From positions 1 through 55,413 of the forward strand of contig JAZNAU010000050.1 of NCBI GenBank assembly GCA_045586685.1: DNA of 55,413 nt, read 5' to 3'. Source of the stretch: Clostridia bacterium (lineage in GTDB: Bacteria > Bacillota > Clostridia > HGM11514). Below are positions 1 through 55,413 of this stretch, piece after piece. The position numbers and the translations under genes are program-made. Position 1 is the first letter of the stretch, and each line of letters opens with the position of its first letter. The notes beneath the pieces were generated by a model, which saw only the letters and a list, made by a program, of their open reading frames with translations, was not told the origin of the DNA and did no database searches.

Positions 1-151
1 AAAGTTATTATTTTTAAGTATATGGAAGGAAAAAGGCAGTTTTATGGACTTAATGTAAATTTTCTGGGAAAGATAAGGAATTTAAGAATTTTCTTTCTTT
101 TGTAATTGTGATATAATGAACCTAAATCAGAGACAAACTGAGGTGAAGGAA

Positions 152-1897
152 ATGAAAATTTTCCGAAAAGCCTGGAGATTTTTCAGACCGTATCGAAAGG
201 TGATTCTGTTTTGTTATGCCCTGTCGGTTGCCATGATTGGGCTTAACATGGTAAATCCTTATTTGACCAAAATATTATTCGACCGTGTCTATGAGCAGGG
301 ACAAGGGGATTTGCTGTTACCCCTTCTTTTGGGCATGATCGGTGTGACGCTGATTCGTCACGGAGTTAATTTTACAAAGAATTATTTGTTGGAAAAAAAT
401 ACAGTGAATGCGGTAGTCCAAATGCGTGCTGAGCTTTTGCAGAAGTTTTTTAAAATGTCTTTTGAAACCTTTAACAAGGCGAAAACGGGTAATTTGCTTA
501 CTGTGTTAACTGCGGATGCAGAACAAATTAAGAATGTTTTTGCATCTACTTTTCCGGCTATCTTTGAGTCTGTTTTTTCTTTTGTGGCGGCAAGTGTTGT
601 TCTCTTTTCTATGAATCCTCTCATGACTTTGGGGGCATATCTTTGCCTTCCTCTGGTTATGTTCGCGACCAGAAGCTATGCAAAAAACATTCATTCCGTT
701 TATGTGGATATTCGGGAGCAGTCTTCCCGTCTTACTACCGTTGCACAGGAAAACCTAAACGGTGTGCGGATTGTCCGTGCATTTGCACGAGAGGAATTTG
801 AAAAAGAAAAATTTGATAAGGAAAATTTGAAATTTACTACTCTTCATTTTGAATTGGTTCGTATTTGGATGAAAAATTACTGGAAGCTTCTTGTTTTAGG
901 AGCCTTTCCTTATATGATTACGCTGCTTCTGGGCGGTATCCTTGCCATTCGGGGAACTATCAGCATGGGTACCTTTGTGGCGTTTTCTTCTTATATGACC
1001 TACTTAACCAATCCCATTAACTTGATTTCCACTTATATTACCACCATACAGAACACTCTCGTTTCGGGGGAGAAAATGTTTAGTTTTCTGGAACGTCAGC
1101 CTGTCATTTCAAATCCGGAACATCCTGTAAAGGTAGATAAAATGAAAGGAGATATTGCCTTTGAGGATGTTTCGTGGGTGTATGACGGGCATAAGATTTT
1201 AGACCATGTTACCTTGAAACTGCCCTTGGGAACCAAACTGGGGATTTTAGGGGTGACCGGAAGCGGAAAAACCTCTTTAGTAAACATGATTCCACGTTTT
1301 TATGATTGCTCCGAAGGACGGGTGACGATAGATGGGATTGATGTTCGTCATTATGATTTGGGACAGCTAAGACAGACAGTATCGTATGTGCAACAGGAAG
1401 TATTTCTTTTTTCCAATACCATAGATTCCAACATCGCCTATCACGACGATACTGTTTCGGAAGAAAGGGTGGTTGGTGCTTCCAAACAGGCAGGCGCTCA
1501 TGAGTTTATTACCCGTATGGAGGATGGGTATGATACAGTGGTAGGAGAAAGGGGAATTGGGCTTTCCGGCGGTCAGAAACAGAGAATTTCCATGGCACGT
1601 TCTTTCGTAAAGGAAGCGCCAATTTTGATTTTAGACGATTCCACTTCTGCGTTGGATAACGAGACAGAACAGTTGATTCTGCAAAACATCCGCAAAATGG
1701 ATTATCCTCATTCCTTGTTGATTGTGGCAAGCCGTGTTTCTTCTGTGCAGGATGCAGACCTGATTATTCTAATGGATCAAGGAAGAATTGCGGAACAGGG
1801 AACTCATAAGGAACTGATGGCACTGGACGGACGGTATGCCCATATTTACCGTGAGCAGTACGGCGACAGTGTGGCAGAAATCTTAGGAGGTGAGTGA
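152..1897 (+). CDS. ABC exporter subunit (TMD+NBD), heterodimer partner with non-canonical catalytic residues
   Basis: N-terminal TM helices; Walker A GVTGSGKTS; signature LSGGQKQR; Walker B ILILDDSTS (D in place of the catalytic E); H-switch replaced (VASRVSS). Start placed at ATG 152 after GAGGTGAAGGA. Confidence 0.9.
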   Translation: MKIFRKAWRFFRPYRKVILFCYALSVAMIGLNMVNPYLTKILFDRVYEQGQGDLLLPLLLGMIGVTLIRHGVNFTKNYLLEKNTVNAVVQMRAELLQKFFKMSFETFNKAKTGNLLTVLTADAEQIKNVFASTFPAIFESVFSFVAASVVLFSMNPLMTLGAYLCLPLVMFATRSYAKNIHSVYVDIREQSSRLTTVAQENLNGVRIVRAFAREEFEKEKFDKENLKFTTLHFELVRIWMKNYWKLLVLGAFPYMITLLLGGILAIRGTISMGTFVAFSSYMTYLTNPINLISTYITTIQNTLVSGEKMFSFLERQPVISNPEHPVKVDKMKGDIAFEDVSWVYDGHKILDHVTLKLPLGTKLGILGVTGSGKTSLVNMIPRFYDCSEGRVTIDGIDVRHYDLGQLRQTVSYVQQEVFLFSNTIDSNIAYHDDTVSEERVVGASKQAGAHEFITRMEDGYDTVVGERGIGLSGGQKQRISMARSFVKEAPILILDDSTSALDNETEQLILQNIRKMDYPHSLLIVASRVSSVQDADLIILMDQGRIAEQGTHKELMALDGRYAHIYREQYGDSVAEILGGE

Positions 1898-1899
1898 GG

Positions 1900-3681
1900 A
1901 TGGCAAGAAATACCTACTTTCAAGATGAAAAGATTGAAAAAAAATGGCAACCTAAGCAAGTGAAAAAAGTGGGCAAATATTTGGGGAAATACAAAAAGGA
2001 ACTGGTTTTTGGGCTGATTTTAATGGGCGTAGCCTCCGTTTGCTCTTTGGGCGGACCTTACATTTCTAAGATTATTATTGATGAGATGATTCCCAATAAA
2101 AATATAATCGGGGTCTTTGTTGTAGTGGGAATTTATCTGTTCCTGATCGGGACTCAGGCAATGTTGACCACTGTCAAGGGCTATTTTATGAACAAAATGG
2201 GATACTGGGTGGTTTATGATTTGCGAAAGGATTTGTTTGCACATATCCAAACCCTTTCTTTTAAGTTTTTCGATGACAGACCTACAGGGAAAATTTTAGT
2301 TCGTATTACCAACTATATCAATGCTCTTGCTAACCTTTTGTCAGACGGCGTTGTCAATCTGATTACAGATTTTGTGGTGTTAATTGCCATTATTATTCTT
2401 ATGCTGACCATTGATATACGGCTGACTTTAATCAGCATTGTTACCTGTATACCCTTGTTTGCGGTAGTGTTTGGTTTTAAAAATGCGATTCATTACTGGC
2501 AGGTACAGACCAATCACAAGACAGCAAATCGCACTGCCTTTGTTCATGAAAATATTATGGGAATCAAGATTATACAAGCCTTTACCCATGAAGAGCAAAA
2601 CGAGAATATTTACAAGGAATTAAATGATGCTTGTTCAAAGACGTGGCTTAAAGCGTATCGGTTGAATCAACTGTTTCTTCCCTGTGTAGATATTGTAGGG
2701 GTTTTGGGAACAACAGCCACTTATTTTGTGGGTTGGTTACTGCTTGGAAAAAATACCATGACTTTGGGTACAATCTTTGCATTTTCAGGCTATATTACAA
2801 GGTTTTGGCAGCCCATTAACAATATGTCTATCATCTACAATCAGATGTTGACAGCAATGGCAAATTTAGAACGGATTTTTGATGTCATGGAAACGGAACC
2901 TGATATTAAAGATGAGGAAAATGCGGAACATTTACCTTCCATAAAAGGAAATGTGACCTTTGACCATGTGACCTTCGGTTACGAGGAAGGGCAGACTGTT
3001 TTAAAGAATGTTTCGTTTCAAGTCAATAGCGGGGAAACCGTTGCTCTCGTAGGCCCTACGGGGGCGGGGAAAACCACGGTTGTAAACCTCATTAGCCGAT
3101 TTTATGATGTCAAAGGAGGTCATGTGCTGATTGACGGGCACGATGTGAGCAAAGTCACGCTATATTCTCTCCGTTCCCAGATGGGAATTATGATGCAGGA
3201 TAGCTTTATTTTTGAAGGAAGTATTATTGAAAATATCCGTTACGGTCGATTGGATGCAACGGATGAAGAATGTATGGCGGCGGCAAAAGCCATTTATGCA
3301 GATGAATTTATCAGAAAAATGCCTCAGGGATACTATACCCGTATTTCGGAACGGGGGAGCGAATTATCTGCAGGGGAACGGCAGTTGTTATCCTTTGCTC
3401 GTGTGGTGCTGTCGGATCCTAAAATTTTAATTTTGGATGAAGCAACCTCCAGTATTGATACCGAAACGGAACGAACGGTTCAAAGGGCACTAAATGAGCT
3501 GTTAAAGGGGAGAACCTCCTTCGTCATTGCCCACCGTCTTTCTACAATTAAACAAGCAGATTGCATTATGTGTATTGCAGACAAAGGTGTGAAAGAGGCA
3601 GGAACTCATGAGGAATTACTGAAGAAAAAAGGAATGTATTATCAGTTGCTTCGGGCTCAGTATGAGGCGTTGGAACAGTAA
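1900..3681 (+). CDS. ABC exporter subunit (TMD+NBD), second half of the heterodimer
   Basis: Walker A GPTGAGKTT; Walker B ILILDEATS; IAHRLST; degenerate signature LSAGERQ; starts immediately after the upstream stop. Confidence 0.9.
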   Translation: MARNTYFQDEKIEKKWQPKQVKKVGKYLGKYKKELVFGLILMGVASVCSLGGPYISKIIIDEMIPNKNIIGVFVVVGIYLFLIGTQAMLTTVKGYFMNKMGYWVVYDLRKDLFAHIQTLSFKFFDDRPTGKILVRITNYINALANLLSDGVVNLITDFVVLIAIIILMLTIDIRLTLISIVTCIPLFAVVFGFKNAIHYWQVQTNHKTANRTAFVHENIMGIKIIQAFTHEEQNENIYKELNDACSKTWLKAYRLNQLFLPCVDIVGVLGTTATYFVGWLLLGKNTMTLGTIFAFSGYITRFWQPINNMSIIYNQMLTAMANLERIFDVMETEPDIKDEENAEHLPSIKGNVTFDHVTFGYEEGQTVLKNVSFQVNSGETVALVGPTGAGKTTVVNLISRFYDVKGGHVLIDGHDVSKVTLYSLRSQMGIMMQDSFIFEGSIIENIRYGRLDATDEECMAAAKAIYADEFIRKMPQGYYTRISERGSELSAGERQLLSFARVVLSDPKILILDEATSSIDTETERTVQRALNELLKGRTSFVIAHRLSTIKQADCIMCIADKGVKEAGTHEELLKKKGMYYQLLRAQYEALEQ

Positions 3682-3690
3682 GGAGGGTTT

Positions 3691-4671
3691 ATGGCAAAAG
3701 GTGCACATCAGAAATTAAAATTATTATATCTTGTAAAAATTTTATGGGAGCAAACGGACGAGGAGCATCCCATGACCATTGTTTCTATTATTGAGGCCTT
3801 GGAACGACAGGGGATTTCGGCAGAACGGAAAAGCCTATATGATGATTTTGAAGCCCTGCGGCATTTTGGCTTGGATATTGTAGGAAGAAAAGATAAAACC
3901 TTTGGATACTATCTGGCAAGCCGTGAATTTGAGCTTGCCGAGCTGAAATTACTGGTGGATGCGGTGCAATCATCACGGTTTATTACACGGAAAAAGAGCA
4001 ACGAGCTAATTCGAAAGTTGGAAAACATGGCCAGTTCCTTTGAGGGTAGAAGTTTACAACGGCAGGTCTATGTTGCCAATCGTGTTAAAACCATGAACGA
4101 AAGTATTTATTATAATGTGGACAGAATTCACAGTGCCATTGGCGAAAATACTCAGATTGGGTTTTATTACTTTGATTTAACCCCAAAAAAAGAAAAGGAG
4201 TACCGCCACCAGGGAGAAGAATATCAAATCAGCCCTTGGGCACTTGCTTGGCAGGACGAGCATTATTATCTGATTGGGTATGACCCCAAGGCGGAAAAAA
4301 TTAAGCATTACCGCGTGGACAAAATGGAACGGCTTCGCCAGCTTCAGGAAAAACGGGAGGGACAAAAGTTGTTTGAAGCCTTTGATTTGGGAGAATATTC
4401 TTCCAAAATGTTTGGAATGTTTGGAGGAGAGGATGTCATGGTTCGATTGCGGTGCAGAAATGATTTGGCCGGGGCGGTGATGGACAGGTTTGGAAAAGAC
4501 ATTACCCTGTTTCCTTATAAAGATTATTTTGATGTAACGGTGAAAGCGGCGGTAAGCCCCTGGTTTTTATCATGGGTGTTTGGTTTTGGCGGCGGAATTG
4601 AAATTATATCCCCCCAACAAGTGCGGGACAATTACAGAAGGGAACTGGAAAAAGCATTACAACTCCTTTAA
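3691..4671 (+). CDS. WYL-domain transcriptional regulator (N-terminal wHTH)
   Basis: TDEEHP...ERKSLYDD HTH region; SPWAL..YYLIG..HYRVDKM WYL core; WVFGFG C-terminal motif; RBS AGGAGG. Confidence 0.85.
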   Translation: MAKGAHQKLKLLYLVKILWEQTDEEHPMTIVSIIEALERQGISAERKSLYDDFEALRHFGLDIVGRKDKTFGYYLASREFELAELKLLVDAVQSSRFITRKKSNELIRKLENMASSFEGRSLQRQVYVANRVKTMNESIYYNVDRIHSAIGENTQIGFYYFDLTPKKEKEYRHQGEEYQISPWALAWQDEHYYLIGYDPKAEKIKHYRVDKMERLRQLQEKREGQKLFEAFDLGEYSSKMFGMFGGEDVMVRLRCRNDLAGAVMDRFGKDITLFPYKDYFDVTVKAAVSPWFLSWVFGFGGGIEIISPQQVRDNYRRELEKALQLL

Positions 4672-4687
4672 ATTTAAAGTATAAGGT

Positions 4688-4716
4688 TTGCAATCCTATT
4701 ATATTTGTGTTATAAT
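4688..4716 (+). promoter_or_regulatory. sigma-A promoter for galE
   Basis: TTGCAA-17 nt-TATAAT with extended TG. Confidence 0.65.
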
Positions 4717-4751
4717 GTAACTATCAAAACAAAATGGAAAGGATGATCAGC

Positions 4752-5756
4752 ATGAATATTTTAGTAACGGGCGGAGCCGGGTATATCGGCAGTCATACTT
4801 GCGTGGAATTGTTAGAGGCCGGCTATGATATTATAGTAGTGGATAATTTTGTAAATTCTAAACCTCAGGCGATTGAGGACATCAAAACCATTACCGGCAA
4901 GGAGTTTCCTTTTTATGAAGCGGATTTGGTAAATCGTGAAGCGGTGGAGAAAATTTTTCGTGAGAATCAGATAGATGTTGTGATTCATTTTGCAGGTCTA
5001 AAGGCAGTAGGGGAATCGGTTAGTCAGCCTATTCGTTATTATGAAAACAATATTGGCAGTACCTTGACCCTTTGTCAGGTCATGAGGGAATACGGTGTAA
5101 AAAAAATAGTGTTCAGTTCCTCTGCAACGGTGTACGGCGACCCTGCATCTGTGCCCATTCGGGAAGATTTTCCCTTGCATACTACCAACCCTTATGGCAG
5201 TACGAAATTGATGATTGAACAGATTTTGCAGGATGTCTTTGTATCCGATCCGGAATGGGGCATTGTGTTACTTCGTTATTTTAATCCCATCGGTGCTCAC
5301 AAAAGCGGTCTGATTGGGGAAGACCCTAATGGAATTCCCAATAATCTTCTTCCCTATATTGCCAAGGTTGCAACGGGTGATCTTGAATGTTTAAGTGTGT
5401 TTGGGGATGATTATGATACGCCCGACGGTACAGGCGTTCGTGATTATATCCATGTTGTGGACTTGTCTTTGGGTCATGTAAAGGCGGTAGAACGGATTGC
5501 GGACAGAACGGGTGTGGATATTTATAACTTGGGAACCGGAAACGGTTATTCTGTTTTAGAAACGGTAAAAGCCTTTGAAAAAGCAAGTGGAAGAACCATA
5601 AAATATAAAATTGCGGACCGCCGTCCCGGTGATATTGCCCAGTGCTATGCAGATCCCGCTAAGGCGAAAGAAGAGCTTGGTTGGTCGGCAAAATACGGCA
5701 TTGAGGAAATGTGTGCCGATACATGGAATTTTGCAAAGAACCGTTTTCAAAAATAA
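4752..5756 (+). CDS. galE: UDP-glucose 4-epimerase
   Basis: ILVTGGAGYIGSHT; FSSSATVYG; YGSTK; LRYFNPIGAH; RDYIHVVDL. Confidence 0.97.
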   Translation: MNILVTGGAGYIGSHTCVELLEAGYDIIVVDNFVNSKPQAIEDIKTITGKEFPFYEADLVNREAVEKIFRENQIDVVIHFAGLKAVGESVSQPIRYYENNIGSTLTLCQVMREYGVKKIVFSSSATVYGDPASVPIREDFPLHTTNPYGSTKLMIEQILQDVFVSDPEWGIVLLRYFNPIGAHKSGLIGEDPNGIPNNLLPYIAKVATGDLECLSVFGDDYDTPDGTGVRDYIHVVDLSLGHVKAVERIADRTGVDIYNLGTGNGYSVLETVKAFEKASGRTIKYKIADRRPGDIAQCYADPAKAKEELGWSAKYGIEEMCADTWNFAKNRFQK

Positions 5757-5768
5757 ATGGAAAAAGAC

Positions 5769-5798
5769 TTGACAAAGAGAAGGATTTGTTGGTATAAT
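5769..5798 (+). promoter_or_regulatory. sigma-A promoter for tRNA-Thr
   Basis: TTGACA-18 nt-TATAAT. Confidence 0.75.
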
Positions 5799-5839
5799 AA
5801 ATATGTTGTAAAAAGGGGGCGATTAGCCCCCTGTTATAT

Positions 5840-5914
5840 GCTGGTATAGCTCAGGGGTAGAGCACTTCACTCGTAATGAAGGGGTCGCGGGTTCAAATCC
5901 CATTACCAGCTCCA
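5840..5914 (+). tRNA. tRNA-Thr(CGT)
   Basis: Acceptor GCTGGTA/TACCAGC; anticodon arm CTTCA-CTCGTAA-TGAAG; TTCAAAT T-loop; encoded CCA. Confidence 0.95.
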
Positions 5915-5949
5915 AAATTGACAAGGTTCATTGGAATCTTGTCAATTTT
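5915..5949 (+). terminator. Terminator hairpin after tRNA-Thr (repeat family B)
   Basis: AAATTGACAAGGTTC-attg-GAATCTTGTCAATTTT. Confidence 0.7.
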
Positions 5950-6042
5950 ACTTATTACCAACGGAATTTTCCCTAAAAGCTCTTTAACGCAAAACGGTAA
6001 GAATGAAGAAACAAAATTTTACTTTGATTTTATAGAAAACCC

Positions 6043-6071
6043 TTGACAAATTCCTTGGAATTTTATATGAT
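6043..6071 (+). promoter_or_regulatory. sigma-A promoter for glyQS
   Basis: TTGACA-17 nt-TATGAT. Confidence 0.7.
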
Positions 6072-6119
6072 ATATTATATATATGAAAAAAGCCGAATGG
6101 CAGAAGTGGAGTAAGAAGA

Positions 6120-7496
6120 ATGCAAAATACCGAAAAGACAATGGATAAAATTGTAGCTCTTTGTAAAGGCAGAGGATTTGTGTATCCGGGTAGTGAAATC
6201 TATGGCGGATTGGCAAACTCCTGGGATTACGGTCCCCTTGGCGTAGAGTTGAAAAATAATGTAAAACGGGCATGGTGGAAAAAGTTTGTGCAGGAGTCTC
6301 CTTATAATGTTGGATTAGACGCTGCAATTCTCATGAACCCGCAAACCTGGGTGGCTTCCGGTCATCTTTCTTCCTTTAACGATCCGCTGATGGATTGTAA
6401 GTCCTGTAAGGCTCGTTATCGTGCCGACCAGTTGATTGAAGAGGTGGATGGTGTAGGAACAGAAGGCTGGACCAATGAACAGCTTACTGCTTACATTCAG
6501 GAAAAGGAATTGAAATGCCCCAAGTGCGGAAAACATGATTTTACCGATATTCGTAAATTTAACATGATGTTTAAAACCTTTCAGGGGGTAACGGAGGATT
6601 CTAAGTCTGAAATTTATATGCGTCCTGAAACGGCACAGGGGATTTTTGTTAACTTTAAAAATGTGCAGAGAACCTCAAGAAAGAAGGTTCCCTTCGGAAT
6701 TGCTCAGATTGGTAAATCCTTCCGTAACGAAATTACTCCCGGAAACTTTACCTTCCGTACCCGTGAATTTGAACAGATGGAATTGGAATTTTTCTGTGCA
6801 CCCGGTGAAGATTTAAAATGGTTTGCTTACTGGAAAGAATTCTGTAAAAACTGGCTGTTGTCTTTAGGAATCAGAGAAGAAAATCTGAAGCTTCGTGACC
6901 ATGCTCCTGAAGAATTGTCTCACTATTCCAATGCTACTACGGATTTTGAATTTTTATTTCCCTTCGGTTGGGGTGAGCTGTGGGGCATTGCAGACAGAAC
7001 TGATTTTGACTTAAAACAGCATACCGAACACTCAGGAGAATCCTTAGATTATATTGACCCTGTAACCAATGAACGGTATATTCCTTATTGTGTGGAACCC
7101 TCTCTTGGAGCTGACCGTGTGACACTGGCATTTTTGATTGATGCTTATGACGAAGAACAACTGGATGAAAAGGACACTCGCGTGGTGCTGCATCTGCATC
7201 CTGCTTTAGCACCCATTAAAGCGGCAGTGTTACCTTTGTCCAAGAAACTGTCTGAGCAGGCAACGGAAGTATATCAAAAGCTTGCAAGTAATTTTATGTG
7301 CGAATTTGACGATGCTGGCAGTATCGGAAAACGGTATCGCAGACAGGACGAAATCGGAACTCCTTTCTGTATTACTTATGACTTTGATTCTGTAGAAGAT
7401 GGTTGCGTTACCATTCGCGAACGTGATACCATGGAACAGCATAGAATCAAAATTGATGAAGTAGAAAGCTATATTGCTGAAAAAATTAAATTTTAA
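6120..7496 (+). CDS. glyQS: Glycine--tRNA ligase (alpha2 type)
   Basis: [13 protein letters not shown]; [10 protein letters not shown]; [10 protein letters not shown]; EPSLGADR; [16 protein letters not shown]. Confidence 0.97.
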
Positions 7497-7509
7497 ATGG
7501 TATTCGAAG

Positions 7510-7547
7510 GGGGCTGTAGCAAAATGATTTTATTTTGCTACAGCCCC
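7510..7547. repeat. Palindromic repeat family A copy 1, also the glyQS terminator
   Basis: GGGGCTGTAGCAAAAT-gatttt-ATTTTGCTACAGCCCC, a perfect 16-bp stem. Confidence 0.75.
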
Positions 7548-7743
7548 TTTAGGCTTAAGTTAAACTTTTTGTTGTGGACTGCCTCTGCCATCTGTAATGT
7601 TATGGGTGCTCTTTATAGGAAAAAGTGATTGTATTTTTAGAGGTTTTGTGGTATAATGAGTTTGAAAGCAAACTCAATGAATTACCTTTGGAGTGAAGTA
7701 AAAGTAAAGTTAAAATAAATGAAGTGGACAGGAGGATTCAATT

Positions 7744-8307
7744 ATGTCAAAAAGATTTTATGCATGTGTGTATGGGGGTGCAAATGACAGAATTGCCGAT
7801 TCAATAAAAAAACAAATTGAAGAACTGGGAAGAATTGTAGTGGAGAATGGATTTTCTCTCGTTTATGGAGCAGGAGCAACAGGGTGCATGGGTGCAATCG
7901 CAAGAGGTGTGCAGGAAAATGGCGGATATGTGATGGGTATTTCACCAAACTTTATGAGTGAGTTTGAGGAAATCTTTCCTTGCGACAACACGGTAATGGT
8001 TGATACTATGAGTGAAAGAAAAACATTGATGGAAAAGCATGCGGATCTTTTCTTGATTGCACCGGGCGGAATTGGGACTATGGATGAATTCTTTCAGGTA
8101 TTAACTCTGAAATATCTGAAACAACTAAGAGCACCGATTGTTGTGCTGAATTTGAACGGATTTTATGACAGCTTGCTTGTACTGATTGAAGATTTGGTAA
8201 AGCAAGGAGCATTGGCTCAGGAGATCTATCAATTATTTGATGTTGTTACAAAAGTTGATGATGAGAAAATGCTGTCGCTTTTACAACAGGAAATAAAAAA
8301 GAATTGA
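7744..8307 (+). CDS. LOG family (TIGR00730) nucleotide phosphoribohydrolase
   Basis: LVYGAG..GCMG; MSERK; PGGIGTMDEF; NLNGFYD. Confidence 0.88.
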   Translation: MSKRFYACVYGGANDRIADSIKKQIEELGRIVVENGFSLVYGAGATGCMGAIARGVQENGGYVMGISPNFMSEFEEIFPCDNTVMVDTMSERKTLMEKHADLFLIAPGGIGTMDEFFQVLTLKYLKQLRAPIVVLNLNGFYDSLLVLIEDLVKQGALAQEIYQLFDVVTKVDDEKMLSLLQQEIKKN

Positions 8308-8316
8308 GGGTAAACA

Positions 8317-8877
8317 ATGGCAAATATATGGGGACATTTTTCCACCATTACCCGTCATCGGCACAAAGTGATTGCCCACTGTGCAAAGGCGGGAATTTTG
8401 TGGCAGGGATTAAGGCACGATTTATCGAAATATACCTTTTCGGAATTTTTCTCGGGAGCAAAACATTATTCTGACGGGGGAAGAAGTCCGAACGAACGGG
8501 AACGAGAGCTGTTGGGATATTCCAACGCATGGCTTCACCACAAGGGACGAAACAAGCATCATTTTGAATATTGGACAGACTACGACCCTGTGGAAAGGAA
8601 GATATGTCCCGTGAAAATGCCTATGAACTATGTGGCAGAAATGTTTTGCGACAGAGTGGCGGCAAGTAAGATTTATCAAAAGGATAATTACAATTCCCGT
8701 CATCCCTTAGAATATTTTGAAAAGGGAAAGAATCACAGATTTATTCATCCCGAAACCTCCGAGCTGTTGGAAAGCTGGCTTACTATGCTGGCAGAGGAGG
8801 GGGAAAAGGTTACTTTTCGGCATATCAGACAGCGATTAAAAAATGAAAAAGAAAGAATCAATAAAAAAGGAAGATAA
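8317..8877 (+). CDS. DUF5662-family HD-like protein
   Basis: HDLSKY; AWLHHKGRNKHHFEYW; EMFCDRVAASK. Confidence 0.75.
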   Translation: MANIWGHFSTITRHRHKVIAHCAKAGILWQGLRHDLSKYTFSEFFSGAKHYSDGGRSPNERERELLGYSNAWLHHKGRNKHHFEYWTDYDPVERKICPVKMPMNYVAEMFCDRVAASKIYQKDNYNSRHPLEYFEKGKNHRFIHPETSELLESWLTMLAEEGEKVTFRHIRQRLKNEKERINKKGR

Positions 8878-8879
8878 AA

Positions 8880-9698
8880 ATGAGCGGGATTTTATATTTA
8901 TGTGGAACACCGATTGGAAATTTGTCTGATTTTTCGCCTCGTGGTGTGGAAATATTGCAAAGTGTAGATTTTATTGCGGCAGAGGATACCCGTCATAGCT
9001 TGAAATTATTACAGTATTTTGGGATTTCTAAACCTATGGTCAGTTATTTTGAGCATAACAAAAGAGAACGGGGTGAGCAGATTATTAAAAGATTGCTTTT
9101 AGGAGAATCTGCGGCCTTAATTACCGATGCGGGAATGCCTGCCATTTCCGACCCCGGTGAGGATTTGGTTTTCCTTTGTCACCAAAACGGAATTGAAGTA
9201 TCTCCTGTTCCGGGGCCATGTGCGGCAATTTCTGCCTTGGCGGCAAGCGGGCTTCCTACGGGGCGTTTTTGCTTTGAAGGATTTTTGACTGTAAACAAAA
9301 AAGGCAGACGGGAGCATCTGCAAGGATTAGCAAGAGAAACAAGAACCATGATTTTTTATGAAGCACCTCATAAATTGTGTGCTACCCTTTCGGACATGCT
9401 GGAGATTCTGGGGGACAGACGAATTGCACTGGCTCGGGAAATGACCAAAATGCACGAGGAAATTGTGCTGACAACCTTGAAGGAAGCGGAAGAGAAATAT
9501 CAGGAAATACCGCCAAAAGGAGAATTTGTGCTAATTTTAGAAGGGTGCGGAGAAGTGGAGGAATCTTTTGACACCACACCTCGGGAACGGCTGGAGGAAT
9601 TGATGGCTTCGGGTATTTCCAAAAAAGATGCGATCCGTCAGGTGGCTGAAGAGCGAAAGCTTCCCAAGAGACAGGTATATGCACTGACAATAGAATAA
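8880..9698 (+). CDS. rsmI: 16S rRNA C1402 2'-O-methyltransferase
   Basis: TPIGNL; AAEDTR; DAGMPAISDPG; FEGFL; YEAPH; RE.TK.HEE. Confidence 0.95.
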   Translation: MSGILYLCGTPIGNLSDFSPRGVEILQSVDFIAAEDTRHSLKLLQYFGISKPMVSYFEHNKRERGEQIIKRLLLGESAALITDAGMPAISDPGEDLVFLCHQNGIEVSPVPGPCAAISALAASGLPTGRFCFEGFLTVNKKGRREHLQGLARETRTMIFYEAPHKLCATLSDMLEILGDRRIALAREMTKMHEEIVLTTLKEAEEKYQEIPPKGEFVLILEGCGEVEESFDTTPRERLEELMASGISKKDAIRQVAEERKLPKRQVYALTIE

Positions 9699-9760
9699 AT
9701 ATCCAATTACATAGCAGGGAGATTTTATTGATAGGAATTGTAATTTTGCAATTCCTTTTT

Positions 9761-9789
9761 TCATATTCTCTTTTCTTTCTGAATACAAT
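9761..9789 (+). promoter_or_regulatory. sigma-E-like sporulation promoter
   Basis: TCATATT-14 nt-AATACAAT upstream of the cwlJ-like gene; B. subtilis cwlJ is sigE-dependent. Confidence 0.6.
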
Positions 9790-9811
9790 GAAAGCGGAAG
9801 GAGGGGACAAA

Positions 9812-10246
9812 ATGGCATTATCCGATATTGATATTTTAGCAAGAATTATCTTATGTGAAGCAGGAGGCGAGGGCGATAACGGCATGAAGGCGGTGGCGTG
9901 TGTGGTCATGAACCGTGTCAACGTAAGCTACGGTGAGTATGGCCCCTTGCATACCATTCGTGAAGTGGTATATCAACCGGGGCAGTTTGATTGCGTAAGA
10001 GAAAGTATCAGAGGAGTTTATAATCCCCAAAATATTTACAATATGCGACCTGACCAGCTTCACTATGATATTGCTAATTGGGCAATAGCAGGGAACAGGC
10101 TGAGCAATCTTGGGATTGCGTTATGGTATTTTAATCCATTTCAGCCTACTTGCCGAAATTTTTTCCCTTCTCAGGTAGGACAGTTTGTGATTCGTGTGGG
10201 AGAACATTGTTTTTATAATCCCACCGATGCTTATGCCGATACATAA
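9812..10246 (+). CDS. cwlJ: Spore cortex-lytic cell wall hydrolase, CwlJ-like (Hydrolase_2)
   Basis: LARIILCEAGGEG; VVMNR; QPGQF; ALWYFNP; HCFYNPT; no signal peptide or PG-binding domain; RBS AGGAGGGG. Confidence 0.72.
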   Translation: MALSDIDILARIILCEAGGEGDNGMKAVACVVMNRVNVSYGEYGPLHTIREVVYQPGQFDCVRESIRGVYNPQNIYNMRPDQLHYDIANWAIAGNRLSNLGIALWYFNPFQPTCRNFFPSQVGQFVIRVGEHCFYNPTDAYADT

Positions 10247-10265
10247 TATGAAAGGAGTTTGAAAA

Positions 10266-10664
10266 ATGAATCGGAATTATTATGAAAAGCAAAGTCAGAC
10301 AAAGGTTGCAAGCAGTAAAACCAGTCAGCAGATGCCCCCCGAGCAGGGGTTTACCACTCCTCCTCAACAGGATTTTAACACAGATGCCTTGCGGGGGTCC
10401 ATGCAGAATTATCTGGCGGATAATATTGGAGAATATGTTGTGATTGAATTTCTGATTGGTACCACTATGCTAATCAGAAAACAGGGAATTTTATATTCTG
10501 TGGGAACAGGCGCGGTTACTTTGTATGATGATGAATATGATAATTTTATTACCTGTGATGTATTCTCTGTAAAGTTTGTGTATTTCTATCGTCCGGGACA
10601 ACGGCCGGGACGAAATTACAATGTATTGAACAACGGAAGTTCGGTGAATCATTATTTCAGATAA
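10266..10664 (+). CDS. Hypothetical spore protein, possible GerQ analogue
   Basis: Q/P-rich N-terminus, then SMQNYLADNIGEYVVIEF and a beta-rich core; lies directly after the cwlJ-like gene; RBS AAGGAG. Confidence 0.45.
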   Translation: MNRNYYEKQSQTKVASSKTSQQMPPEQGFTTPPQQDFNTDALRGSMQNYLADNIGEYVVIEFLIGTTMLIRKQGILYSVGTGAVTLYDDEYDNFITCDVFSVKFVYFYRPGQRPGRNYNVLNNGSSVNHYFR

Positions 10665-10876
10665 AGTAGGTTCGACAAATTTTATTAACAAAATAAAAAA
10701 AGAGCCAAGTCACACATAGTTTTCCATTTTTCGTCATATCAAGCTCTTTTTTGCTTGAAAAAAGAAAATTTTGGGGAAAAATAATAGGATTTTTTCGATT
10801 TTTTCCCCGATACTTTTTAAAAATTTTTCTGTATAATAGTAATATGGAATCAAAATACAGAAAGGTGAGAAAAGTG

Positions 10877-11191
10877 ATGGAAAAGAAACTGTGCGAAATG
10901 GTTAAGGTGGAATTGCCTCAGGGAGAGTGTTATTTAGAGTATTATTTGATTAAAAATTCTGTTCTGAATTTGCCTTCTAAAATTCAATTATTTACTTACG
11001 GTGTTGAGGTCATCAAGCGAAGCTGTAATGATGGTGAGGTATTGGAAACAAAATTGATTTCCGACGTATGTTGTTCAGTTATGCGGATGAATGATATGAT
11101 TTCCGTGCTTGCCCGCAATACGGTAACACCCATGTGTCTTCACGATGTAATTGAGGATTTTCTGGTAGGGGAAGAAGTACTTGCAGAATAA
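10877..11191 (+). CDS. DUF6514-family protein
   Basis: LEYYLI...TYGVEVIK...LARNTVTPMCLHDVIEDF; start after AAAGGTG. Confidence 0.7.
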   Translation: MEKKLCEMVKVELPQGECYLEYYLIKNSVLNLPSKIQLFTYGVEVIKRSCNDGEVLETKLISDVCCSVMRMNDMISVLARNTVTPMCLHDVIEDFLVGEEVLAE

Positions 11192-11192
11192 A

Positions 11193-11229
11193 AAAGTGCT
11201 GTCGTAAAATTATTTTGCGACAGCACTTT
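11193..11229. repeat. Palindromic repeat family A copy 2, bidirectional terminator
   Basis: AAAGTGCTGTCGTAAAAT-t-ATTTTGCGACAGCACTTT between convergent genes. Confidence 0.7.
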
Positions 11230-11234
11230 CTGTT

Positions 11235-12053
11235 TTAGAGAGTGCATAATAAGATAACAATAATTCCCAAAATAATCCGATACCAGCCAAACACTTTAAA
11301 ATCGTGTTTTCTGACGTAATTCATCAGGAAACGGATGGATAATAGGGAAACGACAAATGCCACAAGCATTCCCACAAACAAGGCAATCAATTCGTTTGAT
11401 TGAAAGGAAAATCCAAATTTTATTAACTTGACCGCACTGGCACCCAGCATGGTGGGAACGGCTAAAAAGAAGGTGAATTCTGCCGCGGTTGTTCTGGAAA
11501 CTCCCAATAATAATGCACCGATGATGGTTGCACCTGAACGGGAGGTGCCGGGAATCATGGAAAGAGCTTGAAACAAACCAATCAATAAAGCGGTTTCATA
11601 ATGAATGTGTTTCATGTCCGTTATGGCAGGGGTTCTTTTTTTATTCCAATTTTCAATAAAAATAAAGGCAACTCCATAAAGAATGAGCATAAGTGAAATG
11701 GTCAGAGCATTTCCGAAATACTCTTCGAGAAAATCGTCAAACAATAAGCCCAATACCGCTGCAGGGATACAGGCAACCGCAACCTTAAGCCACATCCAAA
11801 TAATGTCCATGTTTACAATGGGTGTTTCCTTCAGGCGGAAAGGAAACATGTTATTCCAGAACATGACTACCACTGCTAAAATAGCACCAAGCTGAATGAC
11901 CACAAAGAACATTTCTTTAAAGCCTTCATCCATGTTCAGGGTGAGAAATTCATCCACTAATAACATATGCCCCGTACTGCTGATAGGGAGCCATTCTGTA
12001 ATACCCTCTACAATCCCCAAAAAAATAATTTTAATCAGTTCAATAAAGTTCAT
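11235..12053 (-). CDS. uppP: Undecaprenyl-diphosphate phosphatase
   Basis: [17 protein letters not shown]; IQLGAILAV; [10 protein letters not shown]. Confidence 0.96.
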
Positions 12054-12127
12054 GGCTTCACTTCCTTTTTCTATGTATATGCAGATTTGGATAAAATAAA
12101 ACCCTGCAACGGGCGGTCACAAGGTTT

Positions 12128-12203
<76 letters not shown>

Positions 12204-12214
12204 AAGTTTTTCTT

Positions 12215-12243
12215 ATTATATCATAAGAGGTGGTAAAAGTCAA
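12215..12243 (-). promoter_or_regulatory. sigma-A promoter for tRNA-Ala
   Basis: Minus strand TTGACT-17 nt-TATAAT with extended TG. Confidence 0.7.
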
Positions 12244-12286
12244 GGGGCATAACCAATGAATATTATTTTGGTAATCGGCAGACCAG

Positions 12287-13594
12287 CTATTTCAAAAATA
12301 AACGGTCAACTTCGTAATTAAACACATTAAAGATATAGAGAACTGCATCATATTCATTCTCATCTATTAACGACATTACGCTGCCGTTAAAATGATCCGG
12401 CAGACTTGCTCGAACATCCACCACATCAACCCGCTTCACCACTTGAGATAGATATGGGACGATTGCATTAGCATAGGAATCTTTGATGATTAGAATTTTG
12501 TGGTTGTCATTCAGACTCCGGTTTTCAATTTTTATATAGGCTGAATTTCCATATAAATAGGATTCATATGCGCTAAAGGGCCATTTTTCTTTATGATCCA
12601 AGTTTCTATGATCCAAAAACACATTGAAATCTCCCGATAAATTTATGTTTCTGGAAGGAATTTCAAAAGAAAATTCAGCTTTTTCTTTTGGGAAAAACAC
12701 ATCAAAATCTTCTGTATCCACAAAGGTTTCTTTTGCATTAAAACCGATACTTCCAAGACAACAATTTTTATATTTTATGACAGAGTAGTTTGACTTATCA
12801 AATAATTGGGTATCAATTCGGTAATCCAGTTCAGAATTTAAATACTCTGAAATAAATTTGGCTGCATCTATTCCGCATTCTACCTTCCAATGATGGTCTG
12901 TTTTATAGTACATATCAAACAAATCATCCTCACTTTGAATCATCTTTTCTGTAAGGTTGAGAATAGGAATATGATTGTCTGAAAACCGCTTATACATATA
13001 CTCTCTTTCATCAGACTTTGCCGATCTTTGAAATCCCTTAGGGAGTGTATGATTAAATAATCTGTCTTTGCCGGGGCAGTCCACGTATAAAAAAGGAATA
13101 TTTCTGTCATTCAACTTTTGTATAAAGCGTTGTAAATAGTCAAGTTGAATTTCAAAAGGTTCTATTGTAAAAGGGTCTTTACTTTGCCTCAGCCTTACAA
13201 GGGTACCGTTATCTAACTTTAAAAAAGATGTTCCCGGAATATAAGACATATTTGCATTGTTACACATCCATGCATTGAATTTGAGTAAGCTCTCTTTTGT
13301 TATAAAGTCGTTAAAGTTTGATACTGCATTCGTTAATTTGGTATAAAGGCCAAGATATTTATTGATAATAAAATTCGGTTGTTTTGTATCGATATCTGCT
13401 GTTGTTGTATATTTCTTTTGCAATTCTATAAAATCTTCGGTGTATTCAATTTCTTCATATGAAATACTTTCTTCGTCATTAAAAACAATACCCGCACAAT
13501 AATGAACCATTAGTATACCAATAAAAGCCAAGAAAAAAAGGATAAGAATATTATTTCTTATGATATTGATTATTCGCATAATGAAGTACCTCAT
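12287..13594 (-). CDS. DHHW-family (AlgX/AlgJ-like SGNH) O-acyltransferase partner
   Basis: N-terminal TM anchor; YYKTDHHWK; IIKDSYAN; coupled to the MBOAT gene. Confidence 0.8.
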   Translation of the reverse strand: MRYFIMRIINIIRNNILILFFLAFIGILMVHYCAGIVFNDEESISYEEIEYTEDFIELQKKYTTTADIDTKQPNFIINKYLGLYTKLTNAVSNFNDFITKESLLKFNAWMCNNANMSYIPGTSFLKLDNGTLVRLRQSKDPFTIEPFEIQLDYLQRFIQKLNDRNIPFLYVDCPGKDRLFNHTLPKGFQRSAKSDEREYMYKRFSDNHIPILNLTEKMIQSEDDLFDMYYKTDHHWKVECGIDAAKFISEYLNSELDYRIDTQLFDKSNYSVIKYKNCCLGSIGFNAKETFVDTEDFDVFFPKEKAEFSFEIPSRNINLSGDFNVFLDHRNLDHKEKWPFSAYESYLYGNSAYIKIENRSLNDNHKILIIKDSYANAIVPYLSQVVKRVDVVDVRASLPDHFNGSVMSLIDENEYDAVLYIFNVFNYEVDRLFLK

Positions 13595-14970
13595 TAAAAA
13601 TTAAAATATATGAAGGGGTTATAGGTGGATCGGAACATAAACGAGACAGATGCTACAAACAGGACAATGAGGACAATATCCTTAACAAACGCCATCATTT
13701 TTGTTCGTTGCCCAAGCCATTTTGCTATGGGTGTACTAAAGACAAACCCCGAAATCAGCAATACTCCAAAATTCTTGAGATACCAGATGAAGTCGGCATC
13801 AAGAAAACTTGAAAAATCAACAGAAAACATTCCCTTAACATACAGAAAAGCTACAGTTACATTTTCTGCTCTGAAAAGCACCCAGCTGATTATGACCACA
13901 AGCAATGTATACACATGTGAAAAAACCCCAATTTTTTTGGTAAAGGAACAATACTTTTCAAAAACCAAAAACACAAAAAAATACAGTCCCCATACTATAA
14001 ATGTCAAATTTGCTCCGTGCCATAATCCTGTACAAAACCATGTGAAAAACAGATTGAAAACATGCCGTGTCTTTCCTACTCGGTTTCCGCCTAAAGGAAT
14101 GTATAAATAATCTCTTAGCCATGTGCCGAGGGAAATATGCCATCTTCTCCAAAATTCCGTAATTGATTTTGAAATATAGGGATAATTAAAGTTTTCTTCA
14201 AAATGAAACCCAAACATTTTCCCAAGTCCTATTGCCATATCGGAATACGCAGAGAAATCAAAATAAATTTGCAAGGTATATGCGATGGCTGCCAACCATA
14301 AAAAAGCAGGGGTCAAATGATTGTAATCCATGGCATAAATATGGTCAACCAAAAAACCGATATTATTAGCAAGAATCAGTTTTTTTGCAAAGCCAATGAT
14401 GAATCGTTCCACTCCATGTTTGAAAAGCGCCAGACTTTCTTTTCTGTTTTCAATTTGATTTTCAATGGAAGAATAGCGAACAATAGGACCGGCGATTAAC
14501 TGTGGAAATAATGAAATATAAAGCCCGAGATAAAAGATGTTCTTTTGGGGTGCAACTTCTTTTCTGTATACATCTATACCATACGACATGATTTGAAATG
14601 TGTAGAAGGAGATCCCTATGGGAAGCGCAATATTAAATGTAATAAAGTTCCTTTGGAATACCAAACCTAACATTTCCATTGCAAAATCAAGATATTTAAA
14701 TATGAATAAAAAAGATAAATTGTACAGAATACTTAATATTAAAACCAATTTACTCTTTTTTCCATTCAGACATAATCCAAAGAAGTAATTAACACAAATG
14801 GATATGAGCATCAAGAGAACAACCATAGGTTCCCCCCATGCATAAAAAAACAAACTGCTTGCAAATAAAAGCAGGTTCTTCAATTGCATATTGTTTTTGA
14901 AAAAAACGTAGTAAAATAACAATAATATCGGAAGAAATAAAAACAAAAAAACAGTCGATGTAAATACCAT
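13594..14970 (-). CDS. MBOAT family O-acyltransferase (AlgI-like)
   Basis: LPIGISFYTFQ; FPQLIAGPIVRY; YFDFSAYSDMAIG; EFWRRWHISL; GLWHGA; NPFIYFNF. Start after AAGGAG. Confidence 0.93.
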   Translation of the reverse strand: MVFTSTVFLFLFLPILLLFYYVFFKNNMQLKNLLLFASSLFFYAWGEPMVVLLMLISICVNYFFGLCLNGKKSKLVLILSILYNLSFLFIFKYLDFAMEMLGLVFQRNFITFNIALPIGISFYTFQIMSYGIDVYRKEVAPQKNIFYLGLYISLFPQLIAGPIVRYSSIENQIENRKESLALFKHGVERFIIGFAKKLILANNIGFLVDHIYAMDYNHLTPAFLWLAAIAYTLQIYFDFSAYSDMAIGLGKMFGFHFEENFNYPYISKSITEFWRRWHISLGTWLRDYLYIPLGGNRVGKTRHVFNLFFTWFCTGLWHGANLTFIVWGLYFFVFLVFEKYCSFTKKIGVFSHVYTLLVVIISWVLFRAENVTVAFLYVKGMFSVDFSSFLDADFIWYLKNFGVLLISGFVFSTPIAKWLGQRTKMMAFVKDIVLIVLFVASVSFMFRSTYNPFIYFNF

Positions 14971-15222
14971 ATTTTTCTCCTTTTCTTTTGTTAAGCTTTT
15001 AAGAAAGGGGATAACTTCTTGCCCATTTTTACTTTCGTTCATTATATCATACCTATCAATACCCTGTCAATGTTTTTCAATTAAGCAAAAAGAATGGTTG
15101 AAATCATGCTGATTAAAAATTTTTCCTAATGGTTATAATTCACAAAAAAACGGGACAGACTAAAACTTACCATGTATGTTTTTGAGAAAACCGAAAAAAA
15201 TAGTTTATTTTTGTTTTTTTTC

Positions 15223-15254
15223 TTGACAAACTTGACAGGCTGTGATATTATAAT
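15223..15254 (+). promoter_or_regulatory. sigma-A promoter region for rpoBC
   Basis: TTGACA at 15223, 17 nt, then TATTAT with extended TG; a second TTGACA at 15232. Confidence 0.6.
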
Positions 15255-15366
15255 ATATTGCTATCGTATGATATAAGGGAAAATTATCGCTTTTCGGCAG
15301 GTTTTTGTCCGAAAAACGCCCCCTTTTCAGATGCAGATAAATAAAATCAATGAGGTGAGGTTGCTG

Positions 15367-18300
15367 ATGGTACATCCAATAAAGCTGGGCAAGAATGAAA
15401 GAATGAGCTACGGCAAAATTAATGAAGTTCTGGAAATGCCCAACCTGATTGAAATCCAGAAGGATTCCTATCAATGGTTCATCGAAGGCGGATTACAAGA
15501 GGTTTTTGATGACATTTCTCCCATTACCGATTATGCAGGTAATCTGGTTCTGGAGTTCTTGGACTACAGCATACATAAGGACGATGCAAAGTTCAATGTA
15601 GCTGAGTGTAAGGAACGGGACGCAACATATGCGGCTCCTTTGAAGGTAAAGGTTCGCCTGATCAACAAGGAGACAGGCGAAATCAAAGAACAGGAGATTT
15701 TCATGGGTGATTTTCCGCTCATGACCCCTGCGGGAACATTTATTATCAACGGAGCGGAGCGTGTCATTGTCAGCCAGTTGGTTCGTTCTCCGGGTATCTA
15801 CTATGATATGCAGAACGAAATCAAAACAGGGAAGGAATTGTTCAGTTCTACTGTAATTCCTAACCGCGGTGCATGGCTGGAATATGAAACCGATGTAAAT
15901 GATGTGTTTAGCGTCAGAATTGACAGAACAAGAAAATTGCCTGTCACTATTTTGATTCGTGCTTTGGGCTACGGTTCCAATGCGGAAATTAATGAATTGT
16001 TCGGTTATGATGATAAAATTACAGCAACCTTGGAGAAAGATACTACAACCAATACAGAAGAAGCACTGATTGAAATCTATAAGAAGCTTCGTCCCGGCGA
16101 GCCTCCTACGGTTGACAGTGCAAGATCCTTGCTGTATGGTTTGTTCTACGACGGAAGAAGATATTCTTTAGCAAAGGTAGGACGTTATAAATTCAACTTG
16201 AAACTGGGTCTGGCAAAGAGAATCCGCGATCAGATTTTGGCAGAGGATATCATCAATCCTTACACAGGAGAGCTGATGGAAAAAGCCGGTACCATTATGA
16301 CCCGTGCAAAGGCGGAAGAGCTGGAAGCGGCAGGCATTAACGAAGTATGGTTGGACATGGAAGGCAAAAAGGTGAAGGTGTTCTCTAACAACATGGTTGA
16401 TTTAAGCACCTTTGTCGACTTTGATGTACCCAAAATTACGGAAAAGGTTTATTTCCCTGTTCTCAAAGAATTGATGGAAGAAAACGAAGACGAGGAATCC
16501 CTGAAAAAGGCGATTGAAGACAATGTGGAACAGCTTATCCCTAAGCACATTATTCTTGATGACATTATGGCTTCCATTAACTATTGCAATAATCTGGCAT
16601 ACGGTCTGGGGAATACAGATGATATTGACCATCTGGGGAACCGTCGTATCCGTGCGGTAGGGGAGTTGTTGCAGAATCAGTTCCGTATCGGTCTGGCAAG
16701 AATGGAACGTGTGGTTCGGGAAAGAATGAGCATTCAGGATTTGGATATCGTGACTCCTCAGGCACTCATTAACACCAAACCGGTTATTTCTTCTATTAAA
16801 GAATTCTTTGGTTCCTCACAGTTGTCTCAGTTCATGGACCAGCCTAATCCCCTGGCTGAACTGACTCATAAAAGAAGACTTTCTGCACTGGGCCCCGGCG
16901 GTTTGAGTCGTGATCGTGCAGGATTCGAGGTCAGAGACGTTCACTATTCTCATTATGGCCGTGTTTGCCCCATTGAAACACCTGAAGGTCCTAACATTGG
17001 TTTGATCAACTCTTTGGCAACCTTTGCTCGGGTCAATCAATACGGTTTTGTGGAAGCGCCTTACCGTAAGGTGGACAAGGAAACGGGAATTGTTACAAAT
17101 GAAGTAGAATATATGACTGCGGACGTGGAAGACCAGTACACTGTTGCTCAGGCAAATGAATTGCTGGACGAAAACGGCAGATTCGTCAATAAGAAGGTTT
17201 CTGCCCGCCGCAGAAGAGAAATTTCAGAATTTGACAGTACAGAAATTGATTATATGGATGTATCCCCCAGACAGTTGGTATCCGTTGCAACAGCATTGAT
17301 TCCTTTCTTGGAAAATGACGACGCGAACCGTGCTCTGATGGGATCTAACATGCAACGTCAGGCTGTGCCGCTGCTCCGTACGGACTCTCCTATTGTAGGA
17401 ACGGGTATGGAATATAAATCCGCAAAAGACTCCGGTGTTGTTGTTTGTGCTGAACACGGCGGTGTCATTCAAAAGGTCAGTGCTGACAAAATTGTCGTAA
17501 AAACAGACGAAGGAACAGAGGATGAATATAAGCTTCTCAAGTTTATCCGTTCCAATCAGGGAACTTGCATCAATCAAAGACCCATTGTGATTGAAGGAGA
17601 ACGGGTGGAAGCAGGAGATATTATTGCCGACGGTCCTTCAACTGATAATGGTGAACTGGCTTTGGGACGTAACATTCTGATTGGTTTTATGACCTGGGAG
17701 GGTTACAACTACGAGGATGCTATCCTGATTAACGAAAAGCTGGTAAAAGAGGATGTATTTACTTCCATTCATATTGAAGAATATGAAGCAGAGTCCCGTG
17801 ATACAAAGCTGGGGCCTGAAGAAATCACAAGAGACATTCCTAATGTAGGGGATGATTCCTTAAAAGATTTGGACGAGCGTGGTATTATCCGTATCGGTGC
17901 CGAGGTTCGTGCAGGAGATATTCTTGTGGGCAAGGTAACACCAAAGGGTGAAACGGAGCTGACAGCAGAAGAACGACTGCTCAGAGCCATCTTTGGTGAA
18001 AAAGCAAGAGAAGTAAGAGATACTTCTTTACGTGTGCCTCACGGAGAATATGGTATCATTGTTGACGTGAAAATCTTTACGAAAGATAACTGCGATGATT
18101 TGCCTCCCGGGGTCAATCAGATTGTAAGATGTTATATTGCACAGAAAAGAAAAATTTCTGTGGGTGATAAAATGGCAGGACGTCATGGAAACAAGGGTGT
18201 TGTTTCCAGAATTCTGCCGGAAGAGGATATGCCTTTCCTGCCTGATGGTACTCCGTTGCAGATTGTATTGAATCCTCTGGGTGTACCTTCCCGTATGAAT

Positions 18301-19104
18301 ATCGGTCAGGTATTGGAAGTGCATTTGGGCTACGCCGCCAAGGCATTGGGCTGGAAGATTGCCACTCCTGTATTTGTCGGTGCAAGCGAAGAAGATATTA
18401 TGGAAACGCTTCAGCAGGCAGGCTATAATCCAAACGGAAAAACCCTGTTGTATGATGGAAGAACCGGTGAACCCTTCGATAATCCTGTAACCGTTGGTTA
18501 TATGTATATGTTAAAGCTGGTTCACTTGGTTGACGATAAAATTCATGCCCGTTCTACCGGTCCTTACTCTTTGGTTACCCAGCAGCCTCTGGGTGGTAAA
18601 GCACAGTTTGGTGGTCAGCGTTTTGGTGAAATGGAAGTTTGGGCATTGGAAGCATACGGTTCTGCTTATACACTGCAGGAAATTCTGACGGTGAAGTCGG
18701 ACGATGTTGTGGGACGCGTTAAGACTTATGAATCTATCGTAAAGGGTGAGAATGTACCAAAAGCAGGTATTCCCGAATCCTTTAAGGTATTGATTAAGGA
18801 ATTGCAGAGTTTGGCACTGAACGTGAATGTGCTGGATGAAGAAGGCAATGTAATAGAGCTTAAAGAGTCTGTTGAGGATGAATTTGCAGATCTGCCCACT
18901 CTGGATCCGGAAGAAAAAGAAAAACTTATGAACCACTATGGTGAAGAGCATTTCCCGCCGCAGGAAATGGATGAAGCAGATACTCTGCTCAGCGTGCTGA
19001 TGGAAGATGAAGAGCAGGAATCTGATGTAGATGACTTGTTTGATGACGAGATGCCGGATGACTTCGATGATGATTTCGAAGACGAAGACGATCTTGATTT
19101 TTAA
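15367..19104 (+). CDS. rpoB: RNA polymerase beta subunit
   Basis: [22 protein letters not shown]; [12 protein letters not shown]; [17 protein letters not shown]; long acidic C-terminal tail. Start is TTG 15361 or ATG 15367. Confidence 0.99.
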
Positions 19105-19119
19105 GGGAGGTAAGAAAAA

Positions 19120-22100
19120 ATGGGTGAATATGAAAATTTTGATGCGATAAAAATCGGGCTTGCCTCACCGGAACAAATCAGATCTTGGTCTCACGGTGAA
19201 GTAAAAAAACCCGAAACCATCAATTACAGAACCTTAAAACCGGAACGGGACGGATTGTTCTGCGAACGGATTTTTGGACCTCAGAAGGATTGGGAATGTC
19301 ATTGCGGAAAATACAAACGTGTTCGTTATAAAGGCATTGTTTGTGACCGTTGTGGCGTTGAAGTAACTCGTGCTAAGGTGCGTCGGGAACGGATGGGGCA
19401 TATTGAACTGGCAGCTCCTGTTTCTCACATCTGGTATTTCAAGGGTGTTCCCAGCAGAATGGGTTTGCTGCTTGACATGTCCCCCAGACTGTTGGAAAAA
19501 GTATTGTATTTTGCATCCTACGTTGTTATCGAAGCTGGAAAAACGCCTTTGATGGAACGTCAGGTGCTTAGTGAAAAAGAATATCGGGATTATCTGGATA
19601 AGTATGGTGATCGTTTCCGTGCGGGAATGGGCGCAGAAGCTGTGAAAGAACTGCTTCAGCGGATTGACTTGTCAGCACTTTCCCGTGAACTGAAAGCAGA
19701 ACTGGAAGAAGCAACAGGGCAGAAGAAAATCAGAATTATTAAGCGTTTGGAAGTGGTAGAAGCTTTCCGCTTGTCTGATAATGACCCTTCTTGGATGATT
19801 ATGGATGTGATTCCTGTCATTCCTCCGGAAATCCGTCCCATGGTTCAGTTGGACGGTGGCCGTTTTGCTACCAGTGACTTGAATGATTTATACCGCAGAA
19901 TCATTAACCGCAACAATCGGTTGAGAAAACTGCTTGAATTGGGTGCGCCTGATATTATTGTCCGTAACGAAAAAAGAATGCTGCAGGAAGCAGTGGATGC
20001 GTTGATTGACAACGGCCGTCGCGGAAGACCCGTTACGGGTCCCGGAAATCGTGCATTGAAATCCCTGTCCGATATGTTAAAGGGAAAACAGGGTCGTTTC
20101 AGACAGAACTTGTTGGGTAAGCGTGTTGACTATTCCGGCCGTTCCGTTATCGTAGTCGGACCGGATCTTAAGTTATACCAGTGCGGTTTGCCTAAGGAAA
20201 TGGCTTTGGAACTGTTCAAACCCTTTGTTATGAAGCGTTTGGTAAAGGAAGGCAAGGCACACAATATTAAGAGTGCAAAACGTATGGTGGAACGCGTAAG
20301 AGACGAAGTTTGGGATGTATTGGAGGATGTTATTAAAGAACATCCGGTACTGTTAAACCGTGCACCAACCCTGCACAGACTGGGAATTCAGGCATTTGAG
20401 CCTGTTCTGGTAAGCGGTAAGGCATTAAAGCTTCATCCCTTGGTTTGTACAGCGTACAATGCCGACTTTGATGGTGACCAGATGGCGGTTCACGTACCTT
20501 TGTCCGCAGAAGCACAGGCGGAAGCAAGATTCTTAATGCTGTCTGCCAACAATCTGTTAAAGCCTCAGGATGGACATCCGGTTACTGTTCCTACACAGGA
20601 TATGGTATTGGGTAGCTATTATCTGACTCTGCAAAAGGATGAGGATAAGGGCGCAGGAAAGATGTTCTCTGATGTAAATGAAGCCATTATGGCATATGAA
20701 AACAAAATTGTAACGTTGCACGCACCCATTAAGGTTCGTGTTACAAAGGAAGTGCCCGGGGAAAACGGATTAGAGCTTCGTTCCGGCTTGATTGATGCAA
20801 CCGTTGGTCGGTTGATTTTCAACGAATATATTCCTCAGGATTTGGGTTATGTCAAACGTGTGGATGAACAGGGAAATCCCACTGAGCAATATTTTGATTT
20901 GGAAATTACCCGTTTGGTTACCAAGGGTGAGCTGAGCAAGATTGTGGATAAATGCATTAAGGTACATGGAACCACTGAAACTGCAGAGGTGCTTGACCAT
21001 ATTAAGGCATTGGGCTTTAAGTTCTCCACCAGAGGTGCGATTACCATCAGTGTATCTGATATGGAAATTCCTGAAGCCAAGAAGGGATTGCTGGAAGAAG
21101 CGGATCAGAAGGTAGAAGTGATTACCAAGCAATTCCGCCGTGGTTTGATTTCCGATGATGAACGTCATAATCTGGTTATTGATACTTGGAATACAACAAG
21201 TAATAAAGTAACAGACGCTTTGATGAGTAATCTGGATGCTTTAAACCCCATTTACATGATGGCACATTCCGGTGCCCGTGGTAGCGTTAACCAGATTCGT
21301 CAGTTGGCTGCAATGCGTGGTCTGATGGCGGATACCACCGGTAAGACGGTGGAAATGCCCATTCGTGCAAACTTCCGCGAGGGTCTGACGGTACTGGAAT
21401 ATTTCATCTCTTCTCACGGTGCCAGAAAGGGTCTGGCAGATACCGCTCTTCGTACAGCGGACTCCGGTTATCTGACCCGTCGTCTGGTAGATGTTTCTCA
21501 GGATGTGATTATTCGTGAGGAAGATTGCGAAACCTATGAAGGAATTATGGTTCGCGATATCAAGGGGATTGAGTCTTTGGCAGAACGTCTGACCGGCCGT
21601 TATCCTGCAGAAGAAATTAAGCATCCCGAAACCGGCGAAGTTCTTGCCGGCCGTGATGATAAAATGACAGAAGAAAAGGCAAAAGAAATTGTAAGGATTT
21701 ATGAAGAGGCAGGCATTGCCAATCCTGAATTCCGCATCCGTTCCGTACTGAACTGCCGTGCAAGAGTGGGAGTTTGTGCGAAGTGCTACGGTGAAAACCT
21801 GGCAACCCGTCTGGAAGTTAACATCGGTGAAGCGGTTGGTATTATTGCTGCTCAGTCTATTGGTGAACCGGGTACTCAGCTGACCATGAGAACCTTCCAT
21901 ACCGGTGGTGTTGCCGGAGACGATATTACACAGGGTTTGCCCCGTGTAGAAGAATTGTTTGAAGCAAGAAAGCCTAAGGGTTTGGCTGTTATTTCTGAAA
22001 TCAGCGGTAAAGTAACGTTAAGTGAAAATAAAAAACGCCGTGAAGTTACTGTAACAAATGATGATATTGCAGAAGCAAAAACCTATACCATTCCTTTTGG

Positions 22101-22659
22101 TTCCCGTATGAAAGTGAACGAAGGAGATATGATTCAAGCCGGTGATTTGATTACGGAAGGTCCTGTCAATCCTCATGATATTTTACGAATCAAGGGTCTG
22201 GGTGCTGTTCAGGAATACCTGATTCAGGAAGTTCAGAAGGTTTACCGGATGCAGGGTGTTGATATTAACGATAAGCACGTTGAGGTCATTGCCCGTCAGA
22301 TGATGAACAAGGTGAAGATTGAGGAATCCAATGATACGGATTTGTTAATCGGAAGTTTGGTTGACCGTTTTGTTTATGAGGATGCCAATAAAAAGGCAGA
22401 AGAAGCAGGCTTGCGTCCTGCGGTTGGGCACAGAGTACTGCTGGGTATTACCAAAGCATCCTTAGCAACGGATTCCTTCTTGTCTGCGGCTTCCTTCCAG
22501 GAAACTACAAGAGTCCTGACCGAAGCTGCCATTAAGGGTAAGGTTGACCCGCTGATTGGCTTGAAGGAAAATGTTATCTTAGGAAAACTGATTCCTGCCG
22601 GTACCGGAATTTCCCGCTATTCCAATGTGGAAATTGAAACGGAGTCACCTGAAGAGTAA
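19120..22659 (+). CDS. rpoC: RNA polymerase beta' subunit
   Basis: NADFDGDQM; N-terminal zinc finger; [11 protein letters not shown]. Confidence 0.99.
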
Positions 22660-22808
22660 GGCGAGAATGGGGCAAAATTTACGAAAATAAAAAAAACACT
22701 TGACAAAAACGGCTAATTATTATAAAATGTATAATGCGTCAGTCTGCGGCAGAGTACCTCTGTCGCAGGCATTGCCGTTTTAAAATCAAGAGCAGGAGCG
22801 AAAAGAAA

Positions 22809-23051
22809 ATGCTGGAAGATTTAAAAACGGGCTCTAAACTGGTAGGGTTAAAACAGTCTACCAGAGCAGTCAGTGAAGAAAAAGCGGTTGCTGCTTTTAT
22901 TGCCCGTGATGCTCAGGATGCAGTGAAAAAACCTTTTGTTGCTTTGTGCGAGGAAAAGGGTGTTCCTGTGGAATGGGTGGATACCATGGTACACTTAGGA
23001 AAAGTGTGCGGTATTGATTTGGGTGCCGCTGTGGCGGTGCTGTTACGTTAG
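22809..23051 (+). CDS. ybxF: L7Ae-like RNA-binding protein YbxF
   Basis: VGLKQSTRAV; IARDA; LGKVCGIDLGAA; conserved position before rpsL; RBS AGGAG. Confidence 0.85.
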   Translation: MLEDLKTGSKLVGLKQSTRAVSEEKAVAAFIARDAQDAVKKPFVALCEEKGVPVEWVDTMVHLGKVCGIDLGAAVAVLLR

Positions 23052-23109
23052 GGAAAAAGCGTGAAAACGCTTTCCATATGATCTATTCTATATACAGGAG
23101 GTGAAACGA

Positions 23110-23526
23110 TTGCCAACCTTTAATCAGTTAGTCAGAAAGGGCAGACAGACTTCTGTCAAGAAATCCACTGCTCCCGCACTGCTCAAGGGTTTTAACAGCT
23201 TGCATAAAAAACCCATTGATCAGAGCTCTCCTCAGAAAAGAGGTGTCTGCACAACGGTTAAAACCATGACTCCTAAAAAGCCGAACTCTGCATTGCGTAA
23301 AGTTGCCAGAGTAAGACTGACCAACGGTGTAGAAGTAACATCCTACATTCCCGGTATCGGTCACAACTTGCAGGAGCATAGCGTTGTTCTGATCCGCGGA
23401 GGAAGAGTAAAGGACTTGCCTGGTGTGCGTTATCACATCATCCGTGGTACATTAGATACCGCCGGTGTTGCAAACAGAAACCAGTCAAGATCAAAGTATG
23501 GTGCAAAGAAAGCGAAGAAAGCGTAA
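23110..23526 (+). CDS. rpsL: 30S ribosomal protein S12
   Basis: PTFNQLVRK; [11 protein letters not shown]; [12 protein letters not shown]; TTG start after AGGAGGTG. Confidence 0.99.
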
Positions 23527-23676
23527 TTCGTATGTTGTACCGAATGTAATGTTTAGTGCGATGTACGGAATTTTATTATATAGTTTAGTACTTTGCGCTG
23601 ACGGCGGATGTGGCTTTTTGGCGTCACAACCGTTGAGTACCTGTGAACTTTAAAATTTTAAAAGGAGGGAAGTAAA

Positions 23677-24147
23677 GTGCCAAGAAGAGGACATGTACCC
23701 AAGAGAGAGGTTCTGCCCGATCCCCTTTACAACAGTGTTGTTGTAACCAAGCTGATCAACAATATCATGCTGGATGGTAAAAAGGGTGTTGCTCAGAGAA
23801 TCGTATATGACGCATTCGAAATTCTGAAGGAAAAAACAGGAAAGAATCCTCTGGAAGTGTTTGAAGAAGGTTTGGGCAATGTAATGCCTGTACTGGAAGT
23901 AAAAGCCCGCAGAGTCGGCGGTGCTACTTACCAGGTGCCTATTGAAGTAAGACCCGAAAGACGTCAGACCTTAGGTTTGCGTTGGTTAACCATTTTCTCC
24001 AGAAACCGTGGTGAAAGAACCATGAGCGAACGTCTGGCGAACGAATTGCTGGATGCCTGCAATAATGTGGGCGGTGCAGTGAAGAGAAAAGACGAAATGC
24101 ATCGTATGGCAGAAGCAAACAAAGCTTTTGCTCATTTCAGATGGTAG
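23677..24147 (+). CDS. rpsG: 30S ribosomal protein S7
   Basis: MPRRG; [11 protein letters not shown]; [15 protein letters not shown]. Confidence 0.99.
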
Positions 24148-24188
24148 TCGTCAGTTAACTTCACCATGCGAAAGGAGGTTTCAGGCAA

Positions 24189-26273
24189 TTGCCTAGAACA
24201 CATACATTAGAAATGACTAGAAATATCGGTATCATGGCGCACATTGATGCCGGTAAAACTACCACCACCGAGCGTATTTTGTTCTATACCGGAAGAAATT
24301 ACAAAATGGGTGAAACCCATGATGGTGGGGCTACTATGGACTGGATGGTGCAGGAACAGGAACGTGGTATTACCATTACTTCTGCTGCGACCACCTGTGA
24401 ATGGAAAAAACACAGAATTAACATTATCGATACACCGGGACACGTTGACTTCACTGTTGAAGTAGAACGTTCTTTGCGTGTATTGGATGGTTCTGTTACT
24501 GTATTCTGTGCAAAGGGTGGCGTTGAGCCCCAGTCCGAAACCGTATGGCGTCAGGCTGATACTTACGGGGTTCCCCGTATGGCTTACGTCAATAAGATGG
24601 ACATCTTAGGTGCGGATTTCTACAATGTTGTAGATATGATGAAGACCCGTCTGAAATGTAATGCAGTACCGATTCAGTTGCCTATCGGAGCTGAAGAATC
24701 CTTTAAGGGAATCATTGACTTGATTACCATGAAGGCGGAAGTGTATTATGATGATCTGGGAAAAGATGTCCGTGAGGAAGAAATTCCGGAAGATATGAGA
24801 GATCAGGCTGAAGAATACCGTGCAGCAATGCTGGAAGCTTTGGCTGATGTTGATGAAACCATTATGGAAAAGGTTCTGGAAGATCAGGAAGTGACAGAAG
24901 AAGAAATTAAAAAAGCTCTTCGTCAAGGAACGGTTACGGTTCAGATTATTCCTGTTCTGTGCGGAACTTCTTACCGTAATAAGGGCGTTCAGATGTTGTT
25001 GGATGCAATCGTAGAATATATGCCCTCTCCGCTGGATATTCCTGCAATTAAGGGTATTCATCCTACGACTGAAGAAGAAGGAGAAAGAAAGGCTTCCGAT
25101 AGCGAACCCTTCTCTGCTCTGGCTTTCAAAATTGCAACCGACCCCTTTGTTGGAAAATTATGCTTCTTCCGTGTGTATTCCGGTTCTTTAGACGCCGGTT
25201 CCACAGTAATCAATACCACTAAGGGTAACAAGGAACGTGTTGGTCGTCTGGTGCAGATGCACGCAAACGACAGACAGGATATTGACACCGTTTATGCCGG
25301 TGACATTGCAGCAGCAATCGGTTTGAAAAATACCACCACAGGGGATACTCTGTGTGCGGAAAACGCACCGATTATTCTGGAATCTATGGAATTCCCGGAT
25401 CCCGTTATCCGTGTTGCGATTGAACCAAAAACCAAAGCGGGTCAAGAAAAGATGGGTATTGCTCTGTCGAAGCTGGCAGAAGAAGACCCCACTTTCAAGA
25501 CATATACAGACGATGAAACCGGACAAACTATTATTGCCGGTATGGGTGAGTTGCATCTGGAAATTATCGTAGACAGATTGTTGCGTGAATTTAAGGTGGA
25601 AGCAAATGTTGGTAAGCCTCAGGTATCTTACAAGGAAACCATCAGAAAGCCCGTCAAAATCGAACACAAATATGCAAGACAGTCCGGTGGTCGTGGTCAG
25701 TACGGTCACGTTTATCTGGAAATCGAACCTCAAGAACCCGGTGCAGGTTATGTATTTGAAAACCAAATTGTGGGTGGTGCTATTCCCAAGGAATATATCC
25801 CCGCTGTTGATGCCGGTGTTCAGGGTGCAATGGAAAGCGGTGTTTTGGCAGGATACAATGTGGTTGACATTAAAGTTACTTTGTTTGACGGTTCTTACCA
25901 CGAAGTTGACTCCTCTGAAATGGCGTTTAAAATTGCCGGTTCTATGGCTTTCAAGGAAGGTTGTAAGAAGGCAGACCCTGTTCTGCTCGAACCTATCATG
26001 AAGGTTGATGTTATTGTTCCCGAAGAATACATGGGCGACGTTATGGGTGATTTAAACTCCCGCCGCGGCCAGATTCAGGGAATGGAAGCTCGTCAGGGTG
26101 CTCAGGCAATTTCTGCTATGGTTCCCCTGTCCGAAATGTTCGGTTATGCAACAGAATTGCGTTCCAGAACACAGGGTCGTGGTCAATATACCATGTTCCC
26201 CTCTCATTATTCCGAAGTGCCTAAGAGCATTCAGGAAGAAATTATGAAAAATCGTAATAAATCTGAAGAATAA
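24189..26273 (+). CDS. fusA: Elongation factor G
   Basis: [12 protein letters not shown]; RGITITSA; DTPGHVDF; GMGELHLE. Confidence 0.99.
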
Positions 26274-26359
26274 TTTTTCAGAAAACTATTGATTTTTCTC
26301 TTAATTTATAGTAAAATAAAAGTAATCAAATTTTAAAACCGAAAGGGAGGATTTTAAAA

Positions 26360-27562
26360 ATGGCTAAAGAGAAATTTGAAAGAAGTAAGCCCCATGTAAA
26401 TATTGGGACTATCGGTCACGTTGACCATGGTAAGACTACTTTGACTGCTGCTATTACTAAGGTTCTGGGTCTGTCCGGAAAAGCAGAATTCAAAGCATAC
26501 GATCAGATTGACGGTGCACCTGAAGAAAGAGAAAGAGGTATTACTATCTCTACCGCTCACGTTGAGTATGAAACTGACAATCGTCACTATGCTCACGTTG
26601 ACTGCCCTGGCCACGCCGACTATGTTAAGAACATGATTACCGGTGCTGCTCAGATGGACGGTGCTATTCTGGTTTGTTCTGCAGCTGATGGTCCTATGCC
26701 TCAGACTCGTGAACACATCCTGCTGTCCCGTCAGGTTGGCGTACCCTATATCGTAGTATTCATGAACAAGGCTGACCAGGTTGATGACCCTGAACTGCTT
26801 GAACTGGTTGAAATGGAAATCCGTGACCTGTTGAACGAATATGAGTTCCCTGGAGACGATATTCCGATTATCGTAGGTTCTGCTCTGGCTGCACTGGAAT
26901 CTTCTGCAACTGATTCTTCTGCTCCTGAATATGAACCCATCATGAAGCTGATGGCTGCAGTTGACGAGTACATTCCTACTCCTGAACGTAAGACTGACCT
27001 GCCCTTCTTGATGCCTGTGGAAGACGTATTCTCCATCACCGGTCGTGGTACTGTTGCTACCGGTAGAGTTGAAAGAGGTACTCTGAAGGTTTCTGACGAA
27101 GTTGAAATCGTTGGTCTGGTTGACGAAGCTCGTAAGGTTGTTGTTACCGGTATCGAAATGTTCAGAAAACTGTTGGATCAGGCTGAAGCTGGTGATAACA
27201 TCGGTGCACTGCTCCGTGGTGTTCAGAGAAATGAAATTGAAAGAGGTCAGGTTCTGGCTAAACCCGGATCCATCAATCCTCACACTGCTTTCTCCGGCGA
27301 AATCTACGTTCTGACCAAGGATGAAGGCGGACGTCATACTCCTTTCTTCAACAACTACAGACCTCAGTTCTATTTCAGAACAACTGACGTTACCGGCGTT
27401 ATTTCTCTGCCTGACGGCGTTGAAATGTGTATGCCTGGCGATAACGTAACCATCAATGTTGAATTGATTACTCCTATCGCTATTGAAGAAGGTTTGAGAT
27501 TCGCTATCCGCGAAGGCGGAAGAACCGTAGGATCCGGTGTTGTATCTTCTATCGCAAAATAA
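26360..27562 (+). CDS. tuf: Elongation factor Tu
   Basis: GHVDHGKTT; [15 protein letters not shown]; [11 protein letters not shown]. Confidence 0.99.
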
Positions 27563-27580
27563 TAAGGATTGAATCCTTGC

Positions 27581-27611
27581 AAAAGAGAGAGGTTTTCCTC
27601 TCTCTTTTTTT
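27581..27611 (+). terminator. Intrinsic terminator after tuf
   Basis: AAAAGAGAGAGG-tttt-CCTCTCTCTTTTTTT. Confidence 0.85.
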
Positions 27612-27911
27612 GTATAACGAAAACCGTGCGATAGTTCGCGTGGTGCAAAAAAGGTTAACCCATAAACAAAAATGAAACAGATAGATGTAAAGAATATAAG
27701 TAATATATCAAAATAAAAAGTTTACTATTGTTTTTCAGTGTGCAAAACAGGGAGGTGTTGTTCATACTTTTCGTTTTGTATGCCCTGTCGGGCGGGCCTG
27801 CTTTTGTGAGACAAAAGTAGCAATAAATATCCCCCCGTTATACGGGGGATATTTTGTATAAAAATTTCAATTTTACGTACAATAACAAAAAGCAATGTTA
27901 GGAAGTTGGCT

Positions 27912-28349
27912 ATGAACACAATTGTTTTGGCAGATACGGATTCTGCGACAGAAATTTTTAATGCGGTTTGTGATTTTGTTGTCCCAATCAGACAAAATCG
28001 AGAACAAATTTTTTTGAAGGATGATCTGTTAGTTTCCACAAATTTTCGTGATATGGATCCACAATCTGTTTTATTGGTGAACGGGGATGTTCCTTTGGAA
28101 ATTGATCCTCACCTGACTCAAAGCCATCCGGTTATTACGTACGGATGTAACCCTAAAGCCACTGTTACCGCCTCAAGTATTTGCGAGAATCAGTTAATGT
28201 GTTGTGTCCAGAGACCCTTGACCCTAAAAGGCTTTGGGGCAGTTCTGCCTCAGGAAATTGCAGTGACAACCGGAAATTATTCTGTTTCCTCTCTTTTAGC
28301 TGCAATTTGTATTTTATTGTTATCTTTTGGCGAATCCTTTTTTTCTTAA
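27912..28349 (+). CDS. Conserved hypothetical protein (Mur-ligase-fragment-like, ITYG.NPKATVTASS)
   Basis: LVNGD..VITYGCNPKATVTASSI..CCVQR..PQEI motif; open ORF upstream of the ssb-like gene. Confidence 0.6.
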   Translation: MNTIVLADTDSATEIFNAVCDFVVPIRQNREQIFLKDDLLVSTNFRDMDPQSVLLVNGDVPLEIDPHLTQSHPVITYGCNPKATVTASSICENQLMCCVQRPLTLKGFGAVLPQEIAVTTGNYSVSSLLAAICILLLSFGESFFS

Positions 28350-28354
28350 AATTG

Positions 28355-28383
28355 GAATAAATCTTGTCTCTCTTGCATATATA
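28355..28383 (+). promoter_or_regulatory. sigma-E-like promoter
   Basis: GAATAAA-14 nt-CATATATA, the same spacing as the 9761 site. Confidence 0.5.
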
Positions 28384-28426
28384 AAGTAAAGGAAATGGTA
28401 ATATTTTACAAAGAGGTGGTTAAAAA

Positions 28427-29074
28427 ATGGAACAAAGCATTCCAGAAAACAACGAAGTAAGAGTATTAGGAAAGATTGAAACACCATTGCAATTTAGTCA
28501 TGAGGTGTACGGAGAAGGGTTTTATTCCTTCGTACTAAACGTGAAACGATTGAGTAATATTTCAGACTATATTCTGGTTACCATATCGGAACGGCTCCTC
28601 AGCGGTGTTTCTATGGAGATTGGGAATTTTGTGGAAATCAACGGTCAATTTCGTTCTTATAATAACTATAATAACAACGAACGAAAGCTAATTCTCACTG
28701 TATTTGCCAAGGATTTAATTCCTGTCGGTCAAGATGATGCATCAAAAAATCTAAATTACATTTTTCTCAACGGGTTTGTATGCAAGCCTCCTGCTTATCG
28801 GACAACGCCCTTTGGACGGGAGATTACAGATTTGCTGTTAGCAGTAAACCGGCAGTATAACAAGTCGGATTACATTCCTTGTATTGCCTGGGGGCGTAAC
28901 GCGAGGTTTGCCTCAGAGTTGACGGTTGGCAGTAATATTAAAATCTGGGGACGGGTACAAAGCCGTGAATACCAAAAAAAAATTAGCGAAAATGAGTTAA
29001 TTAACAAAACAGCCTATGAAATTTCAATTTCTAAAATGGAAGAGGGCGTAAAAGAAGAGGAACAGGCGAATTGA
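28427..29074 (+). CDS. Tandem-OB single-stranded DNA-binding protein (SSB/PriB-like)
   Basis: Two OB halves (VKRLS..DYI..GQFRSYN and RTTPFGREITD..SDYIPCIAWGRNA..GRVQSREY); no SSB acidic DDIPF tail. Confidence 0.85.
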   Translation: MEQSIPENNEVRVLGKIETPLQFSHEVYGEGFYSFVLNVKRLSNISDYILVTISERLLSGVSMEIGNFVEINGQFRSYNNYNNNERKLILTVFAKDLIPVGQDDASKNLNYIFLNGFVCKPPAYRTTPFGREITDLLLAVNRQYNKSDYIPCIAWGRNARFASELTVGSNIKIWGRVQSREYQKKISENELINKTAYEISISKMEEGVKEEEQAN

Positions 29075-29184
29075 CAAAAGGGAACAAGATGTTTTAAACT
29101 TAATTGTTTCGGTTAATAATTTTTTTGAAATGAAGAGAGGGAGAACCTCTCTTTTTTTAAGCTATCAATACAATAAAAAAATTG

Positions 29185-29213
29185 TTGACGAAAGGGGAAA
29201 AATGCGGTATAAT
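29185..29213 (+). promoter_or_regulatory. sigma-A promoter upstream of the glycine riboswitch
   Basis: TTGACG-17 nt-TATAAT. Confidence 0.75.
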
Positions 29214-29235
29214 GGTATTGATAACAAAATAAAAT

Positions 29236-29412
29236 CAGATGAAATTTGCAGGAAATTAGGCGGATGCCTTTCCGAAGGAGTAACACTCTCAGGTTCCTTA
29301 TGGTGGTAAGGAAGGACTGTGAATGGATGATGAATCTGGAGAATCCCGGCTTTGAACGGGTGCCGAAGGTGCAAGGCGGAATGCTAATCTCTCAGGCAAA
29401 AGGACAGAGGAA
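29236..29412 (+). ncRNA. Tandem glycine riboswitch
   Basis: Two aptamers: GCAGGAAA..CCGAAGGAGTAACACTCTCAGG..GGACTGT and CTGGAGA..CCGAAGGTGCAA..CTCTCAGGCAAAAGGACAG; lies upstream of an Ala/Gly symporter. Confidence 0.9.
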
Positions 29413-29513
29413 AACGATAGCCTTCGGGCTTATTTTGTCTTAGAGAGCATTGCGGAATCGCAATGCTTTTTTGCATTATGTTATCCAAAATTATATTTTT
29501 AGGAGGCGTTTTT

Positions 29514-31313
29514 ATGTTGGACATGATTGCTAAAGTGAATGGGGCAATCAACGGAGTGGTGTGGGGGATTCCCATGCTGATTCTGATTATCGGAACAGGG
29601 ATTATCATGACCTGTCTGACCAAATTTTTTCAGATTACCCGTGCAAAGCATGTGGTAAAAGAAACGGTAGGCGGAATTTTTACCAAAGAGGATGTGAGGA
29701 AAAATAAAGATATCAAATCTTTTTCTCAGTTTCAATCTTTGTGTACTGCTTTGGCGGCTACTATCGGAACGGGAAACATTGCCGGTGTTGCCACTGCCAT
29801 TGCAGTAGGGGGACCGGGTGCGGTGTTCTGGATGTGGTTATCTGCCTTTTTCGGTATGATGACCAATTTTTCACAAAATGTATTGGGCATTTATTACAGA
29901 CGAAAAAATAAAGACGGAGAATGGTCCGGCGGTGCCATGTACTATCTTCGTGACGGTCTTGGCAGTAAAAAGGGCGGTAAACACATTGGTAAAATTTTAG
30001 CGGTACTGTTTTGTGTTTTCTGCATAATGGCATCCTTCGGTATTGGAAATATGACTCAGGTGAATACCATTGCTTCTGCTATGAAGGTTAATTTTGCAAT
30101 CCCTGTGGTTGTTACGGGTGTCATTTTGGCGGTGATTGCAGCCTTGGTACTGGTGGGCGGAAACAAAAGAATCGGTCAGACAACGGAACGATTGGTTCCC
30201 TTTATGGCACTGTTTTATATTGCGGGCGCTTTGATTATTTTCTTTATGAATATTGAGCAGGTACCCTACATTTTCACCAGTATCTTTAAAAACGCCTTTA
30301 ATTTTACATCCATTGCAGGTGCAGGAAGCGGTCTGGTCATCAAAAAAGCAATGACCATGGGATTTAAGAGAGGCGTGTTCTCCAACGAAGCTGGGTTGGG
30401 TTCTTCTGTTATGGTTCACTCTGCATCTAATGTAAAGGAACCGGTTACCCAAGGTATATGGGGTATTTTCGAAGTGTTTATGGACACTATCATTGTTTGT
30501 ACTTTGACGGCGTTTGTTCTGTTGTCATCTACCTGTACCTCTGTTCCTTTTGAGCAGGCATTGGCGGGACTGACAAAGGAAACCCAATATGTAAGTATTT
30601 ATAATTTAGATGATTTTAAAACAGAGAAAAATATTCCTCTCATGGACGTGACTAGCAATCCCATTTTAGAATTGGCGAATGCGGGGGATGAAACAGACCG
30701 AACTTATAACGTTATTCCCAAGGAAGGAAAGCCCTTTACAGTCGCTTTGAAAAAGGATGACCCCTCGGACGATTCCAATTATGTTTATACCAACGTTATG
30801 GCAATCAGAGGAGTATCCTTAAATGATGCGGGCGAAGAAGTGAAGGACGGAGAAATCAATGCCGTTTCCATTGAACAGGTGGAGGGTGTTCCGCTGGTTA
30901 CATATGCCTTTTCTCAACGGTTTGGCGGATGGGCAGGTATGGTGCTTGCTATCGCAATTTTATTGTTCGCTTTTTCTACGGTGCTGGGTTGGTCCTATTA
31001 CGGAACAAAGGCTTGGGAATATCTATTTGGCATCAAATCTACAGTGTTCTATAAACTTGTGTTCGTTCTGTTTATCATTGTAGGGGCAACTATGAATCTT
31101 CAGCTTGCCTGGGATATTTCGGATACCTTTAATGCACTCATGGCAATTCCCAACTTAATCGGTCTGTTGGCGTTGTCTGGTACAGTTGCCAAGATTACCA
31201 AAAACTATGTAAACAGAAAGTTTAAAAACTCTGAAGAAGAACCCATTCTTTCTGCCTTCCCTGATATTCAGGCAATGCAGTTAGAAAAAATGAAAGAAGA
31301 CGGGGAAATATAA
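29514..31313 (+). CDS. Alanine/glycine:cation symporter (AGCS) with a large loop insertion
   Basis: ALAATIGTGNIAGV; GGPGAVFWMW; RGVFSNEAGLGS; FAFSTVLGWSYYG; MAIPNLIG; RBS AGGAGG. Confidence 0.93.
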   Translation: MLDMIAKVNGAINGVVWGIPMLILIIGTGIIMTCLTKFFQITRAKHVVKETVGGIFTKEDVRKNKDIKSFSQFQSLCTALAATIGTGNIAGVATAIAVGGPGAVFWMWLSAFFGMMTNFSQNVLGIYYRRKNKDGEWSGGAMYYLRDGLGSKKGGKHIGKILAVLFCVFCIMASFGIGNMTQVNTIASAMKVNFAIPVVVTGVILAVIAALVLVGGNKRIGQTTERLVPFMALFYIAGALIIFFMNIEQVPYIFTSIFKNAFNFTSIAGAGSGLVIKKAMTMGFKRGVFSNEAGLGSSVMVHSASNVKEPVTQGIWGIFEVFMDTIIVCTLTAFVLLSSTCTSVPFEQALAGLTKETQYVSIYNLDDFKTEKNIPLMDVTSNPILELANAGDETDRTYNVIPKEGKPFTVALKKDDPSDDSNYVYTNVMAIRGVSLNDAGEEVKDGEINAVSIEQVEGVPLVTYAFSQRFGGWAGMVLAIAILLFAFSTVLGWSYYGTKAWEYLFGIKSTVFYKLVFVLFIIVGATMNLQLAWDISDTFNALMAIPNLIGLLALSGTVAKITKNYVNRKFKNSEEEPILSAFPDIQAMQLEKMKEDGEI

Positions 31314-31350
31314 AAAAGTCGGGCGACTTATTTGGTCGCCCGACTTTTTT
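31312..31350. terminator. Bidirectional terminator
   Basis: AAAAAAGTCGGGCGAC-ttatttg-GTCGCCCGACTTTTTT between convergent genes. Confidence 0.85.
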
Positions 31351-33175
31351 ATTGTTCTTTACAGAAATACTGGTCATACCACAGTAGGAAGGAAAAGACG
31401 GTCCATATTTTACGACTGTTGTCCTTTTTGCCTGCTTTGTGCTCATCAAGAAGCTTTACCAATTCCTCGGTATGGAAGAACTGTTGTGCATTTTCGTTTG
31501 TGAGCTGTTCCTTCATGTAAGAATAGTATTTTTCTTCCTTAAGCCATACACGAATGGGAACAGGGAAACCCAGCTTTTTCTTGTTGGCAGTTTCGGGAGG
31601 CATTGCCCGAAGTGCCGCCTTTCTCATTGCCACCTTGGAGTTTTCGGTAGTCACTCTGTAGCGGTAGGGAATTTTTCCGGCAAGATTCATAATTTCTTTA
31701 TCTAAGAAAGGAACCCGAAGCTCTAATGAATGGGCCATGCTCATTTTGTCAGCTTTAAGAAGAATATCTCCTGCCATCCACATATGAATATCCAAGTACT
31801 GCATCTTGGTCACATCATCTTTATCTTTGACCTTATCGTAATAATGCTTGGTTAATTCCCTTGGGTTGGGAGCATCTGTTTTGATTTTCAACAGTTTTTT
31901 TCTGTCTTTTACGCTGAACATATTGGCATTTCCGATAAACCAACGTTCCACATCTCCCCCTCTGACAAAGAAGTTAATACCATGAACAGGGGGCAACAGA
32001 GAGGCGATTCGATTGATTGCGTTTCTGAACCATCTGGGCAGTTTGCGGAAAGAGGCGGTATGAGCGGGCACCTGATAAATGGTATATCCCCCAAACAATT
32101 CGTCTGCTCCCTCTCCTGATAATACAACCTTCACATGCTCCGATGCAATCTGACACACGAAATAAAGTGCCACTGCTGCGGGGTCAGCAAGGGGTTCATC
32201 CATCTGATACTGAACTTTTGGAAGCACTTCCCAATATTCTTCAGGCGTAATCACCTTGCTAATGTTTTCTACATCTATATATTTTGCTAAATTCTTTGCA
32301 TAGCCAATTTCGTTATACTGCTCGTCTCCAAAGCCTACGGTAAAGGTTTTGTCCACATTGGCACGACATGCAACGTAGCTTGAATCCACACCGCTTGATA
32401 GAAAAGAACCAACCTCAACATCACTGATTTTATGGGCTTCTACCGAATCGTCAAACTCTTTGCTGATGCGGTCAACCCATTCTTCTTCTGTCACCGATTC
32501 TTCTGCTTCGAATACAGGCTCCCAGTACCGCTTGATTTCCATTTCCCCATTCTTGTAAAGGAAATAGTGGGCGGGCTGTAATTTATACACACCCTCAAAA
32601 AAGCTTTCAGGTCCGGGAGAATACTGGAAGGATAAATATTGCTCCAATGCTCTCGAATTTAATTTCTTTTTAAAAGAGGGGTGGGCTAAGAAGGACTTAA
32701 TTTCTGAACCGAACAGCAAGCTATCCCCCATTTTTGCATAATACATGGGTTTGATTCCGAAAAAGTCACGAACGCCAAACAACTCTTTTTTCTCTTTATC
32801 CCAAATTATAAAGGCAAACATTCCACGAAGCTTTCCTAATAATTCTGTACCGTATTCTTCGTAACCGTGTAACAATACTTCCGAGTCGGTTTCTGTGGTA
32901 AAAGTATGCCCTTTTGCAATCAATTCCTCCCGCAAAGGCTTATAATTATAAATTTCACCATTAAAAATCAAAACCTTTGTATTGTCTTCATTATAAAGGG
33001 GTTGACTCCCGTGGTCCAAATCAATAATACTGAGTCTGCGAAAGCCTAAAGCAATATGCTCGTCCACATACTGCCCGTCTGCATCGGGACCGCGGTGAAT
33101 AATTTTATTCATCATACATTCCAATACGTTGCCTTGATCTCCGATTTCATTCGTAAATCCTACAAAACCGCACAT
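31349..33175 (-). CDS. asnB: Asparagine synthase (glutamine-hydrolysing) / amidotransferase
   Basis: N-terminal MCG; HRGPD; FNGEIYN; LSSGVDSS; SGEGADELFGGY; ELRVPFLD. Confidence 0.95.
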   Translation of the reverse strand: MCGFVGFTNEIGDQGNVLECMMNKIIHRGPDADGQYVDEHIALGFRRLSIIDLDHGSQPLYNEDNTKVLIFNGEIYNYKPLREELIAKGHTFTTETDSEVLLHGYEEYGTELLGKLRGMFAFIIWDKEKKELFGVRDFFGIKPMYYAKMGDSLLFGSEIKSFLAHPSFKKKLNSRALEQYLSFQYSPGPESFFEGVYKLQPAHYFLYKNGEMEIKRYWEPVFEAEESVTEEEWVDRISKEFDDSVEAHKISDVEVGSFLSSGVDSSYVACRANVDKTFTVGFGDEQYNEIGYAKNLAKYIDVENISKVITPEEYWEVLPKVQYQMDEPLADPAAVALYFVCQIASEHVKVVLSGEGADELFGGYTIYQVPAHTASFRKLPRWFRNAINRIASLLPPVHGINFFVRGGDVERWFIGNANMFSVKDRKKLLKIKTDAPNPRELTKHYYDKVKDKDDVTKMQYLDIHMWMAGDILLKADKMSMAHSLELRVPFLDKEIMNLAGKIPYRYRVTTENSKVAMRKAALRAMPPETANKKKLGFPVPIRVWLKEEKYYSYMKEQLTNENAQQFFHTEELVKLLDEHKAGKKDNSRKIWTVFSFLLWYDQYFCKEQ

Positions 33176-33283
33176 GTTTTTTCATCCTTCCGTGCAATAT
33201 CATTCTTTATTATTATATCATGGAACAGGGGAAAAGGCAAGGAATTTTTCAAAACTACAGTCTTTACACCCTTGAATTTTTTC

Positions 33284-33988
33284 TTACTCCAACAAATTTT
33301 TAGGCGGGGAGGAGGAAGTCCGTTTGTAAACCGTTAGAGAATCCCCTTGGGTAATTGCCAAAAACACTTCCTTCGGACTTTTTATACCCTGCTTTCCTAA
33401 TTGATCGTACAGCCACCGTTCATCCCGTCCAATTAATCGAAGATGAAGATCCATTACTTTTCCGTCTAAAATGACGTTGGCGGTCATGCGGGAGGGAGCC
33501 GGTTTTTGACCCATATCATGAGGGGTAAAGGGTGCAAATTGGGATTTTGGCAAAAAGGATAGCTTGCCGTTGGATTCAATCAGAGCATAGTCTAATTGGG
33601 ATAAATCAAAATAACCATTAGAACGACACTCTGATAAAAATTCATTCAAATCCAGTTGAGTCTTTTTAAAATTTTCCACTATCAGTTCTCCCTTTTGCAG
33701 TAAAACCACGGGTGTACCTGAAAGAATTCTTCTGGCGGGAAGAAATTTACAGGTCAAGTGACTGATAAGCAACGCAATTGATGCGTAAACGGCAATTGCA
33801 ACAACCCCGTTTAACCAATGCACATCTTCATTTAATACCATTTCTGCTGCAATGGAGCCGATGCTGATGCCAATGGTGTAGTCAAATAGGGTTAACTGCT
33901 GTGCCTGTTTTCTGCCCATGAGTTTGGTTAGCAAAAAAAGAACAATCAAAGATAAAATTCCGCGGATTACAACTGCTAAAATGCTCAT
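33284..33988 (-). CDS. DUF421 (YetF-like) membrane protein
   Basis: KLMGRKQ..LTLFDY..ISIGSIAA; ALIESNGKLS; ILDGKV. Confidence 0.88.
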   Translation of the reverse strand: MSILAVVIRGILSLIVLFLLTKLMGRKQAQQLTLFDYTIGISIGSIAAEMVLNEDVHWLNGVVAIAVYASIALLISHLTCKFLPARRILSGTPVVLLQKGELIVENFKKTQLDLNEFLSECRSNGYFDLSQLDYALIESNGKLSFLPKSQFAPFTPHDMGQKPAPSRMTANVILDGKVMDLHLRLIGRDERWLYDQLGKQGIKSPKEVFLAITQGDSLTVYKRTSSSPPKNLLE

Positions 33989-34011
33989 AAAAATTCCCCT
34001 TTCTTTTGGGT

Positions 34012-34041
34012 TACTATAACCCAAAAAGGGGAATTTTATCC
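34012..34041 (-). promoter_or_regulatory. sigma-F-like forespore promoter for the DUF421 gene, inside an inverted repeat
   Basis: Minus strand GGATA-15 nt-GGTTATAGTA, close to the sigF consensus GyATA-15-GGnnAnAnTA. Confidence 0.55.
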
Positions 34042-34045
34042 AATA

Positions 34046-36562
34046 TCAATAAAGTGTGTAAAGCATTTGTGCCGCTTCGGCTCTCGTGACAGTATTGTTG
34101 GGACGGAGTGTTCCGTCCTCGTAGCCTGAAATCACCTTAAGTGCCACCATCTGACGAACTGCGTTCAAACCCCATTGGGGGATTTCGTCTGCGTCTTGGG
34201 CACTCAGGATTTCTTTGGGATATCCATCGGTTAAAGTGCGGGCCAGGACAGAACAACATTCCGTTCGTGTAATGGGAGCGGTAGGGTCAAATACCGTTTT
34301 GCCCCCTTCTGCACGACCGCTCATCAAACCTGCTTTGACTGCCGCTTTAATGGATGAAGAAGCCCAGTCTGGAAGGTCATCCTCATCTGACAGTCCCACA
34401 GATGCAGTAACGGGGGACAGATTTTTAAATCTTGCCAGTAATACGGCAAATTCAGCTCGGGTCATGCTTTGAGCTGGTTTATAAAACAAGCCGTTTGATT
34501 CGAAAAATCCGTTGATTAAACCTTGTTTGTACAGATAGTTCACTGCTTTTTTTGCCCAATGTTCCTTCATATCGCCAAACTGATTGGAAAGGGAGGAGGC
34601 ATCTCCCACCTCTAAGGTGGTAAGCATTGCCGCTTCGTTTCCGTTTCCTGTTTTTAAGGTCAGCTTATGAAATGCATCGTCTGAAAGCTCATAAGTAAAG
34701 GAATCCTTATTTTCAGAAAGGGTAATGGAGACCTCTTTTCTGTCTATGGTCAACGAAATCCAATTCAATTCCAGATTTCGGGTAGGTGTCATGGTTCCTG
34801 TTACCGTTTTGTTGTCTTCTGTCAGAGTTAGCTCCATAAAGGGGGTTTCATCCTCAGGTCCTTTTACGGTAACGGGGATGGATACCGTTCGTTCTCCTGC
34901 AGTAACCGTAATGGTGCCCTTTCCTGAAAATTTTCCTGCGGTAAAGGTGCCATTTTGGTCGATGGTACCCAAGTGTTCGGATACAGACCATATAAAGCAA
35001 CTGTCATCTGCAGTCACATCCTGATAATGATGACGTGCCCGTGCAGTGAGAGATGCGGTGCTTTCTGTGTTTACCGAAAGAGAAGTAATGTGATTGCCTG
35101 AAAACTCACCGTATACTTTGATTTCGTCCGGTGTCTGTACCGCACGATAAAACCGACGGTCGGAGGAAATGGCACCCGAATGTACGGTAATATATACATC
35201 CTTTGTTCCAAAGGTGACTTTGTGATTACCGTCAAAGATGGCATCTCCCTCAATTTCATAGGAAACATCAGCAGGTGCCGCTGTGGCATACCCTGCAGAA
35301 TCCGTTGCCTTTACCGTAAAGGTTTGCGAGGCACCTGTCAGATAAATGCCTCCATAAGGGTATAAATGAAGCTTCGCCACATTGCCTTGGGGCTTTTGCT
35401 TATTGATTAAAGCAAAGAAGTTGGAAACAGGACGCAGAGCACCGTCTGACGGAGAATTTAAAATGGCAGATTGAGAATTGCCCGGATAAATGCCGTTTAC
35501 AGAGGTAGAACCGCCTCCGTCCATGTTGATTGCATCCACACAACCTAACTCTAACATCCGTTTTGCAAGGGTGTTAAGACGGACACCATAGCTTCCGGAC
35601 TGTCTTCCGTCAATGGTATAAAAAACCACACTTCCGTCTTTCTTGATGCCTACGGCGGTTCGGGGAGCGGCAGAGTCATCAAGACCGGTCAATTCACCGT
35701 CTTTAATCAACACACCGCCTACAGAGCCGGTGGCGTATTCTGCTGTTTCCCATAATCCTTCTGGACAGTTGACAGCACGATTGGTAATGGTTACCTTTTC
35801 TCCTACTTGCAAAGATTCTAACTGACGATACAGTTCTTCGTCTCCCTCGGCATGAAGGCTGATAACATATTTTCCTTTTGAAATGGGAACAGAGCCGTCA
35901 TGATAATCTACATCTTCTACAATGCCCGTTACCGATTCACCAATAGCAAGCTTTCCTTCTATGGAGCCGATTACCACATCCACGCCCCAGCCGTTGGAAC
36001 GGGTGTCGGCATAATAGTCGTCCGTCATCATATAAATCCGTGATGCAAGACGATATTTATTGATGTTATCAATGGGAATGGTCTGGGTTTCTGTTTGTAA
36101 TTCTGTTTGAATTTCCAGCCAAGACATAAAAGCAGAGCCGTCTTTGCGAAAGGCAATGGCGTCCTGCCCGTCTACGCTTTTGGTCAAAATTTCACCCTCT
36201 GTAATGGTGTGCCCCATGGGAACGCCTGTCTGAAAGGAAAAAAAGTCCGCATTCATTCCCATAATGGGGGTCATGCCACGTGATTCCAGATACGAGGTCA
36301 TTTGAGTCAAGGTTTTTCTACCGTAGACCGTTTCACCCCCCGTAATAATGGGAACAATCGCTTCGTTGGGGGTGTAGGTAAAATAATGCTCGTTCTGATA
36401 GCCTACTCCTGATTGGTTGCTGTAAAACAAATTGCTGTTATAGACTACTCCGTCACCAAACACAAGAGCATCTGTAAATAACTCTTCTCCTAAAATGGAG
36501 GCAAATACTGTGGTGCTAAGTAAAATCAGACAAAAAAGAGTGCAAAAAATTCTTTTTTTCAT
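34046..36562 (-). CDS. Secreted phosphodiester glycosidase (NAGPA-like) protein with C-terminal SLH domains
   Basis: Signal peptide; NADFF; APRTAVG; INMDGGGST; three SLH repeats (TRAEFA, TRTECC, GYEDGTLRPNNTVTRAEAA). Confidence 0.88.
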   Translation of the reverse strand: MKKRIFCTLFCLILLSTTVFASILGEELFTDALVFGDGVVYNSNLFYSNQSGVGYQNEHYFTYTPNEAIVPIITGGETVYGRKTLTQMTSYLESRGMTPIMGMNADFFSFQTGVPMGHTITEGEILTKSVDGQDAIAFRKDGSAFMSWLEIQTELQTETQTIPIDNINKYRLASRIYMMTDDYYADTRSNGWGVDVVIGSIEGKLAIGESVTGIVEDVDYHDGSVPISKGKYVISLHAEGDEELYRQLESLQVGEKVTITNRAVNCPEGLWETAEYATGSVGGVLIKDGELTGLDDSAAPRTAVGIKKDGSVVFYTIDGRQSGSYGVRLNTLAKRMLELGCVDAINMDGGGSTSVNGIYPGNSQSAILNSPSDGALRPVSNFFALINKQKPQGNVAKLHLYPYGGIYLTGASQTFTVKATDSAGYATAAPADVSYEIEGDAIFDGNHKVTFGTKDVYITVHSGAISSDRRFYRAVQTPDEIKVYGEFSGNHITSLSVNTESTASLTARARHHYQDVTADDSCFIWSVSEHLGTIDQNGTFTAGKFSGKGTITVTAGERTVSIPVTVKGPEDETPFMELTLTEDNKTVTGTMTPTRNLELNWISLTIDRKEVSITLSENKDSFTYELSDDAFHKLTLKTGNGNEAAMLTTLEVGDASSLSNQFGDMKEHWAKKAVNYLYKQGLINGFFESNGLFYKPAQSMTRAEFAVLLARFKNLSPVTASVGLSDEDDLPDWASSSIKAAVKAGLMSGRAEGGKTVFDPTAPITRTECCSVLARTLTDGYPKEILSAQDADEIPQWGLNAVRQMVALKVISGYEDGTLRPNNTVTRAEAAQMLYTLY

Positions 36563-37107
36563 TATAACAAATCCTCATTATAAATGGCTCTGCTACCTCC
36601 CGTAAATTTCAAACGGGAACGGGCACAGTGAATCCGTGCTTCTCCAATATTTCGCATGCTGCATCGAACGGGAACGGCAACGGGAGCCATATGCATACCG
36701 ATTAAGGTTTCTCCAATGTCTATTCCTGCTTTGGCTTTGACTTCCTCTACCAATACAGGGGAGGAAAAGGCATGATATGCAGTGGTGGCAAAGGAGCCTC
36801 CTGCCTTTTTCTGCGGAATGGCGTTAACTTGGCAAAGATTATATTTTTCTGCCCCTTCTTGTTCCATTACAAGGGCACGATTTAAATGTTCACAACACTG
36901 TGCCGCCAAATAAATTCCTTTTTCCTGTAAAACGGAATAAATACCCTCAAACACTTCCTTTGCGGCGTCAATATCCGAATTGGTTCCGATTTTATCCCCC
37001 ATAATTTCACTGGAGGAACAGCCTACAACAAAAATTTCCCCTTCTTTGATTTTGGAAATCTCACAAAGCTCACGTGTGATGGCGATTGCCTGTTCTTTTA
37101 TCGTCAT
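36562..37107 (-). CDS. TIGR01440/UPF0340 (YwlG-like) protein
   Basis: VGCSSSE; AQCCEHLNRAL; KAGGS; GIDIGETLIGMH; GGSRAIY. Confidence 0.88.
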   Translation of the reverse strand: MTIKEQAIAITRELCEISKIKEGEIFVVGCSSSEIMGDKIGTNSDIDAAKEVFEGIYSVLQEKGIYLAAQCCEHLNRALVMEQEGAEKYNLCQVNAIPQKKAGGSFATTAYHAFSSPVLVEEVKAKAGIDIGETLIGMHMAPVAVPVRCSMRNIGEARIHCARSRLKFTGGSRAIYNEDLL

Positions 37108-37200
37108 GGTAAACCCCTCTTTTCTTTTTATTTTTATTATAGCATATTTTATTTTAAAATTCAAGTGCCGGCGAATGGGGAATGAATGGAAATTTAAAAT

Positions 37201-37235
37201 AAAAAAGACAAGGTTCCATAGAATCTTGTCTTTTT
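37201..37235 (-). terminator. Terminator after dapB (repeat family B copy 2)
   Basis: AAAAAAGACAAGGTTC-cata-GAATCTTGTCTTTTT. Confidence 0.7.
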
Positions 37236-37298
37236 AAAATAAAAAATCAAAGCAAAGAGAAACAATTACGTTTGAACAGTCCTTTTTATTTTCTATTT

Positions 37299-38048
37299 TT
37301 ATAATGTACGAACTAAATCCTCCATGCTGTACAATCCTGGTTTTTGATTAACCAGAAAGAGTGCCGCACGGATAGAGCCGGTTGCAAACACTTCTTTGGA
37401 TGCGGCAGAATGCTTTAATTCAATGACCTCATCCTTTCCGGCATAGACAACGGTGTGATCTCCTACAATGGTACCGCCTCTAACTGCATGGATTCCAATT
37501 TCAGAAGCATTCCGTTTTTGGCGTCTTGCATGACGGTCATAGGTATAATCATAATGTTTTTGTTCGTTTAGTGCATCTGCAATGGCAAGTGCTGTGCCGC
37601 TGGGAGCATCAATTTTTTGATTATGGTGCCGTTCAATAATTTCAATATCAAAATTTTCCAGTACCGCTTGGGCTTTTTTTGCCAAATCAATTAAAAGATT
37701 GATTCCTAAGGACATATTGGCAGAGAAGAATACGGGAATGGTTTCCGAGGCTGCTTTAATTTCTTGTTTTTGCTCATTGGTCAATCCCGTTGTTGCAATC
37801 ACGGCAGGAATGTTTTGCTGTTTGGCAAATTCTAATACTCCCGTTAAAGCAGAGGGATGGGAAAAATCAATCAGCACATCCCCTTGTTCTTTAAAAAGTT
37901 TAAAGTTTTGATAAACCGGAAAGCTAAAATCCTCTGAGGTTCTGGGATCAAATCCGCAAACCACCTGACAGTCGTCCCGAAGACTTACCTCCCGTGCAAT
38001 CGTGCGGCCCATGTGACCGCAAGCACCATTTAAAATCAGATTTATCAT
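37299..38048 (-). CDS. dapB: 4-hydroxy-tetrahydrodipicolinate reductase
   Basis: GACGHMG; IDFS; ERHHNQKIDAPSGTA; RGGTIVGDH. Confidence 0.96.
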   Translation of the reverse strand: MINLILNGACGHMGRTIAREVSLRDDCQVVCGFDPRTSEDFSFPVYQNFKLFKEQGDVLIDFSHPSALTGVLEFAKQQNIPAVIATTGLTNEQKQEIKAASETIPVFFSANMSLGINLLIDLAKKAQAVLENFDIEIIERHHNQKIDAPSGTALAIADALNEQKHYDYTYDRHARRQKRNASEIGIHAVRGGTIVGDHTVVYAGKDEVIELKHSAASKEVFATGSIRAALFLVNQKPGLYSMEDLVRTL

Positions 38049-38069
38049 CTGTGTATTCCGCCTTTTCGT

Positions 38070-38957
38070 TTATTTCAGTCCTGCATTCTGCAAAGATTTT
38101 TCAAGCAATGAAATATGTTCAGGGCTCATTTCGCACAGAGGCAGTTTCAAAGGTCCAACCTCATAGCCCAAAAGATTCATTGCCGTTTTTACCGGAATGG
38201 GATTCACTTCGCAGAATAAGGTGTTAATTAAATCCAGATAACGGAGCTGTAATGCGGCAGATTCCTTTACCTTTCCGTCAAAATACAGCTGACACATGTC
38301 ATGTATTTCATCCGGAATAATATTTGCTGCAACAGAGATGACACCGATTCCTCCGATGGACAACAAGGGAACTACAATATCATCATTTCCTGAGTAAATA
38401 TCAATTCTGTCACCGCAAAGCTGCATCATTTTTGCAGCAATTCCTAAATCTCCGCTTGCTTCCTTGATTGCTACAATGTTGGGCACATCAGCAAGCACAT
38501 TTAAAGTTTCAGGAGCAATGTTAACACCTGTTCTGGAGGGAACATTGTATAAAATAATAGGAAGATTCACACTATTTGCAATAGCGGTATAATGCTGAAT
38601 TAAGCCCTTCTGTGTTGCCTTGTTATAGTAGGGCGTTACCAACAGTAAACCGTCCACTCCGATTGATTCGGCATATTGGCTAAGTTTGATGGCATAAGCC
38701 GTATCGTTACTGCCTGTACCTGCAATGACGGGGATTCTGCCCTTTGTCTGTTCTACAGAGAATTTCAAGACCTGCTCATGTTCTTCGTTGGAAAGCGTGG
38801 CAGCTTCTCCTGTAGTACCGCAGATAATCAGTGCATCGGTATGATGCTCAATATGATATTCAATCAATTCTGCCAGCTTTTCATAGTTGACGGAGTTATC
38901 TTGTGAAAAAGGTGTAACCAGTGCAACACCGGATCCAGTAAAAATTGTCTGTTTCAT
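38070..38957 (-). CDS. dapA: 4-hydroxy-tetrahydrodipicolinate synthase
   Basis: GTTGE; TPYYNK; LYNVPSRTG; IKEASG; NPIPVK. Confidence 0.97.
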   Translation of the reverse strand: MKQTIFTGSGVALVTPFSQDNSVNYEKLAELIEYHIEHHTDALIICGTTGEAATLSNEEHEQVLKFSVEQTKGRIPVIAGTGSNDTAYAIKLSQYAESIGVDGLLLVTPYYNKATQKGLIQHYTAIANSVNLPIILYNVPSRTGVNIAPETLNVLADVPNIVAIKEASGDLGIAAKMMQLCGDRIDIYSGNDDIVVPLLSIGGIGVISVAANIIPDEIHDMCQLYFDGKVKESAALQLRYLDLINTLFCEVNPIPVKTAMNLLGYEVGPLKLPLCEMSPEHISLLEKSLQNAGLK

Positions 38958-38967
38958 GATAGCCTCC

Positions 38968-39975
38968 TTATGATTCTTGATTTTTATATTCCATCAGACG
39001 CGCTGCAATCTGAACTGCATTGGCAGCAGCGCCCTTTCTGATATTGTCAGCCACAACCCACAGATTCACACCGGATTCGATACTTTCGTCACGGCGGATT
39101 CTGCCTACATAGGTTTCATTAGTACCTGTAGCAGTAATAGGCATGGGATAAATCTGATTTTCTAGATCGTCCTGCACCACAATACCGGGGGCATTTTCCA
39201 ACACTGCTCTCAGTTCGTTTAAGTCAAATTGTTTTTCAAATTCCAAGTTGATAGATTCACTGTGTCCGTTAAAAACAGGAACACGTACAGTGGTTGCGGT
39301 AACACGGATAGAATCATCGTGGAGAATCTTCTGTGTTTCCTTAATCATTTTAATTTCTTCTTTTGTATAACCGTTTTCGGTAAATACGTCAATGTGAGGC
39401 AGACAGTTTCCTGCAATGGGATAAGGGAACTTTTTGGGTGCTTCACCCTTTAAACCGTTTTCAAGATCCGTATATCCTGCCATGCCGGCACCAGATACTG
39501 CCTGATAAGTAGAATAAATGACACGTTTGATTTTATATTTATCGTGCAAGGGTTTTAATGCAACCATTGCCTGAATGGTGGAGCAGTTGGGGTTTGCAAT
39601 AATGCCTTTGTTCCAAAGAATATCCTCTGGATTTACTTCAGGAACCACCAAGGGAACTTCAGGGTCCATTCTCCATGCGCTGGAGTTGTCGATTACAACA
39701 ACGCCATGCTCTGCTGCGATGGGAGCATATTTTTCGCTGGTGGAACCTCCTGCAGAGAAGAGGGCAATGTCGATATCCCCGTTATCAAAAGAATGCTCAT
39801 TGAGCTCCTGTACCACATATTCCTTTCCCATAAATTCAAGTTTTGTTCCTGCTGAGCGGGCAGATGCGAACATGGTGTATTTGGAAATGGGCAGATTGCT
39901 TTCCTGCAATACCTTTAAAAAGGTTCTTCCTACCATTCCTGTTACACCGACTACTGCTACATGATACTGTTTCAT
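38968..39975 (-). CDS. asd: Aspartate-semialdehyde dehydrogenase
   Basis: GVTGMVG; DNSSAWRM; NPNCSTIQ; RVPVFNGHS; DNIRKGAAANAVQI. Confidence 0.97.
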   Translation of the reverse strand: MKQYHVAVVGVTGMVGRTFLKVLQESNLPISKYTMFASARSAGTKLEFMGKEYVVQELNEHSFDNGDIDIALFSAGGSTSEKYAPIAAEHGVVVIDNSSAWRMDPEVPLVVPEVNPEDILWNKGIIANPNCSTIQAMVALKPLHDKYKIKRVIYSTYQAVSGAGMAGYTDLENGLKGEAPKKFPYPIAGNCLPHIDVFTENGYTKEEIKMIKETQKILHDDSIRVTATTVRVPVFNGHSESINLEFEKQFDLNELRAVLENAPGIVVQDDLENQIYPMPITATGTNETYVGRIRRDESIESGVNLWVVADNIRKGAAANAVQIAARLMEYKNQES

Positions 39976-40107
39976 GTTAATGAAGCCTCCAATCAAATTC
40001 CGTATGTATACTTATAATTATTATAATATTATCATTTTTTTGGAAAAATGTCAATGGTTTTTCACAACTATTTTGTAAAATCAAGTTATAGGTTGGTTTA
40101 CCCTTGC

Positions 40108-40136
40108 TTGACAATCCTTTTTTTTTATAGTATAAT
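40108..40136 (+). promoter_or_regulatory. sigma-A promoter for aroF-pheA
   Basis: TTGACA-17 nt-TATAAT; the spacer contains a T9 run. Confidence 0.8.
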
Positions 40137-40177
40137 TATTAAAATACATGAATTTTACAGAAAGAAGTTGGTAGAAG

Positions 40178-41200
40178 ATGATCATTATTATGAAATCCCG
40201 TGCACCGAAGCAAGCTGTGGAAGCTATGATTTCATCTCTGGAAAACCAGGGAATGAAGGTGCAGATTAACACCGGTGTGGAATGTACGGTACTGGGTGTG
40301 TTGGGAAATACGCACGAGTTAAATAAAGCTCAGATTGAAATGAATCCTCAGGTAGAACGGGTTATGGCCGTTCAGGAGCCTTTTAAAAAGGCAAACAGAA
40401 AGTTTCATCCCGAGGATACGGTGATTACCATTGGAGATAAAACCATTGGCGGTGGAAATCTGGCGGTTATTGCAGGTCCTTGTTCAGTGGAAAGCGAAGA
40501 ACAGATTGTGGAAGTTGCAACCCGCGTGAAAGCGGCAGGAGCGGGATTTTTACGTGGCGGCGCATTTAAGCCTCGTTCTTCTCCCTATGCATTTCAAGGC
40601 TTGGGAACAGATGGGTTAGAGTTGTTGGATGAAGCAAGAAACATGACAGGACTTCCTGTTGTTTCCGAATTAACTTCTTTGCGTCATCTGGATCGGTTTG
40701 TGGAAATGGTAGACGTGATTCAGATTGGTGCAAGAAACATGCAGAATTTTGAGTTGCTTCGTCAGGTTGGTAAAACAAGAAAGCCTATTTTATTAAAGCG
40801 GGGTATGTCCAGCACCATCGAAGAACTTCTTCTTTCTGCTGAATACATAATGTCTGAAGGAAATGAGCAGGTGATTCTTTGTGAACGAGGAATCAGAACC
40901 TTTGAAACAGTTACCAGAAATACGCTGGATTTATCTGCAGTACCTATTTTAAAACGATTAAGCCACTTGCCTGTTGTGGTCGACCCCTCTCATGCTACCG
41001 GTCTTGCATGGATGGTGGAGCCTATGTCTATTGCAGCAGCAGCAGTGGGGGCAGATGGTTTGATTGTGGAAGTACACAACAATCCTTCCTGTGCGTTGTG
41101 TGATGGAAAACAATCCATTACACCGGATGAATTTGATGTTTTGATGAAAAAGCTGAAAATTGCCAGCCGAATTCACGAGGAGGCCGAAAATGAGCAATGA
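40178..41200 (+). CDS. aroF: DAHP synthase, type I-beta with N-terminal regulatory domain
   Basis: IAGPCSVES; RGGAFKPR; QIGARNMQNF; LCERGIRTF; DPSHATG. Confidence 0.95.
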   Translation: MIIIMKSRAPKQAVEAMISSLENQGMKVQINTGVECTVLGVLGNTHELNKAQIEMNPQVERVMAVQEPFKKANRKFHPEDTVITIGDKTIGGGNLAVIAGPCSVESEEQIVEVATRVKAAGAGFLRGGAFKPRSSPYAFQGLGTDGLELLDEARNMTGLPVVSELTSLRHLDRFVEMVDVIQIGARNMQNFELLRQVGKTRKPILLKRGMSSTIEELLLSAEYIMSEGNEQVILCERGIRTFETVTRNTLDLSAVPILKRLSHLPVVVDPSHATGLAWMVEPMSIAAAAVGADGLIVEVHNNPSCALCDGKQSITPDEFDVLMKKLKIASRIHEEAENEQ

Positions 41201-42335
41201 ACTGGAAGATCTGAGACGAGAGATTGACCAAATCGACCGTCAACTGATTGCTCTTTTTGAACAGCGTTTTGCAGTAACATCCCGTGTGGGAGAATTAAAA
41301 AGTAAAACTGGGAAACCTGTGTTTGATCCTAAACGGGAAAAGGCAGTTGTGAAGGACAGATTAGCACGTGTGCAAAATTCGGAAAATAAAGCAGCGATAA
41401 ACAGCCTGTTTGAAATGATGATGGCAAACAGCCGTCAAGGACAACGAAAAACCTGTCGTGCAGGAATTGAAAATTTGATGCAGTCCTTGCCTGTATGCAA
41501 TGAGGTCGCATTGTCCGAGGGAGCGGTTGTTGCCTATGGCGGTGTGGAAGGAAGCTTTGGAGAAGAGGCATTGCTTCATTTTTTCGGTGAAAACACAAAT
41601 CGGACAGGATTTCCCTATTTTTCTCAGGTCATTGATGCAGTTCGTTGCGGAGAGGCAGAATACGGTGTTTTGCCCATTGAAAATTCTTCTACGGGTGCTG
41701 TCATAGAAGCCTATGATTTGCTCCGTGACAGTGGGTGTTATATTGTGGGGGAAGTAAAGCTCCCTATTCGTCATTGCCTGCTGGGTCTTCCTGAGGCGGA
41801 TATGCAAACGATTCAAAAAGTATATTCTCATCCTCAGGGTTTAGCACAAAGCAGTCAATTTTTACAGAAGCATTCCAATTATCAGTGTGTGTCCTATTTA
41901 AATACGGCAATGAGTGCGAAATTGGTGCGGGACAGCGATGATTTGTCTTTGGCGGCAATCGGCAGTAAACGGTGTGCCCAGACTTATGGACTGAAGGTAT
42001 TGGCAGAGGGAATCAACAATTCTTTGCATAATCATACTCGATTTGTGATTATTTCAGGAAAGAGTTTATTTTCAGAGCAAGCCAATAAAATCAGTATTTG
42101 CTTTGATTTGGCTCATACAACAGGTTCACTGTACCAGATTTTGACGTTTTTTTCCATTAACAAAATCAATTTATTAAAACTGGAATCCCGTCCTATACCC
42201 GAAAAAAATTGGGAATACAGCTTCTTTATTGATTTTGAAGGAAATTTAAAGGAACAGGCGATTCAGGATACCCTTTGTTCTGTGGTGGACGAAGTCAGCC
42301 GATTCCGCTATTTAGGAAATTACATTTGTGGATAA
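41190..42335 (+). CDS. pheA: Chorismate mutase / prephenate dehydratase
   Basis: LRREIDQID chorismate mutase domain; PIENSSTG; SHPQGL; NHTRF; KLESRP ACT domain. Confidence 0.93.
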   Translation: MSNELEDLRREIDQIDRQLIALFEQRFAVTSRVGELKSKTGKPVFDPKREKAVVKDRLARVQNSENKAAINSLFEMMMANSRQGQRKTCRAGIENLMQSLPVCNEVALSEGAVVAYGGVEGSFGEEALLHFFGENTNRTGFPYFSQVIDAVRCGEAEYGVLPIENSSTGAVIEAYDLLRDSGCYIVGEVKLPIRHCLLGLPEADMQTIQKVYSHPQGLAQSSQFLQKHSNYQCVSYLNTAMSAKLVRDSDDLSLAAIGSKRCAQTYGLKVLAEGINNSLHNHTRFVIISGKSLFSEQANKISICFDLAHTTGSLYQILTFFSINKINLLKLESRPIPEKNWEYSFFIDFEGNLKEQAIQDTLCSVVDEVSRFRYLGNYICG

Positions 42336-42349
42336 CACCTTATTTAATT

Positions 42350-42375
42350 AAATCTCCCGAAAACGGGAGATTTTT
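42350..42375 (+). terminator. Terminator after pheA
   Basis: AAATCTCCCG-aaaa-CGGGAGATTTTT. Confidence 0.85.
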
Positions 42376-42464
42376 GTTGTTTTAAAGGTCTTACTTGTAG
42401 CTTAAGTTTCGTTGCTCTGGGGCATAGGCTTTTGATGATAGTGCAAGTCATAGCAACTTTTTTA

Positions 42465-42521
42465 TGTTATAATAAAACTATAGGGGCAAGAAAGGGATTC
42501 GTTTTTACGGGTTCCTTTTTT
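42465..42521 (+). promoter_or_regulatory. Extended -10 promoter and terminator-like leader hairpin of the phage-like operon
   Basis: TGTTATAAT (42465-42473) with a poor -35 (AAGTCA); then AAGGGATTCGT-tttt-ACGGGTTCCTT followed by T residues. Confidence 0.5.
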
Positions 42522-42554
42522 CGTTCTCTAAATTTATCAGAAAGGAGAGAGGCT

Positions 42555-43865
42555 ATGTTTGACCAAATGCTCAGACGGATGCGGAAGGTAGCGGAGCTTG
42601 AACCTACGGAAAGCCAAATGGAAGAACAGATTGGCTTATGGGGAAGGATGTATCGCAATCGGGCTCCCTGGTGCAAGGGGGATGTGCACAGTCTGAATCT
42701 TCCTGCGGTCATTGCGGGGGAAATTGCTGCAATGACAACCATGGAGTTTTCCTCCAATGTAACAGGCAGCAACCGGGCAAAATTTTTATCCAAACAGTAT
42801 GAGCCTGTCTTAAGAGACCTTCGAAAAATAACCGAATATGCTGTTGCCATGGGCGGAGTTGTGTTAAAGCCTTATGTGTCGGGTAAAACAATCGGGGTTG
42901 ATTGTGTACAGGCAGATTCCTTTTTACCAATCAGCTTTGACACCACCGGTCGTCTGACGGGGGCGGTGTTTGCCGATTGTTATGTATCGGGAAAAGCAGA
43001 ATACCTTCGGTTAGAACGCCATCTGCTGACAAAAGATGGGTATGAAATCTGTAACTTTGCTTATGAAAAGAGCGGAACAAGCTGGAAGGAAATTTCACTT
43101 TCTGCTGTTCCAAAATGGGCAGATTTGACCCGTAAAATGACAGTAGAAGGGATTGAGAAACCTCTATTTGCTTACTTAAAAATGCCCGGTGCCAATATGG
43201 TGGATACAAGCTCCCCCTTAGGGGTTTCTGTGTATCAGAGAGCGATCGATTTGATTGAGCAGGCTGACCGACAGTATTCCCGTCTGTTATGGGAATTTGA
43301 AGGGGGCGAGCTTGCTATTGACGCCAGTGCAGAAGCCTTGGGCTATGACCGTGACGGAAAAGCTGTTATGCCAAAGCTAAACCGCCGTTTGTTCCGTGGA
43401 TTGGAAATTGATGCAGGCGGACAGGACTTATACAGTGTTTTCTCCCCTCAGTTGAGAGATGAATCTCTGATAAACGGCTTAAATGAAATCTTAAGCCGGA
43501 TTGAGGATGCCTGCGGTCTGGCACGGGGAACGATATCTCACCCTGAAGGAGAAATCCGCACTGCTACAGAGCTCAAAATGATGCGTCAGCGGTCTTATAC
43601 TACTGTCCGTGATATTCAAAAATCCATTGCGACGGCGTTACAGGATTTGCTGGACGCCATGGATGTATGGACCGATGTGTACGAGCTGGCAGCAAAGGGA
43701 AATTGGGAAGTGTCATTTCGGTTTGATGATTCGGTTCTTACAGACCGCAGTCAGGAATTTGCAGAGAAAAAACAGCTGGTAGAGGCGGGGATTATGTTTC
43801 CTTGGGAATTTCGGATGTGGTATCTGGGCGAGAGTGAGGAGCAGGCAAAGGAGGTATTCAAGTGA
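42555..43865 (+). CDS. Phage portal protein (A118-type)
   Basis: SLNLPAVIAGEIA; SSPLGVSVY; WEFEGG; FSPQLRD; RTATELK; FDDSV; RBS AAGGAG. Confidence 0.85.
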   Translation: MFDQMLRRMRKVAELEPTESQMEEQIGLWGRMYRNRAPWCKGDVHSLNLPAVIAGEIAAMTTMEFSSNVTGSNRAKFLSKQYEPVLRDLRKITEYAVAMGGVVLKPYVSGKTIGVDCVQADSFLPISFDTTGRLTGAVFADCYVSGKAEYLRLERHLLTKDGYEICNFAYEKSGTSWKEISLSAVPKWADLTRKMTVEGIEKPLFAYLKMPGANMVDTSSPLGVSVYQRAIDLIEQADRQYSRLLWEFEGGELAIDASAEALGYDRDGKAVMPKLNRRLFRGLEIDAGGQDLYSVFSPQLRDESLINGLNEILSRIEDACGLARGTISHPEGEIRTATELKMMRQRSYTTVRDIQKSIATALQDLLDAMDVWTDVYELAAKGNWEVSFRFDDSVLTDRSQEFAEKKQLVEAGIMFPWEFRMWYLGESEEQAKEVFK

Positions 43866-44212
43866 ATCAGGAATTTTTATCCGGCTTAGGGCTGGAGGAA
43901 GAAACGGTAACACAGATTTTGGAAGAGTATGACAGAGAACGTCAGGAAACTGCGTTTCAAAACGAGCTTTACAAACAACTGGAGCTTGCGGGTGCAAAAT
44001 CTGTAAAAGCGGCGGTTGCGTTGCTGGATTGTGAAGGAATGTCTTTGGAGGAGGGCAATATTTCGGGTCTTTCTGAACAACTGTCCGTTCTCAAAGAGGA
44101 GCATCCCTACTTATTTCAGACTCAGCTTCCCCGTGCAGTAGCAAGCACAATGGGCGGCGGAGAATCGGAAAAATCTCTTTTTTCGGTAATTCGTTCTGCT
44201 GCCGGACTTTAA
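43862..44212 (+). CDS. Capsid scaffolding protein (Gp20-like), shortened
   Basis: EFLSGLGLEEE; AGAKSVKAAVALLD; GLSEQL..LKEEHPYLF; GTGA overlap with the portal gene. Confidence 0.75.
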   Translation: MNQEFLSGLGLEEETVTQILEEYDRERQETAFQNELYKQLELAGAKSVKAAVALLDCEGMSLEEGNISGLSEQLSVLKEEHPYLFQTQLPRAVASTMGGGESEKSLFSVIRSAAGL

Positions 44213-44239
44213 TTTAAAATCGAAAGGATATGATAGTTT

Positions 44240-45112
44240 ATGGCAAATTCAATTACGTTAGCAGATAAATTTTTACCCATGGTGGACGAAATTTATAAGG
44301 AACAGTCTGTGACAGAATGTCTGGACACCACCTCACAGCCCGATGTAAGCGGTGCAGACGAGGTGCAAATTTTGAAAATTTCCACTACCGGTCTGGGAGA
44401 TTATTCCCGTGAAACAGGGTATCCTCAGGGAGATGTTACTGCCTCCTGGGAAACCTTGCAACTGACTGAAGAACGAGGCAAGGAATTTTCTATTGACAGA
44501 ATGGATGACGAGGAAATGCTGGGGGTTGCTTTTGGTACACTCACCGGTTCTTTTGTCAGAGAACAGGTTGTTCCAGAGCTGGATGCTTACCGTTTTGCAA
44601 AATATGCATCCACTGAAGGAATTTCCTCTGCATCAGAAGATCTGACCGCAGAAACCGTTTTGGCGGCCATTGATGAAGCAACCCGTCAGATGGATGAGGA
44701 CGAGGTGCCTCAGACAGGAAGAATTCTGTTTGTCAGCAGTGAGTTGAAGCCTCTTCTGAACAGTGCACTGACTCGTACATGGACCAGTCAGGGAAATGTC
44801 AGCACGGTGCTGACCACTTATAACGATATGGTAGTAAAATATGTTCCGAAGGGTCGTTTTTACAGCAAAACCACTATTAACGACGGCTCGTCTGAATGGG
44901 GATATACAAAGGCAGAGGATGCCAAGGATATTAACTTTATGATAGTGTATCCCCCTTCTGTTGTTCAGGTAAAAAAAGTAATGATTCCTAAAATCTTTAC
45001 CCCTGACCAGAATCAGGAGAAGGATGCCTGGAAGTTCCAGTTCCGTCTGTATCACGATGCTTTTGTTCTGGAAAATAAGAAAAAAGGCGTTTATCTCCAT
45101 ACTGTAGCGTAA
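44240..45112 (+). CDS. Major capsid protein
   Basis: MANSITLADKF..DEIY; GLGDYSR..GY; FSIDRMD.EE; VVPELDAYRF; YHDAFVLENKKKG; follows the scaffold gene. Confidence 0.82.
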   Translation: MANSITLADKFLPMVDEIYKEQSVTECLDTTSQPDVSGADEVQILKISTTGLGDYSRETGYPQGDVTASWETLQLTEERGKEFSIDRMDDEEMLGVAFGTLTGSFVREQVVPELDAYRFAKYASTEGISSASEDLTAETVLAAIDEATRQMDEDEVPQTGRILFVSSELKPLLNSALTRTWTSQGNVSTVLTTYNDMVVKYVPKGRFYSKTTINDGSSEWGYTKAEDAKDINFMIVYPPSVVQVKKVMIPKIFTPDQNQEKDAWKFQFRLYHDAFVLENKKKGVYLHTVA

Positions 45113-45126
45113 AGGAGTGATGCCGT

Positions 45127-45450
45127 ATGTACGCGGATTTTACTTATTATACAGACGTCTTTCACGGTAGAAAAATCCCGGACAGCGACAGTTTTCTTTC
45201 TGTAGCAGCGGGGGCGGGAGCAGCACTTGACCGTCTTACCTTTGGCAGGTTGACTCAATCCACTCCCGGTGCGGCAGATGCTCTTTGTGCGGTATGTGAA
45301 GTATTTTATACTCGATTACACCGAGAAGGAATTAAATCGGAAAGTGTGGACGGGTACAATGTGACTTACTCCGATGAAGGATTGAGCAGAAATTTACGGC
45401 AAACGGTACGTCTTTATCTGGAACCTGCTTTGCTGTATCGGGGATGTTAG
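45127..45450 (+). CDS. Head-tail adaptor (connector) protein
   Basis: MYADFTYY; LDRLTFGR; SESVDGYNVTY; LLYRG; follows the capsid gene. Confidence 0.7.
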   Translation: MYADFTYYTDVFHGRKIPDSDSFLSVAAGAGAALDRLTFGRLTQSTPGAADALCAVCEVFYTRLHREGIKSESVDGYNVTYSDEGLSRNLRQTVRLYLEPALLYRGC

Positions 45451-45460
45451 GAGGGATTGG

Positions 45461-45790
45461 ATGGTTTGGAACCAAACGGTCACCCTGTTTCACAAGGAGA
45501 TTGAAAACCGTAAGGAAAGTTGGACTTCTCAGGTGTATCGGGGTGTATCCGCTGTGACGGTGCAAAAATCATCTCCTTATTCAATGGGTATGGAGCCGGA
45601 CAATCAACTGATTGCCCAGATTCCCCATAAGGCGTTACTCAATATTGCACCGGGGGATCGTTTACTGTTGGGAGAACATACCGTACAGGTGGATTCTTCT
45701 GAATTTCAAAAGGCTTTTGTTGTGGTAAGTGTAACAGATAATCGCCGTGGACAAGGAGAACTTTGGCATTATAAGGTGGTGTGTCAATGA
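45461..45790 (+). CDS. Putative head-closure protein
   Basis: TVTLF; PGDRLLLG; VTDNRRG..HYKV; assigned mainly by position. Confidence 0.55.
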   Translation: MVWNQTVTLFHKEIENRKESWTSQVYRGVSAVTVQKSSPYSMGMEPDNQLIAQIPHKALLNIAPGDRLLLGEHTVQVDSSEFQKAFVVVSVTDNRRGQGELWHYKVVCQ

Positions 45791-46176
45791 TTGTTTGCAA
45801 CCTTATTTTAAATAGTACAGCCAAAATATTAGAAAAAAGGGGACTGACCCCAAAAGGAGCTATTCAAAAAAGACTGGATCAGGAAGTTGAGCTGAAATGC
45901 CGTCCGTACGTTCCCCGTAAAGATGGATATCTGGAACAAAGCGGAACAGCTTCTTTTCCCTCTATTGGCTTTGTTCAATGGGATAGACCCTATGCGAAAT
46001 ATCAGTATTATGGCTATTTAATGTTGGGAAAGAAAACTAAAATTTTGACCGGAATCCCCTTAAAAAGCCGTGGCGGTGGATTGCGTGGCTCCCGATGGTT
46101 TGAGCGAATGAAAATAGACTGTATCGGGTCCATTGTACAGTCCCTTGCCAAACTGGCAGGAGGGAAAGAAAAATGA
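45787..46176 (+). CDS. Neck/tail-completion protein (A118 'minor capsid' family)
   Basis: YVPRKDGYL; PYAKYQYYG; GSRWFERMK; ATGA overlap. Confidence 0.7.
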   Translation: MIVCNLILNSTAKILEKRGLTPKGAIQKRLDQEVELKCRPYVPRKDGYLEQSGTASFPSIGFVQWDRPYAKYQYYGYLMLGKKTKILTGIPLKSRGGGLRGSRWFERMKIDCIGSIVQSLAKLAGGKEK

Positions 46177-46583
46177 GTATCTTAGAACATATTAGAGATT
46201 TTATTGCCCAGTGTCCTTTGTTGACAGATGGCTGTATTCACATGGATTTTTTGGATGACAGAATGTATGGTTATATGTTAGAGGGTGTACCTGTAGCAGA
46301 GGTGGTACGGCGGTATGCAGACGGAGGAAGTGTTCGTCGCTATGAGTTTGTATTTGGTGCAAGGCTTCCTTACGGAAGCAGTCAGACCGCTGAAAATCAT
46401 CACTTTTATCAGCAGTTTTCTCAATGGCTGGAGCAACAGTCAAATGCCGGAATATTTCCCGAGCTGGGAGAGGGAAAAGTGCCTCACAGTATAAAGGCAT
46501 TGTCCCATGGTTATTTAATGGACGGTGATGGAAACTGCGCCAGATACCAGATTCAATGTGAACTGGAATATTATCAGGATTAG
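46173..46583 (+). CDS. Putative tail terminator protein
   Basis: IRDFIAQCP; RRYADGGS; FSQWLEQQ; ARYQIQCELEY; precedes the tail tube gene. Confidence 0.6.
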   Translation: MSILEHIRDFIAQCPLLTDGCIHMDFLDDRMYGYMLEGVPVAEVVRRYADGGSVRRYEFVFGARLPYGSSQTAENHHFYQQFSQWLEQQSNAGIFPELGEGKVPHSIKALSHGYLMDGDGNCARYQIQCELEYYQD

Positions 46584-46594
46584 GAGGAAATCAA

Positions 46595-47080
46595 ATGAAA
46601 GGAAATATTGTTCAACGTGCTAAAAAATTAGCATTTTACGGTGTTCCGGGGGAAGGCGAGGTTGTGTTTCACAGAATGAAGGGATTTACCAAACTGGAAA
46701 CAGAAAAAAATCCCAGTGAATACAGCCGTCAATATGTGGATGAGATGTTTGAAGAAACAGATGTAACGGGCTACAGCCCTTCTGTTTTGTATGAATTTGA
46801 CCGGTATGTGGATGATCCGGTACATCAGGATATGGTATTGCTGACGGACAGGGAAATGATTGGAGATGACGCAGTCAGAACACTGATTATGGCGGATTTG
46901 GCAGTACCCAATGAAAATGGTAGTTTCCCTGCTATTATGAGGGATTTTGCGGTTATTCCCGATAGCGAAGGTGATGGAACTGATGCATATATCTATACCG
47001 GCTCTTTTCGTGCAAAGGGAGAAAAGGTGATTGGGACCGTTCAGATTACCGGTGAAGTTGCGGTCTTTACCGAACAGTAA
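46595..47080 (+). CDS. Major tail (tube) protein
   Basis: GFTKL..NPSEYSRQYVDE..TGYSPS; 161 aa; RBS AGGAGG; position in the operon. Confidence 0.7.
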   Translation: MKGNIVQRAKKLAFYGVPGEGEVVFHRMKGFTKLETEKNPSEYSRQYVDEMFEETDVTGYSPSVLYEFDRYVDDPVHQDMVLLTDREMIGDDAVRTLIMADLAVPNENGSFPAIMRDFAVIPDSEGDGTDAYIYTGSFRAKGEKVIGTVQITGEVAVFTEQ

Positions 47081-47093
47081 GCAGGTGAGAAAA

Positions 47094-47417
47094 ATGCAGA
47101 CCATGAAATTTCAATTTGGAGAACTGAAACAACAGATAGATTTATCAGATGTGGATTTTGTATTGAGATATGAACAGGCAATTACAGACTACGAAGAAGG
47201 AGTCAAGGGGTTGAACCGTGAGGTTGCTCCTTCTGCTCAACTAGAGCAAGTGTGTCAGTTGTTTTTCTCAATGTTTGACAAACTGTTTGGTGAAGAAAGT
47301 GCAAAGAAAATGTTTGGAGAAACCAAAAGCGTTGCCCTTTGTACAAAAGCATTTACCCAGTTGCTTCGCGCTATGAATCAATACGCCGGCGCTCTAAAGA
47401 AAGAGGACAAGATATGA
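47094..47417 (+). CDS. Tail assembly chaperone
   Basis: D..DVDFV.RYE; FDKLFGEESAKKMFG; lies between the tube and Gp15 genes. Confidence 0.6.
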   Translation: MQTMKFQFGELKQQIDLSDVDFVLRYEQAITDYEEGVKGLNREVAPSAQLEQVCQLFFSMFDKLFGEESAKKMFGETKSVALCTKAFTQLLRAMNQYAGALKKEDKI

Positions 47418-47950
47418 ATTTTTGGGTAACGCCTTTACCCACCACGGTGACAATCGGAGGAAAGGAGTATCCGATTTATACTGACTTTCGTGTATGGGTA
47501 AAGTGCGGGATGCTGTTAGAGCGAGAGAAAAATCCTATTTCACTGGCGGTGGAGTTGCTGACTCTTTGTTATCCGGCTCTGCCCCCCTCGTTTGAGGGGG
47601 CAATGGAAGGAATTTTTTCCTTTTATACCGGTCAAAATCAAACAAAAAGGGACGGAGCAAAAAGTAAACCTCTTTATAGTTTTGACTATGATGGAGATTT
47701 GATTTATGCCGCCTTTTACAGTCAATACGGAATTGATTTGGCACATGCCTCCCTGCATTGGTATCAATTTCGGGCATTATTTGCAGGCTTAGAAGAAAAC
47801 AGCCGATTTGCTGAGGTGCTTGGTGCAAGAGAAATCAATCTTAGTAAAATTTCTGATCCGGCACAAAAGGCGTATTATAGAAAGTTAAAAGCAAACTATC
47901 ATCTGCCGACGGAGGTTGATGCGGCAGATGGATTGGAGGCTCTGTTTTGA
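47414..47950 (+). CDS. Gp15-family phage protein (A118)
   Basis: LPTTVTIGGKEYPIYTDFR; YSFDYDGDLIYAAFYSQYGIDL; LHWYQFRALF. Confidence 0.85.
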   Translation: MNFWVTPLPTTVTIGGKEYPIYTDFRVWVKCGMLLEREKNPISLAVELLTLCYPALPPSFEGAMEGIFSFYTGQNQTKRDGAKSKPLYSFDYDGDLIYAAFYSQYGIDLAHASLHWYQFRALFAGLEENSRFAEVLGAREINLSKISDPAQKAYYRKLKANYHLPTEVDAADGLEALF

Positions 47951-48001
47951 TCAGCTCACGGCAAAAACAGAAAAAAATTTGTGAGCAGAAGGGTTGATGT
48001 T

Positions 48002-48988
48002 ATGAGTGACGGTGCAATCGTTATATCCACAGAATTGAATACGGATGATTTTATCGCTGCCTTGGAAGGCTTGGCGGGTCTTGCAAGAAGTGCCATGGAA
48101 AAGGTGGTTGGTGTGTTTACAGAGCTTAAGGATCGGGTTGTTCAAGCTTTGTATAATGCCAAAGAAATGCTTTTAACGGCGGCCACAAGCTGGTTGGAAG
48201 GATTGGGATTGGCAGCAAGCTATGCAAAGGAATTTGTATTTACCACTTTGGGACAAATGATTACAAACGTGGTTAATAATTTGCTGGGGAATGCGAAATC
48301 GCTGTTATCAGCCGCAGCCAACTTTTTTCAAGGCTTGCCAACAGCGGCAACTCAGAAGGGGACTGCCTGCCTGCAAGCGTTAGGCAATTTAATCACTCAA
48401 ATTTTAAATACGGTAATCAGTTCTTCGGAGCGTATGCTGGCGACGGCATTCTCCTTTTTTCAGGGGATTGTAACAGCAGTCAGCGGAATTACCAATAATG
48501 TATTGACAACACTGGGAAGTCTCATCAGTCTGGCAGTGACAAAGGTTAAGGAAGGATATACGCAAATGTTTGAAGCAGGAAAACAGTTAGCCTCCGGAAT
48601 CTGGGACGGAATTACATCTATAGCATCCGGCTGGTATGAGAATATTTCCACTTTGGTTAGCGGCTTGGTTACTTCGGCAAAAAATGCAGTTACCGCAGGA
48701 TTTGGCGGTGTGACATCTTTTATCGGAAAAAGTCTGTCCAATTCCGGTTTTTCAGTACCAAACAATTTTTTCAATAGTGGGTCAAGTAATGTATCAGGAA
48801 TTTCCAATGCCAATTTATTGCCGACAATAAGCACATTTTCTTCTTCAAACGGAAATTCAGGTGGCATTACAAATGTAAATCATTATAATACCACGTATCA
48901 ATTTGTTCCTGCTAACGGGTCTATTTCTGATCAGATTCGTACTGCAAGAGCACAGGATCAGATTAACCGATTGAGAGGAGGACTTTAA
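48002..48988 (+). CDS. Very short tape-measure protein
   Basis: MSDGAIVISTEL N-terminus; amphipathic 44-aa repeats; lies between Gp15 and Dit. Confidence 0.75.
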   Translation: MSDGAIVISTELNTDDFIAALEGLAGLARSAMEKVVGVFTELKDRVVQALYNAKEMLLTAATSWLEGLGLAASYAKEFVFTTLGQMITNVVNNLLGNAKSLLSAAANFFQGLPTAATQKGTACLQALGNLITQILNTVISSSERMLATAFSFFQGIVTAVSGITNNVLTTLGSLISLAVTKVKEGYTQMFEAGKQLASGIWDGITSIASGWYENISTLVSGLVTSAKNAVTAGFGGVTSFIGKSLSNSGFSVPNNFFNSGSSNVSGISNANLLPTISTFSSSNGNSGGITNVNHYNTTYQFVPANGSISDQIRTARAQDQINRLRGGL

Positions 48989-49824
48989 TGACAGAGTTTA
49001 AGTTTCAAAACGAATACGGCACATTACAACTAAACAAAAAACCTTGTCGCGTTCTATCGGTTGTGGGCTTAGGGCTTCCAGATAGGGAATTTGAAACGGT
49101 ACGATATGCCAATTCTCACGGACAGGAAACTCTGTCTGTCACCGATCAGCCGAGAATTATCAGTATGTCCGTAGATTTGTTAATGAAGGAAGGCTTGGGA
49201 CGGGAGCTTGCAAAAATGACAAAAATCTTATACCGTCCCGGAACTCTTACTGTAAGAAGTCGAGGAAAAACAAGAGTTATTCCCTGTCGGTGTACTGCTT
49301 GGGAAGAGGATACTCGTACTCCTGTTCTTGCAAAGCTGGTATTACAATTTACTTGTGATAATCCCGCATTTTTAGAGGAGAGGGAACGAATTGAGGGGGT
49401 CTTTGAACGGACTGATTTAATTCATGATTCCTTTGTTCTTCCTATGGTATTTACAAAACGGACCACAGAAAAGGATGTAGTAAATAACGGAGATTTACCC
49501 GTTCAGCCTGTTTTATTGTTAAAATGCATTCAAACAGGGACGGAGGGAATAAAAATCACTAATTGCACTCCATCAGGAGAGGAACAGACTTTTGCACTAA
49601 CAACCCCTATGCTGGTTGGAGAAGAAATTCAGGTGGATTTTCCAAACCGACGGATAGAATCTAACATGAGAGAGAATGTCATTCACTTTATTTCAGACGA
49701 TACGTTTCTCCATTCCTTTGTGTTAGAGCAGGGATGTAATCGTATTAACGTATCATCAGGGGTCGGAGCGGATTTATCTATAGTTTGTAAATTTACTCCA
49801 AAATATTTAGAAGCTTTGTACTAG
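48988..49824 (+). CDS. Distal tail protein (Dit)
   Basis: GLGLP..GQ..PRII; LQFTCDNPAF; VNNGDLPV; LEQGCNRI; follows the tape-measure gene. Confidence 0.75.
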   Translation: MTEFKFQNEYGTLQLNKKPCRVLSVVGLGLPDREFETVRYANSHGQETLSVTDQPRIISMSVDLLMKEGLGRELAKMTKILYRPGTLTVRSRGKTRVIPCRCTAWEEDTRTPVLAKLVLQFTCDNPAFLEERERIEGVFERTDLIHDSFVLPMVFTKRTTEKDVVNNGDLPVQPVLLLKCIQTGTEGIKITNCTPSGEEQTFALTTPMLVGEEIQVDFPNRRIESNMRENVIHFISDDTFLHSFVLEQGCNRINVSSGVGADLSIVCKFTPKYLEALY

Positions 49825-49833
49825 GAGGTGCCT

Positions 49834-50991
49834 ATGGAGGATATACGTTTTTACAATTTTGAAGGACAGCTTCTTTCCATTGTTCATGATGTAGTGTCCG
49901 TAAATTGGCGAATTTGCTATAATGACGTGGGCACCTTTGAGGCTCATTTTAATTTACAGTCTTCTTTTGTTCCCGAGATTGCACTTACGCCGTGGTTAGT
50001 TGCGGTTCAAGGGAGATTGCAAGCCATCATTACAGGACGGCAAATGGGAGAAGAACTAATTTTATATGGAAAAACACCAAACTGGTTGTTATGCAAACGA
50101 GGGATTCCTCCTTTTGTTACAGGGGATATGACAGAAGGAGCGGGACTTACAGTCCCTCAGATTGTAAGCTGGGTGTTTTCTAAGGCTTTTGATAGTAACG
50201 ATCCTGTTACGGAGGAAGCAGCAATGGGAGAATTTTTAAAAGAACCCATTTCCTTTTGGAGAAATACTACCAATCAGGCATTTGAAGTGATTCGTGACTG
50301 TGCAGACAGGGAGAATGCGGGGCATCGGATTTGGTTTGAGCCAAAAACAGGAACCTGGCATTTTCAATTATATAAGGGAAATGAGCTTCCTGTTATGTTA
50401 AGTGAGGATAACCGAAATGCGTATGAAACGGAATACACCGAGGATGTTTCAGAGCTGGCAACGGCAGGATGGTACGGCCGGGAGATTGTTTCCCGAGGAG
50501 ATTACAATCCGGTCATAAATAAACCTAAATTAAAAAACGGATTGCCGGAAAATTTAGGAAAGTATTATCAGGTAACCCAAAACGGCTCCCGATTCGGTCT
50601 GACAATGAAGGAGGGAGAGTACCTTCTTTGTGATTCCGAGGAAGGAAGTTGGAGAATTGTGGATGGTGATGAAATTCAAAAGCTGGATTGTATCTGGCTG
50701 AAACTCAATGGAGATTCTTCTGCAACAGGAATTTATCGTTGGGATGAAATCCTTTCTGCTCAGACCGAAAGCGAGGCACAAGATGAGCTTACCAAGAAAA
50801 AACGAATTCAAAATATTTCTTTGGTTACTCGTGGCATGGAATATGGTAAAGATTATCATCTTGGAGATATCCTACGGGTGCAAAAAACAGCAGGCGGAGT
50901 ACAATTTACCCAGAAAAAACGGGTTGTTGCAGTAAATATTTGGTACGAACAGGGCAATTCAGGTCAGCAACCTGAATTTTCTGAACAATAA
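49834..50991 (+). CDS. Baseplate hub / tail tip protein (ReqiPepy6 Gp37-like)
   Basis: SVNWRICYNDVGTFE; FQLYKG; YGKDYHLGDIL; follows Dit. Confidence 0.7.
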   Translation: MEDIRFYNFEGQLLSIVHDVVSVNWRICYNDVGTFEAHFNLQSSFVPEIALTPWLVAVQGRLQAIITGRQMGEELILYGKTPNWLLCKRGIPPFVTGDMTEGAGLTVPQIVSWVFSKAFDSNDPVTEEAAMGEFLKEPISFWRNTTNQAFEVIRDCADRENAGHRIWFEPKTGTWHFQLYKGNELPVMLSEDNRNAYETEYTEDVSELATAGWYGREIVSRGDYNPVINKPKLKNGLPENLGKYYQVTQNGSRFGLTMKEGEYLLCDSEEGSWRIVDGDEIQKLDCIWLKLNGDSSATGIYRWDEILSAQTESEAQDELTKKKRIQNISLVTRGMEYGKDYHLGDILRVQKTAGGVQFTQKKRVVAVNIWYEQGNSGQQPEFSEQ

Positions 50992-51003
50992 AGGAGGTAG
51001 AAT

Positions 51004-51813
51004 ATGGGAATTATATTGGATTTTGCAGATAATGTAACTTATGGGGCGTCGGATTTGAACTCCTTGCGATCTGCCCTTGCCACAAAAGGAGTATTGCCTG
51101 AAATGTCCAGCTCTTGTAAGGCGATATTGGGCGAACAGGAAGGAACAGTAAAAATTTGTGCCGGACAGGCTCTTTTTTCAGACGGCTCCAGATGCAATGT
51201 TGACGAGGCGGGCGTTACAATTACCGTAAAGGATACTTGCTATATTTATTTTAAAAAGCTGGAAAACAGTGTGGAAGTCATGTCCTCAGGATCTCTTCCT
51301 ACAGGGGGAGATACGGTCTTACTTGCTCAGGCAACGGTTGCAACCGCAGGAATTACTTTAACAGATATGCGGGAATACACGGTGCTTAAAATTCCTTCCT
51401 GTACTGTAAATACTTATGATGAGTTTATCCTAAAAAAAAACTTTAATGATGCCACTGTAAAAAGTTATGATCCCTCTGCTTCTCTAACCATTGCTACATG
51501 GCATAAAGTACATGAATTCGATGTAAGTAATCAAAATTATAAATATGTTTGTGTGTTTGATAATGCAGAAAAAGTAAATAACAAGGTTTTTCTTGCATGG
51601 GGAGATATCAACAAGGGAAAATACTGGACATCCTACACCGTGGACAATACAAGTACGTTAGAATATGGCATTGATGAGATGATACTGTATCATGATTATA
51701 CCGGCACCAGACGTCTTCGTTTTGTAAAGAATGGTGCTAAGATTGAGATTTATTATTACTGTACCTTAGGGCAGTTGTCTTATTATTTTGATGCAAAAGT
51801 TCGTTTTGCGTAA
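51004..51813 (+). CDS. Putative baseplate / receptor-binding protein
   Basis: TYGASDLN..GV; VKICAGQA; LLAQ..ITLTDMR N-terminal module; aromatic beta-rich C-terminus. Confidence 0.5.
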   Translation: MGIILDFADNVTYGASDLNSLRSALATKGVLPEMSSSCKAILGEQEGTVKICAGQALFSDGSRCNVDEAGVTITVKDTCYIYFKKLENSVEVMSSGSLPTGGDTVLLAQATVATAGITLTDMREYTVLKIPSCTVNTYDEFILKKNFNDATVKSYDPSASLTIATWHKVHEFDVSNQNYKYVCVFDNAEKVNNKVFLAWGDINKGKYWTSYTVDNTSTLEYGIDEMILYHDYTGTRRLRFVKNGAKIEIYYYCTLGQLSYYFDAKVRFA

Positions 51814-51827
51814 AGGGGAGTGAAAAT

Positions 51828-53144
51828 ATGGCAAGATATGAAGCAAAGCTTGATATTGGCGGAGAATTTGAAGCAAGTTTTTCCCTGCCGTTATTTACCG
51901 GTGATTCGGGGAATAGTGTTGCTCTTGAATTTTATAATCGGGGAAAGGCTTACGATATGAGCGGTGCGATGATTTATGCCAGACGGGGAGATGGAACCGT
52001 TCTGGCAACTTCAGGAGTAACACAAGGGAACAAAGCGGAGTTTACTTTGTATAATAACATGTACTCTTATCCGGGAGAGCTGCAGGTGCAGGTATCTGTA
52101 GTTGATGTTTATGGGAATTTTTTGACCAGCGGTGTATTGTATTTTACGGTACAAGAAGGGTTTTCTGAGCAGTCGGAAGGGGAGGGAAGCAATGATTTTT
52201 GCAATCTGACTTCCTTGATTAGACAAGTAGGGGAAGGCTTGAGCCAAATTGAACGGGCGGAATCTGCTTCTAATAAGATTGAGTCCTTTTTACAGTCAAT
52301 TGAAAATAGTAAGATTGAACAATTATCAGAATCCGAAGTAGATACATTTCTAGAAGGATATGCCATTGTTACAAGTGATATTTCGTCAGATTCGAATCTT
52401 GTTACCGGAAAACAAAAATGGTTGCTTTTTGCAAGTTTTACTAGTGAACTGGTAAATCGTTATGAAGTTTCGCAGTTAAGATATTATGAAAATAAGTGGC
52501 AAAAGCGAAGCGGACTATGTTTTGAAGGACTGACGGGAGATTGGAATTGTAGTTGGGATGATTGGTCTGACGTAATACCAGATAATCTCATAACCTACAA
52601 AGGTTCTAAACCCTACTATTCAAATTTACCTACTATAGATAATTCTGTTGGTGATGTGTGGAATGTTTTGTATCCAAGCGAAGTATCAATAAAGGCTATG
52701 CCGATTACCGTAACTGATGTTTCATATGAGGAACAAAAAGATGTTTTTGAAGCCATGGGAAGTACCAAGAACTATAAGGACTTTGAAGTAGTAGCGTTAG
52801 AACATGAAGGATTTATCTATAATTCTAATGGACAAAAGGTAGCAAATGGATTTTTTGTCTATTATGATGGTGGTTTTTGTATTTTGTATCTTTCGAATAT
52901 TATAGAAAGAGGAGATTATTATTTTTACTTTATTGATGAATCACTTAGCCAATATCATACAGATTTCTTAAAGTTATACGAAACTGGTGAAGATTGTAAA
53001 TTTATTTGGAATGGTAACGAATGGGAGACCTTTACAGGCAATATGTCAAAGTATGCTACTAAAGATGAAATTGGTGACATCGAAACCGCTCTAACCGAAA
53101 TCGAAGCCCTTCAAAATTCTTACATAGGCGGTGATAGTGCATGA
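51828..53144 (+). CDS. BppU-like baseplate / tail-fibre protein with variable C-terminus
   Basis: N-terminal GDSG..RRGDG..PGELQVQV BppU-like domain; fibre motif YKGS..LP..GDVWNV. Confidence 0.6.
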   Translation: MARYEAKLDIGGEFEASFSLPLFTGDSGNSVALEFYNRGKAYDMSGAMIYARRGDGTVLATSGVTQGNKAEFTLYNNMYSYPGELQVQVSVVDVYGNFLTSGVLYFTVQEGFSEQSEGEGSNDFCNLTSLIRQVGEGLSQIERAESASNKIESFLQSIENSKIEQLSESEVDTFLEGYAIVTSDISSDSNLVTGKQKWLLFASFTSELVNRYEVSQLRYYENKWQKRSGLCFEGLTGDWNCSWDDWSDVIPDNLITYKGSKPYYSNLPTIDNSVGDVWNVLYPSEVSIKAMPITVTDVSYEEQKDVFEAMGSTKNYKDFEVVALEHEGFIYNSNGQKVANGFFVYYDGGFCILYLSNIIERGDYYFYFIDESLSQYHTDFLKLYETGEDCKFIWNGNEWETFTGNMSKYATKDEIGDIETALTEIEALQNSYIGGDSA

Positions 53145-53755
53145 GTATTGCAGAGAAATTGACAACCATTGCAGAGAATGTCCAAAAGGTGTATGAAGCA
53201 GGGGAAAAGTCGGAATATGATAGATTTTGGGATAATTTCCAACGGAATGGAGAGAAAATACCTTATACTTATGCTTTTCAATCTTCGCGTTGGAATGATG
53301 ATAATTATAACCCAAAATACCCTATCAATGCTTCTAACGCAACAAATATATTTGTGAACAATAAAAACATAACTGACACAAAAGTACCTATCATTCTAAC
53401 AGGAACAACGATTAACAATACATTCGCTTGGAGCGGTCTTGTAACAATAAGAGAATTGATAGTTGATGAAACTACAAAGCAAGCATCAAATGCTGCTGGA
53501 TTTATCGGTCTTTCTTCTTTGCAAAACTTAACAATTACAGGGACTATTGCGTTTGATTTAAATTTGATGTCAAGTCCTTTGACTACTGCAAGTGTGTTAA
53601 GTGTTTTAACGGCACTTACGAAAGATTCAACATTAGCAAGCGGAAGAACGGTGACATTTATGTCAGAATTGCAGGCAAGCATAGAAGCAGATATACAATG
53701 TGCTGAACAGATTGCATTAGCGGTTGCGTCAGGTTGGACGGTTGCTTATGCGTAG
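53141..53755 (+). CDS. Hypothetical phage protein, possible fibre-associated solenoid
   Basis: ATGA overlap; LRR/BspA-like spacing; LTTASVLSVL...GWTVA C-terminal cap. Confidence 0.5.
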   Translation: MSIAEKLTTIAENVQKVYEAGEKSEYDRFWDNFQRNGEKIPYTYAFQSSRWNDDNYNPKYPINASNATNIFVNNKNITDTKVPIILTGTTINNTFAWSGLVTIRELIVDETTKQASNAAGFIGLSSLQNLTITGTIAFDLNLMSSPLTTASVLSVLTALTKDSTLASGRTVTFMSELQASIEADIQCAEQIALAVASGWTVAYA

Positions 53756-53767
53756 GAGGTGTAAAAT

Positions 53768-53947
53768 ATGATTATTGATACCATTAAAGTTTTAAAGGCA
53801 GAGGAAGGTATGAGATTGACAGATGGTGACGTCATTGCTAAAGTCGTTCTGCTTCCTGAAAACAGAACTGAAGATGAATTTACAGAGATTACCCAAGCAG
53901 AAGCAGAAGAGAAAATGAAAGAGGTTGAGACAGATGGACTTGCATGA
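53768..53947 (+). CDS. Small 59-aa phage protein, absent from the ORF track
   Basis: RBS AGGAGGTG; MIIDTIKVLKAEEGMRLTDGDVIAKVVLLPENRTEDEFTEITQAEAEEKMKEVETDGLA; fills the gap between its neighbours. Confidence 0.75.
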   Translation: MIIDTIKVLKAEEGMRLTDGDVIAKVVLLPENRTEDEFTEITQAEAEEKMKEVETDGLA

Positions 53948-54236
53948 AAGAGTACAAGCATTAGAACATGATATTCCGAAAATGAGGGAACGTCTCTCTG
54001 CTTTGGAACAGGACGAAAAATCAGTACACAGAAGATTAGGAAATCTGGAACAGCTGACGGAAAGTGTTCATGTTATCGCAACAGAAATCAAAGCAATGCG
54101 GGAAGACGTGAACCAAATCAGGGAGGAGCTGAATACATTAAGAGGTAAGCCGGCAAAACGGATGGAGTTGGTGATTACCGCCTTGATTTCATCTGTTGTA
54201 ACCGGTTTGGTGAGCATGGCATTAAGGGGGTTTTGA
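53934..54236 (+). CDS. XhlA-like coiled-coil lysis accessory protein with a C-terminal TM helix
   Basis: Heptad coiled coil, then VITALISSVVTGLV; directly upstream of the holin. Confidence 0.6.
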   Translation: MDLHERVQALEHDIPKMRERLSALEQDEKSVHRRLGNLEQLTESVHVIATEIKAMREDVNQIREELNTLRGKPAKRMELVITALISSVVTGLVSMALRGF

Positions 54237-54237
54237 C

Positions 54238-54498
54238 ATGACACAAACAATCATTCGAACCATTGTGTTGGTGCTGGCAATTGGGAATCAACTATTGACC
54301 TCGTGGGGGAAAAACCCCTTGCCTTGGTCGGAAGAGGAATTGTACGAGGGCGTAAGTGCGGGGATTACGGCACTCTCCGCTCTGATTTCCTGGTGGAAAA
54401 ATAATTCTTTTACTAAGGAGGCACGGCTTGCTGACCAATATTTAAAAGCATTAAAGGCAGGTGAAAAAAATGGAAGTTGTAAAACAACTGGTGCCTGA
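54238..54498 (+). CDS. Holin, SPP1/XhlB family
   Basis: TIIRTIVLVLAIGNQLL..GKNPLP..SWWKNNSFTKEA..AD. Confidence 0.88.
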   Translation: MTQTIIRTIVLVLAIGNQLLTSWGKNPLPWSEEELYEGVSAGITALSALISWWKNNSFTKEARLADQYLKALKAGEKNGSCKTTGA

Positions 54499-55195
54499 AT
54501 CAAAATGGCCGATAAAATGTCCCTACGAAATGGTTCCAGAATTTGTGGTGGTGCATAATACTGCCAATGATGCCTCTGCAAGAAACGAAATTGCTTATAT
54601 GAACAGTAACGGAGAGTCTACCTCGTTTCATTATGCAGTGGATGATAAAGAGGCGGTTCAGGGAATTTTGGAATCCAGAACCGCATGGCATGCGGGGGAC
54701 GGTGCGGGAGAGGGCAATCTCAAAGGAATCGGCATTGAAATCTGTTACAGCTTAACGGGGGGCGAACGGTTTTTAAAGGCGGAGGACTTGGCGGCAGAAT
54801 TGATTGCCGATATTTTAAACCGTTACGGTTGGGACATTTCCCATGTGACCAAGCATCAGGATTATTCCGGAAAATATTGCCCCCACAGAACGTTAGATTT
54901 GGGTTGGGAACGATTTTTAAATAAAGTGAAAGACAGAATGGGAGGACTTAGTATGACCCAATACGAAGAATTAAAAGCATTGTTGCAGGGGATTGAGACA
55001 AGGCTCTCTGCCATAGAAGGCAAAATGATTTACAATTATATTGATAGCAATATGCCCGATTGGGCAAGACCCACCATTCAAAAGTTGGTGGATAAAAAAT
55101 TGTTGGTTGGCAACGAAAAGGGAGAGCTTGGTTTGACCGAGGAAATGCTCAAACTGTATGTTGTCAATGACAGAGCGGGATTATACAACGAATAA
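54470..55195 (+). CDS. Endolysin, N-acetylmuramoyl-L-alanine amidase (Amidase_2)
   Basis: VVHNTAND; SFHYAVDD; AWHAGDG; IGIEIC; HQDYSGKYCP; C-terminal PDWARPTIQKL..G module. Confidence 0.9.
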   Translation: MEVVKQLVPESKWPIKCPYEMVPEFVVVHNTANDASARNEIAYMNSNGESTSFHYAVDDKEAVQGILESRTAWHAGDGAGEGNLKGIGIEICYSLTGGERFLKAEDLAAELIADILNRYGWDISHVTKHQDYSGKYCPHRTLDLGWERFLNKVKDRMGGLSMTQYEELKALLQGIETRLSAIEGKMIYNYIDSNMPDWARPTIQKLVDKKLLVGNEKGELGLTEEMLKLYVVNDRAGLYNE

Positions 55196-55200
55196 ACAAA

Positions 55201-55235
55201 GGGGATTGTAGCAAATTTAGTTTGCTACAATCCCC
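55201..55235. repeat. Palindromic repeat family A copy 3, bidirectional terminator between the endolysin and metA
   Basis: GGGGATTGTAGCAAA-tttag-TTTGCTACAATCCCC. Confidence 0.75.
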
Positions 55236-55239
55236 TATA

Positions 55240-55413
55240 TTATTTTTTACTCACCTTTGAAATATCATAAGGCGTAATCTGATAAACGTAGTAATTGAGC
55301 CAGTTGGAGTAAAGGAGATTTGCATGAGAACGCCAAGTAACTTGCGGTTTCTTTTTAGGGTTATCATCGGGAAAGTAGTTTTTGGGCACAGCTATTTCCA
55401 ATCCTTTATCCAC
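55240..55413 (-). CDS. metA: Homoserine O-acyltransferase, C-terminal fragment (runs off the window edge)
   Basis: Manual translation: [57 protein letters not shown], the MetA C-terminal signature. Confidence 0.9.

Follow-up and report, generated by a model that had tools for sequence, protein, structure and literature searches.

A terminase-less siphovirus-type particle operon under purifying selection in gut Clostridia, a candidate domesticated phage unit

The DNA analysed here is a 55,413-nt stretch of a gut Clostridia chromosome, which we call the window and which we compared with five related loci, L002-L006, L002 being from an independently assembled genome. The window contains a 12.76-kb unit (42440-55195) made up of a non-coding leader and 20 genes that run from a portal gene to an amidase gene, whose stop codon lies at 55195 (Table 1). 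The gene to the left is pheA, which ends at 42335 and encodes a fusion of chorismate mutase, prephenate dehydratase and ACT domains (Pfam PF01817, PF00800, PF01842). To the right, the minus-strand metA-like fragment matches PF04204 (E 3.9e-20), and homology of the window to L004 and L005 ends at the amidase stop codon. No att-like direct repeats were found at the two boundaries of the unit, and profile searches of the ORFs of the 55-kb window recovered no family of integrases, repressors or replication proteins. GC content is 0.423 in both cluster and host genes, and codon usage correlates between the two at an RSCU r of 0.87, compared with the 0.97 obtained when one half of the host genes is set against the other. 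A sequence-only reading of the window had described the portal as the first gene after the pheA terminator and the scaffold gene as overlapping the portal stop, and both descriptions proved accurate: the portal is the next gene after the hairpin, and the scaffold starts at a GTG within GTGA, 7 nt after a GGAGG box, an overlap that makes translational coupling probable.

Table 1. The leader, genes and bounding terminators of the unit, with positions in the window and the matches on which each name is based.
Feature	Coordinates	Strand	Evidence and remarks
pheA intrinsic terminator	42350..42373	+	10-bp stem then T-run; left neighbour, outside the element
Conserved non-coding leader, 115 nt	42440..42554	+	nearly identical in window, L002 and L004
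Portal, 436 aa, A118/SPP1-type	42555..43865	+	PF05133 E 1.5e-10; phrog_533 E 1.1e-111
Short scaffolding protein, 116 aa	43862..44212	+	PF06810 E 1.2e-17; phrog_194
Major capsid protein (MCP), 290 aa	44240..45112	+	phrog_422 E 1.7e-81, full length
Head-tail adaptor	45127..45450	+	phrog_541 E 1.2e-16
DUF6751 protein, connector position	45461..45790	+	PF20536 E 1.2e-12; phrog_3366; role from gene position only
Minor_capsid_2 / head-completion protein	45781..46176	+	PF11114 E 1.3e-11; phrog_556
Tail completion protein	46173..46583	+	phrog_3266 E 7.7e-38
Probable major tail protein, 161 aa	46595..47080	+	phrog_3099 (function-less family) E 2.7e-37; role from position
DUF6673 protein, tail-chaperone position	47094..47417	+	PF20378 E 5.7e-16
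Gp15-family protein	47414..47950	+	PF06854 E 8.1e-38; 38% identical to phiCD38-2 gp14
Very short tape measure protein, 335 aa	47981..48988	+	tape-measure PHROGs, internal parts only
Distal tail protein (Dit)	48988..49824	+	phrog_33 E 4.1e-13; PF22768 E 0.0013, below cut-off
Tal-like minor tail protein	49828..50991	+	PF14594 E 4.4e-15; phrog_538
Baseplate-region protein, 269 aa, no family	51004..51813	+	66-83% identical in four loci
BppU-like baseplate or receptor-binding protein (p438), 438 aa	51828..53144	+	Atlas features search
Strain-specific 204-aa protein	53141..53755	+	no family match (Pfam, PHROGs, NCBIfam); GC3 0.28
Small acidic 59-aa ORF	53768..53947	+	no family match; no homologue in related loci
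XhlA-like coiled-coil membrane protein	53925..54236	+	phrog_1193, phrog_937 ('hemolysin'); PF10779 XhlA weak, E 0.0089
SPP1-type holin	54238..54498	+	PF04688 E 3e-25; TIGR01592 above cut-off
N-acetylmuramoyl-L-alanine amidase endolysin, last gene	54461..55195	+	PF01510 E 3.6e-21; phrog_3088 E 1.7e-70
Bidirectional terminator hairpin	55200..55236	.	17-bp stem (terminator scan); common to convergent metA-like gene

The leader is kept in L004, where the DNA upstream of it is unrelated to that of the window. It begins with an upstream box (42440-42457), followed by an extended -10 motif, TGnTATAAT, that constitutes a putative promoter (42465-42473). Next come a hairpin that resembles a terminator and has a U-run (42488-42521) and, before the portal ATG, a ribosome-binding box rich in purines, AGGAGAGAGG, at 42543-42552. 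The predicted fold of the leader RNA (-22.1 kcal/mol, z -2.18) is matched by 5 of 200 shuffled sequences, a modest excess of stability. A consensus scan of the leader found no sigma-70 -35/-10 pair, the terminator scan did not flag its hairpin, neither the upstream box nor the extended -10 motif has a second copy elsewhere in the window, and no likeness was apparent by eye to the region before terS in Ruminococcus phage RG-TP1. Rfam searches over 39900-55413 gave only sub-threshold miRNA/snoRNA-like matches, all on the terminator hairpin (55190-55298) and none in the leader. Because the leader has no recognisable -35 element and its hairpin resembles a terminator, we infer that the putative promoter may be switched on by a trans-acting activator and/or antiterminator encoded elsewhere. 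The Caulobacter GTA cluster is described as dependent on an activator and an antiterminator whose genes lie outside it (PMC11150451).

The portal, of the A118/SPP1 type, starts at ATG 42555 rather than at TTG 42432 of the listed ORF, and its L004 orthologue starts at the equivalent ATG. It is 44.5% identical to the portal of phiCD38-2 and 33% identical to that of RG-TP1; its match to TIGR01542 (E 2.9e-37) falls below the cut-off of that model. An alignment of the scaffold to those of three phages, 184-190 aa long, shows both of its ends kept and about 70 central residues missing. We considered this shortening as a clade-specific small-capsid trait, an idea weakened by the presence of scaffolds of at most 140 aa among 33 of the best 150 representative homologues; since it is not specific to the clade, the short scaffold is weak evidence for a small head. 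Across four related loci the MCP shows 96.6-99.7% identity and a dN/dS of 0.003-0.013. This conservation is partly explained by the slow evolution of its family, with homologues numbering in the thousands at 63-70% identity; identity to the RG-TP1 MCP is 38.7%. Sequence searches of the PDB with the portal, the MCP and a portal profile gave no matches. The unit encodes four connector or completion proteins, and the head-completion and adaptor genes are intact, with dN/dS of 0.06-0.21.

Among the tail genes, the role of the probable major tail protein is suggested by its place between the tail completion and chaperone genes. The tape measure protein is very short: the tape-measure PHROGs that it matches span 700-3100 positions, and the tape measures of the phage comparators have 618, 798 and 1716 aa. 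The 269-aa baseplate-region protein has no match in Pfam, PHROGs or NCBIfam, and its closest Atlas clusters are unnamed phage proteins. For p438, the Atlas score to BppU_N clusters is 0.93, with 10 of the 10 top family matches agreeing, which we treat as a lead only. Its N-terminal 154 residues are 93.5% identical to those of the L002 protein and the remainder 55%, and homologues vary in length; an AlphaFold model built on a three-sequence alignment was poor (mean pLDDT 48.1), and its secondary-structure pattern was used loosely. As the only unnamed ORF of terL size, p438 was also considered as a cryptic terminase, a candidacy rejected on its lack of a Walker A motif, its variable C-terminus and the BppU lead. 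The 204-aa protein may be a receptor-binding partner. L004 and L005 lack a counterpart, and there the XhlA-like gene directly adjoins the homologue of p438. The receptor-binding end of the unit is variable and low in GC3, as would be expected if particles have to adsorb to cells.

None of the 20 genes resembles a terminase. Pfam terminase families matched 0 of 23, 0 of 23 and 0 of 21 ORFs in three ORF sets; PHROGs terminase families matched 0 of the 20 cluster ORFs, though 16 of them match some PHROG; and NCBIfam terminase models likewise matched 0 of 20. Profile searches found no minor-head family in any ORF of the window. The window and L002-L006, translated in six frames, were searched by tblastn with two terS, two terL and three minor-head queries from related phages; the best E value was 0.039, inside rpoC, and the positive controls were recovered at 1e-60 (MCP) and 4e-11 (scaffold). 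No strict P-loop was picked up in the cluster by a regular expression for Walker A, whose loosest arm matches RSRGKT in Dit, a protein that no family search links to an NTPase. The statements of the sequence-only reading that the cluster holds neither a terminase ORF nor a minor-head gene are therefore upheld. So is its statement that A118/SPP1-like phages place terS-terL before the portal and a minor head gene after it: phiCD38-2 and RG-TP1 both have the order terS-terL-portal-minor head, and in the part of PMBT5 that starts inside its portal gene a minor head gene follows a few genes later. In the literature on terminase-less or orphan-terminase elements we found nothing describing this unit; the clostridial prophages of PMC10538166 are, in the part of that paper concerned, myovirus-type.

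Comparison with the related loci indicates that the arrangement stems neither from misassembly nor from a recent deletion. L002 has the identical aroF-pheA-leader-portal junction, and in L004, from a more distant species, the unit with its leader lies between a permease gene and an AraC gene; in L005 the unit is followed by rplJ-rplL. The left junction is visible in three of the six loci (window, L002 and L004), and a terminase is present in none. The earlier reading had allowed for a misassembly at about 42.4 kb, or for sister strains carrying terS-terL here as the sign of a recent deletion; instead, the independent assembly shares the junction, and none of the three visible left junctions has these genes. 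The absence of the terminase is real and old. Since the neighbourhoods differ between species, strict vertical inheritance is directly supported by one genome pair only. Portal-to-endolysin gene order is kept in every locus that covers it, apart from the 204-aa (L004, L005) and 59-aa ORFs, which lack counterparts, and no cluster gene of any locus contains a frameshift or stop, although several related MAG contigs break inside the cluster.

The genes of the cluster are under purifying selection. We obtained dN/dS for 60 of 63 gene-by-locus comparisons, with values of 0.003-0.324, the other three being saturated at synonymous sites; synonymous sites are saturated against L004-L006. Constraint within the unit is strongest on the head genes (portal dN/dS 0.08-0.12). 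Against L002, dS of the cluster genes (0.30-0.69) brackets that of the flanking host genes aroF (0.37) and pheA (0.56). These values lend support to the premise of a working, terminase-less unit. The pseudogenes and dN/dS near 1 of a decaying prophage are not seen, and the terminase, integrase, lysogeny control and replication modules of an intact temperate prophage are absent from the window and the related loci. Homologues of the portal form a very large family of Clostridia phage type (2867 matches, about 50% identical outside the clade), in which the element portals form one clade of 13 rows with an SH-aLRT of 100 in a quick tree. Conservation of at least 90% among 53 outgroup portals is seen at 113 positions. 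Of these, 95 are identical in all 11 element portals, and at 17 of the remaining 18 the family residue is still the majority. The portal shows no relaxation of constraint.

The unit is kept intact in related species and has the look of a domesticated particle, not of a dead prophage. We give a probability of about one half to the reading that it is the host-fixed, domesticated late operon of a temperate siphovirus of the A118/phiCD38-2/RG-TP1 type, which makes a complete particle of the GTA or PBSX kind and has its terminase and regulator elsewhere. The portal, shortened scaffold, capsid, connectors, tail tube, chaperones, tape measure, Dit, Tal and baseplate would build a full head-tail particle. 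Tail length is about 0.15 nm per tape-measure residue, and the 335-aa tape measure would correspond to a tail of about 50 nm, with a head that is possibly small. The heads would be filled with DNA by a terminase from an unlinked locus of the same genome, the XhlA-holin-amidase cassette would then release the particles, and these may bind related cells through the fast-evolving receptor-binding module, either to deliver DNA, as a GTA does, or to kill, as PBSX does. In SPP1 and P22, connectors and tails are attached to heads once these have been packaged with DNA. Between the three possibilities raised by the sequence-only reading, we lean towards an unlinked terL in a split GTA over a motor borrowed from a helper phage and over DNA-free particles, because of the precedent of BhGTA, the intact head-completion genes and the unrelaxed portal. 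For a split GTA, that reading also supposed that lacking a matching terS might promote non-specific packaging.

That precedent, BhGTA or VSH-1 of Brachyspira hyodysenteriae (Brachygtaviriformidae), has its head, non-contractile tail and lysis genes in one cluster without terL, and the only identifiable terL, conserved and unvalidated in that role, lies outside the cluster (PMC9662315). It has a 65-nm tail, co-diversifies with its host, and is known from experiments to form particles and transfer DNA (PMC9662315). The likeness to our unit, whose particles are predicted, lies in a head-tail-lysis cluster without terL; the host phylum is another, and there is no detectable sequence relationship. 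Moreover, the genes of BhGTA other than the endolysin are without phage homologues according to PMC9662315, in contrast to the 16 of 20 phage-family matches here. If terL is unlinked, the unit would be a second case of the BhGTA architecture, from another phylum, and would bear on how domestication parts packaging-specificity genes from particle genes.

More generally, GTA viriforms are described as particles of caudoviricete-derived proteins that package mostly random host DNA and deliver it to recipients, with a genome that is fully endogenised, often at several loci, and inherited mostly vertically in co-diversification with the host, and with a head too small for that genome (PMC9662315). 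Caudoviricete origin is evident here, with 16 of 20 ORFs in PHROG head, connector, tail or lysis families and collinearity with three phages. As signs of endogenisation, the unit is without integrase, att repeats, repressor and replication genes and has host-like GC and codon usage. A multi-locus layout is suggested by the missing terminase and regulator, the unit being known here from one locus. As to co-diversification, dS against L002 brackets aroF and pheA and the portal clade is monophyletic, and the flanks differ in L004 and L005.

Several other GTAs, BhGTA being the exception, keep terL with the particle genes, which speaks against an unlinked terL here. FpGTA of Faecalibacterium (PMC12946183) and the Coprocola candidate (bioRxiv 10.64898/2026.07.08.737213) are described with terL within their GTA gene sets, unlike this unit. 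The terL of RcGTA, in the published description concerned, is the g2 gene, also within the GTA gene set. The main clusters of BaGTA and CcGTA carry terL as well. FpGTA resembles our unit in its host order (Oscillospirales), its holin-endolysin cassette and, in the account of its operons, its lack of replication and integration genes, and it is, as we propose for the unit, a domesticated particle spread over more than one locus. Of its two operons, the first has terS and terL next to the portal and the second has lysis and tail genes (PMC12946183). It is also probably podovirus-like (PMC12946183), whereas our unit has a siphovirus-type tail and keeps head, tail and lysis genes together.

Among phages, phiCD38-2 (Leicestervirus), RG-TP1 and Listeria phages of the A118 type share the late gene order from portal to endolysin and have a homologous portal, MCP, adaptor, tail completion protein, Gp15 and XhlA-holin-lysin cassette. 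They differ in having terS, terL and a minor head gene, scaffolds of 184-190 aa (116 aa here) and tape measures of 618-1716 aa (335 aa here); an integrase and regulators, both lacking from the unit, are annotated in the region of RG-TP1 that we read. PBSX-type defective phages of Bacillus likewise have a chromosomally fixed particle operon with lysis of the XhlA-holin-amidase type, and the DNA in PBSX particles is that of the host, the particles killing cells instead of transducing them. The tail of PBSX is contractile, its operon includes terminase subunits of its own, and a dedicated sigma-like regulator lies nearby; the unit, which resembles PBSX in the fixed operon and the lysis cassette, has a siphovirus-type tail and no terminase. 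Monocins and F-pyocins are chromosome-fixed sets of non-contractile, A118/TP901-like tail genes with a lysis cassette and no head genes, and the presence of a constrained portal, scaffold, MCP and connectors sets the unit apart from such tail-only bacteriocins. PICI satellites carry an integrase, a replication or primase gene and a packaging-redirecting terS, and their capsid-forming types are without tail genes; in the unit a full tail module is present, and integrase, replication gene and terS are all missing.

The unit may bear on a specific gap. Long reads from gut VLPs have revealed GTA-like packaging of host DNA in Ruminococcaceae, Oscillospiraceae and Christensenellaceae (PMC12946183). 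In the portion of that study on the loci themselves, packaging was seen in Oscillospiraceae whose GTA loci were not found, a locus being found only in Faecalibacterium (PMC12946183), and candidate GTA loci have been proposed for a few mouse-gut taxa (bioRxiv 10.64898/2026.07.08.737213). Our unit is a concrete candidate locus, a conserved and selected siphovirus-type particle operon in Oscillospiraceae-type MAGs, and its conserved leader provides a sequence tag with which to look for the terminase and regulator that are missing.

It is unlikely that no terminase exists anywhere and that the products are empty headed particles, or heads and tails acting apart, with a bacteriocin-like or protein-delivery function. 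The window and the flanks of the five related loci contain no terminase, the lysis cassette and variable receptor-binding module fit any extracellular particle, a killer included, and non-contractile tail bacteriocins such as F-type pyocins and monocins exist. However, head genes have been lost from tail bacteriocins, and a DNA-filled head is normally needed before a tail can join, whereas here the head genes are the most constrained, the family-conserved portal positions are kept in all 11 members and the four connector/completion genes are intact. We also think it improbable that the clade is without a terminase of its own and makes complete head-tail particles that are empty, loaded with something other than DNA, or filled only by the terminase of an invading phage; in the last case, capsid and tail would be a decoy, with phage DNA being drawn off into dead-end particles with short tails and the cell being lysed. 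Should there be no terL at all, the unit would represent a new kind of phage-derived device, headed and terminase-free, without a described counterpart.

Helper-dependent packaging, in which the unit gives capsids, tails and lysis and a co-resident or infecting phage supplies the terminase, seems to us decidedly unlikely, whether as a satellite in reverse or as a decoy capsid diverting phage DNA. Satellites without part of the packaging or structural set do exist, the portal is one of a very large family of Clostridia phage-type portals, and related phages with a compatible module order are known. Satellites have also been raised as alternatives to GTA candidates (bioRxiv 10.64898/2026.07.08.737213). 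Yet, with no integrase, replication genes or att repeats, the unit has no means to gain from being packaged, and its host-tracking divergence and strong cross-species selection are hard to square with sporadic, fast-evolving helpers. Portal-terminase docking, moreover, is usually specific.

Still less probable is that the structural proteins are kept for another benefit, for instance interference with the assembly of related phages that infect the cell, so that complete particles are not the selected product. Purifying selection shows that the proteins matter, not what for, and the trans factor of the putative promoter could be the late activator of an infecting phage, RG-TP1 having a sigma-like regulator before terS; but the tail-tip, receptor-binding and lysis genes, needless for intracellular interference, have been kept. 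Finally, although the genes follow the late-operon order of a temperate phage exactly, with only terS-terL and the minor head gene missing, and several MAG contigs break in the cluster, a misassembly near 42.4 kb or a remnant left by recent deletion of those genes is very improbable indeed, given the same junction in L002, the same leader-portal start at another place in L004, and genes that are uninterrupted in every locus and have dN/dS of at most 0.324 at a divergence that saturates synonymous sites against L004-L006.

In the phages phiCD38-2 and RG-TP1 (a Ruminococcus phage), the portal is directly preceded by terS and terL and followed by a minor head gene, which is the order cited in the sequence-only reading; in phage PMBT5, the minor head gene lies a few genes downstream. 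In contrast, the 20-gene phage-particle operon of the window has neither terS, terL nor a minor head gene, and its first gene after the pheA terminator is the portal, as that reading had observed. We found no terminase by any route: the Pfam scan gave 0 of 67 window ORFs (23 + 23 + 21, a few cluster ORFs being counted twice with different starts), and PHROGs and NCBIfam each gave none among the 20 cluster ORFs. A tblastn search used terS and terL (two proteins each) and minor-head proteins (three) of the three phages as queries against the window and five related loci in six frames. Its best E value was 0.039, inside rpoC; positive controls from the same phages scored 1e-60 (major capsid protein, MCP) and 4e-11 (scaffold). 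A Walker-A expression had no strict match in the cluster, its loosest arm finding only RSRGKT in Dit, without an NTPase signature. The gene set is complete, covering the procapsid, the completion of the head, a short, non-contractile tail bearing a baseplate, and lysis.

Features of the operon and its surroundings in the window, a chromosomal segment of a Clostridia / Oscillospiraceae-type bacterium (positions in related loci are named as such)
Feature	Position	Description
Host genes		ABC transporters, rpoB-rpoC, rpsL-rpsG-fusA-tuf, asnB, dapA-dapB-asd, aroF-pheA
Regulator	3691-4671	WYL/WCX domain
Two ORFs 3' of tuf	27906-29074	147 aa and 215 aa
aroF and pheA	40178-42335	
pheA	end 42335	chorismate mutase / prephenate dehydratase / ACT fusion
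pheA terminator	42350-42373	clean, directly 3' of pheA
Leader	42440-42554	115 nt; L002 about 3450-3567, L004 about 3310-3425
Leader box	42440-42457	conserved
Extended -10	42465-42473	
Leader hairpin and U-run	42488-42521	-22.1 kcal/mol
Genes 1-20	42555-55195	one strand, intergenic gaps of about 30 nt or less
Genes 1-3		portal; scaffold (43862-44212); MCP (44240-45112)
Genes 4-7		adaptor, DUF6751, Minor_capsid_2, tail completion
Genes 8-10		probable tail tube, DUF6673, Gp15-family protein
Genes 11-13		tape measure (335 aa), Dit, Tal
Genes 14-17		conserved 269-aa protein, BppU-like 438-aa protein (p438), two small strain-specific proteins (p204, p59)
Receptor-binding end	51828-53947	L002 12814-14301, L006 3916-5646
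Genes 18-20		XhlA-like protein, SPP1-type holin, Amidase_2 endolysin
Bidirectional terminator	55200-55236	17-bp stem, near-perfect palindrome, between amidase and convergent homoserine O-acyltransferase (metA-like) gene

Dit has only eleven relatives, the window's protein included, in a set of 5.8 billion proteins (64-100% identity, all 278-280 aa), and scanning GTDB species genomes with a Dit alignment yielded five further loci (L002-L006), all in MAGs labelled Clostridia or Oscillospiraceae. By tblastn, the cluster genes keep the same order wherever each contig covers them, with no internal stops. The left junction is seen in three of the six loci: it reads aroF-pheA-leader-portal in both the window and L002, and in L004 a ferredoxin, an FAD-binding oxidoreductase and an Asp-Al_Ex permease precede the portal. 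The right junction is likewise seen in three, where the unit is followed by the metA-like gene in the window, AraC and DUF4838 genes in L004, and rplJ-rplL, PPIase, LytR and UDG in L005. These visible flanks (left and right, three of six loci each) contain no terminase, integrase or phage-type regulator. The loci are homologous from about 115 nt upstream of the portal start codon (ATG) to the amidase stop, with no direct repeats at the boundaries. Misassembly at about 42.4 kb is argued against by the same junction in an independent assembly, L002. Four of the five related contigs break within the cluster (at position 1 in L003, L005 and L006, and at 14303 in L002), at portal codon 20 and within the MCP, the tape measure and the p438 homologue; these ends may be assembly breaks caused by near-identical segments common to co-occurring species or strains.

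A recent deletion, which would leave terS-terL in sister genomes, finds no counterpart at the three visible left junctions, and the genes are intact and selected. Nei-Gojobori comparisons (custom script) of 17 cluster genes with the loci covering them gave dN/dS values of 0.003-0.324 in 60 of 63 cases, the other three being saturated at synonymous sites. The MCP is 96.6-99.7% identical in amino acids across species despite dS of 0.47-1.9 (half to full saturation), at dN/dS of 0.003-0.013, far tighter than the flanking aroF (0.044) and pheA (0.067); its conservation is therefore selective rather than due to recent transfer. The wider MCP family (7568 matches) is itself unusually uniform, mostly 63-70% identical. 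In a quick tree, the element's portals (13 rows) group into one clade with an SH-aLRT of 100 and a stem length of 0.67; the relatives around it are about 50% identical, and the wider family has 2867 matches. The outgroup portals (53 sequences) define 113 positions with at least 90% conservation; all 11 portals of the element carry the same residue at 95 of them, and at 17 of the other 18 the majority keep the family residue. We saw neither decay nor relaxation, and rejected both the recent-deletion and the remnant readings. Divergence from L002 is consistent with co-divergence with the host, since the cluster dS (0.30-0.69) brackets aroF (0.37) and pheA (0.56). Cluster and host genes have the same GC (0.423), and their codon usage (RSCU) correlates at r 0.87; splitting the host gene set in two gives 0.97 between the halves.

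The portal starts at ATG 42555, behind a purine-rich box, because the stretch before it is non-coding and conserved as a leader, and in L004 the orthologue uses the equivalent ATG; the mechanical ORF start, TTG 42432, falls before this leader and was rejected. The scaffold GTG does overlap the portal TGA, with GGAGG 7 nt upstream. The leader, which stands in place of the regulator-terS region of the phage relatives (in RG-TP1, a sigma-like regulator precedes terS), is better conserved than most coding sequence and near-identical even in L004, where portal identity is only 79.5%. A consensus promoter scan accepted no -35 in it. The leader hairpin was not flagged by the terminator scan; its z-score is -2.18, 5 of 200 shuffled sequences reach as good a fold, and a single G-to-A difference among the loci replaces a G-U pair by A-U. 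We infer a promoter dependent on a trans factor, possibly with an attenuator; the leader may act in attenuation or be bound by an unlinked regulator. The Caulobacter GTA cluster is described as depending on two factors whose genes lie elsewhere, an activator and an antiterminator (PMC11150451).

Comparison of these loci shows a gene set under selection and chromosomally fixed behind one conserved control region. The most likely course, which we infer, is that some of the cells turn the operon on through a trans-acting factor, that a terminase encoded elsewhere fills the heads, that connectors and tails then attach to the filled heads, and that the XhlA-holin-amidase cassette releases particles that would adsorb to related cells via variable baseplate proteins. 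Such particles could serve transduction, as in a GTA, or killing, as in PBSX, and we make no choice between the two. In SPP1/P22-type assembly, head-completion proteins act after packaging. We prefer DNA-filled heads because constraint is strongest on the head genes, the portal is unrelaxed and all head-completion genes are kept. The packaging enzyme may instead be a helper phage's terminase, or the particles may be DNA-free or killer particles. We see a small chance that the unit is something unprecedented, a headed particle kept by selection that lacks any terminase of its own.

Several proteins differ from those of the phage relatives. The scaffold has 116 aa rather than 184-190, both ends being kept and about 70 central residues missing. 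This short form is not unique to the clade: among the best 150 representative homologues, 33 have 140 aa or less and 97 at least 170, and the short ones may be a recurrent class. The tape measure is likewise short against the 618, 798 and 1716 aa of the phages (393 aa in L004, counted from the first start codon). Tail length follows tape-measure length at about 0.15 nm per residue, which puts the expected tail at roughly 50 nm. The receptor-binding end is the fast-evolving part and behaves like a module open to exchange: in p438, identity to L002 is 93.5% over the first 154 residues and 55% over the remainder, its homologues vary in length, p204 and p59 occur only in the window, without counterparts in L004 and L005, and GC3 is 0.28-0.30, versus 0.38 for the whole cluster.

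By analogy, the unit would in its working most resemble domesticated particles of the GTA or PBSX type, and its architecture is closest to BhGTA. BhGTA (VSH-1) is reported as a 16.3-kb head-tail-lysis cluster outside which lies the genome's only identifiable terL, conserved at 81-100%, whose role is described as not yet validated (PMC9662315). It is a precedent for a terL outside the structural cluster. We do not file the unit as a GTA, because the defining traits (random host DNA, limited capacity, delivery) are experimental and the unit is known here from its genes. Intact prophage, decaying remnant, tail bacteriocin and satellite were each rejected, the unit lacking a defining feature of each, and it therefore falls outside these four classes. 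Within the library that our literature search covered, we found neither this unit nor any siphovirus-type particle operon of Bacillota without a terminase described. The FpGTA paper reports split loci in Oscillospirales, and GTA-like packaging in Oscillospiraceae and Christensenellaceae MAGs for which it gives no locus (PMC12946183); a mouse-gut preprint describes the same gap, packaging without a locus, in Pelethomonas (bioRxiv 10.64898/2026.07.08.737213). The unit is a concrete, testable candidate locus for the source of the GTA-like activity seen among gut Oscillospiraceae.

Some neighbouring features deserve mention. The terminator palindrome after the amidase draws sub-threshold Rfam miRNA/snoRNA matches that are surely spurious. 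The WYL/WCX-domain regulator adjoins two ABC exporter genes, with no connection to the operon seen. Downstream of tuf, the 147-aa ORF has no family, and the SSB domain of the 215-aa protein covers only residues 110-204, behind an N-terminal extension. Finally, aroF carries a ferredoxin-like FXD regulatory domain at its N-terminus and overlaps the start of the tri-domain pheA, and the pair is syntenic in L002.

Follow-up and report, generated by a model that had tools for sequence, protein, structure and literature searches.

The portal-to-amidase cluster at 42555-55195 of the window, a whole contig of 55,413 nucleotides, probably belongs to a domesticated and immobile particle system of siphovirus origin, which occupies at least five chromosomal loci and uses one common late-type promoter. 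The contig comes from G000, the 1.55 Mb metagenome-assembled genome of a gut-type Clostridia bacterium; all genomes compared with it are likewise metagenome bins, and the separation of the loci is read from these bins. On the strength of its genes, it is a strong candidate for a new gene transfer agent (GTA)-like system, akin to GTAs or to PBSX. GTA-like packaging is reported, in the available text of PMC12946183, to be common in gut Ruminococcaceae, Oscillospiraceae and Christensenellaceae, with most of the encoding loci unidentified.

The original prediction had placed 20 co-oriented phage structural and lysis ORFs about 220 bp from pheA and about 45 bp from metA, in a locus lacking integrase, replication genes and att repeats and host-like in composition outside the fibre genes, and each of these points held. 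All 20 ORFs are intact and lie on the + strand, and Pfam and PHROG family matches confirm the phage structural and lysis character of the set. Upstream are host genes for DAHP synthase (40178-41200; Pfam DAHP_synth_1) and pheA, encoding chorismate mutase/prephenate dehydratase (41160-42335, + strand; Pfam PDT, CM_2 and ACT), followed by the pheA terminator, a 10-pair hairpin with a T-run (42350-42373, + strand); the end of pheA (42335) and the portal ATG (42555) are 219 bp apart. Downstream, 44 bp separate the amidase stop (55195) from the metA stop (55240) and hold a bidirectional terminator common to both genes, with a 16-17-pair hairpin and T-runs on both strands (55200-55236). The contig end truncates host gene metA, whose 3′ part (55240-55413, − strand) matches Pfam HTS at profile positions 251-298 of 298 (E 4e-20). 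By these signals, the cluster is a single operon bounded by two terminators. Pfam and PHROG searches found no integrase, terminase or replication gene among the 20 ORFs, and neither direct (att) repeats bracketing the cluster nor a nearby tRNA could be found. The GC content is 42.3% in the cluster and 41.0% in the genome, dropping to 33.9-36.9% in part of the likely fibre region, namely the stretch encoding the C terminus of the 438-aa protein and the 204-aa gene described below.

The operon opens with the head and neck genes. The 436-aa portal protein (42555-43865; SPP1_portal) matches phrog_533 at profile positions 28-471 of 495 (E 1e-111), and its start codon is supported by a ribosome-binding site and by conservation. 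It is followed by a short scaffolding protein of 116 aa (43862-44212; phrog_194, and Phage_scaffold positions 85-152 of 170) and a major head protein of 290 aa (44240-45112; phrog_422, E 2e-81) that is 98-100% identical at the amino-acid level in G001-G003. Next come a head-tail adaptor (45127-45450; phrog_541, E 1e-16), a DUF6751 neck protein (45461-45790; Pfam DUF6751, phrog_3366) and a Minor_capsid_2-like head-tail joining protein (45781-46176; PF11114, phrog_556). Beyond this operon, searches of the genome gave no further portal (PF04860) or capsid (PF05065) and no paralogues of the cluster proteins.

The tail genes begin with a tail completion protein (46173-46583; phrog_3266, E 8e-38). 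We assign 46595-47080 as the probable major tail (tube) protein because it is encoded between the genes for tail completion and chaperone proteins; its match, phrog_3099 (E 3e-37), is a family without assigned function. A DUF6673 protein occupies the tail-chaperone position (47031-47417; Pfam DUF6673, phrog_4450); its start is uncertain, and no start codon is present at 47091. The Phage_Gp15 protein (47414-47950; Pfam, E 8e-38) starts, after correction, at ATG 47414, which overlaps the stop of the preceding gene and is kept in four genomes. A short tape measure protein of 335 aa (47981-48988) matched 14 PHROG families, 11 of them labelled tape measure, with the matches lying in the interior of proteins 700-3100 positions long; it also weakly matches the tape measure (1544 aa) of the phage in G028. 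The distal tail protein Dit (48988-49824; phrog_33, with a weak SPP1_Dit match) and a tail hub/Tal-like protein (49828-50991; Sipho_Gp37, phrog_538) precede three proteins of 269, 438 and 204 aa (51004-53755) that matched no family in Pfam or PHROG and vary between species, and which are likely to form a fibre/receptor-binding module. In G001 the match to the 438-aa protein is confined to residues 1-154; in G002 identity is 45% and the 204-aa homologue is absent. Family searches detected no sheath or contractile-tail gene in the cluster and, judged by its gene content (tube, tape measure, Dit, no sheath), the tail is of the siphovirus type. After a 59-aa ORF without a family match (53768-53947), which has a homologue in the G010 cluster, the operon ends with an XhlA-like coiled-coil lysis accessory protein (53925-54236; phrog_1193 and phrog_937, E ~1e-7; Pfam XhlA below threshold), a holin (54238-54498; Holin_SPP1, E 3e-25; phrog_263) and an N-acetylmuramoyl-L-alanine amidase, the endolysin (54461-55195; Amidase_2, E 4e-21; phrog_3088, E 2e-70).

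Packaging motor and regulators were originally expected to be supplied from elsewhere, and candidates for both were located at other loci. The sole large terminase of the genome (TerL, 480 aa) is a solitary gene on a different contig (C38:10899-12341), where PF04466 and PF03237 match the same place; the PF03354 profile gave no match in the genome. Host genes flank it, with a Se/S-carrier gene (adjoining typA) at one end and an HTH-cupin-AMP-binding gene at the opposite end. The same five species that carry the cluster have orthologues with 78-93% identity, no column of the ATPase and nuclease motifs varies and dN/dS is 0.04. The dS of TerL against G001 (0.91) is above that of host genes, and the TerL tree within the genus matches the order of typA identities. 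An N-terminal extension of ~78 aa, which matches no family, is also present on a phage-like copy in G004. No small terminase (PF03592) was recognised in G000.

TerL is tied to the portal operon by a common promoter motif, first noticed by eye 5′ of both genes in several species. In the window this 37-nt late-type motif, which combines a conserved upstream element with an extended −10 box, lies at 42441-42477 (+ strand); upstream of portal it is kept in G001, G002, G005 and G006. A whole-genome PWM scan of G000 returned six sites (scores 37.7-55.9; next best 22.9), preceding the portal operon, TerL, a paralogous pair of genes for DnaD-like winged-helix proteins and two short loci without a clear ORF. 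Scanning 12 family genomes with a pattern yielded 28 sites, in five genomes of the genus, against none for a reversed control pattern; 18 of the 28 are directly 5′ of portal, TerL or winged-helix genes and 10 have no recognisable gene downstream. Genus g3 has its own common motif ahead of both its operons. Between promoter and portal ribosome-binding site is a terminator-like leader hairpin with a U-run (42488-42521, + strand; −22.1 kcal/mol, z −2.3), conserved in sequence in G001, G002, G003, G005 and G006; it was not among the calls of a consensus terminator scan.

The candidate regulator is a solitary gene for a 129-aa Ltr-type late activator (C5:20-409; phrog_36, E 1.5e-19; DUF1492, Sigma70_r4), with orthologues of 71-94% identity in the same five species and none found in G004. 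Adjoining it in divergent orientation are Xre (HTH_3) and ImmA-type Peptidase_M78 genes, which accompany Ltr in the same five genomes except that G006 has no ImmA gene. By its families, this predicted control module is of phage type (Xre/ImmA/Ltr) and not a host regulator. Ltr proteins are described as known activators of phage late operons (available text of PMC3753634) and, by analogy and from their co-occurrence, the Ltr module may act on the promoter motif.

Conservation across relatives supports the idea, already part of the original prediction, that the cluster is a domesticated particle-type unit. The terminase-less cluster is present in five of the six other species of the genus, in orthologous order from portal onward in G001, G002, G003 and G006 and as fragments in G005, and all homologues of at least 75% are equally streamlined rather than complete prophages. 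Searches detected the major head protein in 6/6 other species of the genus and 10/11 other family genomes. The same aroG-pheA junction recurs in G001 and G006. G002 has the same portal-to-amidase unit, but flanked by different host genes, and there cluster, TerL and activator all have neighbours other than in G000; this could reflect past mobility instead of host rearrangement. All genes compared are far below a dN/dS of 1 (0.003-0.24), and the head protein is the most constrained (0.003-0.05; 0.003-0.013 against G001-G003). The dS values against G001, 0.30-0.69 for cluster genes and 0.37-0.65 for aroG, pheA, typA and GH4, are thus about host-like, which supports vertical inheritance. The head protein shares 60-67% identity with copies in other families and 42-47% with the G004 and genus g3 copies; its greater closeness to the former suggests that this module was exchanged with phages.

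Complete phages are only distantly related to the cluster. Deposited phages fall below 60% identity, the nearest having a head protein 42% and a TerL 51% identical. The full phage of G028 has the order TerS, TerL, portal, minor capsid protein, scaffold, head protein. Compared with related full phage, the scaffold is 116 aa rather than 213 aa and the tape measure 335 aa rather than 1544 aa (G028). G004, of the same genus and 81% complete, has no orthologue of the cluster; it has a 45-61% identical copy that adjoins genes for replication and regulation and resembles a real prophage.

We infer the following cascade. A signal would inactivate the Xre-type repressor, in most species via the neighbouring ImmA/IrrE-type protease, releasing the solitary Ltr-type activator (DUF1492/sigma region-4-like), which would turn on the common promoter at its six genome sites. 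Portal, short scaffold and major head protein would assemble procapsids to be filled by the terminase, with a cargo of mostly cellular DNA, since the system is non-contiguous and has no recognisable small terminase. Neck proteins, the short tail and the variable fibre module would finish the particle, and XhlA-like protein, holin and amidase would lyse the producer cell.

A PBSX-like defective phage is a less likely but serious alternative, in which the product is a killer particle that may hold DNA without delivering it and kills competitors via its variable fibres. The logic of Xre repressor, small positive factor, late operon and XhlA-like/holin/amidase cassette is PBSX-like, the fibre region is hypervariable and low in GC, and PBSX is stated, in the available text of PMC12946183, not to inject its packaged DNA and to act like a tailocin. 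Against this, there is no sheath or contractile-tail gene, and the head protein is the most constrained gene while the motif-intact terminase is likewise under selection; a need for the tail only is therefore hard to reconcile with the data. The same sequence evidence fits both DNA transfer and a killer particle.

It is very unlikely that the loci are a helper-dependent element, with remnants productive only when a related phage such as that of G004 supplies missing functions. The G004 copy does lie in the genus and carries, besides regulators and a replication initiator, a TerL of 61% identity, a small terminase was not recognised in G000, and head protein relatives at 60-67% identity occur in many other Clostridia. 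However, the system has its own terminase, activator, repressor, structural and lysis genes, lacks a satellite-type integrase, replication origin module and att sites, and shows vertical inheritance with host-like dS. We disfavour as very unlikely an old, inert, undecayed prophage remnant with terminase and regulators as unrelated leftovers: the typical prophage left arm is missing, scaffold and tape measure are far shorter than in related phage and the genome is small, but the 20 ORFs are intact in several species under the low dN/dS given above at dS up to >1, the same five genomes retain both terminase and activator, and the shared promoter stands out from its control.

A domesticated particle system would resemble several known ones. 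Like RcGTA of Alphaproteobacteria (Rhodobacter, Caulobacter), it is a head-tail cluster of phage origin that lacks integration and replication genes and shows vertical inheritance, purifying selection, several loci, a dedicated activator and a short tail; the Caulobacter GTA is reportedly controlled by anti-termination, which the terminator-like leader may recall by analogy. Judged from family assignments, nothing points to a shared ancestry with RcGTA. The system differs in that its proteins belong to SPP1/Firmicutes-type families, its terminase is at a separate locus whereas that of RcGTA is inside the main cluster, its predicted control is by the phage-type module and not by a host phosphorelay as in RcGTA, and its packaging and transfer are putative. 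With PBSX, the defective prophage or phibacin of Bacillus subtilis, it shares a Gram-positive host, a non-propagating nature, an Xre-type repressor with a small sigma-like positive factor, one late operon and the terminal XhlA-like protein, holin and amidase. The PBSX genes, terminases included, form a single contiguous locus and its tail is contractile, whereas here the tail is siphovirus-type and terminase, activator and other regulon members are at separate loci.

SPP1_portal, Phage_scaffold, Gp15, Dit and Holin_SPP1 families are common to the system and to Ltr-controlled SPP1-like siphophages, as is an Ltr-type late activator with a promoter ahead of packaging genes, described for the phages in the available text of PMC3753634 and proposed here by analogy. 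Unlike those phages, the system has no integrase, contiguous replication/lysogeny module, TerS or gp7-like minor capsid protein, its late regulon is dispersed and its tape measure is shorter. FpGTA of Faecalibacterium, as far as the available text of PMC12946183 describes it, is also GTA-like, from gut Clostridia, encoded in more than one operon and near-ubiquitous within its genus, with lysis and tail-fibre functions belonging to the system. By that description, FpGTA is podovirus-like, with TerS, TerL, portal and capsid in operon I and a second operon 125 kb away, which sets it apart from the siphovirus-like system found here, with its detached TerL and six-promoter regulon.

The portal-to-amidase operon (42555-55195, + strand) lies between pheA and metA on a contig (C50) that the window covers in full, part of a metagenome-assembled genome of 1.55 Mb in 56 contigs, rated 97% complete. 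It comprises 20 ORFs, all in one orientation, which we named using Pfam and PHROG scans. The head genes come first, in the order SPP1-type portal, scaffold (only 116 aa) and major head protein. They are followed by neck genes for an adaptor, DUF6751, a Minor_capsid_2-like protein and a tail completion protein, and then by tail genes for a probable tube protein, DUF6673, Gp15 and a tape measure of only 335 aa. Dit and a Sipho_Gp37-type hub come next, then proteins of 269, 438 and 204 aa with no family match, a 59-aa ORF and, at the 3′ end, a weakly XhlA-like protein, an SPP1-type holin and an Amidase_2 endolysin. The portal gene starts 219 bp downstream of the end of pheA, whose terminator is at 42350-42373, and a bidirectional terminator (55200-55236) lies between the amidase gene and the 3′ end of metA. 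No direct repeats bracketing the cluster and no nearby tRNA were found, and the Pfam and PHROG scans of the 20 ORFs and flanks detected no replication, integration or excision genes. The GC content of the cluster is 42.3%, versus 41.0% for the genome, and only 34-37% in the distal fibre genes. The original prediction of 20 co-oriented ORFs with close host flanks, no att repeats and a base composition like that of the host outside the fibre genes was thus correct. Its gene layout needed one change: the start of Gp15 was moved to an ATG overlapping the preceding stop codon. This ATG is conserved, ruling out a programmed frameshift between DUF6673 and Gp15.

The distal genes vary between species. 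The counterpart of the 438-aa protein in G001, one of six other species of the genus (G001-G006), matches residues 1-154 only (L013:1-1002, 94% identical) and is otherwise unrelated, while the 204-aa and 59-aa genes are absent in G002. Together with the low GC of the fibre genes, this suggests exchange of the receptor-binding end (51828-53755).

The head protein is present in 13 of the 41 genomes searched (the window's own included), among them all six of the other congeneric species and, in the family as a whole, 10 of the 11 other genomes. All window proteins were compared by tblastn with the contigs of related genomes. The terminase-less gene order from the portal onward is the same in G001, G002, G003 and G006, with fragments in G005. 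Conservation in relatives, a proposed test of domestication, thus held for five of the six other species and failed for G004, which has no orthologue of the cluster. The expected pheA context was found in part. G001 and G006 share the aroG-pheA junction with the window, G006 having one additional glycoside hydrolase gene between; in G002 the entire portal-to-amidase unit sits amid unrelated host genes, preceded by genes for oxidoreductases and a permease and followed by an AraC-type gene.

Nei-Gojobori estimates against four genomes (G001, G002, G003 and G006) put dN/dS at 0.003-0.24 for all the genes compared, and constraint is strongest on the head protein (0.003-0.05). Synonymous divergence from G001 is 0.30-0.69 across the cluster, versus 0.37-0.65 for the flanking or linked host genes aroG, pheA, typA and GH4. 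With low dN/dS and host-like dS, the cluster shows the pattern of a resident element diverging with its host under purifying selection, not that of a decaying remnant. The two tests proposed for domestication, conservation and selection, therefore both support that reading.

A related full phage in another genome (G028) has the order TerS (small terminase), TerL (large terminase), portal, 518-aa minor capsid protein, 213-aa scaffold and head protein, with a tape measure of 1544 aa. Its TerL, used as a probe, gave a single full-length match in the window's genome, on contig C38. PF04466 and PF03237 match this same site, the only large terminase in the genome. Searches of the genome with PF03354, the Terminase_2 small subunit (PF03592), further portals (PF04860) and HK97-type capsids (PF05065) returned no match. 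The gene encodes 480 aa from a conserved start and lies between a Se/S-carrier gene (next to typA) and an HTH-cupin-AMP-binding gene; no other phage genes were seen around it. Orthologues with 78-93% identity are found in G001, G002, G003, G005 and G006. TerL has a dN/dS of 0.04, and the columns of its ATPase and nuclease motifs are invariant in an alignment with phage copies; the N-terminal 96 aa match no Pfam family. In a maximum likelihood tree of 22 sequences, the six genus copies, three from another genus of the family (g3) and the G004 copy form one clade (support 99/98), within which branching order lacks resolution. Within the genus, the order of TerL follows the ranking of typA identities.

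The upstream regions of the portal and TerL genes share a 37-nt motif, made up of a conserved upstream element and an extended -10 box, which is conserved across species at both loci. Scanned on both strands with a position weight matrix, the genome contains six sites with scores of 37.7-55.9, the next best scoring 22.9. Scanning 12 family genomes with a degenerate pattern (two mismatches at most) yielded 28 sites in five genomes (6, 5, 5, 4 and 8), while the reversed control pattern gave 0 matches in any of the 12. G004, G006 and the other genera lack sites matching the pattern; by eye, the motif can be recognised in G006 with a spacer one base longer. Downstream of the 28 sites are the portal operon (5), TerL (4), a winged-helix (wHTH) gene followed by TerL (1), wHTH paralogues of a first (5) or second (3) type, a short repeat-containing locus without a clear ORF (5), a conserved leader antisense to a host gene (2) and nothing recognisable (3). 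The shared motif implies that these scattered loci would be co-regulated. Downstream of the promoter of the portal operon lies a hairpin with a U-run that resembles a terminator (-22.1 kcal/mol, z -2.3). Its sequence is conserved in other species, and this suggests an additional control by read-through.

The wHTH proteins match DnaD-like helicase-loader and replication-initiator families; relatives of replication organizers are unusual behind a late promoter. Two paralogues in the window's genome, at C30:13891-14646 (+) (L134) and C34:~27899-28545 (-) (L132), each stand behind their own motif copy. A gene for a haemolysin-III-family membrane protein (C30:14690-15340, L134:2191-2841) follows the C30 paralogue directly on the same strand. 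A third type lies directly upstream of TerL in G005 and G006, and genus g3 has a 150-aa version (HTH_36) in that position. We considered the wHTH genes as small terminases and set this aside, as they match DnaD-like and replication-initiator families and no terminase family.

Sites lacking a clear downstream gene in this genome are at C33:~9800-10022 (-) and C9:~78650-78791 (-) (L169 and L159; counterparts L166, L170, L173, L183 and L157). One kind has three to four short tandem repeats, an AT-rich stretch and a terminator, and is conserved in G001, G003 and G005. The other is a conserved hairpin leader running antisense into the 3′ end of a gene for a 629-aa host protein, conserved in G002. 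These loci may be regulon members, either as small RNAs or as genes for very small proteins; no Rfam match was obtained for the leader or the short promoter-linked loci.

A candidate activator was found using phrog_36, the family of activators preceding TerL in G004 and in another streamlined cluster. The search of the window's genome identified a 129-aa gene (E 1.5e-19) at the start of contig C5, followed by host genes. While the PHROG match is clear, those in Pfam are weak: DUF1492 scored 21.8 bits (cut-off 21.5) and Sigma70_r4 stayed under its cut-off. DUF1492 and Sigma70_r4-like proteins are described as two of the families of late transcriptional regulators (Ltr), small proteins of about 15 kDa that activate the promoter before the packaging genes; in phages of Gram-positive bacteria their binding sites lie upstream of the terS promoter, and they are sufficient for expression of the late operon (PMC3753634). 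Unlike phage Ltr genes, the C5 gene is not adjacent to the late promoters. Its orthologues (71-94% identity) occur in exactly the five species with both cluster and TerL, and none was found in G004. In G001, G002, G003 and G005 the activator gene is divergent from an Xre-type HTH_3 repressor and a Peptidase_M78 (ImmA/IrrE) gene; at the G006 locus, the HTH_3 repressor is present without Peptidase_M78. The repressor-protease pair of the window's genome is at the start of contig C42, placing a contig break inside the control region. From the Ltr analogy, the co-occurrence and the lack of other late genes in the genome, we infer a cascade in which the repressor would control the activator and the activator the six promoters. 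The expectation that regulators and packaging motor are supplied from elsewhere was borne out: the activator is on C5, the repressor and protease on C42, and the sole TerL on C38 between host genes.

Genus g3 (G008 and G010) has an intermediate layout, in which a single unit is made up of the wHTH gene, TerL and portal. After it come two host-type genes, for a Cu_amine_oxidN1-domain protein and a GH3 hydrolase, and then the scaffold-to-amidase genes in the opposite direction (L041, G010:C1:3700-19000; L039, G008:C26). Both operons are preceded by one g3-specific motif, which differs from the genus motif and has its hexamer at the same distance from the -10 box. The g3 tape measure was assigned from its position (pairwise BLASTP E 1.6).

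The exception within the genus, G004 (81% complete), has a TerL with 61% identity on contig C151 (L038), adjoining a replication initiator, a D5-like regulator and an Ltr-type activator. Its portal (52%) and head protein (45%) are on another contig (L043, G004:C76). With 45-61% identity and a position beside replication and regulator genes, this copy was classed as a phage-like relative and not as an orthologue. It looks like a real prophage, perhaps a free-living relative of the domesticated element.

Further afield, the head protein has 148 confirmed relatives in a collection of species-representative genomes; among the 80 kept, most are 60-67% identical and stem from many different Clostridia. 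Some sit in ordinary prophages, where the tape measure lies in a gap of 4-5.4 kb, a terminase is found upstream in some cases and one (L094) has a large minor capsid protein. Four others, in Clostridia metagenome-assembled genomes (L049, L055, L078 and L082), are compact clusters of about 11-12 kb. These comprise an HTH-type small protein, a 407-454-aa protein at the TerL position (confirmed as TerL by Pfam in L049 and L055), portal, scaffold and head protein through to Dit and hub, with tape measures of 362-541 aa. L049, L055 and L082 each have host-type surface or transport genes on one side or both, and lysis genes were not seen beside the clusters. Such clusters could represent additional GTA-like elements, likewise streamlined, in other lineages. 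Among deposited phages the best identities are 42% (head protein) and 51% (TerL), so full phages are no more than distant relatives, and every close homologue of the cluster is as streamlined as the cluster itself. The possibility that the close homologues would prove to be complete prophages was therefore not realised.

An intact temperate siphophage would be contiguous, with integrase, lysogeny and replication genes, TerS and TerL beside the portal, and att sites. This does not describe the cluster: host genes abut both ends, TerL and the regulators are at other loci, and no att repeats or Terminase_2-type TerS were found. F-type tailocins consist of a tail only, whereas this cluster includes portal, scaffold, head protein and neck genes. 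With GTAs it shares phage-derived structural genes without replication, integration or excision functions of their own and, G004 excepted, vertical inheritance under purifying selection. The dispersal expected of a GTA is also seen, with TerL, the activator with Xre and ImmA genes, and the wHTH genes on other contigs. It differs from RcGTA in its protein families and detached terminase. Judged from its genes, the system would be GTA-like or PBSX-like in its working.

PBSX has a contractile (myovirus-type) tail. A killer-particle function of the PBSX kind is unlikely, although an Xre repressor with a positive factor and a lysis cassette of XhlA-like (weak match), Holin_SPP1 and Amidase_2 proteins resemble that system. 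The locus is not PBSX itself, because its tail is not contractile and its genes are not in one place: PBSX is a contiguous locus with terminases within the late operon, whereas here the operon lacks a terminase. The tail genes are for a tube, chaperone-position proteins, a tape measure, Dit and a siphovirus-type hub, and the Pfam and PHROG scans found no sheath family in the cluster. A helper-dependent element is highly improbable. Standard prophage finders would overlook so dispersed a system or call it a remnant. An inert remnant, given the selection acting on the genes, is the least credible of these three readings.

The cluster is thus probably a GTA-like domesticated particle system. Three results carry the domestication reading further: the terminase at its own locus, the activator accompanied by a repressor and a protease, and the promoter-defined regulon. 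More tentatively, it could be a working GTA of an undescribed lineage: siphovirus-derived, from an uncultured Clostridia family, with scattered genes connected only by a common late promoter read by an Ltr-type activator under a retained Xre/ImmA switch. The co-regulated DnaD-like paralogues could then start local over-replication to supply DNA to the packaging motor, a role comparable to that of run-off replication feeding packaging in the Bartonella agent.

To our knowledge, only a handful of GTAs have known gene sets, almost all from Alphaproteobacteria. A 2026 study reports GTA-like packaging as the commonest route of bacterial DNA into capsids in the human gut, and in its account encoding genes are identified only for Faecalibacterium (PMC12946183). 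That agent, FpGTA, is described as podovirus-like with TerS and TerL in the main operon, whereas the system here is siphovirus-like with a detached TerL. Among the matches listed on Clostridia GTAs, only PMC12946183 and a transductomics study in two versions treat capsid-packaged bacterial DNA; for GTA-like elements in Oscillospiraceae, PMC12946183 was the sole study listed, and full-text literature searches found no published description of this build, judged by titles and abstracts among the matches listed. With its structural operon, separate terminase gene, activator, repressor and protease, and a promoter motif usable in searches, the locus gives another lineage of Clostridia a defined gene set that can be tested. 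If the working-GTA reading is true, builds like this and the compact clusters with short tape measures could explain part of the unassigned GTA-like packaging in gut Oscillospiraceae and Christensenellaceae. The locus is also a natural example of a phage late regulon surviving being broken apart, and bears on how domestication proceeds and how it can be recognised from sequence alone.

Elsewhere in the genome there are two full-length Xer-like genes, and fragments of tyrosine recombinase genes at contig ends (C13:10-147 and C6:26016-26348) could mark unassembled mobile elements.
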